Source: Candidatus Omnitrophota bacterium
GTDB taxonomy: Bacteria > Omnitrophota > Gorgyraeia > Pluralincolimonadales > Pluralincolimonadaceae
Length of the DNA: 64,000 bases
Assembly: GCA_041651455.1 (NCBI GenBank)
Contig: JBAZJG010000002.1
Span: forward strand, 127,892 to 191,891
Reading direction: 5' to 3'
Made by a program: the position numbers and the translations under genes
In this document: positions 1 through 64,000 of the stretch, one piece after another
Numbering within the stretch: position 1 is the stretch's first letter
Layout: each line of letters starts with the position of its first letter
The notes under the pieces: generated by a model
The model's database searches: none
Seen by the model: only the letters and a program-made list of their open reading frames with translations
What the model was told of the DNA's origin: nothing

Positions 1-18
1 GGGTATCGGTCTCTAATG

Positions 19-52
19 TTGACATGGCTTCGGAGCTCGAGAGCCTTATATA
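19..52 (+). promoter_or_regulatory. Candidate sigma70-like promoter upstream of the hydrogenase operon. TTGACA at 19-24 and a TATATA/TTATAT -10-like element at 46-52.
   Basis: A TTGACA hexamer and an AT-rich hexamer are seen in the sequence. Spacing is about 21 nt, which is longer than ideal. RBS AAAGGAGAG at 59-67 precedes the ATG at 74. Confidence 0.2.
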
Positions 53-73
53 CAAACTAAAAGGAGAGCGCGC

Positions 74-595
74 ATGAAAGCGGTTTCGGAAAGAGAGGTC
101 GACGCGACGGAAGTCGACAGGATCATCGATAAGCACAGGGATTCCCCGGGCGACCTGCTCGGCATAATGGAGGAAGTCCAGGAACTGAACAGGCACAAAT
201 ACCTTCCGAGGCAGACGCTCGAATATATCGCCGAAAGCCTCGAGCTGCCGTTCTCGAAAGTATACAGCGTCGCCACCTTTTACGCGTTCTTCAACCTGAA
301 GCCGCAGGGCGAGCATTCGATAATCGTCTGCAGGGGAACCGCCTGCCATACGAAGGGGTCGAAAGCCCTACTCGAGCACCTCGAGGGTTTCCTCGGCATA
401 AAGGGGGCCTTCGACGAAGGGGAGTCGTATTTTACGACGAAAGACAATAAGTTTACCGTCAGGACGGTCGCCTGTTTCGGCCAGTGCGCGCTGGCGCCGG
501 TCGTGGTCGTCGACGGGAAGATATACGTGCATATGAACGAGAACAAGCTCGCAAGGATAGTCAAAGAACTCAGCCGGGGAGGTAGGAAGAAATGA
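74..595 (+). CDS. NADH dehydrogenase 24-kDa-like [2Fe-2S] subunit (NuoE/HndA family) of a multimeric [FeFe] hydrogenase.
   Basis: 173 aa with a thioredoxin-like [2Fe-2S] ferredoxin fold. Cys motifs CRGTACH...C and the ACFGQCALAPVVVVDG motif are typical of NuoE/HndA/HydC. It is first in the operon with nuoF-like and hydA genes and has an RBS upstream. Confidence 0.8.
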   Translation: MKAVSEREVDATEVDRIIDKHRDSPGDLLGIMEEVQELNRHKYLPRQTLEYIAESLELPFSKVYSVATFYAFFNLKPQGEHSIIVCRGTACHTKGSKALLEHLEGFLGIKGAFDEGESYFTTKDNKFTVRTVACFGQCALAPVVVVDGKIYVHMNENKLARIVKELSRGGRKK

Positions 596-3500
596 GGATA
601 TCCGACATAAAGCACCTGGACATCTTGAGGGATAAGCGTTTCAAGGAGATATTCTCGGGCCGGCCGCGCATATCGGTCGGCATGGGCACATGCGGCATAG
701 GCAACGGCGCCGAAGAGGTATACAAGGCGCTCGAGAAGGAGATACGCAGAAAAAAATCCGGCATATTACTGGGGAAGGTGGGCTGCTTCGGGTTCTGCGC
801 GAACGAGCCGCTCGTGAACGTATACCTGCCAGGGAAGCCGCTCATCATATTGCATAAGGTCACGCCGAAAGACGCCGTGAAGATAGTCGAGAAGACGCTC
901 AGGGGCGACATACTCAAGGAAAAGGTCCTTTGCAAGATAGAGGAATGGGACCACATAACGAGCAAGGCGACCTACGGCCGCGGTTTCCCCGGCATACCGA
1001 AATGGGACGAGGTCCCGTTCTTCAGGGGCCAGAAGAAGATCGTCCTGAGGGATTTCGGCCTCATCGACCCCGAGAACATCGAGGACTATATCGCGATAGG
1101 CGGATACCACGCGCTTTACAAGGCCGTCACGGAGATGAGCCCCGAGAAGGTCATCGACGAGCTGAAGGTCTCGAAACTGCGCGGCCGCGGCGGCGCGGGC
1201 TTCCCGACCTGGCGCAAGTGGGATATCATGCGCAACATCAAGGCGGACAGGAAGTACGTCGTCTGCAACGCCGATGAAGGTGATCCCGGCGCGTATATGA
1301 ACCGCAACGAGATAGAGAGCGACCCGCATATGCTTATAGAGGGCATGGCGATCGCCGCGTATACGATGGGCACCGACAAGGGTATCGTATATATCCGCGC
1401 GGAATACCCGCTCGCGGTCGAAAGGTTAAGGAAAGCCATCAAGGACGCCGAGGAATATGGCCTGCTCGGCAAGAACATCCTCAATACCGGTTTTGATTTC
1501 GACATAAAGATCGTCGAGGGCGCGGGCGCGTTCGTCTGCGGAGAGGAGACGGCCCTGATATTCTCGCTCGAGGGCCTTCCGGGCCGCCCGAGGCCGAGGC
1601 CGCCGTTCCCCGCGGAGAAAGGCCTCTGGGGCAAGCCGACCAATATTAATAACGTAGAGACGTTGAGCAACGTCCCCGCGATAATATCGCGCGGCGGCGC
1701 GTGGTTCGCGCAGACGGGCACCTCGGCAAGCGCGGGCACTAAGGTATTCTCGCTCGTCGGCAAGGTCAAGAACACCGGCCTCGTCGAGCTTCCGTTCGGC
1801 TCTCCGCTGCTCTCCCTTATTTACCAGATGGGCGAGGGAAGCGGCAGGGACAAGGTCATAAAGGCCGTCCAGAGCGGCGGACCGTCCGGAGGATGCATCT
1901 CGTCGAAGCTCTTCGGTTCCAAGGTCGATTACGAGACGCTCGCCGAACTCGGCGCCATACTCGGCTCCGGAGGCATGGTAGTCATGGACCAGGACAACTG
2001 CATGGTCGACGTCGCGCGCTATTTCATCGAGTTCACCACGTCGGAATCATGCGGTAAGTGCACGCCTTGCCGCGAAGGGCTGCAGCAGGCGCTGAAGATC
2101 CTGAAGGACATAACCGAGGGCAGGGGCAAGGTCGAGGACATGAAGACCCTCGAGGACCTCGGAAAGACGATTAAGGACACCGCGATATGCGGCCTCGGGC
2201 AGACGGCCCCGAACCCGGTCCTGACGACGCTGAAGTATTTCAGGGACGAATACGAGGACCATATAAAGAACAAGAGATGCGACGCGGGTATCTGCCAGGC
2301 GCTGTTCCTCTCGCCCTGCGAGAACAGCTGCCCTTTGCATATGAACATCCCGGGATACCTCGAACTCGTGAATGAGAAGAGGATGGAAGACGCGTACGAG
2401 ATGATACTGCGCGACAACCCGTTCCCGGCGAGCTCGGGCAGGATATGCCATTTCCACTGCAAGATGCGCTGCCGCAGGGAGGACATAGACGATCCGATCT
2501 CCACGGGCGAAGTACACCGTTTCGTCGCCGACAACCTGCATAATAACGGCAGGGACAAGGCGGTAATGAGGGCGATATTGAAGGAGCGCGCGCAACCGAC
2601 CGGGAAGAAGGTCACGATAATCGGCGCGGGCCCTGCGGGCCTTACCGCGGCATACTACCTCGCGCGGCTCGGACACGCGGTCACGGTCCACGAGGCGAAA
2701 CCCAAGGCGGGCGGCGTGCTGATGTACGGTATCCCGTCGTACAGGCTGCCGAAGGAAGTGCTCGAGCGGGAGGTCAAGTTCATAAAGGACTGCGGAGCCA
2801 AGTTCGTCTTTAACTCTAAAATAACGTCCGAAAGATTGCGTTCGCTCGGGAAGAACAACGACGCAGTCCTCGTGGCGACCGGCGCCTATAAGGAGATGGA
2901 CCTCGACATCCCGGGCAAGGACTTCAAGGGAGTCCTGCACGGGACCGATTACCTCGAGCAGATAGCCACCGGAAAAAAGGTAACGCTTGGGAAGAAGGTC
3001 GCGATAATAGGCGCGGGCAACGTCGCGATAGACGCCGCAAGAACGGCATTCCGTTTCGGCTGCGACGTCACGATCGTCTACCGCCGCGAAAAGGCGGATA
3101 TGCCGGCGAACAAGGAAGAGATAAAAGCGGCGGAGAGCGAAGGGATCAAATTCGTATTCCTCGCCGCCCCTAAATCGATAACGGGAGATAAGGGCAGGGC
3201 GACCGGGGTCGAGATATCGAAGATGAAGCCGGGGGATTACGACCTTTCCGGCAGGCGCAGGCCCGTCGCGACGAACGAGTCGCAGGTCATCCCGTGCGAT
3301 ACGGTCATCCTCGCGATAGGCGAGAAGGTCGATTCGGGATTCATCAAGAACGTCGGCATCGATACGAACGATGACGGGACGGTGAAGGTGGACCGCTCGA
3401 CGATGCAGACGGTAAGCCCGAAGTTCTACGCCGTAGGCGACCTCGTCATGGGTCCGGCGACGGCGGTCGAGGCGATGGCGCAGGGCAAGAAGGCCGCGGA

Positions 3501-3735
3501 AGCGATAGACGAGGCGCTCACCGGCGAGAAGAGGTTCGATACGCTGTTCAGGAAATTCAAATACAAAAACGAGGTCCCGCTCGAGCCGTGTTCCGAGGGA
3601 AGGAGGCACCCGAAGTCGCTCTCGGTCGCTTCGAGGAAGAGGAACTTCAAGGAGGTCTCCCTCGGGCTCTGCTGGGATGACGTCAGGACCGAAACCACCC
3701 GCTGCCTCAGATGCGATGTCAAGGAGGTCAAATAA
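592..3735 (+). CDS. NuoF-like flavoprotein subunit of a bifurcating hydrogenase (FMN/NADH binding plus Fe-S) fused to a C-terminal GltD/NfnB-like pyridine nucleotide-disulfide oxidoreductase domain.
   Basis: 1047 aa. N-terminal thioredoxin-like [2Fe-2S] domain. NuoF signature GAGAFVCGEETALIFSLEG and the SESCGKCTPCREG 4Fe-4S motif. Cys-rich linker CDAGICQALFLSPCENSCP...ICHFHCKMRC. The GltD-type Rossmann TIIGAGPAGLTAAYYLARLGHAVTVHE and a second AIIGAGNVAIDAART motif. The start overlaps the upstream stop (ATGA). Confidence 0.8.
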   Translation: MRISDIKHLDILRDKRFKEIFSGRPRISVGMGTCGIGNGAEEVYKALEKEIRRKKSGILLGKVGCFGFCANEPLVNVYLPGKPLIILHKVTPKDAVKIVEKTLRGDILKEKVLCKIEEWDHITSKATYGRGFPGIPKWDEVPFFRGQKKIVLRDFGLIDPENIEDYIAIGGYHALYKAVTEMSPEKVIDELKVSKLRGRGGAGFPTWRKWDIMRNIKADRKYVVCNADEGDPGAYMNRNEIESDPHMLIEGMAIAAYTMGTDKGIVYIRAEYPLAVERLRKAIKDAEEYGLLGKNILNTGFDFDIKIVEGAGAFVCGEETALIFSLEGLPGRPRPRPPFPAEKGLWGKPTNINNVETLSNVPAIISRGGAWFAQTGTSASAGTKVFSLVGKVKNTGLVELPFGSPLLSLIYQMGEGSGRDKVIKAVQSGGPSGGCISSKLFGSKVDYETLAELGAILGSGGMVVMDQDNCMVDVARYFIEFTTSESCGKCTPCREGLQQALKILKDITEGRGKVEDMKTLEDLGKTIKDTAICGLGQTAPNPVLTTLKYFRDEYEDHIKNKRCDAGICQALFLSPCENSCPLHMNIPGYLELVNEKRMEDAYEMILRDNPFPASSGRICHFHCKMRCRREDIDDPISTGEVHRFVADNLHNNGRDKAVMRAILKERAQPTGKKVTIIGAGPAGLTAAYYLARLGHAVTVHEAKPKAGGVLMYGIPSYRLPKEVLEREVKFIKDCGAKFVFNSKITSERLRSLGKNNDAVLVATGAYKEMDLDIPGKDFKGVLHGTDYLEQIATGKKVTLGKKVAIIGAGNVAIDAARTAFRFGCDVTIVYRREKADMPANKEEIKAAESEGIKFVFLAAPKSITGDKGRATGVEISKMKPGDYDLSGRRRPVATNESQVIPCDTVILAIGEKVDSGFIKNVGIDTNDDGTVKVDRSTMQTVSPKFYAVGDLVMGPATAVEAMAQGKKAAEAIDEALTGEKRFDTLFRKFKYKNEVPLEPCSEGRRHPKSLSVASRKRNFKEVSLGLCWDDVRTETTRCLRCDVKEVK

Positions 3736-5456
3736 TGGCTGACAAGATGATCAATATAAAGATAGACGGCAAGGACCTGGTTGTTCCCGAGGGAACAACC
3801 ATACTAAAGGCCGCGCGCAAGGCAGGCATCGAGATACCGACACTCTGCTATCTCGACGGCATATCGGAGAACGCGTCGTGCGGTGTATGCTGCGTCGAGG
3901 TAAGGAAGGCGAAGAGCCTGTTGAGGTCGTGCATCACGAAGGTCTCCGAAGGGATGGAGATATATACCAACACGCCCGCGGTGCGCGACGCGCGCAGGAT
4001 GAACGTCGAACTGTTGCTCGCGGGCCATCCGAAGGACTGCCCGACCTGCGACAAGAACGAGACGTGCGAGCTGCGCATGCTCGCGTCCGACCTCGGCATC
4101 AGGAAGGTCCGCTTCGGCAAGACGCGCAAGCGCGATTTCGACGTGGATTCGACGTCGCCGTCGGTCATCAGGGACCCGAACAAGTGCATCCTCTGCGGCC
4201 GCTGCATAGCCGTATGCTCCCAGGTCCAGTCGGTCAACGCGATAGATTTCGCGAACCGCGGAAGCAAGACGCTCGTCTCGACGTTCTTCAACGAGGGGCT
4301 CGGCAACGTCGAATGCGCGAACTGCGGCCAGTGCATACTCGTATGCCCTACCGGCGCATTGACCGAGAAGAGCTCTATAGACGACGTATGGAAGGCGATA
4401 CACGACCCGAAGAAGACAGTGGTCGTCCAGACCGCGCCGGCTGTAAGGGCCGCGATCGGCGAGGAGTTCGGCATGCCCGCCGGCTCGCTCGTGACGGGCA
4501 AGATGGCGGCCGCCCTCAGAAAGCTGGGCTTTGACCGCGTATTCGACACGCAGTTCACCGCCGACCTTACGATCATGGAAGAAGGCTTCGAGCTTATAGA
4601 CAGGATAAAGAACAACGGGGTGCTCCCGCTGATAACATCGTGCTCGCCCGGTTGGATAAAGTTCAGCGAGCATTTCTTCCCGGATGTCCTCGACCACCTC
4701 TCGACATGCAAATCGCCGCAGCAGATGTTCGGCGCGGTCGCGAAGACCTATTTTGCCGAGAAGGCCGGCATCGACCCGAAGGAGATGGTCGTCGTATCCG
4801 TAATGCCTTGCACAGCGAAGAAATTCGAGGCGAGGCGGCCCGAGATGGGCAATGACGTCGATTACGTCCTCACGACGCGCGAGGCCGCGCAGATGATAAA
4901 GGAAGCCGGCATCGATTTCGTGAACCTTCCCGACGAGGATTTCGACCACCCGCTCGGCGAGTCGACGGGAGCGGCCGTAATATTCGGCGCGACAGGAGGC
5001 GTAATGGAAGCCGCGCTGAGGACGGCATACGAGGTCGTCACGAAGAAGACGCTCGATAAGCTCGATTTCAAGGACGTCCGCGGGCTCGAAGGCATAAAGA
5101 CCGCCGAAGTCGACCTGAACGGGCTTAAGGTCAGGGTGGCTGTGGCCAACGGCCTCGGCAACGCGCGCAAGCTCCTCGAGGAGGTGCAGGCAGGGAAGTC
5201 GCCCTACCATTTCATCGAGATAATGTGCTGCCCCGGCGGATGCCTCGGCGGCGGAGGACAACCGATACCGACCAACATGGAAGTCAAGAAGAAGAGGGCC
5301 GAGGCGATATATAAGGAAGACGCGGGAAAACCGATAAGGAAATCCCACGAGAACCCGTCCGTCCAGGCCATATACAAGGAGTTCCTCGGCGAACCTCTCG
5401 GCGAGAAGTCGCACCACCTCCTGCATACGACCTACACCAAGAGAGGCCTGAAATGA
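3711..5456 (+). CDS. hydA: [FeFe] hydrogenase catalytic (H-cluster) subunit, HydA/HndD-like.
   Basis: 581 aa. N-terminal [2Fe-2S] ferredoxin-like domain and two 4Fe-4S ferredoxin motifs (CxxCxxCxxxCP twice). H-cluster motifs are present: L1 as TSCSPGW (variant of TSCCPxW), L2 as MPCTAKKFE, L3 as EIMCCPGGCLGGGGQP. Confidence 0.85.
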   Translation: MRCQGGQIMADKMINIKIDGKDLVVPEGTTILKAARKAGIEIPTLCYLDGISENASCGVCCVEVRKAKSLLRSCITKVSEGMEIYTNTPAVRDARRMNVELLLAGHPKDCPTCDKNETCELRMLASDLGIRKVRFGKTRKRDFDVDSTSPSVIRDPNKCILCGRCIAVCSQVQSVNAIDFANRGSKTLVSTFFNEGLGNVECANCGQCILVCPTGALTEKSSIDDVWKAIHDPKKTVVVQTAPAVRAAIGEEFGMPAGSLVTGKMAAALRKLGFDRVFDTQFTADLTIMEEGFELIDRIKNNGVLPLITSCSPGWIKFSEHFFPDVLDHLSTCKSPQQMFGAVAKTYFAEKAGIDPKEMVVVSVMPCTAKKFEARRPEMGNDVDYVLTTREAAQMIKEAGIDFVNLPDEDFDHPLGESTGAAVIFGATGGVMEAALRTAYEVVTKKTLDKLDFKDVRGLEGIKTAEVDLNGLKVRVAVANGLGNARKLLEEVQAGKSPYHFIEIMCCPGGCLGGGGQPIPTNMEVKKKRAEAIYKEDAGKPIRKSHENPSVQAIYKEFLGEPLGEKSHHLLHTTYTKRGLK

Positions 5457-6352
5457 AGGGGACGCATTCCCTTATTTGCGCGCTGGTTTTGGTCCTGTGG
5501 ACAACGGCGGCGGTCTGCGCATTGCAGCCGGCCGATAAGCCGAAGAACATCGTCCTGATAGGATGGGACGGCGCCCAGATGGACCACGTTAAGGAATGCC
5601 TCGGCCGCGGCGAGCTGCCGAACCTTAAAAAACTGTCGGACGAGGGCTCATTCGTCGAGATAGATATACAGGGCCACCAGACCGAGACCGAGCCGGGATT
5701 CGCGCAGATACTTACCGGATATGACGACGAGGTGTCGGGCGTCCTAGGCAACGAGAAATACTCGTGCATCCCTAAGGGATACACTATATTCGAGCGGATC
5801 GAAGAACATTTCGGCGCGGATAATGTCGTGACCGTCGGCCTCTTCTCGAAAGGGCACAGGTTCAAGTCCGACTCTCCGGAGAAGCCGTATTACAACGCCG
5901 CAAAGGCGGCAGACATCTTCAGGAACGGCCTCAACGAGGACAAAAATGTCACCGCGCAGGCGTTGAAGATGCTCGAGGCCTACAAGGACAGGCCTTTCTT
6001 CTTCTTCGTGCAGTTCGCGGGCGCGGACAGGAGCGGGCATGATAAGGGGGAGAACTCGGTCGAATACAACGACGCTTTGATAACCTACGACAAGCTGACA
6101 GGCAGCATAGCGGATAAACTGAAGGAGCTCGGCCTCTACGACAAGACGATAATTTACGTGACCGCCGACCACGGTTTCGACGAGGGCTCGCGCGGCCACA
6201 GTTTCGCGCCGTACGTATTCATGGCGACGAATGATCCCCGCGGGATAAACCGCGGGTTCCAGGCGGACGTCACGCCGACCGTCCTCGACAGGTTCGGGGT
6301 CGACCTTAAAAAGATAGAGCCGCCGTATGAAGGCAAGCCCCTGACAAAGTGA
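5453..6352 (+). CDS. Secreted alkaline-phosphatase-superfamily phosphoesterase (nucleotide pyrophosphatase/phosphodiesterase or sulfatase-like).
   Basis: 299 aa with a signal peptide. GWDGAQMDH and TADHGFDEGSRGHS metal-ligand motifs are typical of the AlkP/NPP superfamily. The ATG overlaps the hydA TGA (ATGA), so the two are translationally coupled. Confidence 0.55.
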   Translation: MKGTHSLICALVLVLWTTAAVCALQPADKPKNIVLIGWDGAQMDHVKECLGRGELPNLKKLSDEGSFVEIDIQGHQTETEPGFAQILTGYDDEVSGVLGNEKYSCIPKGYTIFERIEEHFGADNVVTVGLFSKGHRFKSDSPEKPYYNAAKAADIFRNGLNEDKNVTAQALKMLEAYKDRPFFFFVQFAGADRSGHDKGENSVEYNDALITYDKLTGSIADKLKELGLYDKTIIYVTADHGFDEGSRGHSFAPYVFMATNDPRGINRGFQADVTPTVLDRFGVDLKKIEPPYEGKPLTK

Positions 6353-6369
6353 CCGGCTAGGAGGAGCAG

Positions 6370-6822
6370 ATGAAGCTGACCCTGACGCAGTTATCGATAT
6401 TCGTAGAGAACAGGCCGGGACGCCTTTTTAGCATATGCTCGCTCCTCGGCGACGGCGGGATAAATATCAGGGCTATCACGATAGCCGAAAGCGAAGGTTT
6501 CGGGATATTGCGCATCATCGTCGACAGGCCCGACGACGCGCTCGATATTTTGAAGATGGCCGGATATACGGCCAACGTCGCGGATATTGTCGCTGTGGAC
6601 ATAGTCGACAGGCCGGGCGGGCTCGCGGAAGTGCTAAGGGTTCTCAATGACGCCGGCATAAACGTCGAATACATGTACGGGTTCGTGGACAGGTCGTCGG
6701 ATAACGCGCTGGTCGCGTTCCGTTTCGAGAACCCCGACGACGCCGTAAGGATACTCAAGAGCAACGATATCAGGGTCGTCGGGAATAAGAGCGCGAAGAA
6801 CACCCGAGGGGGTGCAAAATGA
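6370..6822 (+). CDS. Tandem ACT-domain small-molecule-binding protein.
   Basis: 150 aa with two repeats of the ACT pattern (IFVENRPGRL... and IVDRPGGLAEVLRVLNDAGINV). RBS GGAGGAG precedes it. Confidence 0.6.
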   Translation: MKLTLTQLSIFVENRPGRLFSICSLLGDGGINIRAITIAESEGFGILRIIVDRPDDALDILKMAGYTANVADIVAVDIVDRPGGLAEVLRVLNDAGINVEYMYGFVDRSSDNALVAFRFENPDDAVRILKSNDIRVVGNKSAKNTRGGAK

Positions 6823-7370
6823 CGGTATTAATCGGTTTGCTGCTTGTGGCCGGGCTGGCGGCCTGGTCTGTCATCACCTATAACATGTTCGTGAAATACA
6901 AGAACCTCATGGCGGAGGCCTGGAGCGGCATAGACGTCCAACTCAAGCGCCGCGCCGACCTCATTCCGAACCTCGTCGAGGCGGTCAAGGGGTACAAGCA
7001 GTTTGAAAGATCGACCCTCGAGAACGTGACCGCGCTGCGCGCCAAGGCGTCCGCCACCGAAGGCATAAAAGCCAAGGCCGACTCCGAGAACGCGATATCG
7101 CAGGCGCTGAAATCGATATTCGCGGTCGCCGAAGCGTATCCCGACCTCAAGGCGAACAAGAGCTTCCTCGACCTGCACCACAACCTCGTCGAGATAGAGG
7201 ACCAGCTGCAGATGTCGCGCAGGTATTACAACGGCGCCGTGAGGGATTACAGCATCCTCGCGCAGTCGTTCCCGAGCAACATCATCGCCAACGGTTTCGG
7301 GTTCGGCAAGGCCGATTTCTTCGAGATCGAATACGCTACCGAGCGCAAGGTTCCCGAGGTCAAAGTATGA
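6819..7370 (+). CDS. lemA: LemA family membrane protein.
   Basis: 183 aa with an N-terminal transmembrane helix and conserved LemA core ([26 protein letters not shown]...YYN). It is paired with a DUF2207 gene, as is usual. Confidence 0.8.
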
Positions 7371-9343
7371 GAAGGTTATTTGCCGCTGTCCTGCTCGCCC
7401 TTTTAATTCCCGCGGCCGCAGGCGCCTCCGAACGGATACTTTCCTACGACAGCCGCATTGAGGTCCGCAAGGACTCTACAATGTCCGTGACCGAGACGAT
7501 AAAGGTGATCGCGGAGGGTTCGCAGATAAAACGCGGCATCTACCGCGACTTTCCTACGAAATACCGGGGAGGATACACGGTCGGCTTCAGCGTCCGCAGC
7601 GTCAAACGCGACGGCATGGCTGAAGCGTATCATACTCAGAGTCAGCCAAACGGCGTCAGGGTATATATAGGGAAGGGCGACGTGTTCATCCCGTACGGCG
7701 AGCATACCTACGAGATAACATATGAAACCGGCAGGCAGCTCGGGTTCTTCGAAGACCACGACGAGCTCTACTGGAACGTCACAGGAAACGGATGGGTCTT
7801 CCCGATAGACCAGGCGACGGCCACGGTCACCCTGCCCGAAGGCATACCGGAGAACGAAATAAAGACGGCGGGTTTTACCGGCGCGCAGGGCTCGAAGGCG
7901 CGCAATTTCAGCGCAATGTTTACGCACGGCCGCCCGTATTTCATCACGACGGAGCCCCTGCGCCCTTACGAAGGGCTAACGATAGTGGTCGGTTGGCCAA
8001 AGGGCTTTGTCACGCAGCCTGCGGCCGCGGCCGATGCCGGTTCAAGGCCCGCTGACACGGAAACGCCTTCTCCCAAGGGAAGCGGAATAAAAAGCTATGT
8101 CATGAAATTCCGGATGCCCGACAGCGGCAAGGTGATCCTCGGGGAGGCGCTTATATTCCTGCTCGTCGCCTATTATATTGCCGTATGGGTAAAGGTCGGC
8201 AGGGACCCTGAGAAGGGAGTCATAGTGCCGCTTTTCGTCCCGCCGAAAGGGGTCTCTCCCGCGGCGTGCAGGTATATCTCGAGGATGGCTTACGACAATA
8301 AGGCCTTCACGGCCGCGCTCGTCAGCGCCGCGGTAAAAGGATGCATAACCATAATAGAGGAACCGAGAGGGAAGTTCGCGATAAAGCGCGCGTCGAAGGA
8401 CATATCCGTCCTCAGCAAAGACGAGATAAAGTCCGTGGAATGGCTGCTGAAATACTCCGATTACCTGGAGCTCGAACAGAAAAACCACTCGGATATAGGG
8501 ATCGCGCTGGACAGGCTTAAGGATGCGCTGAAGACGGCTTATGAGAAGGTTTATTTCTTCACTAACACCCGGTATTTCGTGCCCGGCGCGATATTCTCGT
8601 TCTTTATACTCATAGCGTCGGCGTTCCTTACGTCGCCGAGGCAGGAGCCCGACAGCATCGCGATACTCGCGTTCATGAGCGTGTGGCTTTCGGGATGGTC
8701 TGTCGGCGTTATAGCGTTGTTGATGGCTGCCGGGAGCAAATGGAAGAACGTCTTCACGCGCGGCGGGAAGTTCCTCGCACTGGGCGAGGCGGTCTTTCTT
8801 ACGCTCTTCTGTGTGCCGTTCGTCTTCTTCGAAATATTCGGGCTCGCGGTCTTTACCGGCGTTTCATCTCTTTTGATGCCCATTATCCTTTTTGAGATAA
8901 TATTCGTGAACATACTGTTCTACCACCTGCTCAGGGCAAGGACGCTTGCCGGCAGGGCTATAATGGATGCCATCGAGGGATTCAGGATGTACCTCGCCAC
9001 CGCGGAGAAGGACGAGATAAGGGCCATGGGCGCGCCGAATGAGACGCCCCAGATCTTCGAAAGGTACCTGCCTTACGCGATCGCGCTCGATGTCGAGAAC
9101 GAGTGGGCCGAGAAATTCAACGATATGCTGTCGAAGTCAAGCGTGGAGGGGAGCGGTTATTCCCCGGCCTGGTATTCAGGTACTTCCTTCAGCAAGGCCG
9201 GCGCGGCGGGTTTTGCAGCCGCTATGGGCGGTTCGCTCTCCGGCACGATCTCCTCATCTTCAACCGCACCCGGCTCAAGCTCCGGTTTTGGCGGCGGCGG
9301 TGGCGGCGGAGGTGGAGGGGGTGGCGGCGGAGGCGGCTGGTAA
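7367..9343 (+). CDS. DUF2207-family membrane protein (LemA partner) with a C-terminal poly-glycine tail.
   Basis: 658 aa with a signal peptide, a large extracytoplasmic domain and multiple C-terminal transmembrane helices. Architecture and pairing with LemA support the call. It ends [19 protein letters not shown]. Confidence 0.6.
9290..9340 (+). repeat. Simple-sequence (GGN)n tract encoding a poly-Gly C-terminal tail.
   Basis: The tract ggcggcggcggtggcggcggaggtggagggggtggcggcggaggcggc is directly visible. Such tracts are prone to slipped-strand length variation. Confidence 0.7.
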
Positions 9344-9363
9344 ATGTTCATTTGGATCTGTGA

Positions 9364-10098
9364 TTGATTGGGGCCATAATGCTTGAAATAAAAAACCTGT
9401 CGGTCAACATAGGCGATAAACCTATATTAAAAGGAATAGACCTCTCCATCAAGAAAGGCGAGGTCGTGATCCTCTTCGGGCCGAACGGAAGCGGAAAATC
9501 AACTCTGATAAAGACGATAGCGGGGTTCAGCGGATATTCTGTCACAGGAGGGAGCATCGCGCTGAAGGGTAGACCGGTATTGCCGCTCCAAACGGAGGAG
9601 AGGGCAAAGCAGGGCCTCGGCATCATGTTCCAGCATCCCCCCGCGATACGCGGCGTGAAATTACACCAGATAGCGCGTTTCCTCTCCAAGGACGAGCAGA
9701 AGATCGACGAGTTAGCCGAGAAATTATCCCTCAAAGACCACTTAAACCGCGACATAAACGTCGGTTTCTCCGGCGGCGAGATGAAGCGTTCCGAACTGTT
9801 CCAACTGATACTCCAGAACCCCGACTTGCTGCTCCTGGACGAGCCGGAATCCGGCGTCGACCTCGAGAACATATCGATAATGGGCAAGGCGCTCGACCAT
9901 TACCTGAAACAGGAAGGTAAATCCGCGCTGATAATCACGCACACCGGATATATCCTCGATTATGTTAAGGCGGCGCGCGGTTGCGTGATGATAGACGGAA
10001 AGTTCTGGTGCGCCGGAGACCCGAAGGAGATGTTCAGGAACATCCGCTCGAAGGGTTATGAACATTGCAAGGTGTGCGAATGCCCGCAGACGAACTGA
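9364..10098 (+). CDS. sufC: Fe-S cluster assembly ATPase SufC.
   Basis: 244 aa. Walker A GPNGSGKST, ABC signature FSGGEMKRSELFQL and Walker B LLLLDEPESGVD. It is followed by sufB/D. Confidence 0.8.
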   Translation: MIGAIMLEIKNLSVNIGDKPILKGIDLSIKKGEVVILFGPNGSGKSTLIKTIAGFSGYSVTGGSIALKGRPVLPLQTEERAKQGLGIMFQHPPAIRGVKLHQIARFLSKDEQKIDELAEKLSLKDHLNRDINVGFSGGEMKRSELFQLILQNPDLLLLDEPESGVDLENISIMGKALDHYLKQEGKSALIITHTGYILDYVKAARGCVMIDGKFWCAGDPKEMFRNIRSKGYEHCKVCECPQTN

Positions 10099-11183
10099 AA
10101 AATAAAGTAGAGAACATGGATGCCGACAGGGTTTCATCCTCGGGTATGGACCTGTCCGAGAAGACGCGCTCCGCGAGCTTCCTCCAGCAGGACTCGCAGG
10201 TGCAGTTCCGCCGCAGTTTATTCGAGGGCATCGAGATAATGAGCACGAACGAGGCGCTCGAGAAAATCCCCGAGGCGCGCGAGTATTACGGCAAGGCGTT
10301 CAAGTCGCTGGGCCGCGAATTCCCGGCGGACACCGACGGCGGCTATTTCATCCGCGTGAAGAAAGGCAAGACCGTCGAGCTGCCGATACAGGCGTGCCTG
10401 CTGCTCAAGAAACAGGGTTTTAAGCAGAAGGTCCATAATATCGTCATCGTAGAAGAGGGCGCGAAGGTATATCTCATAACCGGCTGTTCCGCGTCTAAGG
10501 CCGCGGACGAGGGCTTCCACCTCGGCATCTCCGAGTTCTTCATAAAGAAGGACGCTTACCTGAATTTCACCATGATACACACGTGGAAGGAAGACGTGAC
10601 CGTCAAGCCGATGGGCATCGCGCTCGTCGACGAAGGCGCGACATACATATCGAACTACGTCTGCATGAAACCCGTAAAAGAGATAACGATGTACCCGACG
10701 GCCGTCCTGCAGGGAGAAAGGGCGAGGGCGAGCTTCAACACGCTGGTGCTGTCGCACCCGAACACGCTGCAGGACATCGGCTCCCGCATAATCTTCAAGG
10801 CCGACAATACGCAGGGCGAGATGATAGCGCGCGCGGTCAGCCTGGGCGGAAAAATGATATCGCGCGGCCAGCTGAAGGCCGAAGCCGAGAACGTCAAGGC
10901 CCACCTCGAATGCCGCGGGCTCATAATTTCGCGCGAAGGCACGGTCGAGGCGATCCCCGAGCTTGACAGCAACTACCGCGACGTAGACATGTCCCACGAG
11001 GCAGCCATCGGCAAGATAAGCAAGGAGGAGATAGAATACCTCAGCGCGCGCGGCATGTCCGTCGAAGAGGCCCAGTCGGTCATCATCCGCGGTTTCATGG
11101 ACGTCGAGATCCTCGGGCTTCCCGACATGCTCAAGAAAGAGATCGAATCCCTCGAGGATCGCTCCCTCAAAGGCAGCATGTAA
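10065..11183 (+). CDS. sufB: Fe-S cluster assembly protein, SufB/SufD family.
   Basis: 372 aa overlapping sufC. C-terminal beta-helix SufBD-type repeats. This is a minimal sufCB arrangement. Confidence 0.65.
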   Translation: MQGVRMPADELKNKVENMDADRVSSSGMDLSEKTRSASFLQQDSQVQFRRSLFEGIEIMSTNEALEKIPEAREYYGKAFKSLGREFPADTDGGYFIRVKKGKTVELPIQACLLLKKQGFKQKVHNIVIVEEGAKVYLITGCSASKAADEGFHLGISEFFIKKDAYLNFTMIHTWKEDVTVKPMGIALVDEGATYISNYVCMKPVKEITMYPTAVLQGERARASFNTLVLSHPNTLQDIGSRIIFKADNTQGEMIARAVSLGGKMISRGQLKAEAENVKAHLECRGLIISREGTVEAIPELDSNYRDVDMSHEAAIGKISKEEIEYLSARGMSVEEAQSVIIRGFMDVEILGLPDMLKKEIESLEDRSLKGSM

Positions 11184-11201
11184 GTGTATGGCCCCTATTT
11201 A

Positions 11202-11648
11202 CTATTTACGGGCGAAGAGCTTGATTATCGAGCGGCGGGTGAAGAGGTAGAGGAAGAAAGACGGCACGAGCACCAGGCATACCAGCACTTCCAGCCAATA
11301 GTATAATCCGCGTATATCATTTACGGCCATCGGGCCGACGCCTGCCGGAAGCATATGGTGGAGGAAGCGGATCATTATGAAGATCGACACTCCGAACAGC
11401 AGGGCGATCACCGAGAGCGCGAGCACCATGTTCCTCGCCCAGTTCTTGAACGACAACAGCCCGAAACCCATCAGAATAGCCAGGACCGCGAACAGCGTTA
11501 TTATCGTGAAATTAATGGAATAGAACATACGCAGGTGCGCGTCGGGACAGCCGAGTATGAAATGGTAACGGGGCCAGAAGCGCGTAAGGTGGAACGCGCC
11601 GAAGACGAGCAGGTACAGTCCCGATAGCCGTACAAGCAATTTTCTCAT
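11202..11648 (-). CDS. Small polytopic membrane protein, function unknown.
   Basis: Multiple hydrophobic helices. The listed 205-aa ORF (to 11819) overlaps the + strand permease start by about 130 nt. An internal Met (MRKLLVRL, start at 11648) removes the overlap. This is the only convincing minus-strand gene in the window. Confidence 0.4.
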   Translation of the reverse strand: MRKLLVRLSGLYLLVFGAFHLTRFWPRYHFILGCPDAHLRMFYSINFTIITLFAVLAILMGFGLLSFKNWARNMVLALSVIALLFGVSIFIMIRFLHHMLPAGVGPMAVNDIRGLYYWLEVLVCLVLVPSFFLYLFTRRSIIKLFARK

Positions 11649-11687
11649 GATAGCTATTATACGACTTTTATAGTAAAATACAACAAA

Positions 11688-12731
11688 ATGGATATAATTA
11701 CAGGGCTTCTTAAGGAGATCTGGCACACATTCAACGAGGCCGCGCCGTATATACTCTTCGGCACGTTCATGGCCGGCGTCATACAGACCTTCGTCGATAA
11801 GGACAGGATAGCGAAACACCTCGGGAAGCCGGGTTTCAAGTCGGTCTTCATGGCCGCGCTTTTCGGTATCCCGCTGCCGCTGTGCTCGTGCGGCGTCCTG
11901 CCGACGGCGATGTCCCTGCGGAAGAACGGCGCTTCGAAAGGCGCCACGCTCGCTTTCATGATATCTACGCCTGAGACGGGTATCGATTCGATAATGCTCT
12001 CGTTCGCGTTACTGGACCCCATCATGGCGGTCTTCAGGCCGGTGGCTGCGTTCATCACGGCAGTCGTCGCCGGCATATTGGAAAATATATTCGGCCATAA
12101 GGAAAAAGCACCGGAGCTTCCTAAAGAGGAAAAATGCCCGCACTGCATGTCCGGTGCCCCCGGGCACCGTCCACATTACGGCAGGCGCCTGATCGAAGGC
12201 ATGAAATACGCTTTTGTCGACCTGCTCGGCGATATAGCGTTGTGGCTCGCGCTCGGGATCGGCATCGGCGGCGTCATATCGTATTTCGTGCCGGCGTCCT
12301 TCATAGAGAACTACCTCGGCCGCGGCCTTTCAGCGATGTTCATAATGCTCGTCATCGGGATACCCCTTTACATCTGCGCCTCGGCGTCGACGCCGATAGC
12401 GTCCGCTCTGATAGCGAAGGGGATGGCTCCGGGCGTCGCGCTCGTATTCCTGCTCGCCGGGCCCGCGACGAACACCGCCGGCGTGCTCGCGATAGGCAAG
12501 TTCCTCGGCAAGAGGTCGATAGCCATATACCTCGCCGCGATATCCATTTGCGCGATAGCGATGGGACTCCTGCTCAACATGTTATATTCCGTTTACAACA
12601 TCAACGCGAAGGCGCTCATGGGAAGCGGGGGGCATTCGATGCTGACGCACCATCTCGGCCTTGTCGCAGCGCCCGTGCTGGCCATACTGATGATAAATGC
12701 GGTCACGCGCCGTAATAAATGCGCCGATTGA
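11688..12731 (+). CDS. COG0701/UPF0718 permease, ArsP-like, with a vicinal-cysteine CSC motif and a Cys/His-rich loop.
   Basis: 347 aa and polytopic. LPLCSCGVLP resembles the ArsP TPFCSCS motif. It carries a CPHCMSGAPGHRPHYGRR loop and a C-terminal NKCAD. Confidence 0.5.
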   Translation: MDIITGLLKEIWHTFNEAAPYILFGTFMAGVIQTFVDKDRIAKHLGKPGFKSVFMAALFGIPLPLCSCGVLPTAMSLRKNGASKGATLAFMISTPETGIDSIMLSFALLDPIMAVFRPVAAFITAVVAGILENIFGHKEKAPELPKEEKCPHCMSGAPGHRPHYGRRLIEGMKYAFVDLLGDIALWLALGIGIGGVISYFVPASFIENYLGRGLSAMFIMLVIGIPLYICASASTPIASALIAKGMAPGVALVFLLAGPATNTAGVLAIGKFLGKRSIAIYLAAISICAIAMGLLLNMLYSVYNINAKALMGSGGHSMLTHHLGLVAAPVLAILMINAVTRRNKCAD

Positions 12732-12775
12732 CGGCGGGATTTGGTATAATAACCGTATAAGCAAGGAGGTAAGGC

Positions 12776-13159
12776 ATGAAAAAACTGGTAGCGCTGGCAG
12801 TTGTTATATGCTTTGCCGCAACCTGCCATGCGGCCTGGTGGGACAAGGACTCAAAGAAGGAAGGAAGCACAACCACGATAACAACCGGTAAAGACGCCGC
12901 AAAGAAGCCGGAACAAGCCCCCGTAAACGTAATGAAGGGCCTCATCATATCCGTAAATATCCCCCAGAACGAGATAGTCGTAAAGGACGAGAAGACGCTT
13001 ATCGACAGGGTCCTCATAGTAAAGCCCGAGATGTATAAGGCGATCAAGGTCGGAGACGCAGTCGAGGTCAAGACAAAAACCGGCTCAAGCATCGTCGACA
13101 ATATTAAGGTCACCAAGGCCGCATCGGTAGAGAAAAAGATCGGGAAGAAAACAAAATAA
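12776..13159 (+). CDS. Small secreted lysine-rich protein, function unknown.
   Basis: 127 aa with a signal peptide (MKKLVALAVVICFAATCHA). RBS AAGGAGG and a TATAAT-like box lie upstream. Confidence 0.5.
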   Translation: MKKLVALAVVICFAATCHAAWWDKDSKKEGSTTTITTGKDAAKKPEQAPVNVMKGLIISVNIPQNEIVVKDEKTLIDRVLIVKPEMYKAIKVGDAVEVKTKTGSSIVDNIKVTKAASVEKKIGKKTK

Positions 13160-13171
13160 GGCGTTTCCTTT

Positions 13172-14107
13172 ATGAAAAAATTCATTAAAGACCTCAAGGT
13201 CAACGACGGAATCGAGTCCGTATTTTTCCTGAAGAAGAAAGAGCTCGCGCGCACGCAGGCGGGCAAGCCCTATCTCAAGATGACGCTCTCCGACAAGACC
13301 GGCCGCATGGAAGCGAAGATGTGGGAGGGCGGCGAGCAGGCCGACGAGATGGTTGCGACGGGGCAGGCGGTGTTCGTCAATGGCCGCGTCGATTCTTATA
13401 ACGGCCTGCAGATACGCGTGGACGGGATCCGCCTCGCCGACCAGAAGGAATACAAGTTCGAGGAGCTCGTCCGTTCCGTAGAGGACCCCGACAAGATATT
13501 CAAGAATATAAAAGAGATGCTCGACGGCATCCAGGACAAGTGGCTCTCCGCGCTTGTTAAGGAATTCCTCGACGACGATGAGCTGATGGCGAAGTTCCGC
13601 AAGTCGCCCGGCGCGCAGAACTGGCACAACGCATATATCGGCGGTCTCATGGAACACACCTACGAAGTGATGCACATCTGCCGCGAGGTATGCGGGCTCT
13701 ATCCCGAGGCCGACCGCGACGCGGTCATCATAGGCGCTTTCACGCACGACATCGGCAAGACGGTCGAGCTCGACATAAACACATTCGAATACACGCTCGA
13801 CGGCGGCCTGATAGGCCACCTGACGCTCGGTTTCGAGATATTATCGCGCAAGATCGCGGGCATCAAGGGATTCCCGCAGGAGAAGGCGCTCGCGCTCAAG
13901 CATATAATCCTCGGCCACCACGGCGAATACGACCAGCAGTCGCCGATACTGCCGAAGACGCTCGAGGCGACGATTGTCTACCACGCCGACGAGCTTGTCT
14001 CGCAGGCGAACGCGGTCAAGGAAGTTACCTCACAGCAATCCGACGGCGACAAGCTCTGGTCCAACTTCATCACTATCAAAAACCGCAAGTATCTGCTGAA
14101 GAAATAA
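13172..14107 (+). CDS. OB-fold plus HD-domain phosphohydrolase, YhaM-like 3'-5' exoribonuclease family.
   Basis: 311 aa with an N-terminal OB-fold and a C-terminal HD domain (HDIGK...HH). Confidence 0.6.
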   Translation: MKKFIKDLKVNDGIESVFFLKKKELARTQAGKPYLKMTLSDKTGRMEAKMWEGGEQADEMVATGQAVFVNGRVDSYNGLQIRVDGIRLADQKEYKFEELVRSVEDPDKIFKNIKEMLDGIQDKWLSALVKEFLDDDELMAKFRKSPGAQNWHNAYIGGLMEHTYEVMHICREVCGLYPEADRDAVIIGAFTHDIGKTVELDINTFEYTLDGGLIGHLTLGFEILSRKIAGIKGFPQEKALALKHIILGHHGEYDQQSPILPKTLEATIVYHADELVSQANAVKEVTSQQSDGDKLWSNFITIKNRKYLLKK

Positions 14108-14148
14108 GAAAAAACTTAGGAGCCACTGGCGAAGCCGTCCGAGGGGAC

Positions 14149-14694
14149 ATGACAGACAGTTCCAATATTTTCCTGTGGATCATCAAAACCTGCGGCAAAG
14201 TCATCCTGAAACCGTCGGAATTCTTCGGCGGCCTCAGCGGCAGGAAGCCGGAATATTGGCAGGCATACGCGTTCAGCTTCCTGCTGACGTTCTTTTCGGT
14301 GATAACGGCCGTCGTCGCGGACACGTTCCTGGCGTCATCGGGGTATTTCGCTTCCGCGATGCCGCCCGGCCTGTCGCTGTCGACGATGATAGGTGCGATG
14401 ATCGCTTCCGCCGTCGCTGTATTTTTCATCACCGGCCTGCTCCACGGCTGCCTTATCGTGGCGGGAAGCTCGGGAAGCATAAAGAAGACGTTCCTCGTGA
14501 CGGCTTACAGCTCCGCCTCGTACATATTTTTTGTCATCCCGTTCATCGGCGGGACGTTGAGCAACATAATCTGGATTATCCTGGTCATTACGGGCCTGAA
14601 AAAAATTCACGATATAAGCATTGTCAGGGCGATAGCCAGCGTTCTGGCGTTCATGCTCATTCCGGTGATCATCGGCATACTGTTCCTTAAGTAG
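14149..14694 (+). CDS. Yip1-domain membrane protein.
   Basis: The MTDSSNIFLWIIKTCGK start has a GAGGGG RBS 4 nt upstream. About 5 transmembrane helices in a Yip1/DUF1282-like layout. The longer listed ORF (13690) would overlap the yhaM-like gene, so the internal start was chosen. Confidence 0.45.
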   Translation: MTDSSNIFLWIIKTCGKVILKPSEFFGGLSGRKPEYWQAYAFSFLLTFFSVITAVVADTFLASSGYFASAMPPGLSLSTMIGAMIASAVAVFFITGLLHGCLIVAGSSGSIKKTFLVTAYSSASYIFFVIPFIGGTLSNIIWIILVITGLKKIHDISIVRAIASVLAFMLIPVIIGILFLK

Positions 14695-14702
14695 GAGGCA
14701 AA

Positions 14703-15083
14703 ATGTATAAAGTCGACGTTTCCTGCAAAGCCGGCAACACCTTCAACGTCTCATCCGGCGCGGCAAAGATGACGATAGACATCGCCGAAAAGGATAACCT
14801 CGGGCCGCTGCCGACGCTTTTGGCGGCGCTCGGCTCGTGCATCGGCGTTTACCTGCGCCGTTATGCCGATAACCTTAAACTTCCGATAGGGGAATTCAGT
14901 ATCAGCGTCGAGGCGGACCTCATCAAGGAGCCGCCGGTGGGCTTCCGCAGGATCAACGTCTCGGTGGACCTGAAAGGCGCCCAGTTGGATGAGCAGAAGA
15001 TGGAAGGGCTGGCACGCTTCATAAAGAACTGCCCGGTGCACAATACCCTGCACGGGAACCCGGAGATAGAGATAAGCCTCTGA
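14703..15083 (+). CDS. OsmC/Ohr-family peroxiredoxin-like protein.
   Basis: 126 aa with an OsmC fold signature (conserved Cys in LGSCIG) and a C-terminal NCPVHNTL motif. Confidence 0.65.
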   Translation: MYKVDVSCKAGNTFNVSSGAAKMTIDIAEKDNLGPLPTLLAALGSCIGVYLRRYADNLKLPIGEFSISVEADLIKEPPVGFRRINVSVDLKGAQLDEQKMEGLARFIKNCPVHNTLHGNPEIEISL

Positions 15084-17629
15084 TGACGAAATACCTGAGG
15101 ATGTCCCTGGTCTTTGCCGTTGCCGTCGCGATAGCATATGCCGCGAGCACGGTATTCGATTCTACGCAGTCGTTCTACATGAATTTCGCCACGGCCGAAC
15201 GGTATTTCAAAGCCGGCGACTATAACGCGGCCTTAAGGTATTTCGAGATAGCCCGCGCGATAAAGCCGGACGACGACAAGCCGGCCCCATACCTGCTCTG
15301 GATATATTTCAATCTCGATATGAAGGAACGCGCCGCCGGCATGCTCGAAGAGCTCCTGGCAAAAGATCCCACCGACGGAAAACTTCTTACGCAATATGCC
15401 GACGTATGTTATTCGCTTAACAACCTGCCCCGGGCCGAGGAGCTTTACCGCCGCGCATCCGCCGTGTCGAAAGATCCCGCAATAAAGAGGAGGCTGGCCG
15501 AAGTGCTTACATGGCAGCGCAAGTATGACGAAGCCATACCGCTGCTTAAGGAATTATATGATAAAGACCCGTCGGACAGGGAACTCGCCCTCGTATACGC
15601 GCAGGCGCTCGGTTACGGCAGATATCCCGAGGATGCGATAAAAGTATTCTCGTCGCTTGAACGGAAGTATCCCGGCGACATGAAAATCAAGTACCTGTTT
15701 GCCATCGTGCTGGAGTCCAACGGCAGCTTCAAGGCCGCGCGAAAAAGATATGCCGAATTGCTGTCGAATGAACCGGGGAATTTCGCGCTGAAGATGAAGG
15801 TCGCGCGCCTTTCCGCCTGGGCTAAGGACTATCCGGAGGCGGTCAGGCTGTATAAGGAGCTTCTTGCGTCGCGTCCGCACGACGTTGCGGTGACCGCGGA
15901 ACTTGCGGATGTCCTGTTCTGGTCGGCGGATTATGAAGGGGCCGCGGACCTTTATGCCGGCCTTACCCTCAGTTATGCAAAGGATAAGGAACGCCTTAAG
16001 AACCTCGGTTACTGCTACCTTGCCCTTAAGCGTTATGACGCCGCCTCCGAGCTGTTCAAGCGGCTGCAAAAGGCCTATCCTTCCGACGAATCCATACAGC
16101 TTGCGCTCGCGGACACCCTCTTCGGCGGCGGCAAACTGGCGGAGGCTGAGACGGAGTATTCCGCGCTTTTGTCGCGCAACCCTTCGGATATCGAGGTCAT
16201 GAAGCGCCTCTCGCAGCTGCTCGGTTCGGGAAGGAAATACGGCGACGCCGCTGCGCTGCTCAAGAAGATAATCGCCGCCGAACCGGACAATACCGAGGCG
16301 TTATGGTGGCTCGCGCGCATCCTTAGCTGGGACCGCAGGTATAAAGAGGCGCTGGCGGAATACGACAAGCTGATCGCGAAGGATCCCTCGAAAACCATGC
16401 CGCGCAGGGAGAAGGCGCGGATACTCGGCTGGATGCGGCGCTACATGGATTCGATAGCGGAATACAGGAAGATACAGGACGAGGCCGCGCGCGACGAGGC
16501 GGCCGCGCTCGAGATGTCCGCGAAGGAAGCCCTCTACAAGAGGTTCGACGCCGAAGCCATAAAAGCGTACGGGAAATGGCTCGATAAGGAGCCGGCCGAC
16601 CTCGAGGCGCTCTTCGACCTTGCGCAGGTCTATTCGAGGAACGGCCGTTGGGATGATGCGCGCTCGCAGTACGGGGAAGTCTTGGAAGTGTTCCCTTCGC
16701 ATTTCAGGGCGAAGGAGGCGCTCGCGAAGGTCGAACTGCTCTCGAAGTGCAAGGAGGTCTCGGGCGGGTTCGAGTATTTCGAGCAGGACAGTACCTCCCG
16801 CGACACCGACGAGAAATACTACGACGTCTATACGAAATTCCGCGCGCCGCTCATGAAGGACCTTTATCTTACCGTCCGCGAGGATACCTTCATCCATGAG
16901 TTCAGCGACATTTCGTCCGTCACGAGGGAGAAGGCGGGGGCGGGCCTCGAGCTTACGAAGATGCCGTTCTTCCGCGCGAAAGCGGAACTCTACGCGAGCA
17001 TGTATAACAAGGGATATAAGGACAACCTGAACTCGAACGAGGAAGCCGAATTAAAACCCGCGGGCTGGCTGCTCCTGGCGTTCTCGCATCTGCGCGACGA
17101 CGTGCTCGATAACTCCGAGACGCTGAGGCACAGCTTAAAGAAGGACGACATCAAGGGCCGCGTGCAGTTCGACCCGAACAGGCGGATATCGCTCGGCGGA
17201 GATTTCATGTATACGGACTTAAGCGACGGCAACGACAAGGATACGTTCGGCCTCGACGCGAAGGCCCAGCTTTTCTATGAGCCGCGGAGTTTAAGCCTGA
17301 AGTACAGGTATGAGCAGTATAATTACGATCGTAGCGGCGGTTATTATTTCTCTCCGGGAAGCTTCCATTACAACAGCGTGTCCCTGGAATGGCGCCATTT
17401 CCTCAACAAGGAGGAGCTCTTCTGGGGCTCGAACGACACATATTACACGCTGAGGTATACCGCGAATTTCGAGGTCAACGACAATATCGGGAACGTCTTC
17501 TACGCCGGGCTCTGCAAGGACTGGAACGACAGGTTCTCGACCCGCGCGGAATGGTCGAAGACGGTCTATAACCACAGGAAGGTCTACAGGGCCGACAGGG
17601 TGATGGTCTATGCGTCATACAAGTTCTGA
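15083..17629 (+). CDS. TPR-repeat protein with a C-terminal outer-membrane beta-barrel (PgaA/BcsC-like exopolysaccharide export porin).
   Basis: 848 aa with a signal peptide and about 12 TPR repeats. The C-terminal roughly 300 aa has alternating aromatic/hydrophilic beta-strands and ends ...YASYKF, a C-terminal Phe outer-membrane signature. It sits immediately upstream of a GT2 synthase. Confidence 0.6.
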   Translation: MTKYLRMSLVFAVAVAIAYAASTVFDSTQSFYMNFATAERYFKAGDYNAALRYFEIARAIKPDDDKPAPYLLWIYFNLDMKERAAGMLEELLAKDPTDGKLLTQYADVCYSLNNLPRAEELYRRASAVSKDPAIKRRLAEVLTWQRKYDEAIPLLKELYDKDPSDRELALVYAQALGYGRYPEDAIKVFSSLERKYPGDMKIKYLFAIVLESNGSFKAARKRYAELLSNEPGNFALKMKVARLSAWAKDYPEAVRLYKELLASRPHDVAVTAELADVLFWSADYEGAADLYAGLTLSYAKDKERLKNLGYCYLALKRYDAASELFKRLQKAYPSDESIQLALADTLFGGGKLAEAETEYSALLSRNPSDIEVMKRLSQLLGSGRKYGDAAALLKKIIAAEPDNTEALWWLARILSWDRRYKEALAEYDKLIAKDPSKTMPRREKARILGWMRRYMDSIAEYRKIQDEAARDEAAALEMSAKEALYKRFDAEAIKAYGKWLDKEPADLEALFDLAQVYSRNGRWDDARSQYGEVLEVFPSHFRAKEALAKVELLSKCKEVSGGFEYFEQDSTSRDTDEKYYDVYTKFRAPLMKDLYLTVREDTFIHEFSDISSVTREKAGAGLELTKMPFFRAKAELYASMYNKGYKDNLNSNEEAELKPAGWLLLAFSHLRDDVLDNSETLRHSLKKDDIKGRVQFDPNRRISLGGDFMYTDLSDGNDKDTFGLDAKAQLFYEPRSLSLKYRYEQYNYDRSGGYYFSPGSFHYNSVSLEWRHFLNKEELFWGSNDTYYTLRYTANFEVNDNIGNVFYAGLCKDWNDRFSTRAEWSKTVYNHRKVYRADRVMVYASYKF

Positions 17630-19157
17630 TATGAAAAACAACCAAGCGTCCCGCCTCTGCGTAGCCAAGGGGCTTATAGTCGCCGTTTTCGTGTTCATTA
17701 TAGTGTACGCGATCTTTCGCGCCGTGTTCGTAAGCTTCGCGCAGTATTCCGCCCTCGAGAAATCGCTGGCGGTCGTGTTTCTCGCTTCCGAGCTCTTCAT
17801 AATGTTCCATGCTATCGGGTATTTCAGCGGGATGTACCGCCTCGGATGCCGCGTGATGGCCGCGCGCGCCGTTGCGCCGCCTAAAGGCGAACATCCGTCG
17901 GTCGCGATACTTGTCCCGGCGAGGCATGAGCCGAGGAACGTGCTGGAAGGCACGCTCGCGTGCCTCTACAACCTCGATTATCCCGAAAAACACATATACC
18001 TCCTGGACGATTCCTCGGACGAGCGCTACAAGGAAGAGGCGAATGAGCTCGCCGAAAAATACAGGTGCGTGCTCTTCAGGAGGAAGGAACGCCATGGCGC
18101 CAAAGCCGGCATAATTAACGACTGCCTCAAGGGGCTCGACGAAAAATACGTGGCCGTCTTCGACGTCGACCAGAACCCCATGCCTTCGTTCCTGAGCAAG
18201 CTCGTGCCTTTAATGGAAGCGGACCCGAAGCTTGCCTTCGTGCAGACGCCGCAGTTCTACAGCAACACCGACGCGAGCCGAATAGCGGACTCCGCGAACA
18301 CCCAACAGGCGATCTTTTACGAATACGTATGCGAGGGCAAGAGCTCCGGCGAAGCGATGATCTGCTGCGGCACGAACGTGCTGCTCCGCCGCGAGGCTCT
18401 CGTGAGCGTCGGAGGGTTCGACGAGGCGTCGGTGACCGAGGATTTCGCGACATCGTTCCGGCTGCAGGTGAAGGGCTGGAGGACGCTGTATTATAACCAC
18501 GTCAATACGTTCGGAATGGGCCCCGAGAACCTCGGCGTATACCTTTCCCAGCAGAACAGGTGGGCGATGGGCAACGTCAGCGTACTCGGGAAGATCCTCC
18601 GGACCTTATTTACGAGGCCTTTTGCGCTGACTCCGCTGCAGTGGTTCGAATATTTCATCACGAGTACGTATTACCTCGTCGGATGGGCGTACCTTTTCCT
18701 CATCCTGTGCCCGGTCATCTACGTGCTATTCGGTATCCCGTCGTTCTTCATGAACCCCGTCGTATACTCGCTGACGTTCATGCCGTACCTGATACTTTCT
18801 ATCGCTATATTTTATTCGACCATGGGAATACGGCGCTACACGCCGAAGTCGGCTTTCCTCGCGCAGGCGCTCTCGTTCATCACGATACCCGTCTATATGC
18901 GCGCGGCGGCATACGGGCTTCTCGGCATAAAGAGTGCGTTCCAGGTCACGAAGAAAGGCGTCTCGGCCCGCATACCGTATATAAGGCTCTGGCCTCAGAT
19001 GCTCTTCCTCGCGCTGAATTATACGGCCCTCGTATGGGGAATAAACAAGTTTATTTATGGGCGGACAACCGCTATAATATTCAATATAGTGTGGCTTGCC
19101 TATCACTGCGTGCTCTTCTCGTCCATATTCTACTTTAACGAAGAGAAAGGCGGATAA
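17610..19157 (+). CDS. Processive family-2 glycosyltransferase (PgaC/cellulose-synthase-like) with an integral membrane domain.
   Basis: 515 aa. N-terminal transmembrane helices, DxD-type LLDDSSDE and VFDVDQ motifs, a TED motif, QQNRWA (QxxRW) and C-terminal transmembrane helices. There is no PilZ domain. Confidence 0.75.
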   Translation: MRHTSSDMKNNQASRLCVAKGLIVAVFVFIIVYAIFRAVFVSFAQYSALEKSLAVVFLASELFIMFHAIGYFSGMYRLGCRVMAARAVAPPKGEHPSVAILVPARHEPRNVLEGTLACLYNLDYPEKHIYLLDDSSDERYKEEANELAEKYRCVLFRRKERHGAKAGIINDCLKGLDEKYVAVFDVDQNPMPSFLSKLVPLMEADPKLAFVQTPQFYSNTDASRIADSANTQQAIFYEYVCEGKSSGEAMICCGTNVLLRREALVSVGGFDEASVTEDFATSFRLQVKGWRTLYYNHVNTFGMGPENLGVYLSQQNRWAMGNVSVLGKILRTLFTRPFALTPLQWFEYFITSTYYLVGWAYLFLILCPVIYVLFGIPSFFMNPVVYSLTFMPYLILSIAIFYSTMGIRRYTPKSAFLAQALSFITIPVYMRAAAYGLLGIKSAFQVTKKGVSARIPYIRLWPQMLFLALNYTALVWGINKFIYGRTTAIIFNIVWLAYHCVLFSSIFYFNEEKGG

Positions 19158-19158
19158 G

Positions 19159-19398
19159 ATGCCGGACAGGGACGAAATACTGCATTTCCTGGGGGAATGC
19201 CTCAGGATGGAGGAGGAGGTCATACCGCTCTATTCGAAGCACATCGAAAGCAGCCTCTTCCTTTCGGGATTCCGCGAGGCGGACCGCGCCAGGGCCGGCG
19301 CAATACTAGATACGCTGCGCAAGGACTCTATGCGCCATAAAGAGGTTTTTAACGGCCTCATAAAAAAGGTCAAGGAGGCGGGCGCCGATGTTTACTAA
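19159..19398 (+). CDS. Small hypothetical protein with a possible ferritin-like half-site.
   Basis: 79 aa from an internal ATG at 19159 with RBS AAAGGCGGA. Helical, with EEEVIPLYSKHIE (ExxH). Confidence 0.35.
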   Translation: MPDRDEILHFLGECLRMEEEVIPLYSKHIESSLFLSGFREADRARAGAILDTLRKDSMRHKEVFNGLIKKVKEAGADVY

Positions 19399-19585
19399 GG
19401 AAGATTACACAGGGTATTTCCGCGATATCAACGCAAAAGAAAAAGGAATGGCCGCGAGGCAGAAAGAGATGCTGCCGCGCCTGAAGGACAAGGTCCTTAT
19501 CGCGAACATAGAGAACGTGCTGGGCGACGAGGTAAGGCACGTAGGGCTTACCGAAGAACTGCTCGGGCTATTGGACAGGTTATAA
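19388..19585 (+). CDS. Small hypothetical protein, partner of the previous ORF.
   Basis: 65 aa overlapping the previous ORF by 11 nt. It contains DEVRHVG (ExxH). Confidence 0.35.
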   Translation: MFTKEDYTGYFRDINAKEKGMAARQKEMLPRLKDKVLIANIENVLGDEVRHVGLTEELLGLLDRL

Positions 19586-19592
19586 GATCCTG

Positions 19593-22500
19593 ATGGAACT
19601 CAACGCAAAACAAAAATTAGCCGCGGAGACGCTTGAAGGGCCCGTATTGGTGCTGGCGGGGCCGGGGACGGGAAAGACCGAGCTCTTGTCGGTGCGCGCG
19701 GCGAATATCATCAAGTCGAAGAAGGCCAGGCCCGAGAATATCCTCATCCTGACCTATACAAATGCGGCCGCGAAGGCAATGAAAGAGCGGCTCGTTAAGA
19801 TCCTCGGTGCTGACGCCTATAATATCGAAACGGCCACATTCCACAGCTTTGCGAATACCGTAGTCCTGGAGAGCGACGAAGCCGCCGAATACATCCAGGA
19901 ACGCGTCCAGATAACCGATATCGAGCAGATAAAGCTTCTCGAATACATCCTTGATAACACCGACGGCATCGACAAGATCCGCCCGTTCCGCGCGCCGTAC
20001 GCTTTCGAGCGCGAGATCAGCCAGCGGATAACCGAGCTAAAGAGGGAAGGCGTCTCGCCCTCGCGGTTCGCCGAGATAATCGAAAAAACCTCGCCAGACG
20101 GCGCCTACATCGAAGAAAAGCACATCGAACGCCTCTCTGCCCTCGTCACCGTATATAAGCTGTACGAAGAGTACAAAGCGGGTAAAAATAAGGCACTTTT
20201 CGATGACCGAGGCCGCTACGATTACGATGACATGATACTTTTCGCGGTCGAGGCGATCCGCAACGAGCCCGAGCTTGCGCGCGCGCTGCGCTCACAGTAC
20301 ACCTACATCATGGTCGATGAGTTCCAGGACACCAACGGCGCCCAGATGGACCTGCTTTTTGAGCTATTAGGGAGCCATGCACAGGGGGGACACCCCTCCG
20401 GCCCAAATATTTGCTGCGTGGGCGATGACGACCAGTCAATTTTCCGCTTCCAGGGGGCGTCTGTCGCGAATTTCCGTGAATTAAAGAAGAGATTCCCGAA
20501 ATTACAGGAGATCCCGCTCGAGAAGAACTACCGCTCGACAAAAGAAATAATCTCCCTATCCGAAAAAATAATAAATAATCTTCCGGTCAAGGAACGAGTC
20601 CACGCCAAAGAGCTCGCTCCCGAGAAAGATTTCAAGAAGAAGACGATAGAATTCGACGAATTCACGACCGAGACTGAGGAACTGCTCTTCATCGCGCGCC
20701 GCATTAAGGAGATCGCGAAGAAGGAAGAGGTCCCGCTGGATGAAGTCGCGGTCCTCGTGCGCCAACGCGATGATATCCTCAAGATCGTCGACACATTCCT
20801 GCGCGCCGGCATCCCGTACGCGACCGACGGCAAGGAGGACATCGCCGGCGAAAAACGCGTCCGCCAGATGCTCGACGTGCTCTATTTCGCGCACACGCCG
20901 GATATAGAAGTTGAGCAGAAAGACGCCTATCTCTACCGCATCCTGACCGCCGATTACATGCGCATCCCGATGAACGATGTCCTGCGCTTCATCGCCGACG
21001 TCCGCGCGAAAAAGTATGAGCAGCGCAAGAAGGGCGAAGCGCCTACGATTTCAATGTTCAGCGAGTATATGGGAATGAGCCTGTCCCCCCGGAGGATGGC
21101 TCCGGCAGCTCCGGCAGCGGCGCTTGGTACACTTCTATACGAAGCGGAATCGAAGCCCGTTCACGCCATGCTCATGCAATACATCAAAGACGCCGGGGTG
21201 ATGAAGTTCATCCTCGACAAATATGATGATAACGACCTCCTGCGCATCCGCGACCTGCGCGCGCTGACGTCATTCGTCAACATGGTCAAGGAAGCCGACA
21301 TCGCGCGCCCGGGCCTGACGCTCAAGGAATTCATCGACGAGCTGGAGACGCGCAAGGCCCACGGCATGCCCCTGCAGGGCGAGCTTGTCACGGCCACGCA
21401 GGAAGGCGTGCGCATCTACACGGCCCACGGCTCGAAAGGCCTCGAATTCCACACGGTATTCATCCCGTTCTGCCTCGAGAAGAAGCGCTGGCCGAAGCGG
21501 CCGCAGGGCGTCTCGATCCCGCTCCCGCCCGAGGTCTACAAGTCGAAGGAGATCCCGACCGACAAGGAAATATTGAAACAGCTCGATTATTACGACGAGA
21601 CGCGCCTCTTCTACGTCGCCTCGACGCGCGCCAAGGCGAACCTCATCTACACCGCCAGCCCGACGGAGAGCGCGATCCCGAGCTCGTATTTGTCAGGTGT
21701 TGAAGTAAAAGGCGAGGATGAGAAAGAGGAGAATTTACTCAAGGCAGCCCTTATGACAAGTAATGAACAGGATCCATTCATAGGGACGGAAAAAGTGCTG
21801 AAAGATCTGGTGCAGGATCTCTCGCTCAACCCCACCGCGCTCAACAATTACATAAACTGCCCGCGCAAATATTTATATGACGACGTCCTGATGCTGCCGT
21901 CGGGCAAGAAGCAGTCGCTCGTCTTCGGTAACTGCGCCCACAAGGCGCTCGAGGATACCTACAATAAATTCATGAAGACCGGCAAATTCCCGGATTTCGC
22001 GTTCTTTAAGGAAGCGTTTAAGCGCGAATTAGCCCACGAAGCCCCGGAAGCGGCAATAAAGACCGCCTGCGAGCGCCAGGTCGAGACGTTCAAGGCCTGG
22101 TTCAAGGAAGAGTCGCGCCTGCCGGTCAAACCGCTCGGCCTCGAGAAGCGGCTCGTGGTCATGCTTGAAGACGACCTAAAATTTTCCGGAAAATACGACA
22201 AGACCGAGGCGATCCGCGGCGCCGAGGGCCGTGTTCGCGTCGTAGATTACAAGACCGGCGAGCCGGATAAGCACGTCAAGGGCATCAACAATTCCCTCGC
22301 GAAGAAGATCCCGGTATCAAGCGACGAATTCGAGGGCTACCTGCGCCAGCTCATCGCTTATAAGCTCCTTTTTGACAACGACAAGAATGAATCAAAAGGC
22401 CAAAAGGTGAAAGAGGGGGTGCTCGTCTTCCTCGACCCGGTCAAGGAGTCGGTCGCCAAGCACGATCTCGAAGCGGGCGAGTTCATGAAAAAGAGCGTCG

Positions 22501-22652
22501 AGCTGACCGACGATATGGTCACCGCGCTCGAGTCGGCGATAAAGGACGTCCGCCGCCGCATCAAAAAATTGGATTTCTCGAAGCTTCCCGAGCGTGTCGA
22601 TGATTTCAAAAAGTGCAAGGGCTGCGATTTCGATGATATCTGCTGGGGGTAA
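19593..22652 (+). CDS. UvrD/PcrA-type superfamily-1 DNA helicase fused to a C-terminal Cas4/AddB-like PD-(D/E)xK nuclease with a 4-Cys Fe-S motif.
   Basis: 1019 aa. Walker A AGPGTGKT and Walker B MVDEFQDTNGAQ. The C-terminus has NCPRKY, a DYK catalytic motif in VDYKTGEP, and KKCKGCDFDDICWG. Confidence 0.75.
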   Translation: MELNAKQKLAAETLEGPVLVLAGPGTGKTELLSVRAANIIKSKKARPENILILTYTNAAAKAMKERLVKILGADAYNIETATFHSFANTVVLESDEAAEYIQERVQITDIEQIKLLEYILDNTDGIDKIRPFRAPYAFEREISQRITELKREGVSPSRFAEIIEKTSPDGAYIEEKHIERLSALVTVYKLYEEYKAGKNKALFDDRGRYDYDDMILFAVEAIRNEPELARALRSQYTYIMVDEFQDTNGAQMDLLFELLGSHAQGGHPSGPNICCVGDDDQSIFRFQGASVANFRELKKRFPKLQEIPLEKNYRSTKEIISLSEKIINNLPVKERVHAKELAPEKDFKKKTIEFDEFTTETEELLFIARRIKEIAKKEEVPLDEVAVLVRQRDDILKIVDTFLRAGIPYATDGKEDIAGEKRVRQMLDVLYFAHTPDIEVEQKDAYLYRILTADYMRIPMNDVLRFIADVRAKKYEQRKKGEAPTISMFSEYMGMSLSPRRMAPAAPAAALGTLLYEAESKPVHAMLMQYIKDAGVMKFILDKYDDNDLLRIRDLRALTSFVNMVKEADIARPGLTLKEFIDELETRKAHGMPLQGELVTATQEGVRIYTAHGSKGLEFHTVFIPFCLEKKRWPKRPQGVSIPLPPEVYKSKEIPTDKEILKQLDYYDETRLFYVASTRAKANLIYTASPTESAIPSSYLSGVEVKGEDEKEENLLKAALMTSNEQDPFIGTEKVLKDLVQDLSLNPTALNNYINCPRKYLYDDVLMLPSGKKQSLVFGNCAHKALEDTYNKFMKTGKFPDFAFFKEAFKRELAHEAPEAAIKTACERQVETFKAWFKEESRLPVKPLGLEKRLVVMLEDDLKFSGKYDKTEAIRGAEGRVRVVDYKTGEPDKHVKGINNSLAKKIPVSSDEFEGYLRQLIAYKLLFDNDKNESKGQKVKEGVLVFLDPVKESVAKHDLEAGEFMKKSVELTDDMVTALESAIKDVRRRIKKLDFSKLPERVDDFKKCKGCDFDDICWG

Positions 22653-22655
22653 AAG

Positions 22656-23294
22656 ATGAAAAAATGCGTTATAACATTGGCGATTCTGTTCCTGGCTCCG
22701 CAGGCGTTCTCCGCGATGATAATGCCGCCGAAGGCATGTATCGTCCTCGCCATCGGCGAGGCCCGCACGGAAGGCGCGACACCCGCGAACACGGTCTACC
22801 CGACCGAAATAGATTTCAAAAGCATCGTACGCCACGATCGCCTGCTGACAAAAGCGAAAGTTTTCGACCTCTTCAGGTCGATAGACCCCGAAAAAATAAG
22901 GTGGTCGAACTACCAGAAGAGGGACACTCTCATCGAGATGGTCGCGCCCGACCGCATACTCTTCGCGTTCGAGGAGATCGGCGGCGGAAAGGATACGATC
23001 CCGTACGGCTACAAGTTGATCGGCATACGGATACTGCAGAGGTCCATTCCCGACGAGATCTACCTGGACGGCGACTGGATGCTCCATGTATACCTGCACG
23101 ACAGGGGCACGAAGAGCGAAGGCGCGTTCGGCCGGCTCTATTACAAGGAACGGCTCGTCCCTCCGGGCAAGGTCGGGCAGGAGGAGAATACCCCATTCGG
23201 CGTGCTGAAGTATTACGGCGAGGGCAGCAATGTCCGCTGGGCCCCTTCCGGGTGGCTTTTTAAGGACAAGGGCAAAATACCGCGTACCTATTAA
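22656..23294 (+). CDS. Secreted hypothetical protein.
   Basis: 212 aa with a signal peptide (MKKCVITLAILFLAPQAFSA). No motif was recognised. Confidence 0.45.
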   Translation: MKKCVITLAILFLAPQAFSAMIMPPKACIVLAIGEARTEGATPANTVYPTEIDFKSIVRHDRLLTKAKVFDLFRSIDPEKIRWSNYQKRDTLIEMVAPDRILFAFEEIGGGKDTIPYGYKLIGIRILQRSIPDEIYLDGDWMLHVYLHDRGTKSEGAFGRLYYKERLVPPGKVGQEENTPFGVLKYYGEGSNVRWAPSGWLFKDKGKIPRTY

Positions 23295-23311
23295 AGGCAA
23301 GGAAGGCAAAT

Positions 23312-23749
23312 ATGGCTAAAAGCACGGTTTATTCAACAATCCTTGGGCTATCGCTCATCTTTTTGCTTAACACCGTTCCTGTCTCCGCTTCGCAGATATT
23401 TAAAGCCGCCTGCACGAAGCCCGACTGCGGATTCACCGCGGAATTATGCATGGGCCCGTCAAATACATCCGATTATATCGTCGGTTATTGCACCGGCTGC
23501 GGGAAAGTCGTTTATCTTGAGTATCTCAGGGAAGGCCACCTGCCTGTTGCGCGGCTAAAGGGGAGGGAGAAACCCCCTAAACCTGCAGCACAATCCTGGG
23601 ATCCCGGTACAGGCAAGGCAGTTTCGTTGTATAAATGCCCTTCCTGCAAGAAGCCCTTCAAATCGATGTATTCGGAGAATGATTTCAAGTATTGCCCGAA
23701 ATGCGGCAGCCAGGTAAAGGTAGAAAGCACCGGGAAATTTATTGATTGA
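23312..23749 (+). CDS. Secreted Cys-rich (zinc-ribbon-like) hypothetical protein.
   Basis: 145 aa with a signal peptide and paired CxxC motifs (CTGCGK, CPSC...CPKCG). Confidence 0.45.
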   Translation: MAKSTVYSTILGLSLIFLLNTVPVSASQIFKAACTKPDCGFTAELCMGPSNTSDYIVGYCTGCGKVVYLEYLREGHLPVARLKGREKPPKPAAQSWDPGTGKAVSLYKCPSCKKPFKSMYSENDFKYCPKCGSQVKVESTGKFID

Positions 23750-23772
23750 CTTATTCCATTTTAGAGCATACA

Positions 23773-23800
23773 ATTAGAATAACAATTCCGTTATTCTAAT
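23773..23800. promoter_or_regulatory. Perfect 11-bp inverted repeat ATTAGAATAAC-N6-GTTATTCTAAT, a putative operator immediately upstream of the fic RBS.
   Basis: Seen directly in the sequence. RBS GAGGTGG at 23801-23807 and the fic ATG at 23812 follow. Confidence 0.5.
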
Positions 23801-23811
23801 GAGGTGGAACA

Positions 23812-24903
23812 ATGGCAGTACCGCATAAAGTCCCTAAACTTCCTCCGAAGATCGATTACGCCGCGCTTGTGACACAGCTGGGCCGGGCGCATAACGCGCT
23901 TGGCCGCCTGAACGGACTTATTGCTAACCTGCACAATCCCGCCCTGCTGGCGGTACCTCTGCTTACCAAAGAGGCGGTCTTGAGCTCCCGGATAGAGGGG
24001 ACAAGGGCCACGCTTGAGGAGGTCTTCGAGTATGAGGCCGCGAAGAACGATTCGGAATCGACCGAGCGCGGGAAAGACGTCCGCGAAATAATCAATTACC
24101 GCTTCGCGCTGAATACCGCCCTGAAGAACCTCGAAAAAAGGCCGCTCAGCGGGAACCTCATGAAGGAACTGCACTCCGTACTGCTCGATTCCGTCCGGGG
24201 CGCCAACAAAGACAGGGGCAATTTCAGGAAACTCCAGGTATATATCGGCAAGCCCGGGGCTTCCATAGAAGAGGCAGAGTATATTCCCCCGGCCGCGGGC
24301 CAGGTGCCCGAGCTTATGGCGGACCTCGAAAAATACCTCAACTCAGATACTGAAAAAGACCCCCTCGTCCAGATAGGCATCGCGCATTACCAGTTCGAGG
24401 CGATACACCCGTTCCTCGACGGCAACGGCAGGGTGGGGCGGCTTCTTATACCGCTTTTCCTGTATGAGCGCAAGCTCCTTTCGTATCCACTGCTTTACAT
24501 AAGCGAATTTTTCGAAGAGAACAGGGAGATGTATTATGCTCTCTTGAATGATGTCCGCCTGAAGGGGGATTGGACAAGCTGGCTCAACTTCTTCCTCGAT
24601 GCCGTAAGCGAGGAATCCGGGAAGACGCAGTCGACCGTCCTTAAGATACTCGACCTGCACAAAAAGCTCACGCAGGAAGTAATGGCCGACGGGTCAGCCA
24701 ACGCCGTAGCCCTCCTGGACATAATATTTACCACCCCGGCGGTCTCGTTCGTAAGTATCAAGGAGCGGCTTAAGGCCAAGAGCAACCAGACTATCTACAA
24801 CCTCCTGGATAAATTCATGGAAAAGGGCATTTTGAAGGAGATTCCGGGCAAGAAGAGGAACAAAGTGTATGTCTTCAGGCAACTTATGGAGATATTGAAG
24901 TAA
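23812..24903 (+). CDS. fic: Fic-family AMPylation protein (class II, with an intramolecular inhibitory helix) and a C-terminal winged-helix domain.
   Basis: 363 aa. Canonical Fic motif HPFLDGNGRVGR. N-terminal inhibitory motif SSRIEG (S/TxxxEG/N). Confidence 0.85.
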   Translation: MAVPHKVPKLPPKIDYAALVTQLGRAHNALGRLNGLIANLHNPALLAVPLLTKEAVLSSRIEGTRATLEEVFEYEAAKNDSESTERGKDVREIINYRFALNTALKNLEKRPLSGNLMKELHSVLLDSVRGANKDRGNFRKLQVYIGKPGASIEEAEYIPPAAGQVPELMADLEKYLNSDTEKDPLVQIGIAHYQFEAIHPFLDGNGRVGRLLIPLFLYERKLLSYPLLYISEFFEENREMYYALLNDVRLKGDWTSWLNFFLDAVSEESGKTQSTVLKILDLHKKLTQEVMADGSANAVALLDIIFTTPAVSFVSIKERLKAKSNQTIYNLLDKFMEKGILKEIPGKKRNKVYVFRQLMEILK

Positions 24904-24904
24904 C

Positions 24905-25276
24905 ATGCCCATACTGATCGACGGCTGGAACATGGTCCGCCAAGAAGGCTCAGGGATAGATCATGACGACGCCCTGGCCGGCGCCATGCACCTGATCGCT
25001 ATCCTGGAGAAGTTCCAGGAGTCCCACGCCGACCCGATCACTCTTGTATTCGACAGCAAGAATGAATATCTCGATATACCGAACAGGAGCACGGCAAAAC
25101 TGCATATCGTCGCGGCCCGGAACGCCGATAACTGGATCAAACGCCACATTGACAGCATCCCGCCGCGCCAGCGCCGCAACCTGCGCGTCGTCTCCTCCGA
25201 CCGCTCGCTGTATTTTTATGCGAAGGATGCGCGGGCAACGCCGATGAAATGTGAGGAGTTTTGGGAAAAATTGTAA
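24905..25276 (+). CDS. Small NYN/PIN-like (YacP-like) domain protein.
   Basis: 123 aa. The N-terminal PILIDGWNMV resembles the NYN/YacP start (LLVDGYNV). It lies 1 nt downstream of fic. Confidence 0.35.
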   Translation: MPILIDGWNMVRQEGSGIDHDDALAGAMHLIAILEKFQESHADPITLVFDSKNEYLDIPNRSTAKLHIVAARNADNWIKRHIDSIPPRQRRNLRVVSSDRSLYFYAKDARATPMKCEEFWEKL

Positions 25277-25299
25277 TTAAAAAGGTATTTTAAGAAAGA

Positions 25300-26133
25300 A
25301 TGAAGAAAATATCAAAGCCTGACGAAGATAATAATTTAACCTCGGCAAAGCAATTTTTAAAATGGGCTGGCGGTAAAAAAGCTTTGTTGCAAGATATTGA
25401 GAAATTCGTTCCTTCAGATTACAATAAATACTACGAACCTTTTCTCGGAGGAGGTGCCTTATTTTTCAAGCTTGAGCCAAGCGTATCGCAACTTTCAGAC
25501 ATAAACAGCGAATTAATTAATACATATCAACAAGTTAAAAATAACGTTAACGATATTATTAAACAATTAAAATCTATGAAATATAACAAAAGCACTTATT
25601 ACAAAATTCGTTCGCTTAAAACTACTGATAAAGTTGTAAGAGCCGCAAGATTTATTTATCTTAATAGAACTTGCTGGAATGGATTGTACAGAGAAAATAA
25701 GAAAGGTGAATTTAATGTTCCGATTGGCAAATATGAAAATCCCTTAATTTGCGATTCCGACAATTTAATTAATGCTAGTAGGATGTTGGAAAAAACAGAA
25801 TTGACCAAAGGCGATTTTAAGCTAGTATTAAAAAATTGCTCCAAAGGCGATTTGATATACCTCGATCCACCTTATGTTACTTCCCACAAAGACAACGGGT
25901 TCATTGAGTATAATTCTAAAATATTTTCTTTAGAAGATCAGCTTAGATTAAGAAATACTATGATACGATTAGACAAAAAAGGATGCAAGCTCATTATGAG
26001 TAATGCAGATCATAAATTTATTAAAAAAATATATAAGAATTTTAATATTAATTATGTTTCACGAAAGAGTTTAATAGCGGCAGATACTTTAAAACGTAAA
26101 GATGTGAAAGAGCTAATAATAACAAATTTCTGA
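25300..26133 (+). CDS. Dam-family (D12 class) DNA N6-adenine methyltransferase.
   Basis: 277 aa. FLKWAGGKK, EPFLGGGALFF (FxGxG) and the catalytic LDPPY motif. Confidence 0.8.
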   Translation: MKKISKPDEDNNLTSAKQFLKWAGGKKALLQDIEKFVPSDYNKYYEPFLGGGALFFKLEPSVSQLSDINSELINTYQQVKNNVNDIIKQLKSMKYNKSTYYKIRSLKTTDKVVRAARFIYLNRTCWNGLYRENKKGEFNVPIGKYENPLICDSDNLINASRMLEKTELTKGDFKLVLKNCSKGDLIYLDPPYVTSHKDNGFIEYNSKIFSLEDQLRLRNTMIRLDKKGCKLIMSNADHKFIKKIYKNFNINYVSRKSLIAADTLKRKDVKELIITNF

Positions 26134-26147
26134 AAGGAAGGTTAAAT

Positions 26148-27089
26148 ATGAAAAGTACGAAATTAGACAATATTTCTCCCGATTTAATAACTAAAAATCC
26201 AGATAACCCGAGACTAGTATTTCGTCAGGAAGAATTAGATACTCTATTAAATTCCATAAAGAAAGTTGGGATTAGAGTCCCGCTTTCAATTTACGAAGAA
26301 ACTGAAAAAAAGAAATATGTATTATTGGACGGAGAAAGACGTTGGATGTGTGCAAAAAAGCTTAATTTGGATAAAATTCCCGTAATAATTGAGCCGAAGC
26401 CATCTAGATTAGAAAATATTTTAAGAATGTTTAATATACATAATGTTAGAGTACAGTGGGATCTATATGCCACTGCACTGAAACTACAAGAAGTAAAGAG
26501 ATTACTAGAAAAAGAGGGTAAACCAGATTCCATTAAGGACCTAGCTGCTGTTACAGGAGTTTCAGAAACAACTGTTAAAAGAGCATTCGAACTATTGAAA
26601 TTACCAAAAAAATACCTTCATTTATTGGAAGAAGAGCTTAAAAGGCCTAAGTCTGAGCAAAAATTCAGCGAAGATTTTTTTCTAGAAATGATGAAAGCGG
26701 TAAAAGTGATAGAGCGATATACACCAGAAATTATCGAGAAAACGTCTAAGACAAAAATAATGGATAGTTTCAAGGACAAATATGAAAAAGGAACAATAAC
26801 AAATATTGTTAAATTTAGAAATGTGAGTAAAATCGCTCGTTCCGAAAACGCCGGCGTCCCCTCTAGTAAGGCGGTTCCGATATTGAAGAAATTAATCTCC
26901 GATCCGAAATATACAATTGATGATGCTTATCAAGATTCCGTAGCGAAAGCCTACGAGGACAGGTCTCTTACAAGAGATATTGAATCTATATCCGAGAGAT
27001 TAAGCGAAATAAATAAGAAGCGCTTGAGTCCTGAATTTAAGGCATTGCTAAAAAAAATGAAAAATATAATTGAGACATTACTAGAGTAA
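26148..27089 (+). CDS. ParB/Sulfiredoxin N-terminal-domain protein (ParB-like nuclease/CTPase fold) with a helical C-terminal domain.
   Basis: 313 aa. IRVPLSIYEE...YVLLDGERRWMCAKKL matches the ParB box II GERRxRA. Confidence 0.65.
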   Translation: MKSTKLDNISPDLITKNPDNPRLVFRQEELDTLLNSIKKVGIRVPLSIYEETEKKKYVLLDGERRWMCAKKLNLDKIPVIIEPKPSRLENILRMFNIHNVRVQWDLYATALKLQEVKRLLEKEGKPDSIKDLAAVTGVSETTVKRAFELLKLPKKYLHLLEEELKRPKSEQKFSEDFFLEMMKAVKVIERYTPEIIEKTSKTKIMDSFKDKYEKGTITNIVKFRNVSKIARSENAGVPSSKAVPILKKLISDPKYTIDDAYQDSVAKAYEDRSLTRDIESISERLSEINKKRLSPEFKALLKKMKNIIETLLE

Positions 27090-27092
27090 GCT

Positions 27093-27926
27093 ATGAAATT
27101 TGAAATTCTCGATAAAGAACTATGGCCTATCGCAAAATCTTTGATAACGCAGTATCGAAGAAAAGGATATAAAACGATATTGATAGAGAAACCTTTTGAT
27201 AGAGCTGCCTCTTTTAGGCCTACGCTAATATGCAAAAAAGGAAACGAAAATATTGCAATAGAAATTAGAAATGACCCCGTTTTTAGTGAATATTTTGAGG
27301 ATTTTGTAAAAGATTGCCTTGCGGAAAGAAGACCTGTGAAAGTTTATCTAGCTATGCCAAGTATTCTAGGTGAAGAAGAAATTGCCTTAACACATAGTTT
27401 TATGAGTAAGGCAAATGGTTATGGAGTCGGCGTATTTTTGGTTCACGAAAAAGAAGTAATAGAATATATTAAAAGCGTGAAATGTAATATGAGGATCGGG
27501 CCAAATGATTGCATAATATCTTCTCGAGGCAAGGATAAAATATTGCCAATTATTAGTAGATTTAATAAAGGCGAGCCGATAGATGCTATTCGAGATATTA
27601 CAGAACTCGTTGAAAACCTAGTAGATAATTTAGCAAAAAAGGCTTCGAAAAAAAGAAAAGTTGTTCCTAGAATTAAAGAAGTTACTGATATGAATTTTGA
27701 AACTAAAATTAATTTACTATCAGCATCTGATTGGCACGGAAAACATCAAAAAAAGCATTTTAATGAAGATTTCAAATCTGATTTGAAATCTTTCAAGGGG
27801 GCAAGGAATCTATCGCATCACCCTAGAGATAAAGTATTAAGCAAAAAATTAGAGCAACAATTAATTGAGCGCATGCTGATGGGTACGAGATTGAGCAATG
27901 ACTTGTTAGTTTGTCTGTTTAAGTAA
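27093..27926 (+). CDS. Hypothetical protein in the island, function unknown.
   Basis: 277 aa, AT-rich codon usage. It lies 4 nt after the parB-like gene, so it is probably co-operonic. No motif recognised. Confidence 0.45.
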   Translation: MKFEILDKELWPIAKSLITQYRRKGYKTILIEKPFDRAASFRPTLICKKGNENIAIEIRNDPVFSEYFEDFVKDCLAERRPVKVYLAMPSILGEEEIALTHSFMSKANGYGVGVFLVHEKEVIEYIKSVKCNMRIGPNDCIISSRGKDKILPIISRFNKGEPIDAIRDITELVENLVDNLAKKASKKRKVVPRIKEVTDMNFETKINLLSASDWHGKHQKKHFNEDFKSDLKSFKGARNLSHHPRDKVLSKKLEQQLIERMLMGTRLSNDLLVCLFK

Positions 27927-28128
27927 AGTAGTCTCAGGCATAATTAATATTGATTAATACAAAAAACTATTCAGTGAAAAATGTGCGAACCGTGCTGGTA
28001 TGAGGGATAAGGAAAGCTATGGGATAAATATATTTATGAAAGAAAATGCCTCCTTTTAGCGTCTATTGAAAAGAGGAGTAAAGAAACCTTACATTGACGC
28101 ATGAATAGGGAGGTGTTAAAATACGAAC

Positions 28129-29151
28129 ATGAACCAAAAAATTTTAGGACAATATTTTACCAAAAAAGATAGATGGCTAAAAGCCCATATTAAAGAATTT
28201 ATTACATCTAGTGGCTGTAGTGAGATTTACGATCCCTTTGCCGGGAATGGAGATTTACTAAAACTCTCTGACAGTCTTGGAATCACTAAAGTATTTGGCT
28301 TGGATATCGATCCTAAAAGAGATTTTCAAGTGAATGATAGTTTGCTAAAAATACCCACTAGAAAAAATGCGATAATAGTTACAAATCCTCCGTACTTATC
28401 TAATTATAGCGCTAAAAGAAAGGGTATTTATGATAATACAGCAAAATACTTTATTGGCTCAGAATATAATGATCTATACTTGATAGCGCTTGAAAAAATG
28501 TTGCAAGCGCAAGAATGTGTTGTTGCAATTGTTCCCGAAACCTTTATAAATAGTAATTTTAAGCATAAATATCGGTTAAATTCGATTACTATAGTAGAAG
28601 AAAATTGTTTTGATGATACAGAGACGCCGATATGTGTTCTTTGCTTTGATGGCAAGGCAAAAGGATATTCAGAAATTAAGGTATATAGAAATGACGAATA
28701 TTTAAATAATCTGGGTTATTATGAAAAATTAAGATTAAAGCCTGGAAAATACATTGCAATTTCTTTTAATGACGCTTCAGGAGATATTGCATTAAGAGCA
28801 GTAGATACGACAAATCCTAGCTCTACAATAAGATTTATGAAAAAAGAAGAGCTCGATTACGATTTAAAAGGAATAAAGGTGAGTTCTAGGTTAATAACAA
28901 TAGTAAAACTGGATAAGTTAAAAAACGATAAACTAGAATCTTATTTACGGGAATGTAATAAGATCCTAGCAAGCTATAGAGACAAAACGAATGACGTGCT
29001 TTTATCACCCTTTAAAGGAAATATGAAAAATGGTCGTAGAAGACGGCGGCTAGATTACGAAACCGCACGGGCTATACTTGAAAATGCATATAATAATATA
29101 TTTGGAGAAGAGCTATTATGGACAACGTCCTCCTATTCGAATACTCGCTAA
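28129..29151 (+). CDS. Gamma-class DNA N6-adenine methyltransferase (Eco57I/TaqI-like; type II R-M methyltransferase).
   Basis: 340 aa. Motif X LGQYFT, motif I DPFAGNGDLL and motif IV NPPY. A TTGACG -35-like box and GGGAGG RBS lie upstream. Confidence 0.75.
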   Translation: MNQKILGQYFTKKDRWLKAHIKEFITSSGCSEIYDPFAGNGDLLKLSDSLGITKVFGLDIDPKRDFQVNDSLLKIPTRKNAIIVTNPPYLSNYSAKRKGIYDNTAKYFIGSEYNDLYLIALEKMLQAQECVVAIVPETFINSNFKHKYRLNSITIVEENCFDDTETPICVLCFDGKAKGYSEIKVYRNDEYLNNLGYYEKLRLKPGKYIAISFNDASGDIALRAVDTTNPSSTIRFMKKEELDYDLKGIKVSSRLITIVKLDKLKNDKLESYLRECNKILASYRDKTNDVLLSPFKGNMKNGRRRRRLDYETARAILENAYNNIFGEELLWTTSSYSNTR

Positions 29152-30062
29152 GCAATAAAGAACAAATATTCGACGATGCCAATAAGAAGGAAATCATAGT
29201 AATTACAGATAATGCTAAGAAAAAGAACAAAGCTATTAGTGGCAATGAAAGATTAATCGAACTGATAACAGCGTATCATGCCATGTATGGTAAGCTAACC
29301 AAGAAACAGGACGATGATATTATTAAGGAAATGGATTCGATACTATTTAAAGTACAGCACATGAATTATTCTGCATTCTCGCAGTATTTTATGGTATGGG
29401 ATATGCCATACTCTGTATTGCAGACTGAAAAAGAAAAAGAAAGAATCAGACTGCTACGCGGATTGCTAATTAAATATATCAAAGATAGGCATTCGATGTA
29501 TTTGTCGCACGGTTATTCGAATATTATTTTACAGGTATTATCTGATAATTACTCACATAAAAGGAGTGGTCCCACAGGAATAAATAAAATAATTATGCTT
29601 GCTGAAAAAGCGGGATTTAAAAGATATCAAAAGGACAATAATATAGAGAAAGATTCTTTTTATCTGTTACCCGATAAAAAAGACGGAGAGAAGCACTTCA
29701 AAAATATATGTAAAATACGTGGCATTAGTTTTAAATGGAGTAAAGCAAAGCAGGGTAAAATGCCAGATTGCTATATCCAGAAAGGTTCAAAAGCATATAT
29801 AATTGAGCATAAGCATAAGAAAGGCGGCGGTGGGGGACAATACGGTGCAATTGTAGAAATAGTCGACCTGCTGAAGTACACCGATAAAAATATATCGTAT
29901 GTAGCATTTATGGATGGAGTGATGTTCAATGAGCTAATCGAAGCATCCACTGACAATAAAATGTCAAAAGCAAAAAACGATATCTATAAGTATCTTAATA
30001 AAAATAAGAACAATTATTTTGTTAATACTGTAGGATTCTCTAAGCTTCTACAAAGTATTTAA
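29118..30062 (+). CDS. Putative type II restriction endonuclease (PD-(D/E)xK), cognate to the upstream methyltransferase.
   Basis: 314 aa overlapping the methyltransferase gene end. MPDCYIQKGSKAYIIEHK fits PD...(D/E)xK. Confidence 0.45.
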   Translation: MDNVLLFEYSLSNKEQIFDDANKKEIIVITDNAKKKNKAISGNERLIELITAYHAMYGKLTKKQDDDIIKEMDSILFKVQHMNYSAFSQYFMVWDMPYSVLQTEKEKERIRLLRGLLIKYIKDRHSMYLSHGYSNIILQVLSDNYSHKRSGPTGINKIIMLAEKAGFKRYQKDNNIEKDSFYLLPDKKDGEKHFKNICKIRGISFKWSKAKQGKMPDCYIQKGSKAYIIEHKHKKGGGGGQYGAIVEIVDLLKYTDKNISYVAFMDGVMFNELIEASTDNKMSKAKNDIYKYLNKNKNNYFVNTVGFSKLLQSI

Positions 30063-30164
30063 TTGCCGGTACCTCCAATCTAAGTATGCTCTGAGCAAGT
30101 CAATTTAAAATATTAGTGACGTATAAAAAGGGGCAGTTTACAAAGCGTCCTAGAATAACTTGTT

Positions 30165-30860
30165 TTGGAAATATTTCTCGTGAAAAGGAATAAATCAATG
30201 GGGAACGATGAGATAAAGGCCTATTTTTGGAAATCAGCCGTTGAATACAGTAAAGGGGATATTACTCAACTTCTTAGCGCAAGATTATCTTGCGCAGGCC
30301 CGTTATTAAGTACTATTTTATCAGGCATCGATAATTTGGGAGGTATATGCTATAAGTTTAAAGATAATAGCAAAGCAAGGTCTATCAAATTTATGAGCGA
30401 AAAAATGAAAATACCTGCGGAGGTAGCAAACTTCCTATATTCAAGCGTAAGGTGTGGTATTGTTCACCAAGGGATGCCAAAAATTGGCCTTAAATTTTTT
30501 GTAGAATATAATCGTCTTGATAAAGGTGCTATTTTCTATAAATGTTCCGAGGGTTATATCTGGTTAAATGTTGTTGAATTAGCTTATTCTTATATTGAGA
30601 CCATTGATAGTATTAGAACAAATGCTGACACGCATATTCATTTTATTCCGTCCCCAAATGATGAAGTACAGCATATTTTTGATCAAGCCGTTAGTAAGGT
30701 TGATAAAAATATAGAAGACCTACTATTAAAGATTATGGAAAAAAAAGAATCTGAGCAAATTGAAAAATTAGAACGCGGCAAAATCACGGCAATAAGTAGT
30801 AGTTCAGCATTTACTCCAGACAATACTTTAATTAGTTGCACTTATCCAATAGAATTATAA
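30165..30860 (+). CDS. Hypothetical protein in the island, function unknown.
   Basis: 231 aa. A more likely start is the internal MGNDEIKAY (ATG at 30198, RBS AAAGGA 8 nt upstream). No motif recognised. Confidence 0.4.
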   Translation: MEIFLVKRNKSMGNDEIKAYFWKSAVEYSKGDITQLLSARLSCAGPLLSTILSGIDNLGGICYKFKDNSKARSIKFMSEKMKIPAEVANFLYSSVRCGIVHQGMPKIGLKFFVEYNRLDKGAIFYKCSEGYIWLNVVELAYSYIETIDSIRTNADTHIHFIPSPNDEVQHIFDQAVSKVDKNIEDLLLKIMEKKESEQIEKLERGKITAISSSSAFTPDNTLISCTYPIEL

Positions 30861-30999
30861 ATTTATTTTTGTGTTTAGGCAGCGTTTTATATACATAGAA
30901 GTACAAAGAATGCAAAAGGGGCAAGATGCAAAGAATCCTGTAGTGTCATGTTTACAAGAGCGCCTCATAATATAATACGTCCCTAGGGGATAAGTTAAA

Positions 31000-32427
31000 A
31001 TGGCATTAACAAAAACAAAAGCATATTTTCGCGAAATACTTGTGTCTAATTTTACTTTTTCTCAAATTCATAACTTAATGGAACAAGCGGGTATCGACAG
31101 AGTTCATGGAGCTGGACAAAATTACTTCAAAGGTAAGCCGTCGAAACCCTCTCTAGTTGATGAATATTATAAAGGAGCCGAGCGCGATAGAAATGGAGAT
31201 GAAAAATTATTAGAGGCTATCAAATTATTATTATCCAAATACGAAGGCCTTAACCCTCCTACCGAAGTAGAAAACCTAATAAAAGCATTAAAAGACGAAA
31301 AACAATCGGCTATACTGGCTCCTTATGGTGAGGCCATCAATAGTGTTAGGACACATATCGAGTCTACCGAGCATAGTACAGAAAAATCAGAAGAATTGCG
31401 CGATGTATTTTTATGTCATGCCAGTAAGGATAAGGAAGATTATATAAGGCCATTCTTAGAGAGGTTAAAAAGAGAAAAAATTACTTACTGGTATGATGAA
31501 GCCGAAATAAAATGGGGAGACAGTTTGGTAGGCAAAATAAGCGAAGGGTTAAGAAAATCAAAATATATAATATTATTTATAAGTAAAAATTTTCTTGAAG
31601 GGAATTGGACAGAAAAAGAATTAAATGCAGCTTTGGGTATGGAAATTGGGTCTGGAGGCATAAAAGCTCTTCCTTTATTTATAGGAGATGCCTCAGATAT
31701 AAAACTGATTCTTGAAAAATATCCGTTATTGGCTGACAAAAAATATGAAAAATGGAATAAGGGCATCGAAGCATTAATCGGTGCTTTAAAAATACGCCTA
31801 GGTGAAAACGTGGGTTATGCGGGAACAATTATGAGAGCAACTGAAAAGCGCGAAGGGACTAGTAAAGAAAACAAAAAGGAACTTCATGTAAATTACAAGA
31901 TATTATCAAATGCAATAATAGGCGGCATTGCATTTATTTCTGTAGGTTTTACGTTACTAGCCATTAATTTTAACTTCTTCAATGCACCTAATAAAACCTC
32001 GACATCTATACCAAAGGTACATATTTCTCAGGAATATCCTTCTTCGCAGGGGTATTCTTATAATCAATATATTGATCTAACAGCAGGAGATCCGGCTGTT
32101 ATGACTTTATTATCAGAAGATCAGCCAATGTGGCTTGGGATGATTAATGTCGATACTTTTAATATAAAAAACCCTATTTTATTTTTAAACTTTGATGGAA
32201 ATGTTAATGTCGATGTTAAACGTCCCGAATCTGATAGATGGGCAGAAATGGATCCAGGGAAACAGTATAACATTAGAATTAATGACGAGATTCAACCTGG
32301 AAATAGAGCAAAATTACCCCCCTTTTATGTCAGATTCCAAAAAGCGGGAATCTATCATGTGTTATATGCAATATCGACGGACGATAGTTTTCCAAGAAGG
32401 GGCTCTTTTGATATTAAAGTAAAATAG
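31000..32427 (+). CDS. TIR-domain protein with a single transmembrane helix and a C-terminal domain of unknown function.
   Basis: 475 aa. The TIR core DVFLCHASKDKEDYIRPFLERLKREKITYWYDEAEIKWGDSLVGKISEGLRKSKYIILFISKNFLEGNWTEKEL spans about aa 135-260. A transmembrane helix IIGGIAFISVGFTLLAINF lies near aa 300. A TATAAT box is at 30971-30976. Confidence 0.75.
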   Translation: MALTKTKAYFREILVSNFTFSQIHNLMEQAGIDRVHGAGQNYFKGKPSKPSLVDEYYKGAERDRNGDEKLLEAIKLLLSKYEGLNPPTEVENLIKALKDEKQSAILAPYGEAINSVRTHIESTEHSTEKSEELRDVFLCHASKDKEDYIRPFLERLKREKITYWYDEAEIKWGDSLVGKISEGLRKSKYIILFISKNFLEGNWTEKELNAALGMEIGSGGIKALPLFIGDASDIKLILEKYPLLADKKYEKWNKGIEALIGALKIRLGENVGYAGTIMRATEKREGTSKENKKELHVNYKILSNAIIGGIAFISVGFTLLAINFNFFNAPNKTSTSIPKVHISQEYPSSQGYSYNQYIDLTAGDPAVMTLLSEDQPMWLGMINVDTFNIKNPILFLNFDGNVNVDVKRPESDRWAEMDPGKQYNIRINDEIQPGNRAKLPPFYVRFQKAGIYHVLYAISTDDSFPRRGSFDIKVK

Positions 32428-32740
32428 TTTAAGGTTTAATTAACGGTGCATAAATAGGCTATTAACCGAAAGCCCTGCGCGACGTCATAACGAATTCTCA
32501 TGTTTAAAGACCGCAGCGACGCCGGAGAAAAGCTATCTTCGTCCTTTGAAAATAATAACGTGTGATTTTGTTTGTACCGGCATAGCATGAAGGAGGTGAT
32601 GGAGGTCAAACAATGATGCCGGGCAAGCGGTTGAGATAAACAGGCAGGGGACCCCACGGGGTTACCCCGATCCCCAGTAATCTGAAAGATTACGGGGATT
32701 AATCCCGGAAATTCTTCGAATTTCTCGGGACAAGCGCGGT

Positions 32741-32759
32741 CAAATCTCGCGGAGATTTG
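32741..32759. promoter_or_regulatory. Perfect 8-bp inverted repeat CAAATCTC-GCG-GAGATTTG upstream of the SIMPL gene.
   Basis: Seen directly, within a 385-nt non-coding region. The same region also contains the stem CCCCAGTAATC/GATTACGGGG (32674-32699) and the palindrome GGGATTAATCCC. Confidence 0.35.
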
Positions 32760-32815
32760 CCCTGTCGGGCCCTGCGGGTAAATTTTGCTTCGCAAAATTT
32801 AGTAAGGGGAGAAAG

Positions 32816-33568
32816 ATGGAGAAGTACGGTTTCCTGCGCAACGCGCAGATAGTGATTTTGGGGATATGTTTTGTAGTGGCGGCGATAGGCTCAGCGGCGA
32901 TATTGACCGACGGGATGGTGAAGTTCAAGAAGGCCTCGGCAGAGGTGATAAACGTCACCGGCTCGGCCGAGAAGAGGATAACGTCGGATTACGCGGTATG
33001 GACGGCCGAGTTCTCGGCGCGGGACCCGCAGATGAAGGCCGCGTTCGCCAGGTTAAAAGAGGACACGGCCAAGGTCAGGGCCTACCTCGCGTCCAAAGGG
33101 ATAACCGAAGGCGAGATGATCGTTTCGCAGGTGGAGACGGCGGTCATCTACAAGAAGAACGAGAAGGGCATCGCCACCAACGAGATCGAGGCCTATTCCT
33201 TAAGCCAGGGGATAGAAGTGCGCTCGGCCGACGTCGCCAAGATAACCGCCGTGTCGCGCGAATCGACGGGCTTGATCGAGCAGGACATCCGGTTCGTTTC
33301 GCACCCGCCGCAGTATTTTTACACCAAGCTGGCAGAGTTGAAGCTCGAGATGTTAGGCGCGGCCTCGGCCGACGCCAAAAAACGGGCCGAACAGATAGCG
33401 TCGGCGTCCGGCAACAGGGTCGGCAGGATACGCTCGGCCGATATGGGCGTCTTCCAGATAACGCCGGTCAATTCGACCGAGGTCTCGGACTGGGGCAGTA
33501 ACGACACCTCATCGCTCGAGAAGAAGGTCTTCGCGGTCGTCCATGCGGATTTTGCGATAACGGAATAG
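32816..33568 (+). CDS. SIMPL-domain (DUF541) periplasmic/membrane protein.
   Basis: 250 aa with an N-terminal transmembrane helix and SIMPL-like spacing. RBS AAGGGGAG. Confidence 0.6.
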   Translation: MEKYGFLRNAQIVILGICFVVAAIGSAAILTDGMVKFKKASAEVINVTGSAEKRITSDYAVWTAEFSARDPQMKAAFARLKEDTAKVRAYLASKGITEGEMIVSQVETAVIYKKNEKGIATNEIEAYSLSQGIEVRSADVAKITAVSRESTGLIEQDIRFVSHPPQYFYTKLAELKLEMLGAASADAKKRAEQIASASGNRVGRIRSADMGVFQITPVNSTEVSDWGSNDTSSLEKKVFAVVHADFAITE

Positions 33569-33587
33569 GGGCGGAATATAGCAGATC

Positions 33588-33920
33588 ATGCCCAAACGCC
33601 TTAAATGCCTCAAACCGGTAGTCGACTCGCGCACGAGGGTGCTGATACTCGGTTCGTTCCCCGGGCCGGAGTCGCTGGCGAGGCAGCTCAGATAATAATA
33701 TCAAAAACCCCGAATTTAATGATATACTATCGCTGTTAAAGGCGCATCCGAAGATCAAAATGGTATGCTTTAACGGCAGGAAGGCGGAAGAGGCGTTCCG
33801 CAGGGCGTTCGGCAGGCATCTGCCGGACGGCATGATCCTGAAGCCGCTGCCTTCAACGAGCTCCGCTAACGCGCAATTATCACCGGAAGAAAAGAAAAGG
33901 ATATGGCTTCGCGTATTCTC
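33588..33920 (+). pseudogene. Frameshifted, degraded hypoxanthine/uracil-DNA glycosylase (UDG family 6-like HDG) pseudogene.
   Basis: The N-terminus MPKRLKCLKPVVDSRTRVLILGSFPGPESLARQLR runs into TAA TAA. The +1 frame continues ...KNPEFNDILSLLKAHPKIKMVCFNGRKAEEAFRRAF...LPSTSSANAQLSPEEKKRIW, matching the HDG C-terminus (FNG...LPSTSPANA). The break is in an AT-rich patch near 33690-33700. Confidence 0.5.
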
Positions 33921-35054
33921 AAATATCTGACGGTCGTATTGTCCTGCATGATGCTTGCCGGCTGCGCGTCGCTTCCCGTGCATAAAGGCCCGTCATATTC
34001 CCTCGATGATATCTATAAGCGCCTGAGTTATAAGACCGACGGCGATTACAGGGTAGTCGACATCTTTTACGCGACGAGCCGGGAAGGCAGCAAACCCAAA
34101 CTTGCCAAAGAGACCGCATACGGCACCTTAAATATCAGGATAGACCCGAGGGTCAGGATAGGGACGATGCTGCCGGACCAGCTCAAGAGCAAGGGCATCC
34201 TGGAGCTCCGGGACACGAACAAGCTGGAACCCGACGCTTTCATAAAGCGGCTCTCCGCGGCTATACAGGCGTCTCCCCATAAATCCCTGCTCGTGCTCAT
34301 ATTCGGCTATAAGGACGGTTTTGAGGCCACGGCGATGAAGGCCGCGTATTTCGCGTACCTTCTTGATGTCGATACGCCTGTGTTATTGTTCGATTGGCCC
34401 GGCGACCAGCCGGTCAGCATCGGCGGTTATATGAAGGCGCAGTCGCTTGCCTCGGCCTCGGGGCCGTACCTGGCGGAGGTGCTCGCGAAGGTCATACGCG
34501 AGGCCAAGCCGGAGAAGGTATGGATAGAGGCGTCGAGCCTCGGATGCCAGGTCGCCTGCGACGCGTTTGGGGAACTCTATAAATATCCCGACTTTGTCGA
34601 TATCGATACCGAGATAGACCACGTGATACTCGCGGCTCCCGACGTCGGCAGTGACGAGTTCAGGGGGAAGTTCAAGGACGAGCTGATGGCTTTGTCGAAT
34701 AAACTCACCGTCTATGTATCCTCCGACGATAACGCCCTTCTGATGAGCGGTTTCATAAACGGCGAGAAGAAGCTCGGCCGGGTGAAACTGCGGGTCAAGG
34801 ACCCGGAACAGCTCGAGGAGGCGAGGGCGCTGCTGTATTTGAAATCGCTCGCGCCGGAGCGGCTGACGGTCATAGATGTCACGCCGATCAATAACGCGAG
34901 CTTCAAGCACGGCTATTACCTCGAGTGCCCGGGCTATTACGATGATTTTTACATGCGGATATTTGACACCGAGCCTCGGATAAACAGGCATCTCTACCTG
35001 CTCAAGACCGCCGAAGGCGCGGATTACTGGGTCATGCAGGACCCGAAAGAATAA
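33903..35054 (+). CDS. Lipoprotein of the alpha/beta-hydrolase superfamily (DUF900-like).
   Basis: 383 aa with lipobox MLAGC and a Ser in GDQPVSIGGY. Family assignment is tentative. Confidence 0.45.
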   Translation: MASRILKYLTVVLSCMMLAGCASLPVHKGPSYSLDDIYKRLSYKTDGDYRVVDIFYATSREGSKPKLAKETAYGTLNIRIDPRVRIGTMLPDQLKSKGILELRDTNKLEPDAFIKRLSAAIQASPHKSLLVLIFGYKDGFEATAMKAAYFAYLLDVDTPVLLFDWPGDQPVSIGGYMKAQSLASASGPYLAEVLAKVIREAKPEKVWIEASSLGCQVACDAFGELYKYPDFVDIDTEIDHVILAAPDVGSDEFRGKFKDELMALSNKLTVYVSSDDNALLMSGFINGEKKLGRVKLRVKDPEQLEEARALLYLKSLAPERLTVIDVTPINNASFKHGYYLECPGYYDDFYMRIFDTEPRINRHLYLLKTAEGADYWVMQDPKE

Positions 35055-35665
35055 TGTGCGGAAGGTTTACCCTCTATAAAGCCGGCGACGGCACGATAAA
35101 GAAGAAATATTCGCTGACGAAGGTGACGTTCAAGCTCGCGCCGCGCCGAAATATCTCGCCGCAGGAAGATATCCCGGTCATACTTAACGATACGCCGGAT
35201 ACGCTCTCGCTCGCCAGGTGGGGATTCATACCGCATTGGGCCAAGGACGGCTACGACGTCCACGCGATGATAAACGCGAGGGCGGAGACGCTCGCTGAAA
35301 AACCTTTCTTCCGCGATTCGGCCCGCTCGCGAAGGTGCATAATCCCGGCGGACGGGTTCTATGAATGGCAGGCCCCGGCAGGCGGCAAGGGCCGCAAGGT
35401 CCCTTACAAAATAACGATGAAGGACGGCGGCTTATTCTCGTTCGCGGGGGTCTGGGACCTCTGGGAAAAAGAAGGCCAGCGGCTCGTCAGTTGTGCTATA
35501 ATAACTACTGAAGCTAACTCACTGGTCAAAAAGATACACGAACGGATGCCCGTGATATTGCCCGACGGCTCGGAGAAGGCGTGGCTCGGTTCCTACGACG
35601 CAAAACTCTTAAAACCATTCGACCCCGGCATGATGAAGGCGGAGGTTTCTGACCCCGATGAATGA
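35054..35665 (+). CDS. yedK: SOS-response-associated peptidase (SRAP, YedK/HMCES family) abasic-site sensor.
   Basis: 203 aa. Signature N-terminal MCGRFT (catalytic Cys2). Conserved downstream motifs (RWGFIPHWAKD, PADGFYEW, ERMPVIL). Confidence 0.85.
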   Translation: MCGRFTLYKAGDGTIKKKYSLTKVTFKLAPRRNISPQEDIPVILNDTPDTLSLARWGFIPHWAKDGYDVHAMINARAETLAEKPFFRDSARSRRCIIPADGFYEWQAPAGGKGRKVPYKITMKDGGLFSFAGVWDLWEKEGQRLVSCAIITTEANSLVKKIHERMPVILPDGSEKAWLGSYDAKLLKPFDPGMMKAEVSDPDE

Positions 35666-36305
35666 AGGCCTTATTCCGGTATTCAGCTCTTATAACCGCG
35701 CGGATATAATGACGGCAAAATCCCTGCTAACGAGCGCCGGCATCGAATATTATGTCGAAGGCGAAGACGTCCAGGATATCATCGCATGGGGCAGTATCGG
35801 GGGCGGTAATCCCGTTACGGGCCCCGTTAATATCCTGGTTGACGAAAATGACGCGCCCGAAGCGGTTGAAATATTAAAAGAAATAACAACATCCCGCCCC
35901 AGCCTGCCCGATGGCCGGACGAAAAATGATAGCGACAGCGATTTCTCCGCTTTTATAACAATATCCTCGATCGCCGGCTCTGTGCTGCTCGTTTCCGTGG
36001 AATACAGGCTACTCGAGTACAATGGCGATATTTCCCAAATAGGGCTTTTTCTGTTTATTGTGAACCTGGCTGTTTCCGTGCCGCTTTCAGTATTGATCGG
36101 GAAGTTCCTTTTTAACAAAGGCCGGTCCAAAAAAGCATCCAAGCTGGTTAGCGAGACGGTATTTACGCAGGTGGATATCGACCGTGACGAGAAACAAGCG
36201 GAGCGCAAGTTTAAAGGCCTGGTAACGGGCCTGATCGCCGTCGTATTGCTTGTAATATTGTCGATCGTATATTTCGGTACCGCGGTATTCAGAGCGGCGA
36301 AATAG
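35658..36305 (+). CDS. DUF2007-domain protein with C-terminal transmembrane helices.
   Basis: 215 aa. N-terminal PVFSSYNRADIMTAKSLLTSAGIEYYVEGED...ILVDENDAPEAVEILKE is DUF2007-like. Three transmembrane helices follow. Confidence 0.45.
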   Translation: MNEGLIPVFSSYNRADIMTAKSLLTSAGIEYYVEGEDVQDIIAWGSIGGGNPVTGPVNILVDENDAPEAVEILKEITTSRPSLPDGRTKNDSDSDFSAFITISSIAGSVLLVSVEYRLLEYNGDISQIGLFLFIVNLAVSVPLSVLIGKFLFNKGRSKKASKLVSETVFTQVDIDRDEKQAERKFKGLVTGLIAVVLLVILSIVYFGTAVFRAAK

Positions 36306-36336
36306 GGGGACGCAAACCAACATTGAGAGGAGAAAC

Positions 36337-38628
36337 ATGAAAAAGTTCGCAGGTATTGCGCTATTGCTGGTCGCGGCACAACTGATGTTTGCGGCGCCTT
36401 CCTATTGCAAGGACGAAGCTGTTGCGCCCGTCATCAAATCCATCGCCGCTTCAACCGATTATAACAACAACCGCGTAGAAAAGGCCGCCGACGGAAAGCC
36501 GCTCACGCGCTGGGAGTCCGAATGGAAGGACAAACAGTGGGTGCAGGTCGAGTTCGAGGCGCCGGTAATACTCTACGGCATAGGGATCAAGTGGGAGACG
36601 GCCTCCGCGTTCCGCTATGCGGTCATGGGCTCGAACGACGGGGAGCTCTGGGCCACGCTCGCGATGGTCGAGGACGGCATCGAAGGCGAGGATATGAAGA
36701 TCAACTTCCAGAAACCCGCCGAATATAAATATGTGAAGATCGACTGCTACGACAGGGCCACGGCCTGGGGATTTTCGATATGGGAGATAGAGTTCAAGGC
36801 GGACAAGCCGTATAAGAGTTTGCCGAAGAGGCAGTCGATACCGAAGGGCAAGACGTTCTTCTCGGTGGAGCAGAAGGACGGGAAGTATTGGTTTTTCGGC
36901 CCTGACGAAAAACCATTCATATCTAAGGGCGTGAACGTCGTGCTGAGCAACGACGGCGCGGTCCTGCAGAATTCGCAGTATTACGACGTATCAAAGAACT
37001 ATAAGGACAACCAGGACTGGGCGAAGAGCGCGGTCAAGCGCCTCAAGAAATGGAAGTTTAATACCGTCGGGTGCTGGTCCGACGCGGCGACGTTCTATTA
37101 CGACATGCCGTTCACGACGATCCTGAACGTACCTTCCACGACCGACCACCGGCTCGTCGACGTGTTCGACCCGATGTTCGGCGAGAACGCCGACGCGGCC
37201 ACGGCGAGCAAGTGCAGGCGCTTCAGGGACGCTAAATACCTTCTCGGCTATTTCATCGATAACGAGCTTCCGTGGTACGGCGATGTCGGCTGGCACACGG
37301 GCCACGCGCCGCTGCTCCTCGATGAATATTCGCGGCTGCCGGAAAATGCGCCGGGCTATATCAAGCTCGCGGAATTCCTGAAGGAGAAGTACGGCCTTAC
37401 GGTCGAGGAGTTCATGAAAGTGCGCGGAACGCAGGCGAGGGAGGCGCGCGAGCTCTTCGCGGGCGTCGTCGCCGAGGAATATTTCTCGGTCATAACCTCG
37501 TGCATAAGGAAGTACGACCCGAACCACCTGGTGCTCGGCGTGCGTTTCGCGGGAAGCGCGCCGGAAGGCGTGATCGCGGCATGCGGAAAATACTGCGATG
37601 TCATCTCGCTGAATTATTACTGCAAGAACATGAAGGTCGACAGGCAGCATATCGACAATTTCTATTTTATCGGGCAGAAGCCGCTGATGATAACGGAGTT
37701 CTCGTACCGCGCGATGGAGAACCGCAGCGGCGTCAAGAACAACAAGGGCGCCGACGTCACGGTCAAGACGCAGGCCGACAGGGCCGAGGGCTTCGACAAG
37801 TACGTTACGCAGATGATGGAGTTCCCGTACATGATCGGCTACCACTGGTTCCAGTATTTCGACCAGTCGCCGCAGGGGCGCAGTTTCGACGGGGAGAACA
37901 GCAATTACGGCATCGTCGATATCTATGACAAGGAATACGAGCTGCTGACCGCCTCGATGAAGAAACTGAACCCGAAAGCGGACACGATACACAAGAAGAC
38001 CGCGCTTGGTTACCCCGAAAAGGCCGTGAAGACGGGAGGATACGCGCCGGTCAATAATAAGGACGTGAAGCGCGAGGGCGCGCCGTTCTGCAATATCAGC
38101 GCCGTAAATACCGGGCGTATCGGCGTCTGGAAGGACGGCTCTTCGTCGGCGAAGCTGGTATTCGTCAGGGACCAGGCGGAGGACGGCGCGGCGCGGCTGA
38201 ATTGCGCTGTCGAGACCGGAAGCGGCTGGGGCTGCGGATTCGGCGTCCCGTGCGACGTGAAGACGAAGAACGACGACGGTTCGTTCGACCTGCAGGGATA
38301 TAAAGGCATAAGGATAAAGATGTCTGCCACCGAAGGGTTGCCGTTCTCGGTATTCCTGAACGAGTCCGGCGCCGACGAGATGGGCAAACCCGAATATAAA
38401 GGCGTCCGCGATTCCGACGGCGAGAGCTTTACCTCCGAGCCGAACAGCGGCGCGGGAAAGATAGAGGTGTTTGAATACCCGTTCGACCAGTTCATGCTGC
38501 GCTCCGTATACGGCAACCAGAGCGGCAACAGGACATTGGACCTGCAGGCAGTCCGTAACATCGACCTGTATTTTCCGGGCAACTCCGGCGACGGCGCCTG
38601 CGATATTTACGAGGTAACGCTATACTGA
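36337..38628 (+). CDS. Secreted clan GH-A (TIM-barrel) glycoside hydrolase with an N-terminal discoidin (F5/8 type C) carbohydrate-binding domain.
   Basis: 763 aa with a signal peptide. The N-terminal roughly 150 aa are discoidin-like. NEL acid/base (FIDNELPWYG) and TE nucleophile (MITEFSY) motifs. The GH family is not assignable here. Confidence 0.5.
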   Translation: MKKFAGIALLLVAAQLMFAAPSYCKDEAVAPVIKSIAASTDYNNNRVEKAADGKPLTRWESEWKDKQWVQVEFEAPVILYGIGIKWETASAFRYAVMGSNDGELWATLAMVEDGIEGEDMKINFQKPAEYKYVKIDCYDRATAWGFSIWEIEFKADKPYKSLPKRQSIPKGKTFFSVEQKDGKYWFFGPDEKPFISKGVNVVLSNDGAVLQNSQYYDVSKNYKDNQDWAKSAVKRLKKWKFNTVGCWSDAATFYYDMPFTTILNVPSTTDHRLVDVFDPMFGENADAATASKCRRFRDAKYLLGYFIDNELPWYGDVGWHTGHAPLLLDEYSRLPENAPGYIKLAEFLKEKYGLTVEEFMKVRGTQAREARELFAGVVAEEYFSVITSCIRKYDPNHLVLGVRFAGSAPEGVIAACGKYCDVISLNYYCKNMKVDRQHIDNFYFIGQKPLMITEFSYRAMENRSGVKNNKGADVTVKTQADRAEGFDKYVTQMMEFPYMIGYHWFQYFDQSPQGRSFDGENSNYGIVDIYDKEYELLTASMKKLNPKADTIHKKTALGYPEKAVKTGGYAPVNNKDVKREGAPFCNISAVNTGRIGVWKDGSSSAKLVFVRDQAEDGAARLNCAVETGSGWGCGFGVPCDVKTKNDDGSFDLQGYKGIRIKMSATEGLPFSVFLNESGADEMGKPEYKGVRDSDGESFTSEPNSGAGKIEVFEYPFDQFMLRSVYGNQSGNRTLDLQAVRNIDLYFPGNSGDGACDIYEVTLY

Positions 38629-38651
38629 AAAGGGTCGCTGTCAACGACAAG

Positions 38652-39128
38652 ATGCAGCAGGGCTACACGTATTACCTGACTGCGCCGATGGGCAAGGGTT
38701 TCCATCCGGAGTTCAAGCCCGAGCTTACGCCTAAGGAGATGCTGCGGCTCGGCGTCTTCGGCGGGAAGTACATGACCGATTGCAGGAAGGAATTCCCGAG
38801 GGACTGGTTCGCGAGGGCCAAACTTTCGCCGAAGAAAAAAGATCCCTCGTTGAATTATTTCAAGGTCGACGCTTCACTGCCGCTGAAGGCCTGGCAGGAC
38901 AAGGGATGGATAAATCCCGACGACCCGCGCGGATGGTTCCAGTGGTATTGCAGGTATTACATGGGCCGCCGCCTCCCGGGCGAGGACGAACGCCAGATAA
39001 GAAGGTGGAAGGCGATCAGGCGCCATGTGATGGCGGTGAAGAAGAATTGCCCGCCGAAAGACCTCGGCTGCAGGCGCAAGCAGCGCCAGGCCCTTTTGCA
39101 CTGGGCCTACGATTCACGCAAAATATAG
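38652..39128 (+). CDS. Conserved hypothetical protein (WFQWYCRYYMGRR motif).
   Basis: 158 aa. The motif is vaguely familiar but cannot be assigned to a named family. Confidence 0.4.
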   Translation: MQQGYTYYLTAPMGKGFHPEFKPELTPKEMLRLGVFGGKYMTDCRKEFPRDWFARAKLSPKKKDPSLNYFKVDASLPLKAWQDKGWINPDDPRGWFQWYCRYYMGRRLPGEDERQIRRWKAIRRHVMAVKKNCPPKDLGCRRKQRQALLHWAYDSRKI

Positions 39129-39152
39129 GGAAAAAGGTTTCGCGATAATAGA

Positions 39153-39710
39153 ATGGATGGAAAAGAAGCGCGTATAGCCGCTTTCAGGCGGATAAGGGAT
39201 ATACCATATGCGATAGTCCCCGCGATGCGCGACCCCGCGACCGGGCCGGGCATGATGCTTAGGGAGAACCGCGGCTCGTGCAACCCGAAGCACGTGCTTC
39301 TTGCGGAAGAGCTCAGGAAGCTCGGTCTCAAGGTCAGGTACGCAAATTATGCTTTCTACTGGGACGACCCTGCGGTAAAATATCCTCCGGAACTAAGGGC
39401 CCTGACGAAGAAGATGCCTGCAGGCAACCATCTCGCGGTCAAGGCGTTTATCGGCGGCAAATGGGTGCTGGTCGACGCGACATGGGACCTTCCGCTGGAA
39501 AAGGCCGGTTTCCCGGTGAACGCGGATTGGGACGGCGTAAGCGATACGAAGAATGCCGTGACGCCGTTAAATGAAGTGCTTAACGAGACGATAGAAGAGC
39601 GGGTCAAATATGATACCGCCCTGCGCTCGAAATATACCGAAGAGCAGAGGACGGCGTATGCGGAGTTTGTGGAGAAGCTGAACAACTGGCTGGAGGTGGT
39701 CCGTGCATAA
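39153..39710 (+). CDS. Transglutaminase-like cysteine-peptidase-fold protein.
   Basis: 185 aa with a Cys-His-Asp arrangement (GSCNPKH...[21 protein letters not shown]). Confidence 0.55.
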
Positions 39711-40713
39711 GCAACCTGTCCCCAAACGACACGTCCCCATCTTGTTTTTGTTGGTTATTTTCGGAGGATGCATGGCAAGTTCAGATGCGGCAGCCGTCAA
39801 GGTCCCTATATATGACGCGAAGGCGGGCGCGGTAAAAGAGATGCTGAAGGTCGACAGGCCCAATTCCGAATGGAAGAACGTGCTGACTCCCGAGCAGTAC
39901 AGGGTGACGCGGCAGAGGGGCACGGAAAAGCCCTCGGGCGGTGTTTGCGAGACGCCCAAAGAAGACGGGCTGTATGAATGCGTCTGCTGCGGCACGGACC
40001 TTTTCGGGGCGTCGACGAAATTCGAGTCGGGAACGGGCTGGCCGAGTTTTTGGACGCCGGTCGCCCCGATCAATATCGTCCTGCAGGAAGACATAGATTT
40101 CGGGATGGAGCGCGTCGATGTCATCTGCGCCCGTTGCGGCGCGCACTTGGGCCATGTTTTCGACGATGGGCCTATGCCGACCGGCAAGCGCTATTGCATA
40201 AACGGGGTCGCGTTGAAATTCGTCAAGGGGCCGTACAAGCCCGCGCAGCTCGCGATATTCGCCGCGGGTTGTTTCTGGGGAGTCGAGGAATCCTTCAGGA
40301 CGCTCAACGGCGTAATATGGACGAGGGCCGGTTACACCGGCGGGAATTTCAAGAACCCGACATACCAGGATGTCTGCAGCCACAAGACGGGACACGCGGA
40401 GGCGGTACAGGTGTTGTTCGACCCGTCGGTAATAACGTACAGCCAGCTGCTCGACGTATTCTGGAAGATACACGACCCGACGGCCGTGAACAGGCAGGGA
40501 GCCGATATCGGGTCGAATTACAGGTCCGCGATATTCTACCGGAACTGGGAACAGGAGAAACTCGCGAAGGAATCGAGGGACCGCCTCGAGAAGTCGGGGA
40601 AGCTGAAGGGTAAGATCGCGACGCAGATAACGAAGGCGGGCGTCTTTTACCCTGCCGAAGAATACCACCAGCAGTATATCTTGAAGCATAACCTTCCGCC
40701 ACAGTGCCATTAA
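39703..40713 (+). CDS. msrAB: Secreted bifunctional peptide methionine sulfoxide reductase MsrB-MsrA.
   Basis: 336 aa with a signal peptide. MsrB Zn and catalytic motifs (CVCCGTDLF...[12 protein letters not shown]...RYCING). MsrA GCFWG. Confidence 0.85.
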
Positions 40714-40752
40714 ATATGATATAATATTCGTCAAAATCAAAGGAGCCCCGCA

Positions 40753-42102
40753 ATGGACAACGAAAGAGTGATTTTGCCGTTAAATGATATCCCGAAGGCC
40801 TGGTACAATATCATGCCCGACCTCCCTGAACAGCTTCCTCCCCCTCTGAATCCGCAGACGGGAAAGCCCCTCGGGCCCGCGGACTTAGCACCCATATTCC
40901 CGATGTCATTGATAGAGCAGGAGATGAGCAGCCAGCGTTGGATAGATATCCCCGACGAGGTCCTTGATGTTTATAAGATCTACAGGCCGACGCCGCTGAA
41001 GAGGGCGGTCCGGCTCGAAAAAGCGCTGAAGACGAATTGCAGGATATATTATAAGGATGAGAGCGTATCGCCCGCCGGAAGCCATAAGCTGAATACCGCC
41101 ATCGCGCAGGCGTATTATGATAAAAAAGAGGGCGTAAAACGCATCTCGACGGAGACCGGGGCGGGGCAGTGGGGTTCCGCGCTTTCTTTCGCGTGCAATA
41201 TCCTCGGGCTCAAGTGCACCGTCTATATGGTCAAGGCGAGCTATTTCCAGAAGCCGTACCGCAAGTCCCTGATGCACGTCTGGGGCGCGGAGGTCTTCCC
41301 GTCGCCGACGAACAAGACGAACTCCGGGCGCGCGGCGCTCGCGGAGGACCCCGAAACGCCGGGCAGCCTCGGCATTGCGATATCGGAAGCGGTCGAGGAC
41401 GCGGCCACGCACGATGACACGAAATATTCCCTCGGGAGTGTGCTGAACCACGTGCTGACGCACCAGTCGGTCATCGGCCTTGAGACGAAGAAGCAGCTGG
41501 AGCTCATAGGCGAGAAACCGGACACGCTGATCGCCTGCGTCGGCGGCGGCAGCAACTTCGCGGGATTCGCTTTCCCGTTCGTTCCGGAGAAGCTGAAGGG
41601 CAAGGGCATAAGGATAATAGCGGTCGAACCGACGGCCTGCCCGTCGCTTACGAAGGGCGAGTACCTTTACGATTACGGCGATACGGGAAAGCTTACGCCG
41701 CTCGTTAAGATGTATACGCTCGGCCACAGCTTCATTCCCGCGGGCATACATGCGGGCGGGCTCAGGTACCACGGTGTCGCGCCGCAGGTGTCGCTGCTGG
41801 CGAGGAAGAAGGTAATAGAAGCGAAGGCGTTCTCGCAGAACCCGGTATTCGAGGCGGCGATAATGTGGGCGAGGACCGAAGGGTTCCTGCCGGCGCCGGA
41901 GACATCGCACGCGATACGCTGCGCGATAGACGAGGCGAAGAAGAACGACAAGAAGGTCATCGTCTTCAATTACAGCGGCCACGGACATTTCGACCTCTCC
42001 GCATATGACGCTTATCTCGAAGGGAAGCTCGAGGATTACGAGCATCCGGAAGAGAAGATAAAAGAGGCGATAAAGAAGATTCCGGAGATAGGTAACGCAT
42101 GA
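40753..42102 (+). CDS. trpB: TrpB2-type tryptophan-synthase-beta-like PLP enzyme.
   Basis: 449 aa. TGAGQWGSA, the PLP-Lys region GSHKLNTA and the CVGGGSN glycine-rich loop. The long N-terminus is typical of TrpB2. Confidence 0.75.
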
Positions 42103-42127
42103 GGGTGTCCCCTTGGAGGATGGCTCC

Positions 42128-44479
42128 GTGATATATAAGTTCATAGACGATAACGGGACGTTTACGGTAAAGGACCCGCAGAGGTTCAGCCTGTATTTTC
42201 CGCTGACGGACAGGGACGGGAGGATACTGAGCTCGATAAGCCCGAACCTCGGCGGGGACATAAAGCGCGATAACGACCGCTTCCTGACGCCGCCCGCGAG
42301 CATAGAGGACATCCGCAACAACCTCTTCTGCCGCCGCGATTTTTTCCTGAAGGCAGGCGGCCATGTGATACGGCTGTCATACCCGCACGACGACGTGCTC
42401 GAGGCAGGGTTCCTCTACCATAAAGTGACGAAGAGGACGTCGGGCCTGAAGATCGAGATACTGAATTTCGTCCCGTTCGACATGCCCGTGGAAGTGATGC
42501 AGGTGCGCGTCACGAACTTCAGCGGCAAGGACATGGATATCACGCCGACCTCGTTCATCCCGTTATTCGGCCGCAGCGAGAAGAACATCCGCGACCACAG
42601 GCATGTAAGCTCCCTGCTCAACCGCGTCGAGCTCGACAGGCACGGGATATTCCTGAAGCCCACGATGATATTCGACGAGAAGGGCCACATGGAGAACAGG
42701 ACGCAGTATTTTGTCCTCGGATACGAGGGGAGCGGCAAGGCGCCCGTTGGCCAGTACCCGGCACTCGGGATGTTCTACGGCGAGGGGGACATGATATTCC
42801 CAGACGCGATATATAAGCTCGTCGTGCCGGCGACGAGGAAAACGCCGGACTTCGACGGGAAAGAGGCCTGCGGCGCGTTCAGGTTCTCGCGCCGTATATT
42901 AAAGAAGGGCGCTTCCGCGGATTATTGCCTGGTCATGGGCATCGAGGAGAATAAGAGCGCCGCGCTGAAATATTTCCGAAAGCTTAATACGCCCGCGAAA
43001 GTCGCCAAGAGCCTTATCGCCACGAAAAAATACTGGCGCAACTACCTTTCGAAGCCCACGCTAAAATTCAAGGACGGCGATTACAATAACTGGCTGCTCT
43101 GGGTCAAGCTGCAGCCGACGCTGCGCAAGTTGTTCGGATGCTCGTTCCTCCCGCATTTTGATTACGGCAAAGGCGGCCGCGGCTGGCGCGATATCTGGCA
43201 GGATGCGCTGACACTTTTATTGACTGAGCCGAAGAAGGCAAAGGATTTCATATTCGGAAGTTTCAGCGGTGTCCGGCTCGACGGTTCGAACGCGACGATA
43301 ATAACGAAAGACGGCAGGTTCATCGCCGACCGCAACAGGATAAGCCGCGTATGGATGGACCACGGCATCTGGCCGTACCTTACGACGCGCCTATACGTGA
43401 ACAAGACCGGCGATATCGGTTTCATGCTCAGGGACGCGGAGTATTTCCGCGACCACCAGCTTAAGCGCGCGAAAGAGGCGGACAAGGCGTTCAGCCAGGC
43501 GGATTTCATCCAGCGCGACAGCTCCGGCAAGGTATACAAGGGAAGCGTGCTCGAGCACCTGCTGGTGCAGAACCTCGTGCAGTTCTTCAATGTCGGCGAG
43601 CATAACGTGATACGCCTCGAGAACGCCGACTGGAACGACGGGCTCGACATGGCTTCCGACAGGGGCGAGAGCGTCACGTTCAGCTTCATGTATGCGCACA
43701 ACCTCTGGGACATCTGCTCTATCCTCGAAAAGATGAAACAGGAACACGAAAAAGTAAAGGTCCTCGTTGAACTCCTGCCGCTGCTCGACAGCATGAGCTC
43801 GCCGGTTGATTACGGCGACTACAGGCAGAAGCAGAAACGGCTCGATGAATATATGGAGTCGGTGAAGGGCATAAGCGGGCAGAAGGTGGAGGTCGATATA
43901 GACGGGCTCATCAAAGACCTGCGCAAGAAGGCGGACCACATGTTCGCGTGGCTCGGAGAAAAGGAATGGATGCCGTCCGCGGGCTTCTTCAACGGTTATT
44001 ACGACAACAACGGCCGCCGCGTCGAAGGGAAAAACAAAGGCCATGTCAGGATGAAACTGCAGTCGCAGGTATTCGCGATAATGAGCGGCGGCGCCACCGA
44101 CGAACAGATAGCCGTGATATGGGCCTCGATAAAGAAGCATCTTAAGGACAGGCGCCTCGGAGGTTTCCGCCTCAGTACGGATTTCAAGTCGCTCTATATG
44201 GAACTCGGCCGCGCGTTCGGGTTCGCCTACGGCGACAAGGAGAACGGCGCGTTCTTCAACCACATGGTCGTGATGCTCGCGAACGCCCTTTACAAAAGGG
44301 GCTTCAAGAAAGAGGGCAAGGAAGTCCTCGACTCGATATACAAGATGGCGACCAGCGACAGGGCGCGCATCTATCCGATGATACCGGAATATTTCAATAA
44401 CGAGGGCCGCGGGCTTTACCTGTATCTGACCGGTTCCGCGAGCTGGTATATCTATACGCTTATAGAGGAAGTCCTGTGA
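42128..44479 (+). CDS. Glycoside hydrolase/phosphorylase of the (alpha/alpha)6-barrel superfamily (GH94/GH65-like).
   Basis: About 783 aa. The listed ORF starts at TTG 42113. GTG 42128 has a perfect GGAGGA RBS 6 nt upstream and is preferred. Size and N-terminal pattern resemble cellobiose/chitobiose-phosphorylase-type enzymes. Family assignment is tentative. Confidence 0.4.
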   Translation: MIYKFIDDNGTFTVKDPQRFSLYFPLTDRDGRILSSISPNLGGDIKRDNDRFLTPPASIEDIRNNLFCRRDFFLKAGGHVIRLSYPHDDVLEAGFLYHKVTKRTSGLKIEILNFVPFDMPVEVMQVRVTNFSGKDMDITPTSFIPLFGRSEKNIRDHRHVSSLLNRVELDRHGIFLKPTMIFDEKGHMENRTQYFVLGYEGSGKAPVGQYPALGMFYGEGDMIFPDAIYKLVVPATRKTPDFDGKEACGAFRFSRRILKKGASADYCLVMGIEENKSAALKYFRKLNTPAKVAKSLIATKKYWRNYLSKPTLKFKDGDYNNWLLWVKLQPTLRKLFGCSFLPHFDYGKGGRGWRDIWQDALTLLLTEPKKAKDFIFGSFSGVRLDGSNATIITKDGRFIADRNRISRVWMDHGIWPYLTTRLYVNKTGDIGFMLRDAEYFRDHQLKRAKEADKAFSQADFIQRDSSGKVYKGSVLEHLLVQNLVQFFNVGEHNVIRLENADWNDGLDMASDRGESVTFSFMYAHNLWDICSILEKMKQEHEKVKVLVELLPLLDSMSSPVDYGDYRQKQKRLDEYMESVKGISGQKVEVDIDGLIKDLRKKADHMFAWLGEKEWMPSAGFFNGYYDNNGRRVEGKNKGHVRMKLQSQVFAIMSGGATDEQIAVIWASIKKHLKDRRLGGFRLSTDFKSLYMELGRAFGFAYGDKENGAFFNHMVVMLANALYKRGFKKEGKEVLDSIYKMATSDRARIYPMIPEYFNNEGRGLYLYLTGSASWYIYTLIEEVL

Positions 44480-45339
44480 AAAAGGAATACCTGGTATTCG
44501 TCTCGATAATCGTGGTGATAGCCGCGCTTGCCGTCATCGGCAGGTCGCTTATTACCGGTTTCGCGATAAAACAGATCAAGGGCGCTTTCCCTGAATACAA
44601 GGTTGCGGTAGGGAATGCCGAGATAAAGAGCATCGACCTGATCTCTTTCAGTGATATATATATCGCCAAAGGCGACACTAACAGGTATAAAATCAAGGAA
44701 CTTGATATAAGGGTCACTCCGCTGACCCCGTTCAGCAGGACGATCCCGAAAGTATCGGTCGACGGATGCAGTATAGTCGTGTCTTCCCCGAAGGGGAAGC
44801 TCAAGGAGCTCGCACAGCTTCCGAAGACGAAGGCGGGCCCGATGTTCATAATCGAGTCGCTCGAGATAAACGACCTCGTCCTTGAGATACATACGGCCGA
44901 TTTCGACACGACGGCCCTCATCCGGGCTAACGCGGCCATCGGTAAAGACATCTCGTACGACGCGGTCGTGAAACTGGAGAAGATAAACCTGGGCCTCCTC
45001 GCGAAGATACTCGGTGCGGGGGAGAAGGTCGATATAAGCGGGAAGATGGGCGGCGAGATATCGCTGAGCGGCAAGGACTTCAGGATAGACGCGATAAAAG
45101 GCGAGTTCAAGGCGATAGATCCCGGCGGCACCGTGATAATAAAGGACGAGGAGTTCATAAATACGCTGGCAAGGCAATCGAAACAGCCGGTGGAGATGAT
45201 ACGAGACAGCTTCAAATTTTATAATTATACGAGCGGGACGCTGTCGGTATCGAAGGACAAAGACGCGATATTGCTGCACCTGTTGATGGAAGGATTACAG
45301 GGAAAGAGGGACCTTACGATAGCATTGCACGGATTCTAA
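44476..45339 (+). CDS. Membrane-anchored hypothetical protein (possibly a YdbH/AsmA-like fragment) upstream of YdbL.
   Basis: 287 aa with an N-terminal transmembrane helix. No motif recognised. Confidence 0.4.
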   Translation: MKKEYLVFVSIIVVIAALAVIGRSLITGFAIKQIKGAFPEYKVAVGNAEIKSIDLISFSDIYIAKGDTNRYKIKELDIRVTPLTPFSRTIPKVSVDGCSIVVSSPKGKLKELAQLPKTKAGPMFIIESLEINDLVLEIHTADFDTTALIRANAAIGKDISYDAVVKLEKINLGLLAKILGAGEKVDISGKMGGEISLSGKDFRIDAIKGEFKAIDPGGTVIIKDEEFINTLARQSKQPVEMIRDSFKFYNYTSGTLSVSKDKDAILLHLLMEGLQGKRDLTIALHGF

Positions 45340-45350
45340 AGGAGGATAAG

Positions 45351-45917
45351 ATGAAGAACAGGATAGCGGTGCCGGTAACGGCGCTTCTCGTGATTTTAGT
45401 GATGGGCTGCGCGTCGGTGCAGGTAAAGGCGCCCAAGGACCCGATAAAGGTCGATATAACGATGCGGCTTGATGTCTACCAGCATGTCGAGAAGGACATC
45501 GACAGCATAGAAGACATCGTATCCGGAAAGAGCACGCCGAAGCCGAAAGGCGGCATGCAGTTGAATTTCCTTATGGCGAACGCTTATGCTGAGGACGGGC
45601 TTTCGGCGGATGTCGAGCAGGCCGCGCTGAGGCGCAGGGACAGGAAGGATGAGCTGGTGTCGTGGGAGCAGAAAGGCGTCTTAGGCGAGAACGCCATGGG
45701 CCTGGTCGAAGCAAGGTCGGGGCAGGCTCCCGGAGGGCTGGTCGATTCCGAGAACGCCGACAGGATGATAATATACAAGGGGATAGCTAAAAAGAACGGG
45801 ACCTCGGTCGAGGACGTCCAGAAGATATATGCTGTCCGTCTCCACGAGGACGCCCCTTCGGGGACGCCGATAGAGGTCATCGCCGCGGCAGGAAACCGCG
45901 TCTGGAAGACGAAATAA
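45351..45917 (+). CDS. ydbL: YdbL-family (DUF1318) lipoprotein.
   Basis: 188 aa with lipobox VMGC. ALRRRDRKDELVSWEQKGVLGENAMGLVE is the DUF1318 signature. Confidence 0.6.
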   Translation: MKNRIAVPVTALLVILVMGCASVQVKAPKDPIKVDITMRLDVYQHVEKDIDSIEDIVSGKSTPKPKGGMQLNFLMANAYAEDGLSADVEQAALRRRDRKDELVSWEQKGVLGENAMGLVEARSGQAPGGLVDSENADRMIIYKGIAKKNGTSVEDVQKIYAVRLHEDAPSGTPIEVIAAAGNRVWKTK

Positions 45918-46142
45918 TTGAAGATAGCGGTAAAGGTCAAGGCCGGCTCCAGCAGGGAGAAGGTCGAGAAGGCGGATGACGGAAGCTATGCGGTATGGGT
46001 GCGGGCTAAGCCGACCGACGGCAAGGCGAATGAGGCGGTAATAAAGGCCCTTGCCGCGCATTTTGATATCGCGAAATCCAATATAACGTTATTGACGGGC
46101 CATACATCCAAACTTAAACTATTTGATATATGTTTAAACTAG
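45918..46142 (+). CDS. DUF167/YggU (UPF0235) family protein.
   Basis: 74 aa. KVKAGSSREKV...KPTDGKANEAVIKALA is the typical DUF167 pattern. Confidence 0.6.
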   Translation: MKIAVKVKAGSSREKVEKADDGSYAVWVRAKPTDGKANEAVIKALAAHFDIAKSNITLLTGHTSKLKLFDICLN

Positions 46143-46789
46143 TAATATTCGATATAGACGGCACCATAGTCAATGCCTACGATGCGATAGAGAAGAGCAT
46201 CAACTATACCCTTAAAAAGCTCGGGTACCCGAAGGCGAAGATGGCCGTCGTGAAACGGCTGGTGGGCCACGGGGACAGGAACTTCGTCGAGCAATTCGTC
46301 GGCCGGAAGGACGTCGAAGAGGGGCTGAAGCTCTACCGCCTTCACCACGAGAAAGCCCTGTTGAAGCACTCGAAGGTAATACCCGGGGCGAGGCGCCTCC
46401 TGGCCGGCCTTAAGAAGTCCGGATATAAGCTGGCGATTGCGAGCAACAGGCCCCCGAATTACAGTATCATATTGCTGAAACATCTCGACTTGCTCAAGTA
46501 TTTCGACGCGGTCGAATGCGCGAGGGATAAGAGCGAGATAAAGCCGAAGCCCTTCCTCATACCGAAGATACTGAAAAAGCTCGGGATCAAAAAAAGCGAG
46601 GCACTTTACGTGGGTGATATGACGGTAGATGTCCATGCCGGCCATAACGCGGGCGTAAAGGTGGTGGCGGTCCTCGGCGGATCATCGTCCCACTCGGAGC
46701 TGAAACAGGCGCGGCCCTGCGGGATAACCCGCAAGATATCGGGCCTGCTGCATGTGGCAAAAAAATGCCGAACGAAAACATACTCATAG
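46130..46789 (+). CDS. HAD-superfamily hydrolase (phosphoglycolate phosphatase-like).
   Basis: 219 aa. Motif I FDIDGT, motif II S in IASN and motif III/IV ...K...GDMTVD. Confidence 0.7.
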   Translation: MFKLVIFDIDGTIVNAYDAIEKSINYTLKKLGYPKAKMAVVKRLVGHGDRNFVEQFVGRKDVEEGLKLYRLHHEKALLKHSKVIPGARRLLAGLKKSGYKLAIASNRPPNYSIILLKHLDLLKYFDAVECARDKSEIKPKPFLIPKILKKLGIKKSEALYVGDMTVDVHAGHNAGVKVVAVLGGSSSHSELKQARPCGITRKISGLLHVAKKCRTKTYS

Positions 46790-47460
46790 TAGAAGACGAC
46801 AGGAACATCTCCAAGCTCATCAAGTTCAACCTTGAGAAGGAGGGCTTTGACGCCTTTGCCGTCCCTAACGGCGAGGATGCCCTCGAACACCTTAAAAGAT
46901 ATTCCGTAGACCTAGTTATCCTCGATATAATGCTCCCCAAAATGGACGGCTTCGAGGTCTGCCGGCAGGCCAAGCAGGACCCGAAGCTGAAGGATATCCC
47001 GGTGATAATGCTTACCGCTAAAGGCGAGGAAGTGGACAGGGTCGTGGGGCTCGAGCTCGGCGCGGACGATTACATCGTAAAACCGTTCAGCCCGCGCGAA
47101 CTTACGTTAAGGGTAAAGGCGATACTGCGCCGCGGGAAAGCGCCGGCCGCCGTGAAGGAGATATTGAAGGCCGGAGGGATAACCGTGGATTCCGCCAGGC
47201 ACAGGGTGACCGCTGGCAGGAAGGAGATCGAGCTGACGCCGATGGAGTTCAAGCTGCTCTCGACCCTTATGGTGCGCAGCGGGCGCGTCCAGTCGAGGGA
47301 GCAGCTCCTTGCGGATGTATGGGATATCGCCGCCGACGTTGATACGCGCACTATAGATACCCATATCAAAAGATTACGAGAAAAACTCGGCAAGCCGGGC
47401 GACGCGATAAGGACCGTCAGGGGGCTCGGTTACCAGTTCAGGGAAGACGATGAGGATTAA
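46765..47460 (+). CDS. phoB: OmpR/PhoB-family response regulator.
   Basis: 231 aa with a receiver domain (D in LDIMLP) and a winged-helix C-terminus. It is followed by phoR and lies in a pst/phoU neighbourhood. Confidence 0.8.
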   Translation: MPNENILIVEDDRNISKLIKFNLEKEGFDAFAVPNGEDALEHLKRYSVDLVILDIMLPKMDGFEVCRQAKQDPKLKDIPVIMLTAKGEEVDRVVGLELGADDYIVKPFSPRELTLRVKAILRRGKAPAAVKEILKAGGITVDSARHRVTAGRKEIELTPMEFKLLSTLMVRSGRVQSREQLLADVWDIAADVDTRTIDTHIKRLREKLGKPGDAIRTVRGLGYQFREDDED

Positions 47461-49207
47461 GCTGCACTGGAAGATGACGATAGTGTTCTGCCTGCTCGGG
47501 ACGGTTTTGCTCGCCGCGGCCTATCTGTACCTTAACCCCCGCCTTAAGGCGTTCATAGAAAGGGATATCGAGGATAACATCAGGAGGGAACTCTTCCTCT
47601 GCCGGGAGCTCCTGGGCCCCGCCGACCTCAAGGATGCCGACGCGCTCGCCGGAAGGATGGGTTCGTCGCTTGGGTTGAGGGTAACTATAATCGCGCCGGA
47701 CGGGAAGGTCCTCGGGGATTCGGATATCGAAAGCGCGGACCTAGCCGGGGTAGAGAACCATCTCGACAGGCCGGAGGTCCGGCAGGCGCTGAAGGATGGT
47801 TTCGGCCACAGCCGCAGGTACAGCTATACTCTCAAGAAATACATGATGTACAGCGCCGTGCTCCTCGGAGATAAACCGCCCGCGCCGGTCCTGCGACTGA
47901 TAATGCCCGTCTCATCGATAACCGAGTTCGAGGCGAAGATGCAGAAGATCCTCATAGTTGCGCTGGCCGCCGTGTTCCTGTTATCGCTCGTATTAAGCGT
48001 GATAGTATCATCGGTAGTGACGCGCCCGGTATCGCGGATATCTTCTACCGCCAAGTCGATAGCGGGGGGAGACCTTTCCGCAAGGGCTCTCATATCATCC
48101 GACGACGAGATAGGCGACCTTGCAAAGACGCTCAACCATATGGCCGGCGAGATACGCGGGAAGATTGACAGTATCGCCTCCGGCGAGGCTAAGCTCGAGG
48201 CGGTGCTCTCGAGCATGGTGGAAGGCGTCATCGTGACCGACGAGAAAGGCGCGATACTTATCGCGAACCCCTCGGCCCGCAAGATGTTCCTGATCGATAC
48301 GGCGCCGGAGGGGAAGACGCCGCTTGAGGTCATACGCAACTCATCCGTGCAGGATATCGTCGACAGGATACTCAGGCAGGGTCAGAGGGTCGCTGCCGAG
48401 GAGATACAACTCAGCAGGCCGGATGAAAGGTCGGTAAAAGTGAGCGCCGCAGCCGTGATGAAAGAAGGGGAATTGTCCGGCGCGCTTCTCGTCTTCCATG
48501 ATATCACCGAGTTAAGGCGCCTCGAGAGGGTAAGGCAGGATTTCGTCGCGAACGTTTCGCATGAACTGCGCACGCCGCTGTCGAGCATAAAAGGATATTC
48601 GGAGACGCTTGCCGAAGGCGGCGTAACGCAGCAGAAGGAGCAGAAGGAATTCCTCGGGATAATCTACCGTGAGAGCGACCGCCTCGCGAAACTCATAGAC
48701 GACCTGCTGGACCTGTCCAGGATAGAATCGGGCAAGATGGCGATGGTCCTCATGCCGGTGGACCTGCTTCCGGCGGTAAAGCGTGCCGGCGCGATACTCG
48801 AAAAACAGGCGGCCTCAAAGTCGATCAGGATAACCCTCGATATTCCCTCCGGGACCCCGCGAATCCTCGCCGATGAGAGCAGGCTCTCACAGGTAATATT
48901 GAACCTTCTGGATAACGCGGTTAAGTACACGCCCGAGGGCGGAGATGTCAGGATATCTGCCGTTCCCGACGGGGTTTTTGTCCGCGTAGATGTTTCCGAT
49001 ACGGGCGTCGGCATCCCCGAAGCCGATATCCCGAGGATATTCGAACGGTTCTACAGGGTCGACAAGGCCCGCTCGCGCGAGCTCGGCGGCACGGGCCTCG
49101 GCCTCTCGATAGTAAAGCATATCGTCCAGGCCCACGGCGGGCAGGTGTCGGTCAGATCCGCGCCGGGCAAAGGCACTACCTTCAGTTTCACAATTCCTAA
49201 AGCTTAG
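47450..49207 (+). CDS. phoR: Phosphate-regulon sensor histidine kinase PhoR-like (HAMP-PAS-HisKA-HATPase).
   Basis: 585 aa. H-box VSHELRTPLSSIKGY. N, G1 and G2 boxes (LLDNAVKYT, DTGVGI, GGTGLGLSI). Confidence 0.8.
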   Translation: MRIKLHWKMTIVFCLLGTVLLAAAYLYLNPRLKAFIERDIEDNIRRELFLCRELLGPADLKDADALAGRMGSSLGLRVTIIAPDGKVLGDSDIESADLAGVENHLDRPEVRQALKDGFGHSRRYSYTLKKYMMYSAVLLGDKPPAPVLRLIMPVSSITEFEAKMQKILIVALAAVFLLSLVLSVIVSSVVTRPVSRISSTAKSIAGGDLSARALISSDDEIGDLAKTLNHMAGEIRGKIDSIASGEAKLEAVLSSMVEGVIVTDEKGAILIANPSARKMFLIDTAPEGKTPLEVIRNSSVQDIVDRILRQGQRVAAEEIQLSRPDERSVKVSAAAVMKEGELSGALLVFHDITELRRLERVRQDFVANVSHELRTPLSSIKGYSETLAEGGVTQQKEQKEFLGIIYRESDRLAKLIDDLLDLSRIESGKMAMVLMPVDLLPAVKRAGAILEKQAASKSIRITLDIPSGTPRILADESRLSQVILNLLDNAVKYTPEGGDVRISAVPDGVFVRVDVSDTGVGIPEADIPRIFERFYRVDKARSRELGGTGLGLSIVKHIVQAHGGQVSVRSAPGKGTTFSFTIPKA

Positions 49208-49224
49208 TTCACACAAAGTTCACA
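49208..49224. promoter_or_regulatory. Putative Pho box: direct repeat TTCACA-N5-TTCACA upstream of the porin-pstSCAB operon.
   Basis: Seen directly. Two TTCACA hexamers 11 bp apart, then a TATACT -10-like element at 49256-49261. This is similar to the B. subtilis PhoP TT(A/T/C)ACA repeat consensus. Confidence 0.4.
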
Positions 49225-49290
49225 TTTCCGCCCTTTTCCCGCCATCTTCAAAATATATACTCTCTGCTGAAAACAAAAAGGAGGGGGTAT

Positions 49291-50619
49291 ATGGCGAAGA
49301 GGGTCCTGGCCTGTATGGTGTTGGCGGCGGGTATTGCGGGTTCAAGCGCATGCGGTTTTGCCGGCGAGGTCGATATCCTCGTCCAGAAACTCGTGGACAA
49401 GGGCATATTGACGCCCGGGGACGCGCAGCAGATATTGACCGAGACGAAGGAAGAAGCGAAGAAGGAGCTCGCGAAGGGCGAATCGATGTCGGCGCCGAAG
49501 TGGGTGCAGGACATCAAGCTTAAGGGAGATTTCAGGTTAAGGTATCAGCACGACAGGGCCAAACAGGCCGCTGCGACTGCGAGCCAGCGCGACAGGGCGA
49601 GGATAAGGCTCAGGATAGGCGCCGAGACGAGGCTCATAGACGAGTTCAAGGTCGGCTTCGGAATCGCGACCGGGACTACGAGCGACCCGCGATCGACGAA
49701 CATGACCCTCGGGGATTCGTTCTCGTTCAAGGACATAATCCTCGATTACGCTTACGGCCAGTATGACCCGGACCTGTCGCATTACATGCAGCCGTTATCG
49801 CTGTCCATGATAGGCGGCAAGTTCCCTAACCCCATATGGGAACCGGTGGACATGCTCTGGGACACCGACATAAGGCCGGAAGGCGTCATGGCCAACCTCG
49901 GTTATAAAGCGGATAATAACCTCGATTTTTTCATGAACAACGGTTTCTTCGTCCTGGACGAAAGCGGCTCGGATAAGGGCGACCCGGTAATGTTCGTAGT
50001 CCAGCCGGGAGTGAACTGGAAGATAACCGACAATATCGAGTTCAAGGGCGCCGTAGACAACTATTTCTTCAACGGAGTAAAGGACCATGCGGCCCTCGAT
50101 TACACCGCGGGCACGAACACGGTAGCGCGCCTGCCGAACATGAACAGGCAGACAAGCACGGCCGTCTACTGGTATAACTACAACTCTATTGCGCCGAAAG
50201 CCGAGATCGGTTTCATAGACCCGTTCAAGTTCGCCGGTTTCGACACGGGCGTGCCTTACCTGTCATTCTTCGGCGAATACATAAACAACTGGGACCGCAG
50301 TTCGCAGGATAACGGTTGGGCCGTCGGCAGCAGGATAGGGCACAAGAAGGTCGGCGACAAAGGCCAGTGGCAGTTATGCTACAACTACCGCTTCCTGGAA
50401 AGGGACGCGTGGCTCGATATCTTCCCGGATTCCGATTTTTACAGCGGGAAGACGAACGCGAAGGGAAACAACGTGATATTCCAGTACGGCGTGACGAAGA
50501 ATTCGATGCTTAATTTCGAATATTACGATACGATGAATATGACGAGGCAAACCAAGAGCGCGGATTCATCCCGCCTGCCTGCGCAGGTGATACAGGCGGA
50601 CTGGATAGTCAAATTCTAA
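49291..50619 (+). CDS. Outer-membrane beta-barrel porin, probably a Pho-regulated phosphate/anion-selective porin.
   Basis: 442 aa with a signal peptide, amphipathic beta-strands and a C-terminal ...WIVKF. It lies immediately upstream of pstS, downstream of the Pho box. Confidence 0.5.
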   Translation: MAKRVLACMVLAAGIAGSSACGFAGEVDILVQKLVDKGILTPGDAQQILTETKEEAKKELAKGESMSAPKWVQDIKLKGDFRLRYQHDRAKQAAATASQRDRARIRLRIGAETRLIDEFKVGFGIATGTTSDPRSTNMTLGDSFSFKDIILDYAYGQYDPDLSHYMQPLSLSMIGGKFPNPIWEPVDMLWDTDIRPEGVMANLGYKADNNLDFFMNNGFFVLDESGSDKGDPVMFVVQPGVNWKITDNIEFKGAVDNYFFNGVKDHAALDYTAGTNTVARLPNMNRQTSTAVYWYNYNSIAPKAEIGFIDPFKFAGFDTGVPYLSFFGEYINNWDRSSQDNGWAVGSRIGHKKVGDKGQWQLCYNYRFLERDAWLDIFPDSDFYSGKTNAKGNNVIFQYGVTKNSMLNFEYYDTMNMTRQTKSADSSRLPAQVIQADWIVKF

Positions 50620-50637
50620 AAGAAAGGAAAGGATAAA

Positions 50638-51462
50638 ATGAAAAAGACCGGAATGATGCGGGCGGCGGTATACGCCGCGGCCTGCCTGATGGCCGCCGCG
50701 GGAACGGTATGCGCGGCCGAAAAAGTGGTGGTCGAGGGATCGACGACCGTGCTTCCGATAGCGCAGAGGACGGCGGAGGCATTCATGGACATCCACGGCG
50801 GCATAGACGTCTCCGTGAGGGGCGGCGGTTCGGGTGTCGGAATAGCGTCGCTCTTGGACGGTTCCTGCGACATCGCGGACTCTTCGCGCGCGATGAAGGA
50901 TGCCGAATATGAAAAAGCGGCCGCGAAGAAGAAGGACCCGAAGGCGTTCGTGGTCGCGATGGACGGGATCGCGGTGGTAGTCAATAATTCCAACGGCGTC
51001 ACGGGCCTGACAAAACAGCAGGTAAAGGAGATATATACCGGCGCGGTGTCGGACTGGTCCGCGGTCGGCGGCCAGGCGGGAAAGATCGTAGTCGTATCGC
51101 GCGACAGTTCGAGCGGCACGTTCGAGGCCTTCGGGGAACTCGTGCTGAAAGGCGCGAAGGTCAGGCCGGACGCGCTCATGCAGGCGTCTAACCAGGCGAT
51201 AGCGTCGATAGTGGCGAAGACGCCGGGCGCGATAGGTTACGTAGGGCTCGGTTATATAACGGATTCTGTGAAGCCTCTCGAGATAGAAGGCGTTAAGCCG
51301 GGCAAGGATACCGTCCTCTCGGGCAAGTATCCCGTATCGAGGCCGCTGTTCATGTATACGAACGGAAGCCCGAAAGGCGCGGTCAAGGAGTATATAGATT
51401 ACGTCCTGGGGCCGGATGGCCAAAAAATCGTTGATGAGGAAGGTTTCGTAGCCTTAAAATGA
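50638..51462 (+). CDS. pstS: Phosphate ABC transporter substrate-binding protein PstS.
   Basis: 274 aa with a signal peptide. GSTTVLP and SRDSSSGT phosphate-binding motifs. Confidence 0.85.
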   Translation: MKKTGMMRAAVYAAACLMAAAGTVCAAEKVVVEGSTTVLPIAQRTAEAFMDIHGGIDVSVRGGGSGVGIASLLDGSCDIADSSRAMKDAEYEKAAAKKKDPKAFVVAMDGIAVVVNNSNGVTGLTKQQVKEIYTGAVSDWSAVGGQAGKIVVVSRDSSSGTFEAFGELVLKGAKVRPDALMQASNQAIASIVAKTPGAIGYVGLGYITDSVKPLEIEGVKPGKDTVLSGKYPVSRPLFMYTNGSPKGAVKEYIDYVLGPDGQKIVDEEGFVALK

Positions 51463-51466
51463 TGCC

Positions 51467-52351
51467 ATGATACGCATAAAAGAGAAGGCCTACGAGTGGA
51501 TATTCACTGCGCTGGCCTTCTCGTCGCTTATATTCCTGGTCGGGATAATAATAGTCCTGTTCAAGGAAAGTATCCCGATATTCAAGGCCGTAAAGCCCGG
51601 GGACCTGCTTTTCGGCAGGTTCTGGTACCCGACTTATGAACCTCCCGAGTTCGGGATATTCCCGCTTATACTCGCAAGCTTTTGGGTGACCCTCGGGGCG
51701 ATGTTCGTTTGCGTCCCGCTCGGGATAGGGAGCGCTCTTTACCTGAACGAGATAGCGGGCCCGGCGCAGAAGTCCGTGCTGAAACCTATGGTCGAGATAC
51801 TGGCAAGCATCCCGTCCGTCGTATACGGGTTCTTCGGGATGATGATAGTGGCGCCCCTGCTCCAGGAGGTGCTGCATATCCCGACAGGGTTATGCGCTTT
51901 CAGCGCCAGCCTGGTGCTCGGGATAATGGCGACGCCGACTGTTTGCAGCATCGCGGAGGACGCGCTCAGTTACGTTCCGAGGAGTTTCAGGGAAGCGTCG
52001 TTCGCGGTCGGCGCTAACAGGTGGCAGACGCTCACGAAGGTGGTCATACCCGCCGCCGGTTCCGGGATATCGACGGCCATAATACTTGGCATGAGCAGGG
52101 CGGTCGGCGAGACGATGATCGTGCTGATGGTCGCGGGAGGGGCCGCGGTGATACCGAAGTCATTCTTCGACCCGGTGAGGCCTATGACATCCGCGATAGC
52201 CGCCGAGATGGGCGAGGCGCCGATGGGAAGCATGCATTACCATTCGCTCTTCGCCATAGCGCTGGTGCTCTTCCTTATAACATTTGTGTTCAATATAATA
52301 GCCGAACTGGTAAGCCGGAGGTTCAGGATAAAATTGGGGCATAGCGGATGA
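51467..52351 (+). CDS. pstC: Phosphate ABC transporter permease PstC.
   Basis: 294 aa with 6 transmembrane helices and an EAA-like loop. Position in the operon supports the call. Confidence 0.85.
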   Translation: MIRIKEKAYEWIFTALAFSSLIFLVGIIIVLFKESIPIFKAVKPGDLLFGRFWYPTYEPPEFGIFPLILASFWVTLGAMFVCVPLGIGSALYLNEIAGPAQKSVLKPMVEILASIPSVVYGFFGMMIVAPLLQEVLHIPTGLCAFSASLVLGIMATPTVCSIAEDALSYVPRSFREASFAVGANRWQTLTKVVIPAAGSGISTAIILGMSRAVGETMIVLMVAGGAAVIPKSFFDPVRPMTSAIAAEMGEAPMGSMHYHSLFAIALVLFLITFVFNIIAELVSRRFRIKLGHSG

Positions 52352-53199
52352 AAGCAAAAGATATAACGCAAAAGATAGGGTTCGCCTCGCTCTTCGCATG
52401 CATGGCCGTAACGCTCTTCTTCCTCGGCGCGATAATATTTTTCATCGCGGCGCGTGGGATAAAGGTCATAACATGGGAGTTCCTGACGCAGGTGCCGAAG
52501 GCCGGGATGACGCAGGGAGGGGTGGCGCCGGCGATAGTCGGCACGCTTTATGTAACTCTCGGGGCGATAGCCGTGTCGCTTCCGCTCGGGCTCGCGTGCG
52601 CGATATACCTCTGCGAATATTCGCCGAAAGGATATTTCGTCAATATAATAAGGATGAGCATAAATAACCTTGCCGGCGTGCCGTCCGTCGTCTTCGGGCT
52701 CTTCGGCCTGGCCGTGTTCGTGAAATATTTCGGTTTCGGCGTCTCGATATTGTCGGGAAGCCTTACGCTCGGGATACTCGCGCTGCCAGTTATAATATCG
52801 GCGACGCAGGAAGCGTTGACTGCGGTCCCGATCTCGCTCAGGGAGGCGTCGCTCGCGCTCGGAGCGACGAAATGGGAGACGATAAGGAAGATAGTGCTGC
52901 CGACCGCGCTGCCCGGCATCCTGACGGGGATAATATTAAGTATCGGAAGGGTCGCGGGAGAGACGGCCCCGATACTCTTTACGGCAGCCACATTCTATAC
53001 GAGGAGATATCCGGATTCGCCGTTCTCGGAGGTCATGGCGCTTCCGTACCATATCTACGCGCTGATGACCGAGGGTACGCATCCGGAAGAGCAGTCCGCT
53101 ATCGCTTACGGCTGCGCGTTGATACTGCTTGTGCTGGTGCTTACCGTCTCGGGAGCAGCGATATTCATACGACAAAGGCAGAGGGTGCAGAATGCATAA
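52348..53199 (+). CDS. pstA: Phosphate ABC transporter permease PstA.
   Basis: 283 aa with 6 transmembrane helices. Position in the operon supports the call. Confidence 0.85.
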
Positions 53200-53953
53200 G
53201 AACGTGAAGATGAAAGCCGGGGGCGTCGATTTCTTCTATGGGCCGCGTCAGGCCCTTAAGGGCATCGACCTCGATATCTGCGAAAAACATGTCACCGCGA
53301 TAATAGGGCCGTCGGGGTGCGGCAAGTCGACGTTCATACGGTTGCTTAACCGCATGAACGAACTGGTGCCGAACACCAGGCTGGAGGGGAGGATACTCCT
53401 CGACGGGGAGGACATCTGCGACCGGTCGGTCGACGCGGTCGAGATAAGGCGGCGCGTCGGTATGGTCTTCCAGAAACCGAACCCATTCCCGAAGAGCATC
53501 TTCGAGAACGTCGCCTATGGCCTTACCGTCAACGGTGTCAAGGACAGCAAGACAATAGAGAAAAAGGTGGTTGCTTCGCTGATGAAGGCCGCGCTCTGGG
53601 ACGAGGTCAAGGACCGGCTCCACGAGAACGCGCTGAAACTTTCCGGCGGGCAGCAGCAGCGGCTTTGTATCGCGAGGTGCCTCGCGGTCGAACCGGAGGT
53701 CATACTCTTCGATGAGCCGTGCGCGAGCCTCGACCCCGTATCTACCGGAAAGATAGAAGAGCTTATCCTTGAGCTGAAGAAGTACTATACTATAGTCATC
53801 GTGACGCATAACATGCAGCAGGCCGCGCGCGTATCGGACCATACGGCGTTCTTCCTGCTCGGCGAACTGGTCGAGGTAGGCCAGACACAGGATATATTCA
53901 CCGCGCCTAAACAGAAGAGGACGGAGGATTACATCACGGGGAGGTTCGGTTGA
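53192..53953 (+). CDS. pstB: Phosphate ABC transporter ATPase PstB.
   Basis: Start at [12 protein letters not shown], an internal Met of the listed ORF. Walker [10 protein letters not shown], signature LSGGQQQRL and Walker B ILFDEP. Confidence 0.85.
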
Positions 53954-54351
53954 TGAAGAAAGTCCTGTTCGTATGCGTCGAGAACTCGTGCCGCAGCCAG
54001 ATGGCTGAAGGATGGGCGCGCCATCTCGGTAAAGGCGCGCTGGAGGCCTACAGCGCCGGGTCAAAGCCCTCCGGCACCGTGAACCCGGATGCGGTCAAAG
54101 TCATGGCGGAAGCCGGAGTCGACATATCCGGCCAGGGATCGAAAGGGTTCTTCGACCTCCCGGTTAAGGAGTTCGATCACGTTGTCACGATGGGATGCAA
54201 GGACGTGTGCCCGTTCGTCCCTGCCAGGAAGCATATCGAATGGCAGATAGAGGACCCGAAAGGGGAGGATCTCGATCATTTCAGGAAGGCCAGGGATGTC
54301 ATAAAGATGAAGGTAACCGGGCTTATTGAAACGTTAAAGGGAGAAGAATGA
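53950..54351 (+). CDS. arsC: LMW-PTP-family arsenate reductase (thioredoxin-coupled ArsC) or low-molecular-weight phosphotyrosine phosphatase.
   Basis: 133 aa. The P-loop [13 protein letters not shown] matches Bacillus-type Ars[14 protein letters not shown]. Downstream Cys residues present. It is embedded between pstB and phoU. Confidence 0.6.
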
Positions 54352-55016
54352 TGGAAAGGCATTTTGACGAAGAACTGAAAGGCATAAACTCCGATATACT
54401 GAGGATGGGAAGCCTTGCCGAGGACGCGATAGTCAATTCCGTGAAGGCGCTGAAGGAGCAGAGCAGGCAGATCGCCTCAGACGTGATAAACTCCGACAGG
54501 AAGATAGACAGCCTCGAAGTGGAGATAGAGGAGAAGTGCCTGACGCTGATGGCGCTCCACCAGCCGACCGCGGTCGACCTTAGGTTCCTTACCACGGCGA
54601 TAAAGCTCAATAACGAGCTCGAGAGGATAGCCGACCTCGCGGTCGATATCGCGCAGAGGGTGCTCGAGATAGTGGATAAGCCGCTGCTGAAGCCGCTGGT
54701 CGATATCCCGAAACTCTGCGTGATAGCCCAGACAATGGTCAAGGAATCGATAGACGCGTTCGTGAACAGGGACATAGAGCTTGCGAAGAAGGTCGTTCTT
54801 TCCGACGCCGAAGCGGACAAGCTTAGGAATTTCGTTCAGGATGAGCTGGTCAACGACTATATATCAAAAGACGCAGGCACCGCGACAAGGGCGGTTCCGC
54901 TACTTCTTATAGCCCGCCACCTCGAGCGTATCTGCGACCACGCCACGAATATCGCCGAAGACGTCATATACATGGTCGGCGCGAAGGTCGTAAGGCACCA
55001 CCCTGAGGAGTTATAG
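54348..55016 (+). CDS. phoU: Phosphate signalling complex protein PhoU.
   Basis: 222 aa with two PhoU repeats (E/DxxxD motifs ...ERIADLAVDIA..., ...ERICDHATNIAED). Confidence 0.85.
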   Translation: MMERHFDEELKGINSDILRMGSLAEDAIVNSVKALKEQSRQIASDVINSDRKIDSLEVEIEEKCLTLMALHQPTAVDLRFLTTAIKLNNELERIADLAVDIAQRVLEIVDKPLLKPLVDIPKLCVIAQTMVKESIDAFVNRDIELAKKVVLSDAEADKLRNFVQDELVNDYISKDAGTATRAVPLLLIARHLERICDHATNIAEDVIYMVGAKVVRHHPEEL

Positions 55017-55090
55017 CACAAGGGTGTCCCCTCGGTGCATGGCTCCTTTTTTTCTTTGGCTCCTTTTTTTCTTTTTTTCTTGACAAATCT

Positions 55091-55105
55091 CTACCATAAT
55101 GGTAG
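55091..55105. promoter_or_regulatory. Perfect palindrome CTACCAT-A-ATGGTAG, a candidate Rrf2/IscR-type operator upstream of the rrf2-cysK-nifSU cluster.
   Basis: Seen directly, about 30 nt upstream of the rrf2 ATG and overlapping a TAATGGTAGAAAT -10-like stretch. Confidence 0.4.
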
Positions 55106-55134
55106 AAATAGTAGAAATTGAATGGAGAACGGGA

Positions 55135-55578
55135 ATGAAGATATCCACGAGGGGAAGGTACGGGGTAAGGCTGATGCTCGAGCTCGCGGCGCATTACGGG
55201 AAGCAGACCGTTACGCTAAAGCAGATATCTAAGAGCCAATGCATATCGGAGAAGTACCTCTGGCACCTGGTGCCGCCGCTAAAGACGGCGGGGCTGCTGG
55301 CGTCGGGAAGGGGCGCTCACGGCGGGTATTCGCTCGCGAAGCCGCCCTCGAAGATAACGCTTAAGGATGTCGTGACGGCGGTGGAGGGCCCGCTGTTCCC
55401 TACGATATGCGCGGGGAACCCCTCGTCATGTAAAAGGTCGCCGTTATGCGCTTCAAGGGATATATGGGAAGAGATAGGAAAGAAGGTCGGGCAGATACTC
55501 TCCTCGGTGACGCTCGAAGAACTTATGCAGAGGCAGAATAACAAGGCGAAAAAAACTACAGGCATGTATTACATATAG
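55135..55578 (+). CDS. iscR: Rrf2-family (IscR-like) Fe-S transcriptional regulator.
   Basis: Start at [14 protein letters not shown] with RBS GGAGAACGGGA. An HTH and three Cys ([14 protein letters not shown]) typical of cluster-ligating Rrf2 regulators. Confidence 0.75.
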
Positions 55579-55588
55579 GAGGAGTAAG

Positions 55589-56515
55589 ATGGGCAGGATA
55601 TTCGAGGATATAATCGAGACGATAGGCAATACTCCGCTGGTAAGGATAAACTGCCTAGCCAGGGGAATGAACGCCGTCATATTGGCCAAGCTGGAGTCGT
55701 TCAACCCGCTCTCCAGCATCAAGGACAGGGTGGGCGCGGCGATGATCGAGGCGGCCGAAGAGAAGGGGCTTATAGACGAAGGCAGCGTCATCATCGAGCC
55801 GACGAGCGGCAATACCGGCGTCGCGCTCGCGTTCGTGTGCGCCTCGAAAGGTTACCGTCTGATACTCACCATGCCCGAGACGATGAGTGTCGAGAGGAGG
55901 CAGCTGTTGAAGATACTCGGCGCGGAGATAGTGCTGACCGACGGAGCGAAAGGCATGAAGGGCGCTATCGACAAGGCGAACGAGCTCGCCAAGCAGACGC
56001 CGAAGAGCTATATACCGGACCAGTTCGCGAATCCCGCGAACCCGGAGATACACAGGAAGACGACCGCCGAGGAGATATGGAGGGACACCGGAGGGAAAGT
56101 GGATATCTTCATCGCGGGCGTCGGCACCGGCGGAACACTGACCGGCGTCGGGGAAGTCCTTAAGAAAAGGAACCCGAAAATAAAGGTCATAGCCGTGGAG
56201 CCGAAGGACAGCCCCGTGCTATCAGGCGGCAAGCCGGGCCCGCACAAGATACAGGGCATAGGCGCGGGTTTTGTTCCCGGCGTATTGAACAAAAAGGTAA
56301 TAGATGAGATAATACAAGTCGCTTCGGAGGATGCCGGCGCGGTATCGCGCCGCCTCGCGAAGGAGGAAGGCATCCTCGCGGGCATCTCGTGCGGAGCGGC
56401 GATGTGGGCCGCGCTCGAGGTCGCCAAACGGGACGAATCCGCCGGCAAGACGATAGTCGTGATACTCCCCGATACGGGAGAACGCTATCTTTCCACATGG
56501 CTATTCCAGGAGTAA
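55589..56515 (+). CDS. cysK: Cysteine synthase A (O-acetylserine sulfhydrylase).
   Basis: 308 aa. The PLP-Lys motif SSIKDR, GNTG and the GTGGT loop. Confidence 0.85.
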
Positions 56516-56519
56516 GCAG

Positions 56520-57716
56520 ATGAAACGCAAAGTATACCTTGACCATAACGCGACCACTCCGCTGCACCCGGAAGTGAAGAAGGCGATGACCGAGGCGATG
56601 GAGGCGTTCGGCAACCCGTCGAGCATGCACAGCTTCGGCAGGCAGGCGCACCGCCTGGTCGACGACGCGAGGGAGAGGATCTCGTCGTTCATCGGCGGCA
56701 GGCCGGAGGATATCGTCTTCGTCGGGAGCGGTTCGGAGGCGAACAATACGGTATTCAACCTGCTTTACTGCACGGCGAAGCGCTGCGAAGCCCCGCATAC
56801 GAAGAGGCACCAGGTCATCACCTCGCAGATAGAGCACCCGTGCATACTTGAGGCCGCGGGATGCCTTGCGGAAAGGGGCATCGAGGTCATCTACCTCCCG
56901 GTCGACAAATACGGCAAGATAGATATCGCGAAATACGAAGGGCTCGTATCGGAGAAGACGGCCCTCGTCTCGGTGATGATGGCGAATAACGAGATAGGAA
57001 CGATACAGGACATAAAGACGATAGGAAGCATCGCTCATAAGCACGGGGCGCTCTTCCACACGGACGCGATACAGGCGGTCGGCAAGATACCCGTGGACGT
57101 CAGGGGCCTCGGCGTAGATTACCTTTCGCTCTCGGCGCACAAGATATACGGGCCGAAGGGCGTCGGCGCGCTTTACGTCTCGCCGGGCGTCCCGTTCTGC
57201 CCGTTCATACGGGGCGGCCACCAGGAGAGAGGACGTCGCGCGGGCACCGAAAATACCACGGGCATCGCGGGCTTCGGCAAGGCGATCGAGATGCGCGCGA
57301 AAGAGATGGATAGTGAGAGCAATAAATTGCTCTCACTAAAGGCGCGCCTGAAAGCGGGCATAGAAAAGAACATAAAGGATATCGAATTCAACGGCCACCC
57401 GGTTGACTCGCTGCCGGGCACATTGAACGTATCGTTCGACGCGTCGGAGGGAGAGGCGATACTGTTGTACCTCGACCTCGAAGGCATCGCAGTATCGACC
57501 GGTTCGGCATGCGCGTCAGGCTCGCTCGACCCGTCGCATGTGCTGATAGCTACCGGAGTACCCGCCGAACAGGCGCACGGATCGATACGGATAAGCATGG
57601 GCCGCGACAATACCGAGGAAGAGATCGACTATGCCGTCGAAAAGCTCGCGTTCGTCATCGGCAAGATAAGGAACATGTCCACCGTCGGAAGGAGCGCCCA
57701 TGGAAAAAAGGACTGA
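56520..57716 (+). CDS. nifS: Cysteine desulfurase NifS/IscS.
   Basis: 398 aa. YLDHNATTP, the PLP-Lys SAHKIYGPKG and the catalytic-Cys loop SSGSACAS. Confidence 0.85.
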   Translation: MKRKVYLDHNATTPLHPEVKKAMTEAMEAFGNPSSMHSFGRQAHRLVDDARERISSFIGGRPEDIVFVGSGSEANNTVFNLLYCTAKRCEAPHTKRHQVITSQIEHPCILEAAGCLAERGIEVIYLPVDKYGKIDIAKYEGLVSEKTALVSVMMANNEIGTIQDIKTIGSIAHKHGALFHTDAIQAVGKIPVDVRGLGVDYLSLSAHKIYGPKGVGALYVSPGVPFCPFIRGGHQERGRRAGTENTTGIAGFGKAIEMRAKEMDSESNKLLSLKARLKAGIEKNIKDIEFNGHPVDSLPGTLNVSFDASEGEAILLYLDLEGIAVSTGSACASGSLDPSHVLIATGVPAEQAHGSIRISMGRDNTEEEIDYAVEKLAFVIGKIRNMSTVGRSAHGKKD

Positions 57717-58335
57717 GTGGGTCTATTCCGACAAGGTAAAGGACCATTTCATCAATCCGCGCAACGTGCTCGGCGACGAAGCGGAGTATAATGCGGACGG
57801 CAAAGGCACCGTCGGCAACATAAAATGCGGCGATGAGATGATAGTCGCGATAAAAGTCGATAAGGCCAACGGCACCATAGCCGACTGCAGGTGGAAGACC
57901 TACGGGTGCGCGAGCGCCATAGCAAGCACGTCGATATTGTCCGAGGTCGTAAAGGGCAAGACGCTCGACTTCGCCTACCATATCACGGCGAAGGATATCG
58001 CGAAGGAGCTCGGCGGCCTTCCGGAGCACAAGGTCCACTGTTCGGTCCTCGGCCACAAGGCCCTGCGAGCGGCGATAGACGATTATTACAAACGCAACGG
58101 CATGACCGACAAGGTCGAGGAGGAGAAGTCGCACCTCATCTGCCAGTGCATGAACGTGACCGACATAGAGATAGAGCATGCCGTGCTCGAGGGCGCGCGC
58201 ACATACCTCGAACTGCAGGAGAGGACGAAACTCGGCACCGTATGCGGGCAGTGCAAGGATAAAGCGATCGAACTGCTGGAGGAGTATAAGGAAAGACATT
58301 TTAACCAGGAGGACGAAACATGCCGTTCAAAGTGA
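57700..58335 (+). CDS. nifU: NifU-like Fe-S scaffold: N-terminal IscU/NifU domain plus a C-terminal BFD-like [2Fe-2S] domain.
   Basis: 211 aa. Scaffold cysteines (CGD, C in CRWKTYGC, HCS). BFD-like CQCMNV...CGQCK. Confidence 0.75.
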   Translation: MEKRTEWVYSDKVKDHFINPRNVLGDEAEYNADGKGTVGNIKCGDEMIVAIKVDKANGTIADCRWKTYGCASAIASTSILSEVVKGKTLDFAYHITAKDIAKELGGLPEHKVHCSVLGHKALRAAIDDYYKRNGMTDKVEEEKSHLICQCMNVTDIEIEHAVLEGARTYLELQERTKLGTVCGQCKDKAIELLEEYKERHFNQEDETCRSK

Positions 58336-58832
58336 CATTCAAGGGGAACTCGTTGACGCTTTCGGGAAATGGACCGGAGAAGGGAAGCCCCGCGCCCGGG
58401 TTCAAGGTGCTGAAGCAGGACCTCTCCGAGACGGGGCTCACCGATTTCAAGGGCAAGGTAAAGATATTGACATCGTTCCCGTCGCTCGACACGCCGGTCT
58501 GTGACCTGCAGGTGAAGGAGTTCAACAAGAGGGCCGTGAATTTCTCTTCGGACGTCGCGGTAATAGGAATAAGCATGGACCTGCCGTTCGCGCAGAAGAG
58601 GTTTTGCCAGGAGAACGACATAAATAACGTTACGGTCGTTTCGGACCACAGGGACGCCTCCTTCGGCCTGAATTACGGCCTGCTCATAAAGGAGCTGCGC
58701 CTTCTGGCCAGGTCTATCATCATAGTCGACAAAGAGGATATTGTGAGGTATATTCAGGTGGTGGGCGAACTGACGAACCCGCCTGATTACGAGGCGGCGC
58801 TCAAGGCGCTGCAGGAGATATTAAGAGGATAG
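58320..58832 (+). CDS. tpx: Thiol peroxidase Tpx (atypical 2-Cys peroxiredoxin).
   Basis: 170 aa. The peroxidatic Cys lies in SLDTPVCDLQ and a resolving Cys downstream. Confidence 0.8.
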   Translation: MPFKVTFKGNSLTLSGNGPEKGSPAPGFKVLKQDLSETGLTDFKGKVKILTSFPSLDTPVCDLQVKEFNKRAVNFSSDVAVIGISMDLPFAQKRFCQENDINNVTVVSDHRDASFGLNYGLLIKELRLLARSIIIVDKEDIVRYIQVVGELTNPPDYEAALKALQEILRG

Positions 58833-58833
58833 C

Positions 58834-59292
58834 ATGGGAAAGATACCCGATGACATAGTGAAGTTCCTTCACGCGCAGCATTTCACGGTCGTCTCGACGA
58901 TAGGGAAGGACGGCCTGCCGCATAATTCCTGCAAGGGCATAGTCAATATCGAGGACGATACCGTCTACCTGCTCGACCTTTACAAGGGGCAGACGCATGA
59001 AAACCTCGAGAAGAACCCCGCGATCAGCGTAAGCGTCGTGGATGAGCACCGCTTCAAGGGGTACTGCCTCAAAGGCACCGCGAAGCTGTTGACCGAGGGC
59101 CTGCTGAAATCCCATATAATCAAGTCGTGGGAAGATAAGATAACGGCAAGGATAACGCATCGGCTCATCAAGAACCTGAAGGGCGAGCACGGGCATGAAA
59201 GCCATCCCGAAGCCCAGCTTCCGAAGCCGAAATACCTGATAGCGATGAAGGTCTCAGAGATAGTCGACCTTACGCCCCCTCCGCTCAGATGA
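58834..59292 (+). CDS. Pyridoxamine-5'-phosphate-oxidase-like flavin-binding split-barrel protein.
   Basis: 152 aa with a PNPOx-like fold pattern (FLHAQHFTVVSTIGKDGLPH). Confidence 0.6.
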   Translation: MGKIPDDIVKFLHAQHFTVVSTIGKDGLPHNSCKGIVNIEDDTVYLLDLYKGQTHENLEKNPAISVSVVDEHRFKGYCLKGTAKLLTEGLLKSHIIKSWEDKITARITHRLIKNLKGEHGHESHPEAQLPKPKYLIAMKVSEIVDLTPPPLR

Positions 59293-59786
59293 CGGACCAG
59301 ATCGTGATGTGGCTTAAGGGCCTTCCGAAGGACTATATAGTGCTGATAACCGCGGCGCTCCCGGTTTCGGAATTGAGGGGGGCGATACCGCTTGCGCTCT
59401 CCTTCGGGATGACGGTTCAGAAGGCCTTCCTGTTATCGGTCATCGGGAATTTCATCCCGGTCATTCCCGTGCTTTTCCTGCTCGAGCCCGTCTCGAGACG
59501 GCTCGGGAGGTTCAAGGTATTCGCGCGGTTCTTCGACTGGCTGTTCACGCGGACCCGCAAGAGGGCGGACACGATACAGAAATACGAGATGCTCGGGCTC
59601 GCGGTATTCGTCGCTATACCGCTGCCGATGACCGGCGCATGGACCGGCGCGATAGCGGCGTCGCTTTTGAAGATAAAGTTCAGGTATGCGATAACGGGAA
59701 TAATACTCGGGATACTCGGAGCCGGCCTGATAGTCTCGTCCCTGTGCACCCTCGGGATAATGAGCTGGCAGGCGGTCACGAATTAA
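59289..59786 (+). CDS. Small polytopic membrane protein (COG2426 / small multidrug export family-like).
   Basis: 165 aa with 4 transmembrane helices and a conserved PVSELRGAIP motif. Confidence 0.45.
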   Translation: MTDQIVMWLKGLPKDYIVLITAALPVSELRGAIPLALSFGMTVQKAFLLSVIGNFIPVIPVLFLLEPVSRRLGRFKVFARFFDWLFTRTRKRADTIQKYEMLGLAVFVAIPLPMTGAWTGAIAASLLKIKFRYAITGIILGILGAGLIVSSLCTLGIMSWQAVTN

Positions 59787-59805
59787 TACGGAAAGGTAAT
59801 TTCAG

Positions 59806-61503
59806 GTGAGCTTAATAATCTTGATCATCTCTTCGTCGGTGCTTCTCTTCCTCGGCTATGCCATATACGGCAGGTTCCTCAGCAAGCTGCTCCAGCTGAA
59901 TCCCGACACGAAGACGCCGGCCGTCGTCCTTAAGGACGATGTCGATTATGTCCCGACAAACAAGTTCTACCTTCTCGGCCAGCATTTTTCGGCGATAGCG
60001 GCCGCGGGCCCGATAGTCGGCCCGATACTCGCCGGTATGTGGTTCGGGTGGGTCCCGACGGTCATTTGGATTATCATCGGCGGCATATTCATAGGCGGCG
60101 TCCACGACCTGTTCACCCTCGTCGCCTCGCTGCGCCACCACGGGCGCTCGATAGCCGAGGTCATAAAGGAATACAAGAGCAAGAAGGCGTTCATAATATT
60201 CCTTATATTCCTCTGGATATCCATCATTTATATAATAACGGCTTTTACCGACATAACTGCCGGGACGTTCGCCGACCCTGCAAGGGGTGCGGGAGTAGCG
60301 TCATCGTCCATGATGTACCTGCTGCTCGCCCTGACTATGGGGATAATACTCAGGGTCTTTAAGCCGTCGCTGGCGATCTCGACGTTCATATTCATGCCGC
60401 TCGTACTCTTATGCATATGGCTCGGGCCGAAGTTCCCGCTGCATATGCCGCCGCTCTTCGGCATGGACCTGCGCACGACCTGGGATGTGCTGCTGCTCGG
60501 GTATTGCTTTATCGCGGCGGTAATACCTGTATGGCTGCTTTTACAGCCGCGCGGGTATCTCGGCGGGTTCTTCCTTACGCTGACGGCGGGTGCGAGCCTT
60601 ATCGGCATAATCGTCGGGCATTTCACGCAGAAGCTCGTGATAAACTATCCCGCCTTTACGGGCTGGGTCAATCCGGGCGGCCTGCCGTTGTTCCCGCTGC
60701 TTTTCACGACGGTCGCGTGCGGCGCATGCTCGGGTTTCCACGCGCTCGTCTCGTCGGGGACCACGTCTAAACAGGTGGCAAAGGAGACGGACGCGAAAGT
60801 GATAGGCTACGGCGGGATGCTTTTGGAGAGTTTTGTCGCGATAACCGCCCTCGGTACGCTGCTGCTGCTGACAAAGACGCAGGCGCAGGGCCTCGGCAGC
60901 CCCGACCAGATATACGCGAACGGCGTTGCCACGTTCCTGAACAGCCTCGGCATAGACAGGGAGTTTGCGCTGACCTTCGCGCTGCTGGCGTTCGCCACTT
61001 TCGTTTACGATACGCTCGATGTGGCCACGAGGCTCGGACGCTACATCTTCCAGGAGCTTACCAATATACGCGGCAAGGTAAGCCTGTTCGTCTCCGCGTT
61101 CGCGACGCTGCTGCTGCCGGCGTTGTTCGTGACGAGCAAGATGACCGATGCGCAGGGCAATGTCATCCCGGCATGGTCGCTCTTCTGGACGGTATTCGGC
61201 TCCAGCAACCAGCTGCTGGCCGCCATGGTACTGTTGGGCCTAAGCGTCTGGCTGTTCAGGAGGAAGAGGAATTACGCGGTGACACTGCTCCCGGCCGTAT
61301 TCATGACATTCGTCGCGCTGACATCGCTGGCCATGGTGCTGAGGCCCTGGGTAGCAAGGCATATCTCCGAACACAGGATTTTTCCGGAACCCCTCGTTGT
61401 CACCTGTTCGGTGCTTTTCCTGCTGTCATTCCTGCTCATAATAGAGGACATAATCATTTTTTCGAAAGGGAACAAGGATGAGCGTAAAAAGACCGGCGCC
61501 TGA
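59806..61503 (+). CDS. cstA: Carbon starvation protein A-family transporter (CstA-like).
   Basis: 565 aa with about 16 transmembrane helices. N-terminal GQHFSAIAAAGPIVGPILAGMWFGW is the CstA signature. Confidence 0.8.
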   Translation: MSLIILIISSSVLLFLGYAIYGRFLSKLLQLNPDTKTPAVVLKDDVDYVPTNKFYLLGQHFSAIAAAGPIVGPILAGMWFGWVPTVIWIIIGGIFIGGVHDLFTLVASLRHHGRSIAEVIKEYKSKKAFIIFLIFLWISIIYIITAFTDITAGTFADPARGAGVASSSMMYLLLALTMGIILRVFKPSLAISTFIFMPLVLLCIWLGPKFPLHMPPLFGMDLRTTWDVLLLGYCFIAAVIPVWLLLQPRGYLGGFFLTLTAGASLIGIIVGHFTQKLVINYPAFTGWVNPGGLPLFPLLFTTVACGACSGFHALVSSGTTSKQVAKETDAKVIGYGGMLLESFVAITALGTLLLLTKTQAQGLGSPDQIYANGVATFLNSLGIDREFALTFALLAFATFVYDTLDVATRLGRYIFQELTNIRGKVSLFVSAFATLLLPALFVTSKMTDAQGNVIPAWSLFWTVFGSSNQLLAAMVLLGLSVWLFRRKRNYAVTLLPAVFMTFVALTSLAMVLRPWVARHISEHRIFPEPLVVTCSVLFLLSFLLIIEDIIIFSKGNKDERKKTGA

Positions 61504-62731
61504 TTTCCATGAGATAGCCGTTGTCGGCGGCGGGCCTGCGGGGATGATGGCCGCGATCCGCGCGGCGGAGCTCGGCAAGGACGTCGTGCTTATCGAAAGG
61601 AACAGGTCCCTCGGCCGCAAGATACTAATAACGGGCAAGGGCAGGTGCAACCTGACAAATTCCTGCGATATGGACTCGTTCATGGGGAAGTTCGGCAGGA
61701 ACGGGCAGTTCCTCAGGTCGGCGTTCTACGAGTTCTTCAACGAGGACCTCATGGAATTCTTCAGGAAGAACGGCCTCGGCGTGAAGGTCGAGCGCCAGGG
61801 CAGGGTATTCCCGTCGGACGACAGGTCGATGTCCGTATTGAAGGCGCTCGAGAAGTCCCTGCTCGGGAACAAGGTCCCCGTGATGCTCGAGGCGCGCGTG
61901 ATGGAGATAAGGCATGACGCGGGGATATTCACTATCAGGCTCGCCGGCGGCCGCGAAGTGATGGCGAAGAAGGTGATACTCGCGACGGGCGGCGCGTCCT
62001 ACAAGGCGACCGGCTCGACCGGCGACGGGTTCCATTTCGCGAAACTGCTCGGGCACACGTTCAACCCGCTGAAGCCGGGGCTCGTCCCGCTGAAGACGAG
62101 GGAGAAGTTCGCCGCGGACATGCAGGGCCTGACTCTGAAGAACATAAAGATAACGTTCGAATGCGACGGGAAGAAGCTGGCGTCCGACGTCGGCGAGCTG
62201 CTCTTTACGCACTTCGGGGTCTCCGGCCCGCTCGTGCTCGATATGAGCGCGCAGGTGGTAGCACTTCTCGACAGCAAGAAGCCGGTTTACATATCGATAG
62301 ACCTGAAACCCGGCCTTGACGAAGAGCAGATAGATAACAGGATACTGCGCGATATCGGCGAACACGGCAGTATAAACATCAGGACGATGCTCAAGGAGAT
62401 GCTGCCGGTCAAGATGGTCCCGGTATTCGCAGGGCTGCTGAAACTCGATACGTCAAAGAGGATAAACCAGCTTACCGCGGCCGAAAGGCGCGGGATAGCC
62501 GGGCTGATGAAATCGTTCGTGCTTACGGTGACCGAGCCGCTGCCCCTTGAAGAGGCGATGGTGACCTGCGGAGGCATACCGGTAAAGGACATAGACCCGA
62601 GGACGATGGCCTCGCGGATAGTGCCGGGATTGTACTTCGCCGGCGAGATGATCGACGCGTCGGCGCCGAGCGGCGGGTATAACCTGCAGCAGGCGTTCTC
62701 GACGGGTTACCTGGCTGGTTCCAATGCGTAA
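61478..62731 (+). CDS. HI0933/BaiN-family FAD-dependent flavoprotein.
   Basis: 417 aa. Rossmann motif VVGGGPAGMMAA. The ITGKGRCNLTN motif is typical of the HI0933 family. Confidence 0.75.
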   Translation: MSVKRPAPDFHEIAVVGGGPAGMMAAIRAAELGKDVVLIERNRSLGRKILITGKGRCNLTNSCDMDSFMGKFGRNGQFLRSAFYEFFNEDLMEFFRKNGLGVKVERQGRVFPSDDRSMSVLKALEKSLLGNKVPVMLEARVMEIRHDAGIFTIRLAGGREVMAKKVILATGGASYKATGSTGDGFHFAKLLGHTFNPLKPGLVPLKTREKFAADMQGLTLKNIKITFECDGKKLASDVGELLFTHFGVSGPLVLDMSAQVVALLDSKKPVYISIDLKPGLDEEQIDNRILRDIGEHGSINIRTMLKEMLPVKMVPVFAGLLKLDTSKRINQLTAAERRGIAGLMKSFVLTVTEPLPLEEAMVTCGGIPVKDIDPRTMASRIVPGLYFAGEMIDASAPSGGYNLQQAFSTGYLAGSNA

Positions 62732-63302
62732 GATAATCCTCGCTTCGCAGTCGAAGCAAAGGCAAAGGTTGCTTAACCAGATAGGCCTGGATTTCGTGAC
62801 CGCGGGCTCGGACGCGAAAGAAGATATGAAGCTTAAAGGAAGCTGCGCTTCGCTCGTGATGGCAAACGCGTTGAGAAAGGCCGAGGACGTGGCGAAGAGG
62901 TACCGCTCCGGAGTCGTCATAGCGGCGGATACGGTGGTCCTCTCCGGCAGGAAGATAATAGGGAAGCCGAAGGACCTCGCCGACGCCTTCAGGACGCTGA
63001 AACTGATCTCGCGGAAGCCGCAATGGGTGTATACGGGCATGGCGGTCATCGATATAGACAATAAAAAGGTCCTCGCGGACCACGAGAAGACGAAGATATA
63101 TATGTACCGGCTCAGCGACAGGCAGATAAGGAACTATTTCAGGAAGGTCTCGCCGATGGACAAGGCGGGCAGTTTCGACATACAGGGGCTCGGCAGCATA
63201 TTTATAAACAGGATAGAGGGGTGCTTCAACAACGTGATCGGCCTGCCCCTCGCGAAACTCGCGAAGATGCTCAAGAAGATAGATATAGACCTCTTCTCAT
63301 AA
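62724..63302 (+). CDS. maf: Maf-family nucleoside triphosphate pyrophosphatase.
   Basis: 192 aa. ILASQSKQRQRLL and the conserved D/K residues. Confidence 0.8.
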   Translation: MRKIILASQSKQRQRLLNQIGLDFVTAGSDAKEDMKLKGSCASLVMANALRKAEDVAKRYRSGVVIAADTVVLSGRKIIGKPKDLADAFRTLKLISRKPQWVYTGMAVIDIDNKKVLADHEKTKIYMYRLSDRQIRNYFRKVSPMDKAGSFDIQGLGSIFINRIEGCFNNVIGLPLAKLAKMLKKIDIDLFS

Positions 63303-63305
63303 GAT

Positions 63306-64000
63306 ATGGATGACGCAAAGAAGTCATATAGCGGGTATTACAAGGGCCTCGATAACGCGATAGGCGGCGACGAGAGGTTCCGCTGGGTCAACGACTCCCT
63401 GCTGGAGGGCGTCAGCGGCAAGGCGGTGCTCGATGTCGGCTGCGGCGAGGGCTCGCTGCTGCGCATGCTCAAGGATAAGGGCAACAGCGTATACGGCATA
63501 GACGCTTCACAGAGCGGGCAGGAGGCCTGCCGCGCGAAGGGCGTAGAGTGCGCGGTCGCCGATATCAGCTCCGAGAAGTTCCCGCTCAGGGACGACAGTT
63601 TCGATATCGTGCTCTGCCTCGAGACGCTCGAGCACCTCGAGAACCCGCAGCATTGCGTGAGCGAGATGAAGAGGGTCCTGAAGGAAGGCGGGCTCTTCAT
63701 CGCGAGCATCCCCGGCCCGAAGGTCTGCCACCCGTATATCTATCCCGGATTGTTCGGCATAAAGAACTTCAGGGAATTCCTCTGGGCCAACGGTTTTAAG
63801 ATACTGAAGGTCAAGGGATGGGGCCAGTCCCCGGCTTTCATCAAAACTAAGAAGTGGCTGCAGAAACAGGATAACGATATCGCGCGCAATACCGCCGAAG
63901 TCCTGCATTACATCGGCAGGAAGAGGAACATGATAATGCGCAAACATTCCGGGACCCCGCTTAACTTCAGCCATTGCGTGAACTTCGTATGCATCAACAG
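63306..64000 (+). CDS. Class I SAM-dependent methyltransferase. The C-terminus is cut by the window edge.
   Basis: Open frame from ATG 63306 to the window end. SAM motif I VLDVGCGEGSL and a downstream IVLCLETLEH. Confidence 0.6.
   Translation, partial: MDDAKKSYSGYYKGLDNAIGGDERFRWVNDSLLEGVSGKAVLDVGCGEGSLLRMLKDKGNSVYGIDASQSGQEACRAKGVECAVADISSEKFPLRDDSFDIVLCLETLEHLENPQHCVSEMKRVLKEGGLFIASIPGPKVCHPYIYPGLFGIKNFREFLWANGFKILKVKGWGQSPAFIKTKKWLQKQDNDIARNTAEVLHYIGRKRNMIMRKHSGTPLNFSHCVNFVCIN

Follow-up and report, generated by a model that had tools for sequence, protein, structure and literature searches.

PrrC and RloC are anticodon nucleases that guard type I restriction-modification (R-M) systems; they are HEPN RNases encoded within R-M operons. 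They tie an RNA-targeting HEPN effector to a DNA-methylation-based distinction of self from non-self (PMC3710099), and both are ABC-ATPase fusions that need a complete type I enzyme. In type II R-M systems of the DpnII/MboI class, a D12-class adenine methylase is closely linked to a protein of the restriction-endonuclease fold, and such systems are found in defence islands. ParB-fold proteins also occur beside DNA-modifying enzymes, which they regulate or activate on dsDNA: the ParB homologues DndB and DpdB are accessory to the modifying enzymes of the Dnd and Dpd systems (PMC10853773, PMC12839542), and ParB176 activates a phage thymine dioxygenase on dsDNA (PMC13229309). The combination of all three components appears as a table row, "HEPN in operon with ParB and DNA methylase", for the HEPN family MAE_28990 (Anantharaman et al. 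2013, Biol Direct 8:15, Table 1); as given in that table, the entry is a row alone, without mechanism or experiment. This row is the sole earlier notice that we found of a gene trio such as the one described below, and no follow-up paper was present in the literature searched.

Results and Discussion

The low-GC island

The window analysed here, 64,000 nucleotides of the chromosome of an uncultured Candidatus Omnitrophota bacterium, contains a compositionally foreign, AT-rich segment of 7.3 kb delimited by maximum-likelihood change points at 25244 and 32577, with a mean GC content of 0.331 vs. 0.563 outside. The host was assigned from the names that NCBI gives to identical proteins. In 500-bp windows, the GC content stays at 0.29–0.36 from about 25250 to 32450, and the island mean (0.329) lies 8.6 SD below that of the rest of the 64 kb (0.563 ± 0.027, minimum 0.494, 113 windows). 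All seven island genes (P1 to P7) lie on the plus strand and have a GC3 of 0.25–0.35, compared with 0.70–0.81 for most flanking genes and 0.56–0.57 for two of them; the composition is thus far from uniform. The initial annotation of this DNA had described a fall from about 60% to about 30–35% GC with a recovery some 7 kb later; the drop and its span were reproduced, but the host level is about 56%. It had also placed the drop directly after a fic/NYN gene pair, and the left change point indeed falls within the final 11 codons of the NYN gene. This SoFic and NYN_YacP pair (23812–25276, plus strand; PADLOC SoFic 1.9e-116, PF05991 4.1e-12) has the GC content of the host, abuts the left edge and is a resident defence gene that was already there at the insertion point. 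The right change point lies 150 bp beyond the stop codon of the last island gene, P7, in a non-coding border region (32428–32815) whose GC content is intermediate up to about 32577 and which holds a palindrome at 32671–32730.

Composition and gene content together support the earlier view of a foreign, horizontally acquired segment built of defence-type genes. Its acquisition was probably recent, because amelioration is lacking. The boundaries had been reported to bear no integrase, transposase or tRNA, in agreement with our scans: the window has no tRNA, Rfam gave zero matches across 22000–35000, no direct repeat was found flanking the island, no locus with the insertion site still empty was recovered, and the long ORFs scanned between 19.6 and 44.5 kb contain no integrase or transposase domain.

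The methylase, ParB-type and HEPN-domain trio

The first gene, P1 (25300–26133, plus strand), encodes a Dam-family (D12 class) N6-adenine DNA methyltransferase with FLGGG and DPPY motifs, matched by TIGR00571 (4.8e-82; 275.6 bits, cutoff 114.85), PF02086 (2.2e-56) and PADLOC MTase_II (1.2e-91). The second, P2 (26148–27089, plus strand), encodes a ParB/Noc-type protein in which a CTP-binding-type domain at the N-terminus is followed by a ParB HTH and by a C-terminal domain of some 150 aa that is specific to the family. It is matched by PF02195 (ParB_N, 6.5e-17) and TIGR00180 (80.2 bits, cutoff 58.45), and its best PDB matches are the CTP-dependent structures of Caulobacter ParB (3.8e-15), Noc, Spo0J and KorB. 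Both calls thus agree with the initial annotation. Within the P2 family, NPDNPR..F and DGERRW.CAKK are invariant; the ParB "ENxQR" box reads HNVRVQ in P2, which may alter or abolish CTP hydrolysis.

The product of the third gene, P3 (27093–27926, plus strand; 277 aa), the presumed effector, had been listed as an unknown protein, but fold matches and family motifs resolve it into two domains. Its N-terminal half has a PD-(D/E)xK (AHJR/NucS-like) fold with Thr44 at the position of the motif II Asp; this position is Thr in 16 of the 17 family members and Ala in the remaining one, the family does not conserve the motif III Lys, and E32 and E57 are invariant. Its C-terminal half forms a HEPN domain in which R238-x4-H243 is invariant, and the Rx4H region is the most strongly conserved part of the protein. 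The family is rare, with only 17 clusters among 5.8e9 proteins. No Pfam HEPN model matches its members, a profile search gave no similarity of P3 to the DpnII or MboI families, and PADLOC v2 returned no significant match for either P2 or P3.

The gene order is conserved. A P2-type gene lies directly 5′ of P3 in all seven independent lineages in which the upstream side is visible (the window, P0007, P0009, P0003, P0010, P0014 and P0017), down to 28% identity, and where coordinates are available the two genes are separated by a 3-nt gap or share a 4-nt overlap. The Dam gene adjoins them in 6/6 lineages where this could be observed, on the opposite strand in P0014. Of the three proteins, P2 shows the highest conservation (55–66% identity vs. 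41–51% for P3). Elsewhere, defence islands surround the trio, with a BglII R-M pair at one locus (L002), and AbiEii, WYL, a pPIWI-associated nuclease, MmeI/Eco57I-like MTases and T5orf172 at another (L006). On this sequence evidence, Dam, the ParB-type protein and P3 constitute a real conserved module without a named system, as the initial annotation had supposed.

The trio differs from each of its described counterparts. Compared with the DpnII/MboI class, it has a conserved ParB-type third gene, a nuclease domain without the canonical Asp and Lys, and a fused HEPN domain, while a solitary Dam and a ParB-type protein stand in place of the complete type I enzyme that PrrC and RloC require. P2 carries an HTH and is classed with the chromosomal ParB/Noc proteins, whereas DndB and NsnA fall within the DUF262/DGQHR branch; ParB176 is without an obvious DNA-binding domain, and the partner of P2 is an ordinary Dam. 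The MAE_28990 neighbourhood shows the same three-component logic, but the N-terminal partners given in that table are HEPN/RES-NTD1 and HEPN/Toprim-NTD1, whereas that of P3 is an AHJR-like nuclease fold, and since the P3 family matches no Pfam HEPN model, P3 is by sequence no more than a possible member of that family.

In the mechanism that we propose, P1 would mark host DNA, probably at GATC, and P2, with its intact CTP-binding signature and ParB HTH, would act on DNA as a sensor, loader or activator. The nuclease-fold domain of P3, its canonical catalytic Asp gone, would probably serve for DNA or partner binding, and the HEPN domain would be the likely catalytic output, cleaving RNA. The signalling would run from the detection of unmarked DNA through RNA cleavage by P3 to growth arrest or abortive infection.

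The nuclease domain of P3 might still be a non-canonical DNase acting via E32 and E57, which would bring the trio nearer to a plain R-M system. Carried further, this would make the trio a classical type II R-M system in which Dam protects, P3 is a DNA endonuclease with a non-canonical site at these two residues, P2 merely regulates, as a C-protein analogue, or helps with specificity, and the HEPN domain has a structural or back-up role. We consider this unlikely, given the substituted motif II Asp and the unconserved motif III Lys; moreover, the most conserved block of P3 is the Rx4H region of the HEPN domain, P2 is better conserved than the supposed endonuclease, and its full ParB nucleotide-binding signature exceeds the needs of a simple repressor.

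The R-M pair

P4 (28129–29151, plus strand) encodes a gamma-class N6A DNA methyltransferase with the motifs GQYFT, DPFAGNG and VTNPPY in gamma order, matched over its full length by phrog_18657 (2.9e-28) and by PF07669 (1.6e-5). It overlaps by 34 nt with P5 (29118–30062, plus strand), for which 274 relatives were found at E<=1e-3. R124, Q139, D143, D217, E230 and K232 are invariant in P5, with PD217...E230xK232 kept across 37 relatives, 20 of which match the Tsp45I family PF06300 (best 1.2e-9), whereas P5 itself falls under the detection level of this model. Judging by this family overlap, the PD...ExK motif and the N6A methylase partner, P4 and P5 are a conventional Tsp45I-like type II R-M pair. 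The enzyme classes named in the initial annotation hold for both genes.

The last two genes

P6 (30198–30860, plus strand) had been read as an unknown 231-aa protein. By family alignment, its start is the ATG at 30198 rather than the TTG at 30165, giving 220 aa; otherwise, all seven co-directional ORFs are present as first described. An invariant VRCGxxHQGMPKxG, with its Rx4H, and HEPN fold matches make P6 a probable, rare, stand-alone HEPN protein, although no Pfam family matches it. In structural matching, P6 comes closest to HEPN toxins and Abi proteins that stand alone (HEPN/MNT toxins, AbiV), from which it differs by a beta-hairpin insert, a C-terminal helical extension and the absence of an MNT antitoxin gene beside it. 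P6 homologues occur by themselves; one is located in a defence island, beside genes for a type I S subunit, AAA_15 and DUF2130. P6 probably works as a one-gene system, an RNase of the abortive-infection or toxin-like kind.

P7 (31000–32427, plus strand) comprises an N-domain (residues 1–130), a TIR domain (about 133–260; PF13676 8e-18), a single TM segment (about 301–328), which is the one hydrophobic segment in the hydropathy profile, and a C-terminal domain of about 150 aa, which bears out the earlier TIR-transmembrane call. The AbTIR NADase matches at 1.9e-20, in an alignment that pairs NWTEKEL with DWTNYEL and places Glu207 at the catalytic Glu. Basic residues flank the TM segment on the TIR side, and the C-terminal domain is predicted to lie outside the cytoplasm. 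PDC-S66, a PADLOC candidate profile for single-gene TIR defence proteins (1e-33), matches only the TIR part (profile positions 123–241 of 282); beyond it, P7 has a distinct N-domain, the TM helix and the C-terminal domain, a combination found only piecewise in the mosaic relatives P0038 and P0039, with the TIR+TM+C-terminal layout recurring in P0039. No near full-length relative is present among the TIR matches listed, most of which are single proteins of about 305 aa or fusions to other domains. As far as motifs and layout tell, P7 is a stand-alone membrane-anchored TIR protein with a catalytic Glu, comparable to the E. coli TIR+TM proteins with proven anti-phage activity (PMC11350192). It would probably deplete NAD+ or make an NAD-derived product in the cytoplasm, triggered by a signal that the extracytoplasmic C-terminal domain would receive.

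The initial annotation had joined P6 and P7 into one module. The genes are neighbours on the same strand, and each is preceded by a copy of an element of about 40 nt (30126–30165 before P6 and 30914–30953 before P7, both on the plus strand), which share the exact 10-mer AAAAGGGGCA, found nowhere else within the 64 kb. This element could mean co-regulation, which is some argument for a functional link. In Thoeris, separate effectors are activated by TIR-produced signals, and the HEPN RNase might likewise respond to a TIR-made signal, in the manner of Thoeris or type III CRISPR signalling. Such a two-gene system seems to us quite improbable. An adjacent TIR gene was absent from the three P6-homologue loci fetched (L007 and L008/L009, two distinct homologues), P6 has no recognisable ligand-sensing domain, the TIR relatives occur mostly alone or in other fusions, and the 139-nt gap with an own upstream element for each gene suggests separate transcription. 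The two-gene module is therefore not supported; with P6 and P7 counted separately, the island has four units instead of three.

Origin of the trio and integrity of the island

ParB is a classical partition protein. The trio could accordingly be left over from a decayed mobile element that it served to maintain, with ParB for partition, Dam for anti-restriction and HEPN as an addiction toxin; phages and conjugative elements often carry free-standing or ParB-fused methylases (PMC5512222), and the GC content of the trio is below that of its flanks in every host. We regard this origin as very unlikely, since none of the trio loci has ParA, replication, integrase or conjugation genes beside it, no relatives were found in 72,556 plasmids, 50,697 phage genomes or IMG/VR contigs, no palindromic (parS-like) loading site common to the trio loci was found, and the neighbours are defence genes. 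A defence role of the trio thus remains our preferred reading.

An assembly or binning chimera, conceivable for so sharp a shift in a metagenome-assembled genome, is practically dismissed by the independent 7,453-bp Logan metagenome contig L001, which, even though it ends near both edges (on the right inside the palindrome), is 100% identical to positions 25235–32687 of the window, including a host-type stretch of 42 bp at the left end and one of about 230 bp at the right end, so that both junctions have been assembled twice, and by the tight, orderly gene spacing over the left junction.

Conclusions

Taken together, the data are probably best explained by an acquired defence island in an Omnitrophota chromosome, made of four independently mobile units with the roles proposed above: the P1–P3 trio, the P4 and P5 pair, P6 and P7. 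Three of these anti-virus modules are of familiar kinds, and the trio is the fourth, rare and conserved. In other words, this is a typical defence island in which one module, the trio, is a real candidate for a methylation-linked system of an uncharacterised kind.

Composition and boundaries of the island

The GC profile in 500-bp windows clearly showed values of 0.29–0.36 from about 25250 to 32450. The island mean of 0.329 is 8.6 SD under the mean for the rest of the 64 kb (0.563, SD 0.027, minimum 0.494; 113 windows of 500 bp). Maximum-likelihood change points in GC were placed at 25244 and 32577, and the GC3 of the seven island genes was 0.25–0.35 vs. 0.70–0.81 in most of their neighbours. 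The abrupt drop in GC and its later recovery, as claimed in the initial annotation, are thus borne out by the sliding windows, the change points and GC3, and the host GC of about 60% given there has to be lowered to about 56%. The surroundings in the window are ordinary chromosome, with Fe-hydrogenase, Suf, glycosyltransferase, MsrAB and similar genes. Furthermore, an independently assembled Logan contig of 7,453 bp (L001) was found to be 100% identical to positions 25235–32687, such that both junctions have been assembled twice, which makes a chimeric origin of the island very unlikely. The left end of this contig lies no more than 9 bp from the left change point, a position compatible with a branching assembly graph, from which we tentatively infer the co-existence of island-free variants.

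The features of an integrase- or tRNA-type genomic island (integrase or transposase, tRNA target, direct repeats) are absent. Scans for tRNA/tmRNA, Rfam families, repeats and domains upheld the earlier observation that no integrase, transposase or tRNA marks the edges: no tRNA or tmRNA was detected in the window, no Rfam family across 22–35 kb at E ≤ 1, no direct or inverted repeats flanking the island edges, and no integrase or transposase domain among the scanned long ORFs of 19.6–44.5 kb. Exact-protein look-ups of the flanking NYN, SoFic and SIMPL proteins for sister genomes or an empty site returned nothing, and since neither was obtained, the exact junctions, the mechanism of acquisition and its recent date can only be inferred.

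The left change point lies in the NYN ORF, within its final 11 codons. Truncation of the NYN gene by the island, prompted by a Pfam match ending at profile position 126 of 166, was considered and rejected; no NYN remnant was found in any frame of 32428–32830, and the C-terminus CEEFWEKL resembles the end of the YacP core in B. subtilis Rae1. The left junction would be at or just before the NYN stop codon. On the right, a non-coding stretch of 390 bp (32428–32815), with no Rfam match and with intermediate GC up to about 32577, separates the TIR gene from the SIMPL gene, and the insert may extend into this non-coding DNA for about 150–260 bp past the TIR gene. An imperfect palindrome is located at 32671–32730, and L001 terminates inside it, at 32687. 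A 30-nt repeat (77% identity; 27919–27948 and 32415–32444) runs across the stop codons of the third and the seventh island genes, so that one copy lies at the 3′ end of the first module and the other at that of the whole island; either chance, given the AT-rich DNA, or assembly cassette by cassette could account for it.

Across the 64 kb, the + strand carries nearly all long ORFs and the cumulative GC skew climbs steadily, the co-orientation of genes being very strong for a 56%-GC chromosome. Within the host-GC part (1–25276 and 32461–64000), GATC was observed 144 times where a maximal-order Markov model predicts 242 (O/E 0.60), which makes it the second most depleted 4-bp palindrome after CTAG (O/E 0.20). 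The depletion could reflect past or present GATC-directed restriction pressure, relevant to an incoming Dam module.

The left flank is a + strand gene pair (23812–25276) comprising SoFic (PADLOC 1.9e-116) and, 1 nt later, a short NYN_YacP gene for a Rae1-like RNase. SoFic has been described as a single-gene system, and the coupled NYN partner may therefore make a two-gene variant. Directly before SoFic, three tightly spaced genes of host GC (19593–23749) code for a fusion of UvrD helicase and PD-(D/E)xK nuclease (1019 aa), a protein without annotation (212 aa) and a Zn-ribbon protein (145 aa); the three could represent a housekeeping helicase-nuclease or a further uncharacterised defence unit. 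Gabija was rejected for the UvrD-nuclease (19593–22652), which matches GajB models (2e-67), because none of its neighbours matches GajA.

The distal genes of the island

The seven ORFs are present as initially described, save that P6 most likely starts at ATG 30198 and not at the upstream TTG 30165, giving 220 aa in place of 231 aa. The NCBI record starts P3 29 residues too late (248 aa), the N-terminus MKFEIL being conserved across the P3 family. The distances between the genes point to four transcription units: P1-P2-P3 (14 and 3 nt apart), the overlapping P4-P5, P6, and P7.

P4 (28129–29151) is a gamma-class N6A methylase with the motifs GQYFT, DPFAGNG and VTNPPY and a match to phrog_18657 (3e-28). 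It overlaps by 34 nt with the endonuclease gene P5 (29118–30062), whose product has no direct family match. An exhaustive search returned 274 relatives of P5 of uniform length (about 320 aa), in which P216-D217...E230-x-K232 is invariant, and Pfam Tsp45I (PF06300) was matched by 20 of 37 full-length relatives (best 1.2e-9) and not by P5 itself. As in type II R-M systems, a methyltransferase with SAM and NPPY motifs adjoins an endonuclease with PD...(D/E)xK. Since the active-site motif of P5 is invariant and its relatives include matches to Tsp45I, we conclude that P4/P5 is an ordinary type II R-M pair, which would act by standard site-specific methylation and cleavage. No match to P5 was found in plasmids by tblastn, PDB sequence searches with P5 and its profile returned noise only, and the contig with a viral P5 homologue is cut at the gene.

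P6 probably acts alone, as an RNase-type protein of putative HEPN kind in abortive infection or as a toxin; it had no match in plasmids by tblastn, and a PDB sequence search gave noise only. The proposal that P6 and the TIR-transmembrane protein P7 form a module found no support, as none of the three retrieved loci with a P6 homologue (two distinct homologues; L007 and L008/L009) has an adjacent TIR gene. In L008/L009 (1–9000), the P6 homologue follows a type I S subunit, two AAA_15/AAA_21 ATPases, DUF2130 and two unannotated ORFs; because of these neighbours and an adjacent IS (HTH_Tnp_1 + rve), this is regarded as another defence island where a solo HEPN-like gene travels. Among the relatives of P7, TIR proteins of about 305 aa and fusions of TIR to other domains predominate. 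One hint of a link between P6 and P7 is a pair of elements of about 40 nt (30126–30165 and 30914–30953; 70% identity), located 30–45 nt upstream of the two genes. Both hold the identical 10-mer AAAAGGGGCA, which has no other occurrence in the 64 kb, and a similar string, AAAAAGGGGGCGGCAAAG, stands ahead of the gene for the TIR-transmembrane homologue P0039 (L017, 1–55). The element may act as a common operator or promoter. Consensus scans for promoters and terminators did not rise above shuffled expectation.

The TIR domain of P7 (31000–32427) is near the AbTIR and TcpB NADase type. Its NWTEKEL aligns with DWTNYEL of AbTIR, whose Glu is the AbTIR catalytic residue, such that P7 bears the putative NADase Glu in the pattern W-x-x-x-E-L. 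One hydrophobic segment (301–328) lies between a Lys/Arg-rich stretch and a C-terminal domain of about 150 residues; the positive-inside rule predicts that the TIR domain is cytoplasmic and the C-terminal domain outside. P7 is probably an NAD+-consuming TIR protein controlled from outside the membrane. P7 is a mosaic that has the N-domain and TIR in common with P0038, and the TIR, transmembrane segment and C-terminus in common with P0039, whose contig starts at the gene with the upstream side not visible. Two relatives of the P7 TIR domain at 54–65% identity, P0040 (617 aa, Candidatus Omnitrophota, 435-kb contig) and P0038 (747 aa), bear a concanavalin-A/laminin-G-like C-terminal domain in place of that of P7, which suggests a P7-type TIR family with exchangeable putative sensor domains.

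The ThsB models of Thoeris match P7 through its TIR domain only (best 8.5e-18), and a ThsA-type effector (SIR2/SLOG or Macro/TM), which Thoeris needs, is absent among the island genes. PADLOC PDC-S66 (E 1e-33) likewise aligns over the TIR part only, with profile positions 123–241 of 282 on residues 107–227. Retron-TIR/RT-TIR (NF042941, PADLOC RT-TIR_XII) was rejected, with 131 bits vs. a cutoff of 600 in the TIR region only and no RT domain. The predicted topology parallels that of Toll-like receptors (TIR cytoplasmic, sensor-like domain outside), which is interesting and not unprecedented. In E. coli, anti-phage activity has already been proven for TIR+TM systems (PMC11350192). The whole island is a typical defence island, where P4/P5, P6 and P7 belong to known kinds.

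A conserved Dam–ParB–HEPN trio

The product of P1 (25300–26133) is a Dam-family methylase (TIGR00571, 275.6 bits vs. a cutoff of 114.85) with the SAM-binding PFLGGGALF and the catalytic LDPPYV of that family (TIGR00571/PF02086). P2 (26148–27089) matches TIGR00180 with 80.2 bits vs. a cutoff of 58.45 and, judged by its sequence, is of the chromosomal ParB/Noc type, not of the DUF262 type. Its best solved relatives are Caulobacter ParB, which aligns over P2 residues 13–160, Noc, Spo0J and KorB, and it carries the predicted nucleotide-binding motifs NPxxPR..F and GERRxR(A), followed by an HTH, as found in ParB/Noc/Spo0J. In P2 these read NPDNPR..F and DGERRW.CAKK and, together with the ParB HTH, they are invariant across five family members. 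Box III of ParB contains ENxQR, the catalytic Glu/Gln region for CTP hydrolysis; P2 lacks this motif and has the segment IHNV-RVQ (HNVRVQ) aligned there. The last 150 or so residues of P2 are family-specific yet well conserved. No ParA gene was found in any trio locus, no parS-like palindromes or DNA k-mers were common to five trio loci, and tblastn of P2 against plasmids revealed generic ParB N-terminal similarity only.

The third gene, P3 (27093–27926, + strand), encodes two domains. The N-terminal one has the alpha-beta-beta-beta-alpha-beta core of the PD-(D/E)xK fold, from which the full catalytic set is missing: P43-T44 stands at the PD position, Thr being shared by 16 of the 17 members and replaced by Ala in one, and the K position is variable, with E57 invariant. 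The C-terminal domain is a four-helix up-down bundle with Rx4-6H at the start of the last helix, as in HEPN domains. A search of the 17 members with curated HEPN sequence models gave one weak HEPN_Apea match only (E 0.1), PDB sequence searches with P3 returned noise, and neither P2 nor P3 had a significant match in PADLOC v2.

Members of the P3 family are very rare: a set of 5.8 billion proteins contained 17 clusters of them, and they occurred in 2 of 185,579 GTDB species representatives (scanned with a sub-alignment as the query, the full alignment being too diverse); a metagenome scan added one more locus. A P2-type gene lies directly 5′ of P3 in every lineage with a visible upstream side, i.e., in the window and at the loci of the P3 relatives P0007 (a Planctomycetia MAG and several marine metagenomes, L002–L005 and L010), P0009 (L006/L011), P0003 (L012), P0010 (55%-GC soil contigs L013–L015), P0014 and P0017. 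For P0017, the most divergent relative (28% identity), the evidence is a 59-residue upstream fragment matching the P2 C-terminus with 93.7% probability. Moreover, a Dam gene is adjacent in six of the six lineages where it is visible, and the association has survived rearrangement, since the Dam gene of P0014 lies downstream on the opposite strand. Identity is 55–66% for P2 vs. 41–51% for P3, P2 being the most conserved of the trio. The suggestion that Dam, a ParB-like protein and an unknown protein form a module not obviously corresponding to a named system is supported: the trio recurs in independent lineages. This compact 2.6-kb trio retains its synteny across Omnitrophota, Planctomycetia, soil and sediment lineages, down to 28% identity.

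The surroundings of the trio differ in every lineage and often comprise defence genes, and its GC is below that of the flanks in every host. In L002, a BglII-type R-M pair is placed around the trio. L006 (1–16220; GCA_964524195.1, CAZGCC010000004.1) is a second dense defence island around it, with AbiEii, a WYL regulator, pP_pnuc_1 (2.3e-28), HTH_17, a split MmeI/Eco57I-like methylase and T5orf172/ResIII; the pPIWI-associated nuclease (pP_pnuc_1) has no obvious pPIWI next door. No relatives of P3 were found in PLSDB plasmids or INPHARED phages (tblastn), or in IMG/VR viral contigs.

Discussion

In this work, we regard the trio as an R-M-associated HEPN module, a neighbourhood type that was noticed before and never analysed or tested. 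The nearest prior description, within Table 1 of Anantharaman et al. 2013, is the single row for the MAE_28990 HEPN family, where a ParB and DNA methylase gene neighbourhood is listed, likewise present at the trio. P3 may belong to that family; none of the 17 P3-family members matches a Pfam HEPN model. Our literature search returned no further paper on the MAE_28990 family and no experimental ParB+Dam+HEPN system.

The synteny, folds and motifs of the trio allow us to propose the following activities and order of steps. Dam (P1) would write a self mark, probably at GATC, to judge from family membership only. P2 would be the DNA-engaging component because of its ParB/Noc-type nucleotide pocket and HTH, and because it is the most conserved of the three. 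P3 would act as the effector via its HEPN domain, and its degenerate nuclease fold may serve for DNA or partner recognition. Each of these steps has a precedent, since HEPN RNases occur inside R-M operons (PrrC, RloC and DUF4145 fusions; PMC3710099) and ParB-fold proteins partner with modification enzymes: DndB and DpdB regulate or activate DNA-modifying enzymes (PMC10853773, PMC12839542), and ParB176 activates a thymine dioxygenase, specifically on dsDNA (PMC13229309).

Taken further, the trio might represent a distinct class of immune system, where a ParB-type nucleotide-gated clamp would survey DNA on which Dam writes the self status and, on meeting unmarked DNA, would license the HEPN RNase, such that the mark is read out as RNA and not DNA cleavage. 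A chromosomal-type ParB CTP switch would thereby gain its first role in defence. We put this forward as a tentative and rather doubtful proposal. In the main rival explanation, P3 would be a non-canonical DNase and the ParB-type protein an accessory of what is otherwise a plain R-M system; given the invariant E32 and E57 of P3 this keeps some probability, and we consider it unlikely.

New immune mechanisms have proved to be obtainable from defence islands, and the known defence systems come mostly from cultured Proteobacteria and Firmicutes. The present island, from an uncultured phylum, cleanly isolates a three-gene module in which three well-studied activities, DNA methylation by Dam, a nucleotide switch of the ParB type and a HEPN domain, come together in a previously untested combination. 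If unmarked DNA does license a HEPN RNase through the ParB-type clamp, the biology of the ParB CTP switch would extend from chromosome segregation and transcription control to immunity, and an R-M-like system whose effector targets RNA would be added to those known.

Follow-up and report, generated by a model that had tools for sequence, protein, structure and literature searches.

A D12-class DNA methyltransferase, a ParB-like protein and a third protein of 277 residues are encoded side by side in an Omnitrophota contig, and the locus raises the question of what kind of system these three genes constitute. The favoured answer, held with a confidence just above even, is that the triad is a self-contained, horizontally mobile three-gene R-M-like immune cassette, whose defence role and methylation dependence we infer. 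The features on which the answer draws lie within the window (i.e., the whole stretch of 64,000 nucleotides that was analysed) as follows:

25300..26133, + strand: gene 1, D12-class (Dam/DpnM-like) N6-adenine DNA methyltransferase, 277 aa (PF02086, TIGR00571, motifs)
26148..27089, + strand: gene 2, ParB-like protein, 313 aa (PF02195, TIGR00180, Caulobacter ParB alignment)
26331..26342, + strand: GERR (Box II / P-motif) codons of the ParB-like gene 2, residues 62-65 (invariant in the family alignment)
27093..27926, + strand: gene 3, effector candidate, 277 aa (AF2 model, Foldseek, conserved motif)
27804..27821, + strand: RNxxxH (Rx4H) HEPN-type motif of gene 3, R-N-L-S-H-H, R238 to H243 (conservation in 94 homologues)
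25277..32450, no strand: low-GC island with the triad at its start (composition profile; Pfam, PADLOC and NCBIfam matches)

The tight succession of methylase, ParB-like gene and unknown ORF described in the earlier note is found in the ORF list and the raw sequence exactly as noted: all three ORFs are on the + strand, separated by 14 nt (26134-26147, with an AGGAAGG Shine-Dalgarno sequence inside) and 3 nt (27090-27092). The composition profile gives the island a GC content of about 33%, as against about 56% in the flanks of the contig. Beyond the triad, the island encodes a second methylase/unknown pair, a 231-aa orphan and a TIR-domain protein (Pfam, PADLOC, NCBIfam). CTAG is depleted in the host part of the window (7 observed vs 209 expected), and no depletion is seen in the island (27 observed vs 22.5 expected). 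Neither att-like direct repeats nor a tRNA were found at the island borders.

Whether the three genes belong together was assessed in a non-redundant set of 84 loci, which spans about 20 phyla and includes archaea, and by an HMM count over 80 genome loci. The cassette is kept together in more than 70 unrelated microbial genomes. A gene 3 homologue stands directly downstream of the ParB gene in 78 of the 84 loci by clustering and in 71 of the 80 by HMM, and its start lies within a few nucleotides of the ParB stop codon; the two often overlap by 4 nt. On the other side, 67 of the 73 ORFs upstream of the ParB gene are PF02086 methylases; a D12 methylase lies directly upstream in 68/84 loci and is adjacent in 74/84. 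Three of the ten loci lacking an adjacent one are contig-edge cases, and D12 methylases are kept in at least 91% of the assessable loci; the seven assessable exceptions suggest that methylation may not be obligatory. Of 67 nearest-neighbour comparisons, 66 show the methylase class tracking the ParB clade. Recurrence of the gene order in 68-78 of 84 independent loci far exceeds what chance would give: the three genes, for a methylase, a ParB-like protein and a REase-fold/HEPN-like protein, are co-inherited as a tightly coupled operon in many phyla. The 84 loci share no fourth conserved gene.

These results bear on two claims of the earlier note, that the genes form one module and that its layout is not that of a canonical R-M system. 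No ParA-like ORF lies between 19.5 and 38 kb in the window and no ParA-like cluster occurs among the conserved neighbours in the 84 loci, conservation of the 277-aa ORF with the ParB gene is strong, and co-occurrence of the triad in other genomes is recurrent. Lack of a parA combined with a conserved trio supports both claims. Neither the ParB-like protein nor gene 3 occurs in any plasmid or phage record, and, with no ParA in the window or the 84 loci, the notion of a partition remnant was rejected.

Variation among the loci is modular. In some, a DUF6602 protein or 235-aa proteins replace gene 3, in some the methylase class is swapped, and others carry additions such as a MutH/MvaI-like nuclease, a ResIII helicase or a DUF4357 protein; modular swaps of effector and methylase are typical of defence systems. 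The neighbours are often restriction, Abi or TIR genes (AbiEii, MmeI/Eco57I methylases, T5orf172-ResIII, BglII R-M, DndB, AIPR, GmrSD and HsdM were encountered), and roughly half of the flanking genes are housekeeping ones (ribonucleotide reductase, TPR proteins, transporters), which makes the defence-island signal moderate rather than overwhelming. The cassette is sparse and patchy, with 134 matches in 185,579 species genomes (~0.07%), scattered among about 20 phyla and two lineages of archaea. The cassette was found in none of 72,556 plasmids and 50,697 phages, and a search of IMG/VR for the ParB-like protein and gene 3 returned 1 positive among 2.9 million contigs. PADLOC-DB v2.0.0 holds no system-specific match for the cassette.

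The first gene is the most readily classified. It matches PF02086 MethyltransfD12 (E 2.2e-56; 191.8 bits, cutoff 22) and TIGR00571 dam (275.6 bits, cutoff 114.85), and in PADLOC it matches generic MTase models only (MTase_II PDLC03294, E 1.2e-91), along with the orphan methylase model PDLC03735 (E 7.4e-78). Its translation contains the SAM-binding FLGGG (EPFLGGGALFF; FxGxG) and the catalytic DPPY (YLDPPYV), with D189, P190, P191 and Y192 nearly invariant over the 73 ORFs upstream of cassette ParB genes. The closest solved structure is DpnM (M1.DpnII, 2dpm; E 2.7e-63), followed by E. coli Dam-type DNA adenine methylases (E 2e-34 to 4e-34). The target of DpnM is GATC, and we infer the same target for gene 1, solely from these closest solved relatives. 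GATC avoidance is uninformative: host DNA has an observed/expected ratio of 0.68, the island and triad have 0.71-0.81, and GATC is not depleted across the triads overall (972 observed vs 617 expected).

Gene 2 belongs to the partition type of ParB-like proteins, with matches to PF02195 ParB_N (E 6.5e-17) and TIGR00180 parB_part (80.2 bits, cutoff 58.45). It consists of a nucleotide-binding domain (residues ~5-100), a ParB-type HTH (~114-151) and a conserved C-terminal region (~165-313). The family (at least 768 matches, ~315 aa, mean column identity of 63%) retains G62, E63, R64 and R65 of LLDGERRW (residues 59-66) as invariant residues that match the GERR of Caulobacter ParB, and its profile aligns to residues 40-185 of Caulobacter ParB (6t1f/7bm8; E 1.4e-18) over a span that takes in NPDNPR, GERRW, IHNVR and the HTH. 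Likeness to ParABS, Noc and KorB comprises the GERR domain, the Box III asparagine and the HTH, which align with Caulobacter ParB, Noc and Spo0J. The cassette protein differs in that the Box III glutamate is replaced by an invariant histidine (IHNVR vs IENVQR) and the Box I glutamine by asparagine, and in that a canonical C-terminal dimerisation domain was not detected; furthermore, ParA is missing from the cassette, no parS was found, and the ParB is always paired there with a methylase and a HEPN-like protein. Among 24 members, all Pfam matches are to ParB_N and HTH families, and the C-terminal half (about 160 aa) has none. A match to SerK is weak (E 2.6e-4), and the sole PADLOC match is a marginal one to the HTH of mad1 (E 0.0068). 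Nucleotide specificity within the ParB/Srx fold is not predictable from sequence, according to a 2025 survey (PMC12704722).

Across the loci, neither the operon nor its surroundings yielded a conserved palindrome or k-mer that could serve as a ParB-binding site, and k-mer enrichment gave no conserved operator motif upstream of the methylase. Two candidates were rejected as sites. A perfect 13+1+13 palindrome (27 bp, 27766-27792, inside gene 3), considered as a parS or operator, is not conserved in the closest loci, its half-site has no repeats elsewhere above chance, and its source is a tandem D-F/L-K-S peptide with near-palindromic AT-rich codons. The palindrome GAACATCATGATGATGTTC, recurrent in actinobacterial ParB genes, corresponds to the codons of a conserved N-I-M-M-M-F motif.

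Greatest similarity of the ParB-like protein to chromosomal ParB, Noc and Spo0J could speak for a non-immune epigenetic or chromosome-organising module, in which an orphan Dam-type methylase would be accompanied by a Noc/ParB-like reader of methylated sites, acting in regulation or nucleoid organisation, with gene 3 as an accessory. The housekeeping surroundings of many loci and the orphan methylase score of gene 1 in PADLOC would fit such a role. However, presence in ~0.07% of species genomes from scattered phyla, together with the foreign-GC island in the window, is the opposite of core housekeeping, the partner gene 3 bears a nuclease-type HEPN motif, and the loci display effector swaps and restriction-type additions; this explanation is considered very improbable.

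Gene 3 is a candidate effector that reaches the threshold of no family in Pfam, PADLOC or NCBIfam. Its sequence returns only low-complexity designed-protein noise from the PDB and one sub-threshold match, to an unannotated family, from PHROGs. The family comprises at least 419 representative clusters (50% identity), all of them stand-alone proteins of ~275-290 aa. Its mean pairwise identity of 0.23, compared to 0.42 and 0.39 for the partners, corresponds to an evolution about twice as fast. The AF2 model (pLDDT 90.6, pTM 0.81) predicts a PD-(D/E)XK-fold domain in residues 1-126 and a HEPN-like helical domain in residues 144-276.

Foldseek matches of the N-terminal domain are consistently PD-(D/E)XK nucleases: SfsA, Bax1, Hjc, OkrAI and Can2 in the PDB (best E 6.7e-3) and MmcB-like, Mrr and VRR-NUC proteins in BFVD (five matches with E <= 1e-3, best 2.2e-5). 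The alpha-beta-beta-beta-alpha-beta core fold is present in the model, and a Pfam AHJR-like match falls below threshold (E 4e-4). The catalytic D...(D/E)xK signature is missing from the domain: the position of the PD aspartate is occupied by T44 (86%) and no lysine follows, while acidic residues are conserved at E32 (95% acidic) and E/D57 (100% acidic). DNA cleavage by this domain is doubtful because the canonical aspartate and lysine are missing. The fold check proposed in the earlier note, i.e., a search of the 277-aa protein for nuclease or ATPase folds, yielded a nuclease-type fold and a HEPN-like domain but not the canonical catalytic residues.

In an ordinary Type II (DpnII-like) R-M system, a further possibility, gene 3 would be the restriction endonuclease for GATC, and expression of the methylase and the nuclease would be timed by the ParB-like protein as a controller or transcriptional regulator (an analogue of C-proteins). 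Resemblance of the methylase to M1.DpnII, the restriction-endonuclease fold of gene 3 with its two conserved acidic residues, the HTH of the ParB-like protein, and the KorB-like ParB relatives, which are transcriptional repressors (8qa8 is among the structure matches), are all compatible with this. Yet invariance in gene 3 falls on the HEPN RNxxxH and E174, not on a PD..(D/E)xK site; neither a match to the DpnII/MboI family nor a conserved upstream operator motif was found; and a ParB-like protein of 313 aa, the most conserved of the three over its whole length including the GERR pocket, goes far beyond the needs of a C-protein. An ordinary Type II system is accordingly judged unlikely.

The C-terminal domain (pLDDT 89.6 in the model) has HepT toxins as its top PDB matches (7bxo_G, 6m6w_H, 5yep_B, 6m6u_H), followed by the HEPN proteins AF_0298 and HI0074; the best Foldseek score is weak (E 0.12, prob 0.98, TM ~0.5). 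In 94 diverse homologues, R238, H243 and E174 are conserved in all 94 and N239 in 90, which makes them the most conserved positions of gene 3 (Rx4-6H, R-[NHD]-x-x-x-H pattern). No curated HEPN HMM scores above threshold among these homologues; sub-threshold HEPN-clan matches in Pfam are to DUF4145 (6/94, best E 4e-4), HepT-like_2 (2), HEPN_Apea (1) and Abi_2 (1). Due to the conserved R-N-x-x-x-H motif and the likeness to HepT, the domain is probably a HEPN RNase. Fusion of REase-fold and HEPN-like domains makes gene 3, and not the ParB, the likeliest nuclease. The earlier note had proposed the ParB-like protein as sensor or nuclease: the second role passes to gene 3, and the first is retained as a putative one.

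Closeness of the C-terminal domain to the HepT toxins of MntA-HepT also suggests a selfish, toxin-antitoxin-like addiction cassette, which would persist by post-segregational killing. The HEPN toxin would be restrained by the ParB-like protein, through binding or a nucleotide-dependent modification (as MNT acts on HepT), and the methylase would be cargo or a second addiction layer. The ParB gene and gene 3 overlap or abut, suggestive of a stoichiometric pair, and a few loci (L006, L008, L012, L065) have the pair but no D12 methylase; kinases and NTP-using enzymes are among the proteins of the ParB/Srx fold, with which the weak SerK match would agree, and the cassette is patchy and horizontally acquired. 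A simple toxin-antitoxin pair, however, needs no methylase, whereas here it is kept in at least 91% of the assessable loci and co-inherited with the ParB; the ParB retains a full DNA-binding HTH, and the plasmids and phages, where addiction modules are common, contained no cassette. There is thus little likelihood that the triad is an addiction cassette.

Set beside known systems, the cassette favoured here as an R-M-like immune system shares parts with several. MntA-HepT has in common with it the best structural matches of the gene 3 C-terminal domain and the Rx4H motif, subject to the weak scores given above; the cassette has no MNT nucleotidyltransferase, and its HEPN domain is fused to a REase-fold domain. 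PrrC-EcoprrI and HEPN RNases embedded in R-M loci are similar in the genetic coupling of a HEPN RNase to a methylase-based system, the proposed logic being a two-pronged or back-up response (PMC3710099). PrrC, though, relies on an NTPase domain of the ABC type and on a complete Type I HsdMSR, while the cassette has neither HsdR/S nor a canonical REase, its NTP-binding partner being the ParB.

GmrSD, BrxU, SspE and DndB likewise combine a ParB/Srx nucleotide-binding module with a nuclease-type effector and are tied to DNA modification (by their descriptions, DndB is a ParB-like domain with HEPN and GmrSD is ParB with HNH). In contrast to these, the cassette ParB is of the PF02195/TIGR00180 partition type with an HTH, not of the DUF262/DGQHR kind (DUF262/GmrSD_N models gave no match in Pfam, over 24 members, or in PADLOC), the effector is a separate polypeptide, and DNA is modified by plain D12 adenine methylation instead of phosphorothioate, deazaguanine or glucosyl-hmC. 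The comparison with DndB and DpdB drawn in the earlier note consequently holds as an analogy and does not extend to the kind of ParB.

The closest prior mention is one line in Table 1 of a 2013 HEPN survey (Biol Direct 8:15, PMC3710099), based on comparative genomics only, in which the gene of a HEPN protein accompanies those of a DNA methylase and a ParB-superfamily protein; the survey reads such cases as HEPN RNases coupled to R-M systems (PMC3710099). By that description, the HEPN_MAE_28990 (PF18737) operon has the same three-part logic, and the entry is silent on an N-terminal REase-fold domain, a D12 methylase class and a partition-type ParB with HTH (PMC3710099). PF18737 is not among the 25 Pfam families listed for the 94 gene 3 homologues; singleton families are listed up to E = 0.11, so a match below ~0.1 would have appeared. 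The cassette looks like an uncharacterised R-M-like immune system.

In such an immune cassette, the DpnM/Dam-like enzyme would mark the DNA of the host, probably as m6A in GATC. The ParB-like protein, with its GERR domain and HTH, might engage DNA as an NTP-switched sensor or scaffold, discriminate or track it, and control the fast-evolving product of gene 3. The invariant RNxxxH HEPN site of gene 3 would execute the response to unmarked incoming DNA, by RNA cleavage, growth arrest or abortive infection, and the non-canonical REase-fold domain possibly adds DNA binding or cleavage. A compact module, widely scattered over bacteria and archaea (~20 phyla), would then be added to the catalogue of immune systems, with a partition-type ParB nucleotide switch as the sensor instead of a helicase, an ABC ATPase or a DUF262 protein. 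Such a module would connect the study of CTP-dependent ParB clamps with that of HEPN-mediated abortive infection, both active fields, and offer a tractable three-gene model of how the methylation state of DNA is read without a classical restriction enzyme. Should they prove to be a regulated R-M system of the DpnII type or an addiction cassette, the genes would still constitute a new, well-delimited gene family pair.

A more specific version is speculative and regarded as a long shot: the ParB-like protein could be a true NTP-gated DNA clamp recruited to immunity, which loads on DNA that lacks the adenine methylation of the cassette (phage or plasmid DNA that enters with unmethylated GATC-containing sites, for example), closes or spreads in a CTP/NTP-dependent manner and then licenses nucleic acid cleavage by its REase-fold/HEPN partner. 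If true, this would be the first ParB CTP-switch used in self/non-self discrimination and a new R-M-like class with a ParB-HEPN pair as its 'restriction' arm. The idea of an immune role is directly testable, since the cassette has cultured carriers: Chryseobacterium sp. Leaf180, Xanthomonas bonasiae FX4, Luteibacter jiangsuensis and Sphingomonas sp. UNC305MFCol5.2, as well as Microbacterium arthrosphaerae, Reyranella massiliensis and Leucobacter celer.

A tight three-gene cassette (a methylase, a ParB-like protein and a protein that the earlier note had left as an unknown) forms the left edge of a low-GC island. All three ORFs lie on the forward strand with spacers of 14 nt, which carries AGGAAGG, and 3 nt; the ORF listing and the sequence agree exactly with the layout first noted.

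25300-26133, forward strand: gene 1, ORF of 277 aa, methylase
26148-27089, forward strand: gene 2, ORF of 313 aa, ParB-like protein
27093-27926, forward strand: gene 3, ORF of 277 aa, REase-fold and HEPN-like protein

The operon of D12 methylase, ParB-like and REase-fold-HEPN genes is strictly co-inherited and translationally coupled. The gene 2 family comprises at least 768 relatives (E <= 1e-3), and a scan of 185,579 species, each represented by a single genome, recovered 134 ParB-like relatives, with 80 loci fetched. A gene 3 homologue begins within a few nucleotides of the ParB stop, frequently with a 4-nt overlap, in 71 of these 80 loci (gene 3 HMM), and follows ParB in 78 of 84 non-redundant loci by BLAST clustering. 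According to class-specific HMMs, a D12 methylase is located directly upstream of ParB in 68/84 loci and is adjacent in any arrangement in 74/84, three of the ten negatives being contig-edge truncations; PF02086 methylases constitute 67 of the 73 same-strand ORFs that end at the ParB start. The proposed module is a conserved cassette, and no other gene family recurs around it among the 84 loci compared. The methylases fall into two length classes (~265-340 aa and ~400-490 aa), and in 66 of 67 nearest-neighbour comparisons the class goes with the clade of the ParB, indicating that the triad genes travel together. Across the same 47 loci, gene 3 is the fast-evolving member of the triad, with a mean pairwise identity of 0.226 compared with 0.391 (methylase) and 0.415 (ParB).

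The operon contains no ParA, is patchily distributed and has been acquired horizontally. Carriers in the species scan belong to Planctomycetota, Verrucomicrobiota, Acidobacteriota, Actinomycetota, Pseudomonadota, Bacteroidota, Ignavibacteriota, Zixibacteria, Elusimicrobiota, Nitrospinota, Gemmatimonadota, Chloroflexota, Cyanobacteria, Methylomirabilota and Myxococcota, and among archaea to Micrarchaeota and Thermoplasmata. The cassette was not found in PLSDB plasmids or INPHARED phages and is almost missing from IMG/VR (one contig).

Gene 1 encodes a D12-class N6-adenine methyltransferase (PF02086, E 2e-56; TIGR00571, 275.6 bits, cutoff 114.85) with FLGGG and DPPY motifs in its translation. 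Its closest solved relative is DpnM (E 2.7e-63), which methylates GATC in the DpnII system, followed by Dam-type DNA adenine methylases; judging from these relatives, GATC is the presumed target. That the whole triad represents a regulated Type II system of the DpnII type is considered unlikely.

Gene 2 encodes a partition-type ParB (PF02195 and TIGR00180, both above cutoff) from a family of ~315 aa that is unusually conserved (mean column identity 63%). A profile of 24 family members aligns with residues 40-185 of Caulobacter ParB (6t1f/7bm8; E 1.4e-18), where NPDNPR corresponds to NPDQPR, GERRW is identical, and IHNV-R corresponds to IENVQR, so that Box III keeps its asparagine and arginine but has an invariant histidine in place of the glutamate. 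The alignment also takes in the HTH and the LL-LP segment after it, and residues ~165-313 matched no Pfam family. Several sequence searches for a ParB-binding site of gene 2 (palindromes, half-site, k-mers) found none.

Two palindromes were observed within the coding sequences. A perfect one (13+1+13), AAGATTTCAAATC T GATTTGAAATCTT, lies within gene 3 at 27766-27792, can also be read as two tandem near-palindromic 11-mers GATTT[C/G]AAATC, and codes for D-F-K-S-D-L-K-S; it is not kept in three related loci of the cassette (L093, L095, L001), and its half-site shows no enrichment across the window. A 19-21-nt palindrome, (G/A)AACATCATGATGATGTT(C/T), recurs inside actinobacterial-type ParB-like genes ~680 nt ahead of the ParB stop (loci L059, L066-L069, L073, L075, L079, L085-L087); it is probably a coding by-product, since it coincides with the codons of a conserved N-I-M-M-M-F motif.

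Gene 3, whose family comprises 419 representative clusters at 50% identity (every one stand-alone, ~275-290 aa), has no match above threshold in Pfam, PADLOC or NCBIfam. The confident AlphaFold2 model (pLDDT 90.6, pTM 0.81) has two domains. Structure matches of the N-domain (residues 1-126) are consistently PD-(D/E)XK nucleases: SfsA, Bax1, AF1548, the R.BspD6I small subunit, Hjc, OkrAI and Can2 in the PDB (best E 6.7e-3), and MmcB-like, Mrr, VRR-NUC and Holliday-junction resolvases in BFVD (five matches with E <= 1e-3, best 2.2e-5), besides a sub-threshold Pfam AHJR-like match (E 4e-4). Its catalytic signature is non-canonical: E32 is 95% and E/D57 100% acidic, T44 occupies the position of the PD aspartate, and E57 is not followed by a lysine. 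Residues 144-276 form a helical C-domain. Only G113, E174, R238 and H243 are invariant in the whole protein among 94 diverse homologues; together with N239 (96%), the latter two form R-N-x-x-x-H, the classical motif of HEPN domains. Modelled alone (pLDDT 89.6), the C-domain matched best in the PDB to HepT (7bxo_G, 6m6w_H, 5yep_B, 6m6u_H), the HEPN toxin of MntA-HepT, with weak scores (E 0.12, prob 0.98, TM ~0.5), and then to other HEPN proteins (2hsb, 1jog). The sub-threshold Pfam matches within the family all belong to the HEPN clan (DUF4145 six times, HepT-like_2 twice, HEPN_Apea and Abi_2). Sequence and model suggest that the C-domain is probably HEPN, which extends the first reading of gene 3 as an unknown. 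An addiction-only cassette of the toxin-antitoxin kind is given little probability.

The slot after ParB varies in some loci, and others carry additional restriction-type genes beside the ParB/gene 3 pair.

L029, 6932-7717: DUF6602 protein (E 8e-16) after ParB in place of gene 3
L062, 6945-7652: ~235-aa protein in the gene 3 slot
L064, 6954-7664: ~235-aa protein in the gene 3 slot
L080, 6921-7637: ~235-aa protein in the gene 3 slot
L014, 5101-5955: DUF4357 protein inserted between methylase and ParB
L016, 3429-5990: 853-aa ResIII helicase upstream, methylase downstream
L048, 3404-4021: MutH/MvaI-like endonuclease upstream

The ~235-aa replacements have a faint RecC_C/STK_08120-like similarity, and the four swaps suggest that the slot is an exchangeable effector position. 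L006 encodes an MT-A70 methylase and an adjoining BglII endonuclease with no D12 enzyme. Immediate neighbours in other loci include AbiEii, a pPIWI-associated nuclease, MmeI/Eco57I methylases, T5orf172-ResIII, DndB, DUF87, AIPR, GmrSD_N, HsdM, SWI2/SNF2 proteins and integrases; many neighbours, however, are of the housekeeping type.

An R-M-like defence logic may be envisaged, in which the methylase would label the cell's own DNA, gene 2, with its NTP pocket and HTH, would serve as a DNA-engaging switch, and the gene 3 protein would be the effector. For the latter, the invariant HEPN site suggests RNA cleavage, whilst DNA binding or cleavage is suggested by the atypical REase-fold domain. On balance, a conflict or defence module of this kind is favoured, with a non-immune epigenetic module as a rival; any particular biochemical mechanism can be proposed only with low confidence. 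DndB (already named in the earlier note), GmrSD and SspE, which combine a ParB/Srx NTPase with a nuclease or HEPN, are functional analogies; they form the DUF262 branch, to which gene 2 has no match. A 2013 HEPN survey noted in general terms that, in R-M settings, HEPN domains are found fused with DNases of the REase and ParB folds, and its Table 1 has the HEPN family MAE_28990 in an operon with a ParB-superfamily gene and a DNA methylase gene (PMC3710099). The Pfam model of MAE_28990 gave no match to gene 3, which would therefore be a sister or an analogue of that family at the most. The ParB-CTPase fold was surveyed in 2025 (PMC12704722); that paper covers phage ParB-methylase fusions and orphan ParB-HTH proteins, does not treat this operon and never mentions HEPN. 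Neither the ParB-like protein nor gene 3 is represented by a model in PADLOC v2. The cassette is best classed as an R-M-associated HEPN defence variant, hinted at computationally before yet uncharacterised.

In the GC profile of the window, the island is sharply bounded: GC falls from ~0.55 to ~0.33 across ~25.3-32.5 kb, starting right after the stop codon of a NYN/YacP-like gene with host GC. There are no tRNA genes within the window, and no direct repeats were found at the island borders. CTAG occurs 27 times in the island (25277-32800; 22.5 expected), i.e. at the expected frequency, and is nearly missing from the host-GC part (1-25276 and 32801-64000; 7 observed, ~209 expected from base composition), which fits a recent foreign origin of the island.

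The triad is followed by a 340-aa Eco57I-like methylase, an overlapping 314-aa orphan, a 231-aa orphan and a TIR-domain protein. The first two (28129-30062, 34-nt overlap) are a candidate second R-M pair: the methylase is of the gamma N6-adenine class (TNPPY; PF07669, E 1.6e-5; phrog_18657, E 2.9e-28), and the 314-aa orphan, which matched no family, has a D...E-H-K-like stretch (YIIEHKHKK) and might be a restriction endonuclease. The 475-aa TIR protein (31000-32427; PF13676, E 8e-18; PADLOC PDC-S66, E 1e-33), the last gene of the island, also matches the TIR part of retron/RT-TIR proteins; it contains a hydrophobic segment, and its C-terminus is beta-rich. Two copies (70% identity) of a 40-nt element starting AAAAGGGGCA, at 30126-30165 and 30914-30953, lie just upstream of the starts of the 231-aa orphan (30165) and the TIR gene (31000) and may constitute a shared promoter or leader. 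Directly ahead of the island, at 23812-25276, a 363-aa Fic/DOC protein (Fic_N and Fic) precedes the 123-aa NYN/YacP-like protein, whose gene starts one nucleotide after the Fic/DOC stop; both have host-like GC and form a possible toxin-type pair. Some 2.6 kb ahead of the island, host-GC DNA (19593-22652) encodes a 1019-aa UvrD-like helicase with an AddA/AddB-like PD-(D/E)XK/Cys-cluster at its C-terminal end.

Follow-up and report, generated by a model that had tools for sequence, protein, structure and literature searches.

A TIR-domain protein with a predicted membrane helix and β-sandwich ectodomain in a low-GC island of an Omnitrophota bacterium

Introduction

To our knowledge, the immune sensors characterised in bacteria so far nearly all perceive an infection within the cytoplasm, and this holds for every characterised TIR system that we found. 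The gene studied here raises the question of what a bacterial TIR domain does when it is followed by a membrane helix and a further folded domain. It lies in a stretch of 64,000 nucleotides of genomic DNA from a Candidatus Omnitrophota bacterium, called the window below. The best explanation of our data, which we hold tentatively, is a single-gene, membrane-anchored TIR NADase of the abortive-infection type, the activation of which would be coupled to an extracytoplasmic binding domain and which would be borne by an island and horizontally acquired. The architecture is well supported; we infer topology and mechanism as well as a role in defence. If this explanation is true, some bacteria can link a cue sensed at the envelope to suicide or signalling based on NAD+. 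The layout with a binding domain outside and a TIR domain inside would then have arisen not in animals alone but in prokaryotes too, here with an enzymatic TIR.

Domain architecture of the protein

The open reading frame starts with ATG and encodes a protein of 475 aa (ORF list, coordinates checked; Table 1). A 100% identical protein, P0001, is already on record from a Candidatus Omnitrophota MAG, annotated with no more than a generic TIR name. The host bacterium, a member of the Omnitrophota, is uncultured. The order of domains is strongly supported: a helical N-domain is followed by a TIR domain that looks catalytically competent, a flexible linker, one membrane helix and an Ig-like β-sandwich.

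Most of this layout had been proposed in a sequence-only reading of the locus, and the structure model (AF2) and the hydropathy profile allowed us to refine it. The N-terminus, which had been read as helical, is modelled as six helices in residues 2-124 with pLDDT values of 60-90. No Pfam match to this N-domain was found even at E<=5, and no structural match to it was present among the top PDB matches. The linker downstream of the TIR domain is disordered, with pLDDT <50 for residues 273-302. The single transmembrane helix of the earlier reading is likewise borne out: the protein has a sole Kyte-Doolittle peak (2.11, residues 306-324), residues 299-324 are modelled as an isolated helix flanked by disordered segments, and a hydrophobic segment is found at the equivalent position in all three homologues of the same layout (P0002, P0003 and P0004). 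The C-terminal domain is smaller than the roughly 165 aa assigned to it before. The region C-terminal to the helix comprises 148 aa, 136 of which are folded, and the β-sandwich of residues 340-475 is modelled with confidence (pLDDT 92).

Table 1. Features of the TIR gene and its surroundings (positions in the window)
Feature	Position	Strand	Description	Basis
Low-GC island	25300..32427	+	Seven co-oriented genes	Composition; Pfam, PADLOC and NCBIfam scans
Upstream ORF	30165..30860	+	231 aa from TTG, 220 aa from ATG 30198 (NCBI call); stand-alone family of ~220 aa, no Pfam	
40-nt element	30914..30953	+	Upstream of TIR gene; repeat at 30126-30165 upstream of 220-aa ORF; core AAAAGGGGCA-N5-CAAAG	
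Whole TIR-TM-ectodomain gene	31000..32427	+	475 aa; stop TAG 32425-32427	ORF list; 100% match to P0001
N-terminal all-helical domain	31000..31371	+	Residues 1-124; no known family	AF2
TIR domain, AbTir/BtTir/BtpA-like NADase type	31399..31797	+	Residues 134-266	Pfam, PADLOC, NCBIfam, PDB; AF2 pLDDT >90
GAA codon of E207, predicted catalytic glutamate	31618..31620	+	W203 codon at 31606-31608	Alignment to AbTir
Disordered K/E-rich juxtamembrane linker, putatively cytoplasmic	31798..31893	+	Residues 267-298	AF2
Predicted single transmembrane helix	31894..31980	+	Residues 299-327; YKILSNAIIGGIAFISVGFTLLAINFNFF	Kyte-Doolittle, AF2, homologues
Predicted extracytoplasmic Ig-like/cupredoxin-like β-sandwich	32017..32424	+	Residues 340-475; opens with family motif SQEYPSSQGY	

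The TIR domain and its catalytic glutamate

Residues 136-232 matched Pfam TIR_2 with E=8e-18 and 65.5 bits (cutoff 28), and Pfam TIR was matched with E=1.4e-9 and 38.5 bits (cutoff 21.3), which places the protein in the TIR superfamily (PF13676/PF01582) above the curated thresholds. By sequence, the PDB matches to the TIR domain were AbTir (7uwg, E=1e-20), BtTir (7uxr), BtpA/TcpB and PdTIR, and the structural search returned the same group with target-normalised TM-scores of 0.83-0.90. The TIR domain is 24-37% identical to these proteins over ~135 residues and shares with them the W-x3-E motif and a helical region before the TIR. In contrast, the solved entries have no membrane helix or ectodomain after the TIR domain, where the protein studied here continues with linker, transmembrane helix and β-sandwich.

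E207, in the segment NW203-T-E-K-E207-L, aligns with the Glu of AbTir DWTNYEL, and both E207 and W203 are invariant across the four membrane-anchored homologues (alignment A3). W203 and E207 form the W-x3-E motif after βC that marks the enzymatic NADase subclass, with NADase activity itself being predicted. The spacing of W and E is the same as in the W71/E75 motif (PMC7075850). A genuine TIR domain with a glutamate at the catalytic position is therefore supported, as the earlier reading had maintained on both counts, and the domain is predicted to be an NADase.

Among PADLOC models, the TIR domain matched PDC-S66 (1e-33), RT-TIR_XII (2.5e-24) and ThsB1 models (8.5e-18), and NCBIfam Retron_TIR_antiphage was matched at 5e-38 in its TIR part only. 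PDC-S66 and RT-TIR (UG/Abi class XII), the best TIR profile matches, resemble the protein studied here in being single-gene systems of defence islands with the TIR as presumed effector. However, only profile positions 123-241 of 282 of PDC-S66 are matched, which is the TIR domain, and the same holds for all relatives tested, so that the match falls short of the full length that membership calls for. RT-TIR (NF042941, ‘TIR domain-containing anti-phage reverse transcriptase’) is matched at positions 326-460 of 464 only, with a score of 131 compared to a cutoff of 600, and the reverse transcriptase is absent here (no RT Pfam match).

Membrane topology

In the hydropathy profile of the 475-aa protein, no N-terminal hydrophobic segment, signal peptide or secretion signal was observed. 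Since the N-terminal 300 residues lack a signal peptide and the TIR domain needs cytosolic NAD+, the helix is most likely an internal signal-anchor with the TIR domain on the cytoplasmic side. The distribution of K/R around the helix shows a weak bias, with 3 on the presumed cytoplasmic flank versus 2 on the other side in this protein and 69 versus 55 across the family. The most likely topology is N-in/C-out, so that the β-sandwich would lie on the outside of the cytoplasmic membrane and the TIR domain within the cell. A folded domain beyond a single helix agrees with the earlier suggestion that the C-terminal domain may be extracytoplasmic, and this location is probable.

The ectodomain belongs to a small β-sandwich family

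The C-terminal domain had been described as non-homologous, which did not hold. A phmmer search of 1.84 billion proteins returned 25 family representatives with E<=1e-3, of which 17 reached E<=1e-10, and this β-sandwich family has no Pfam entry. The C-terminal ~140 aa of our protein share the features of the family, namely the QEYPSSQGY-type motif, the invariant Trp and Phe positions and the preceding membrane helix (alignments A1/A4; A1 is too divergent for locus scans, where the trimmed alignment A4 was used). A membrane helix precedes the β-sandwich in nearly all members, often after an N-terminal stub of only 3-30 residues, and P0087 carries a signal-peptide/lipobox-like start in place of the helix. 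An ectodomain family that appears built to sit outside the membrane is counted in favour of the best explanation. Structure prediction and structural search, which had been recommended for this domain, gave a confident β-sandwich with extracellular binding modules (YcnI, cohesins, integrin and macroglobulin domains) as its nearest neighbours. Similarity to Ig-type folds is that of a generic β-sandwich only.

In about 24 representative proteins the module stands alone, as transmembrane helix and β-sandwich with almost no cytoplasmic part, which implies an autonomous envelope function. Two of these stand-alone genes adjoin restriction-modification (R-M) genes, and one adjoins a tRNA-like sequence (read by eye); tRNAs are a common type of island insertion site. 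Family similarity also runs through the helix region, with a ‘YFNN’-like motif just after the helix, so the module was apparently fused as a unit. These observations would fit a module that is itself active, either in a superinfection-exclusion-like manner or as an integrated decoy of a phage-targeted membrane protein, to which the TIR domain adds a suicide output. On the other hand, searches of 2.9 million viral contigs and of sequenced phages and plasmids, the usual sites of exclusion genes, returned no member of the family. We regard this alternative as improbable, and it overlaps with the best explanation, as the ectodomain would bind something from outside in both. An origin of the family from a phage or exclusion gene was rejected on the same viral-contig result, on BFVD structures giving generic Ig-like matches only and on phages and plasmids matching the TIR part only.

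Homologues retain the TIR-helix-ectodomain core

The same layout is found in three other proteins, P0002, P0003 and P0004; with four proteins in all, two of them from one metagenome, the layout is rare. P0003 consists of a wHTH-like N-domain, TIR, transmembrane helix and a β-sandwich that hhalign places as a distant relative in the same family (96%, E=4.9e-9), and a single BLASTP HSP covers query residues 133-413. In P0002 and P0004, TIR and transmembrane helix are followed by an unrelated ectodomain of ~420 aa. Assignment of this ectodomain to the same β-sandwich family was rejected (hhalign probability 0.2%). For an assignment to LamG/ConA, only sub-threshold Pfam matches (17-18 bits versus 27.6) were obtained, and a PDB sequence search was empty. 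Recurrence of the TIR-TM-ectodomain order in independent homologues is strongly supported. Between proteins of the same layout, the TIR domains are 64% identical and the ectodomains 29% (BLASTP), the pattern expected of a conserved output with a fast-evolving or exchangeable sensor. The N-domain is 46% identical to that of P0002; P0003 has an unrelated domain in its place, and at the P0004 locus it has decayed. There, a 617-aa TIR-TM-ectodomain ORF is intact nonetheless, which suggests that this trio makes up the functional core.

Alternatively, the true sensor could be the variable N-domain in the cytoplasm. In that case helix and ectodomain would only localise or restrain the TIR domain, and sensing by the N-domain, or proteolytic release, would be followed by TIR assembly and NAD+ depletion. 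The N-domain is helical here and in P0002, wHTH-like in P0003 and an HTH_17 domain in the soluble relative P0010, thus varying as sensors do in other TIR proteins, and the disordered residues 267-298 between TIR and helix might contain a protease site. There is also a precedent in Dictyostelium TirC, where a membrane tether restrains a bacterial-type TIR NADase and removal of the transmembrane helix leads to filament formation and toxicity (PMC13142454). Like our protein, TirC carries a TIR NADase on a single-helix membrane tether, which controls oligomerisation and toxicity. It differs in being eukaryotic, in its N-terminal helix, in the absence of an ectodomain and in a TIR domain of the TIR-STING lineage. 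Against this alternative, the P0004 locus keeps the trio intact without a functional N-domain, and a mere anchor needs neither a conserved, well-folded 136-aa ectodomain nor another large one as in P0002 and P0004. Tethering as the sole role of helix and ectodomain appears unlikely.

Search for partner genes

Thoeris types I-XI are similar to this locus in that a bacterial TIR with a catalytic Glu lies in a defence island, and ThsB models match. The locus differs from Thoeris in the absence of an adjacent effector gene and in the place of the transmembrane helix, which is part of the TIR protein and not of an effector encoded separately; in Thoeris effectors, transmembrane helices are common (10.64898/2025.12.03.692087). 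No ThsA-type gene (SIR2/SLOG/Macro) was found by Pfam among the seven island genes, in agreement with the sequence-only reading, and none was observed beside P0002, P0003 and P0004 or among the Pfam-scanned immediate neighbours of five soluble relatives. The neighbourhood analysis of homologues that had been advised thus revealed none beside ThsA, and the lack of a conserved partner gene is strongly supported. Ordinary Thoeris was rejected, as no locus examined had an effector neighbour. Of the two readings offered before, a standalone membrane-associated TIR sensor or effector is the one favoured by the evidence.

Thoeris-like signalling could also be dispersed, with a cADPR-type or other NAD-derived signal being made at the membrane and read by a distant effector or an unrecognised neighbour. 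Since AbTir-type TIRs make cADPR isomers, a signalling rather than an NAD-depleting role may apply here. The closest solved TIRs, AbTir and BtTir, are such producers, the ThsB1 models match our TIR domain at 8.5e-18, and the C-terminal PF27176 domain of the soluble relatives matches a ThsB model. Thoeris effectors are moreover very diverse and include proteins of unknown function (10.64898/2025.12.03.692087). However, at the four TIR-TM loci, and among those neighbours that were scanned at the five soluble-relative loci, neither SIR2, SLOG, Macro nor any other recurring neighbour is present, and the profiles matched best (PDC-S66, and RT-TIR as ‘single gene’) belong to single-gene categories. 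We assign dispersed signalling a low probability.

The second reading offered before was a two-gene system with the ORF at 30165/30198-30860. Both genes lie on the same strand, 139 nt apart, and a 40-nt element sits 72-86 nt upstream of both start codons. Its two copies form a direct repeat (D1, 70% identity), and the window contains exactly two occurrences of the core, compared to a shuffle mean of 0.22. This shared motif is the only hint of a joint system, and it was absent from 29 other loci. The upstream ORF belongs to a family with 26 homologues. In eight loci of this family (L006-L010, L030-L032) no TIR neighbour was found, and a tblastn search of these loci with the TIR protein gave no match. 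The genes upstream of the other three TIR-TM genes are unrelated to the 220-aa ORF or unknown, with YgjP-like and SbcC-like genes among them. A two-gene system is therefore very improbable. A 220-aa ORF upstream of a TIR-less ectodomain gene (L004) was considered as kin of the upstream ORF and rejected as unrelated (BLASTP E=0.64), the equal length being coincidental.

A low-GC, probably foreign restriction-modification island around the gene

The TIR gene is the last of seven genes in a 7-kb island with a GC content of 33%, compared to 56% for the genome. The other six encode a D12 Dam-like methyltransferase, a ParB_N protein, a weak AHJR-like protein, an Eco57I-like methyltransferase and two unknowns, so that methyltransferase and nuclease-like genes are present (Pfam, PADLOC, NCBIfam). 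No convincing direct repeats were found flanking the island, no tRNA in the 64-kb window and no integrase in the island, and a promoter/terminator scan gave counts equal to the shuffled expectation. The best explanation is that the island is foreign and that the TIR gene was acquired by horizontal transfer within an R-M island. At the P0004 locus, type I R-M, OLD/TOPRIM and SMC-like genes lie on one side and a ParB-MTase gene on the other. A defence role is supported by the island with its methyltransferases and nuclease-like genes, by these surroundings of P0004 and by the stand-alone ectodomain genes near R-M genes.

It is quite improbable that the protein serves outside immunity, as an envelope or host-interaction protein of a possibly host-dependent Omnitrophota bacterium in which the TIR domain would be an NAD-consuming or scaffolding module. 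Virulence-associated BtpA/TcpB is among the closest solved TIRs, and folds like those of YcnI and cohesins are used in metal handling and adhesion. Yet a foreign, AT-rich R-M island surrounds the gene, homologues lie in defence islands, the TIR domain would face the producer's own cytoplasm with no secretion signal being present, and the distribution of homologues is patchy and rare, unlike that of housekeeping genes.

A model for activation across the membrane

Characterised TIR NADases gain activity only by ordered self-assembly of their TIR domains. In the membrane-anchored NADase that we favour, the tethered TIR domains would rest in an inactive state, monomeric or loosely associated. The ectodomain would bind a multivalent envelope cue, most plausibly a phage component exposed at adsorption or genome entry. 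Upon binding, the receptors would gather laterally within the membrane so that their TIR domains meet, which would switch on NAD+ hydrolysis and halt the infected cell in abortive infection. In E. coli, single-protein TIR systems defend by abortive infection and depend on the catalytic residues of the TIR domain, and some of them respond to tail-tube or tail-fibre proteins (PMC11350192). A more specific proposal is a transmembrane pattern-recognition receptor. Its Ig-like ectodomain would recognise a component of a phage, or of another invader, prior to genome entry or in its course, and receptor clustering would directly switch on the cytosolic TIR NADase. We consider this possible, but rather doubtful.

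The proposed logic is ligand-induced proximity as in IL-1R/TLR, which are single-pass proteins with an ectodomain that is Ig-like in IL-1R and with a cytosolic TIR (PMC7075850). In contrast to these receptors, the TIR domain here is N-terminal and the ectodomain C-terminal, and the TIR is a bacterial enzymatic one rather than an adaptor, so that the protein falls outside that family. The ectodomain has no detectable homology to the Ig domains of IL-1R or to LRRs, which makes the likeness an analogy. If the receptor reading is true, IL-1R/TLR logic would have a counterpart in prokaryotes, one with exchangeable ectodomains, and the protein would be among the few bacterial immune sensors that face outside the cytoplasm. 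Practical value is modest for now, since few members of the family are known, all of them from uncultured organisms. As ectodomains appear to be swapped on a conserved TIR-helix core, specificity can be addressed in a simple, testable way.

As described (PMC11350192), the E. coli systems TIR-I to TIR-IX are single- or two-protein TIR defences with abortive infection dependent on catalytic residues, and one of them, unnamed in the text, has a transmembrane segment; they differ from our protein in that no folded extracytoplasmic domain is described. The earlier statement that known prokaryotic TIRs are soluble or fused to SIR2, STING or SLOG domains was therefore too broad. What stands is that a single pass combined with a folded ectodomain is the new element, one not described in bacteria in the literature searched. 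Within the same TIR clade, P0044 and P0046 carry multi-pass transmembrane tails.

Domain anatomy of the TIR protein

The open reading frame of 475 aa at 31000-32427 of the forward strand, described in a sequence-only reading of the window, is present as claimed, with an ATG start and a TAG stop. The databases already contain an identical protein, from a Candidatus Omnitrophota MAG, which bears only the generic label 'toll/interleukin-1 receptor domain-containing protein'. In the AlphaFold2 model, residues 1-124 (N-domain) form six helices at moderate confidence, and no Pfam match to them was found even at E<=5. The TIR assignment of the earlier reading was confirmed for residues 134-266, which match Pfam TIR_2 (E=8e-18) and whose nearest solved proteins are AbTir, BtTir, BtpA/TcpB and PdTIR, by sequence (E down to 1e-20) as well as by structure (target TM-score 0.83-0.90). 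The expected catalytic Glu is also found: E207, within 'NW-T-E-K-E-L', lines up with the Glu of 'DWTNYEL' in AbTir, the catalytic residue of that enzyme. In NADase TIRs, W-x3-E is the ligand-binding and catalytic pair (PMC7075850). The catalytic motif is intact, and the domain probably has NADase activity.

The TIR was also matched by the PADLOC models PDC-S66 (1e-33), RT-TIR_XII (2.5e-24) and ThsB1 (8.5e-18), and by the NCBIfam model 'TIR domain-containing anti-phage reverse transcriptase' (5e-38, for the TIR part alone and far under the cutoff). Membership in these systems was rejected: there is no effector gene for Thoeris and no RT for RT-TIR, and the PDC-S66 match is confined to the TIR. 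The domain itself is unremarkable among bacterial enzymatic TIRs.

A K/E-rich linker of low model confidence (residues 267-298) leads to a helix at 299-327, whose Kyte-Doolittle hydropathy averages 2.11 over 19 residues. It is the sole strongly hydrophobic segment of the protein, as expected from the single transmembrane helix predicted earlier, and is modelled isolated by AlphaFold2. The likely topology is N-in/C-out. A similar layout is found in IL-1R, which has an Ig-like ectodomain, one helix and a cytosolic TIR (PMC7075850); here the order is reversed and, unlike in IL-1R, the TIR is of the enzymatic kind. The likeness is one of analogy, not homology. In full-text literature searches, terms for TM-anchored bacterial TIRs appeared only in plant and animal usage. 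In a survey of Thoeris, TM helices belong to the effectors and not to the TIR protein (10.64898/2025.12.03.692087), and an E. coli survey describes a TM segment in one TIR system, with no ectodomain mentioned (PMC11350192).

The ectodomain family and a proposed mechanism

The C-terminal β-sandwich had been called non-homologous. A phmmer search run exhaustively over 1.84 billion representative proteins refutes this: it recovered a family of 25 members. The TIR protein aside, they are 81-340 aa long, with one outlier of 1,347 aa. In the 22 members aligned, the domain starts with a conserved '[ILV]-x-Q-E-Y-P-S-S-Q-G-Y' motif and lies at, or at most ~30 residues from, the C-terminus. Nearly all of them have a hydrophobic helix before the domain, often with just a few residues N-terminal of it; one member, P0087, carries a signal-peptide/lipobox-like start instead. 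Mainly because such a helix or signal-like sequence precedes the domain across the family, it probably lies outside the cytoplasm; helix counts and charge patterns in multi-helix members, as read from their sequences, are consistent with this location. The K/R count around the family helices is weakly biased (69 vs 55).

The interest of the architecture is that it points to a TIR immune protein whose sensing is extracytoplasmic; its significance is tempered because it is rare (four proteins), its hosts are uncultured and the mechanism is wholly inferred. We favour ligand-induced proximity. The ectodomain would bind a multivalent envelope-level cue, receptors would cluster, and the cytosolic TIRs would assemble, leading to NAD+ depletion and abortive infection. 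TIR NADases are active only in assembled form, a requirement seen in SARM1, AbTir, TIR-SAVED and TIR-STING. Activity and toxicity of TirC are filament-dependent, and a membrane tether restrains it (PMC13142454). Single-protein TIR systems of E. coli are abortive-infection defences, in some of which tail-tube or tail-fibre proteins elicit the response (PMC11350192).

Stand-alone family members, where context exists, lie beside R-M genes: one (locus L023) adjoins an N6_Mtase/Eco57I-type enzyme and a weak BstXI-like ORF, and another (L028) follows a type I HsdR-S24 fusion. On viral contigs, no family member was found. These TIR-less members bear on the third by weight of five rivals to ligand-induced proximity, in which the helix and sandwich themselves act at the envelope, as an exclusion protein or a decoy, with the TIR a later addition.

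At a further locus (L004), a seryl-tRNA synthetase gene is followed by a 220-aa ORF that is unrelated to the one preceding the TIR gene (BLASTP E=0.64), and a tRNA-like sequence was seen by eye at ~4525-4615, between this ORF and the TIR-less ectodomain gene P0054. Since the N-terminal region of P0054 has no clear membrane helix, this gene may have been truncated and survive as a remnant where an island inserted.

Recurrence of the layout

Among 52 whole-protein homologues, which cover at most 59% of the TIR protein, three share the layout of TIR, helix and ectodomain (P0002, P0003 and P0004). In P0003 (459 aa), the N-domain is unrelated and, from its sequence, looks winged-helix-like; TIR, one helix and a β-sandwich follow, the last being a distant member of the ectodomain family (hhalign 96%, E=4.9e-9). 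One BLASTP alignment extends from the TIR across the helix to the ectodomain, over query residues 133-413. P0002 (747 aa) and P0004 (617 aa, also Omnitrophota) carry the same TIR and a helix with another ectodomain of ~420 aa (hhalign 0.2% against the family), which has only sub-threshold LamG-like Pfam matches. By BLASTP, TIR identity among layout-sharing proteins is 64%, against just 29% for the shared-family ectodomain. In a pattern scan covering 185,579 species genomes, the layout turned up at the Omnitrophota P0004 locus only. Of the other eleven scan loci, seven encode soluble, intact ~310-aa proteins that end in a PF27176-type tail; a 273-aa variant, two truncated ORFs and a glycosyltransferase-like fusion make up the remainder.

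By BLASTP, the N-domain shares 46% identity with that of one layout homologue and is unrelated to that of another. At the P0004 locus (L011 5980-6310, equal to L001 ~9680-10000) it is a remnant with an in-frame stop ('LIK*FS'), the first ~30 codons lost and a gene restart at 'MKSETEV'; the 617-aa ORF of TIR, helix and ectodomain is intact despite this decay. This pattern bears on the weightiest rival, in which the N-domain is the sensor and the membrane part merely restrains, as the tether of TirC does, or localises.

Two proteins of the same TIR clade, P0044 and P0046, have C-terminal tails with several hydrophobic segments and not a single helix plus ectodomain; they represent a different TIR-membrane fusion, possibly a pore-type effector.

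Search for a partner gene

In Pfam searches, SIR2, SLOG, Macro and other known Thoeris effector domains were absent from the seven island genes, which bears out the earlier remark that the island holds no ThsA partner. All-against-all BLASTP of the island with the P0002, P0003 and P0004 loci found nothing shared beyond the TIR gene. P0004 is surrounded by type I R-M, OLD/TOPRIM, metallophosphatase/SMC-like and ParB_N-MTase genes, P0002 follows a YgjP-like gene, and P0003 lies at a contig end. Scanned neighbours of the soluble relatives (type I HsdR, integrase, an ApeA-HEPN protein, housekeeping genes) include no ThsA-like protein. A conserved partner of the TIR gene is thus absent from these loci; the rival second in weight makes the protein a signalling TIR with an unlinked effector.

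Least weight falls on the proposal of a two-gene system with the upstream ORF. Its family (~220 aa, 26 homologues, no Pfam match) had no TIR neighbour in eight loci, which speaks against the proposal. The only feature that hints at a tie between the two genes is a 40-nt repeat, one copy of which lies 72 nt before the start codon of the 220-aa ORF and the other 86 nt before that of the TIR gene. Its core occurs exactly twice in 64 kb and the repeat was absent from 29 other loci fetched; it may serve both genes as promoter or operator. Family members occur singly among genes of defence or toxin-antitoxin type (AAA_15, DUF499/DUF1156, MNT-HepT, AbiEii, IS elements), and the ORF may be a stand-alone defence-island gene.

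Downstream of soluble TIR+PF27176 relatives in two Atribacterota-type MAGs, there is in each case an ORF of ~300 aa (L013 7036-7932, L015 7028-7930), which could be a conserved partner for that subfamily. The L013 copy has no Pfam match. Both follow a type I HsdR-sized gene, Pfam-confirmed in L013 only.

Genomic setting

Seven genes, all in one orientation, make up a sharp-edged island of 33% GC, against 56% on either side, and the TIR gene comes last among them. TIR genes compared across loci have 33-36% GC regardless of their flanks. No tRNA was found in the 64-kb window and no integrase among the island genes. The gene lies in a foreign defence-island setting, and a defence role is probable; a non-immune envelope role is the fourth of the rivals by weight.

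Features of the island and its flanks
Feature	Position	Strand	Basis
ORF of 1019 aa, helicase-nuclease-like (left flank)	within 19593-25276		by eye
Fic family protein (left flank)	23812-24903		NCBIfam 5.6e-61, under equivalog cutoff
ORF of 123 aa (left flank)	within 19593-25276		no NCBIfam match
D12-class Dam-like methyltransferase	25300-26133	+	profile scans
ParB_N/HTH protein	26148-27089	+	profile scans
AHJR-like nuclease match, weak	27093-27926	+	profile scans
Eco57I-like methyltransferase, 340 aa	28129-29151	+	profile scans
ORF of 314 aa, overlapping the preceding gene by 34 nt	29118-30062	+	no family match
Imperfect direct repeat, 40 nt, 70% identity, core AAAAGGGGCA-N5-CAAAG	30126-30165 and 30914-30953
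Upstream ORF, 220-231 aa	30165/30198-30860	+	ORF list
SIMPL/DUF541 protein (right flank)	within 32816-35665
DUF900 α/β-hydrolase (right flank)	within 32816-35665
ORF starting 'MCGRF', SOS-response-associated peptidase-like (right flank)	within 32816-35665		by eye

The arrangement of the fourth and fifth island genes is what one would expect if they formed a type II R-M pair, the endonuclease being novel. The first three (25300-27926) are tightly packed, and their gaps of 14 and 3 nt suggest a single operon, which may be a methylation-linked defence module of unclassified type; its third product, of 277 aa, has a weak HEPN_Apea-like match besides the AHJR-like one. At the P0004 locus, a ParB_N-N6_N4_MTase fusion (L001 12098-13378) lies immediately downstream of the TIR gene.
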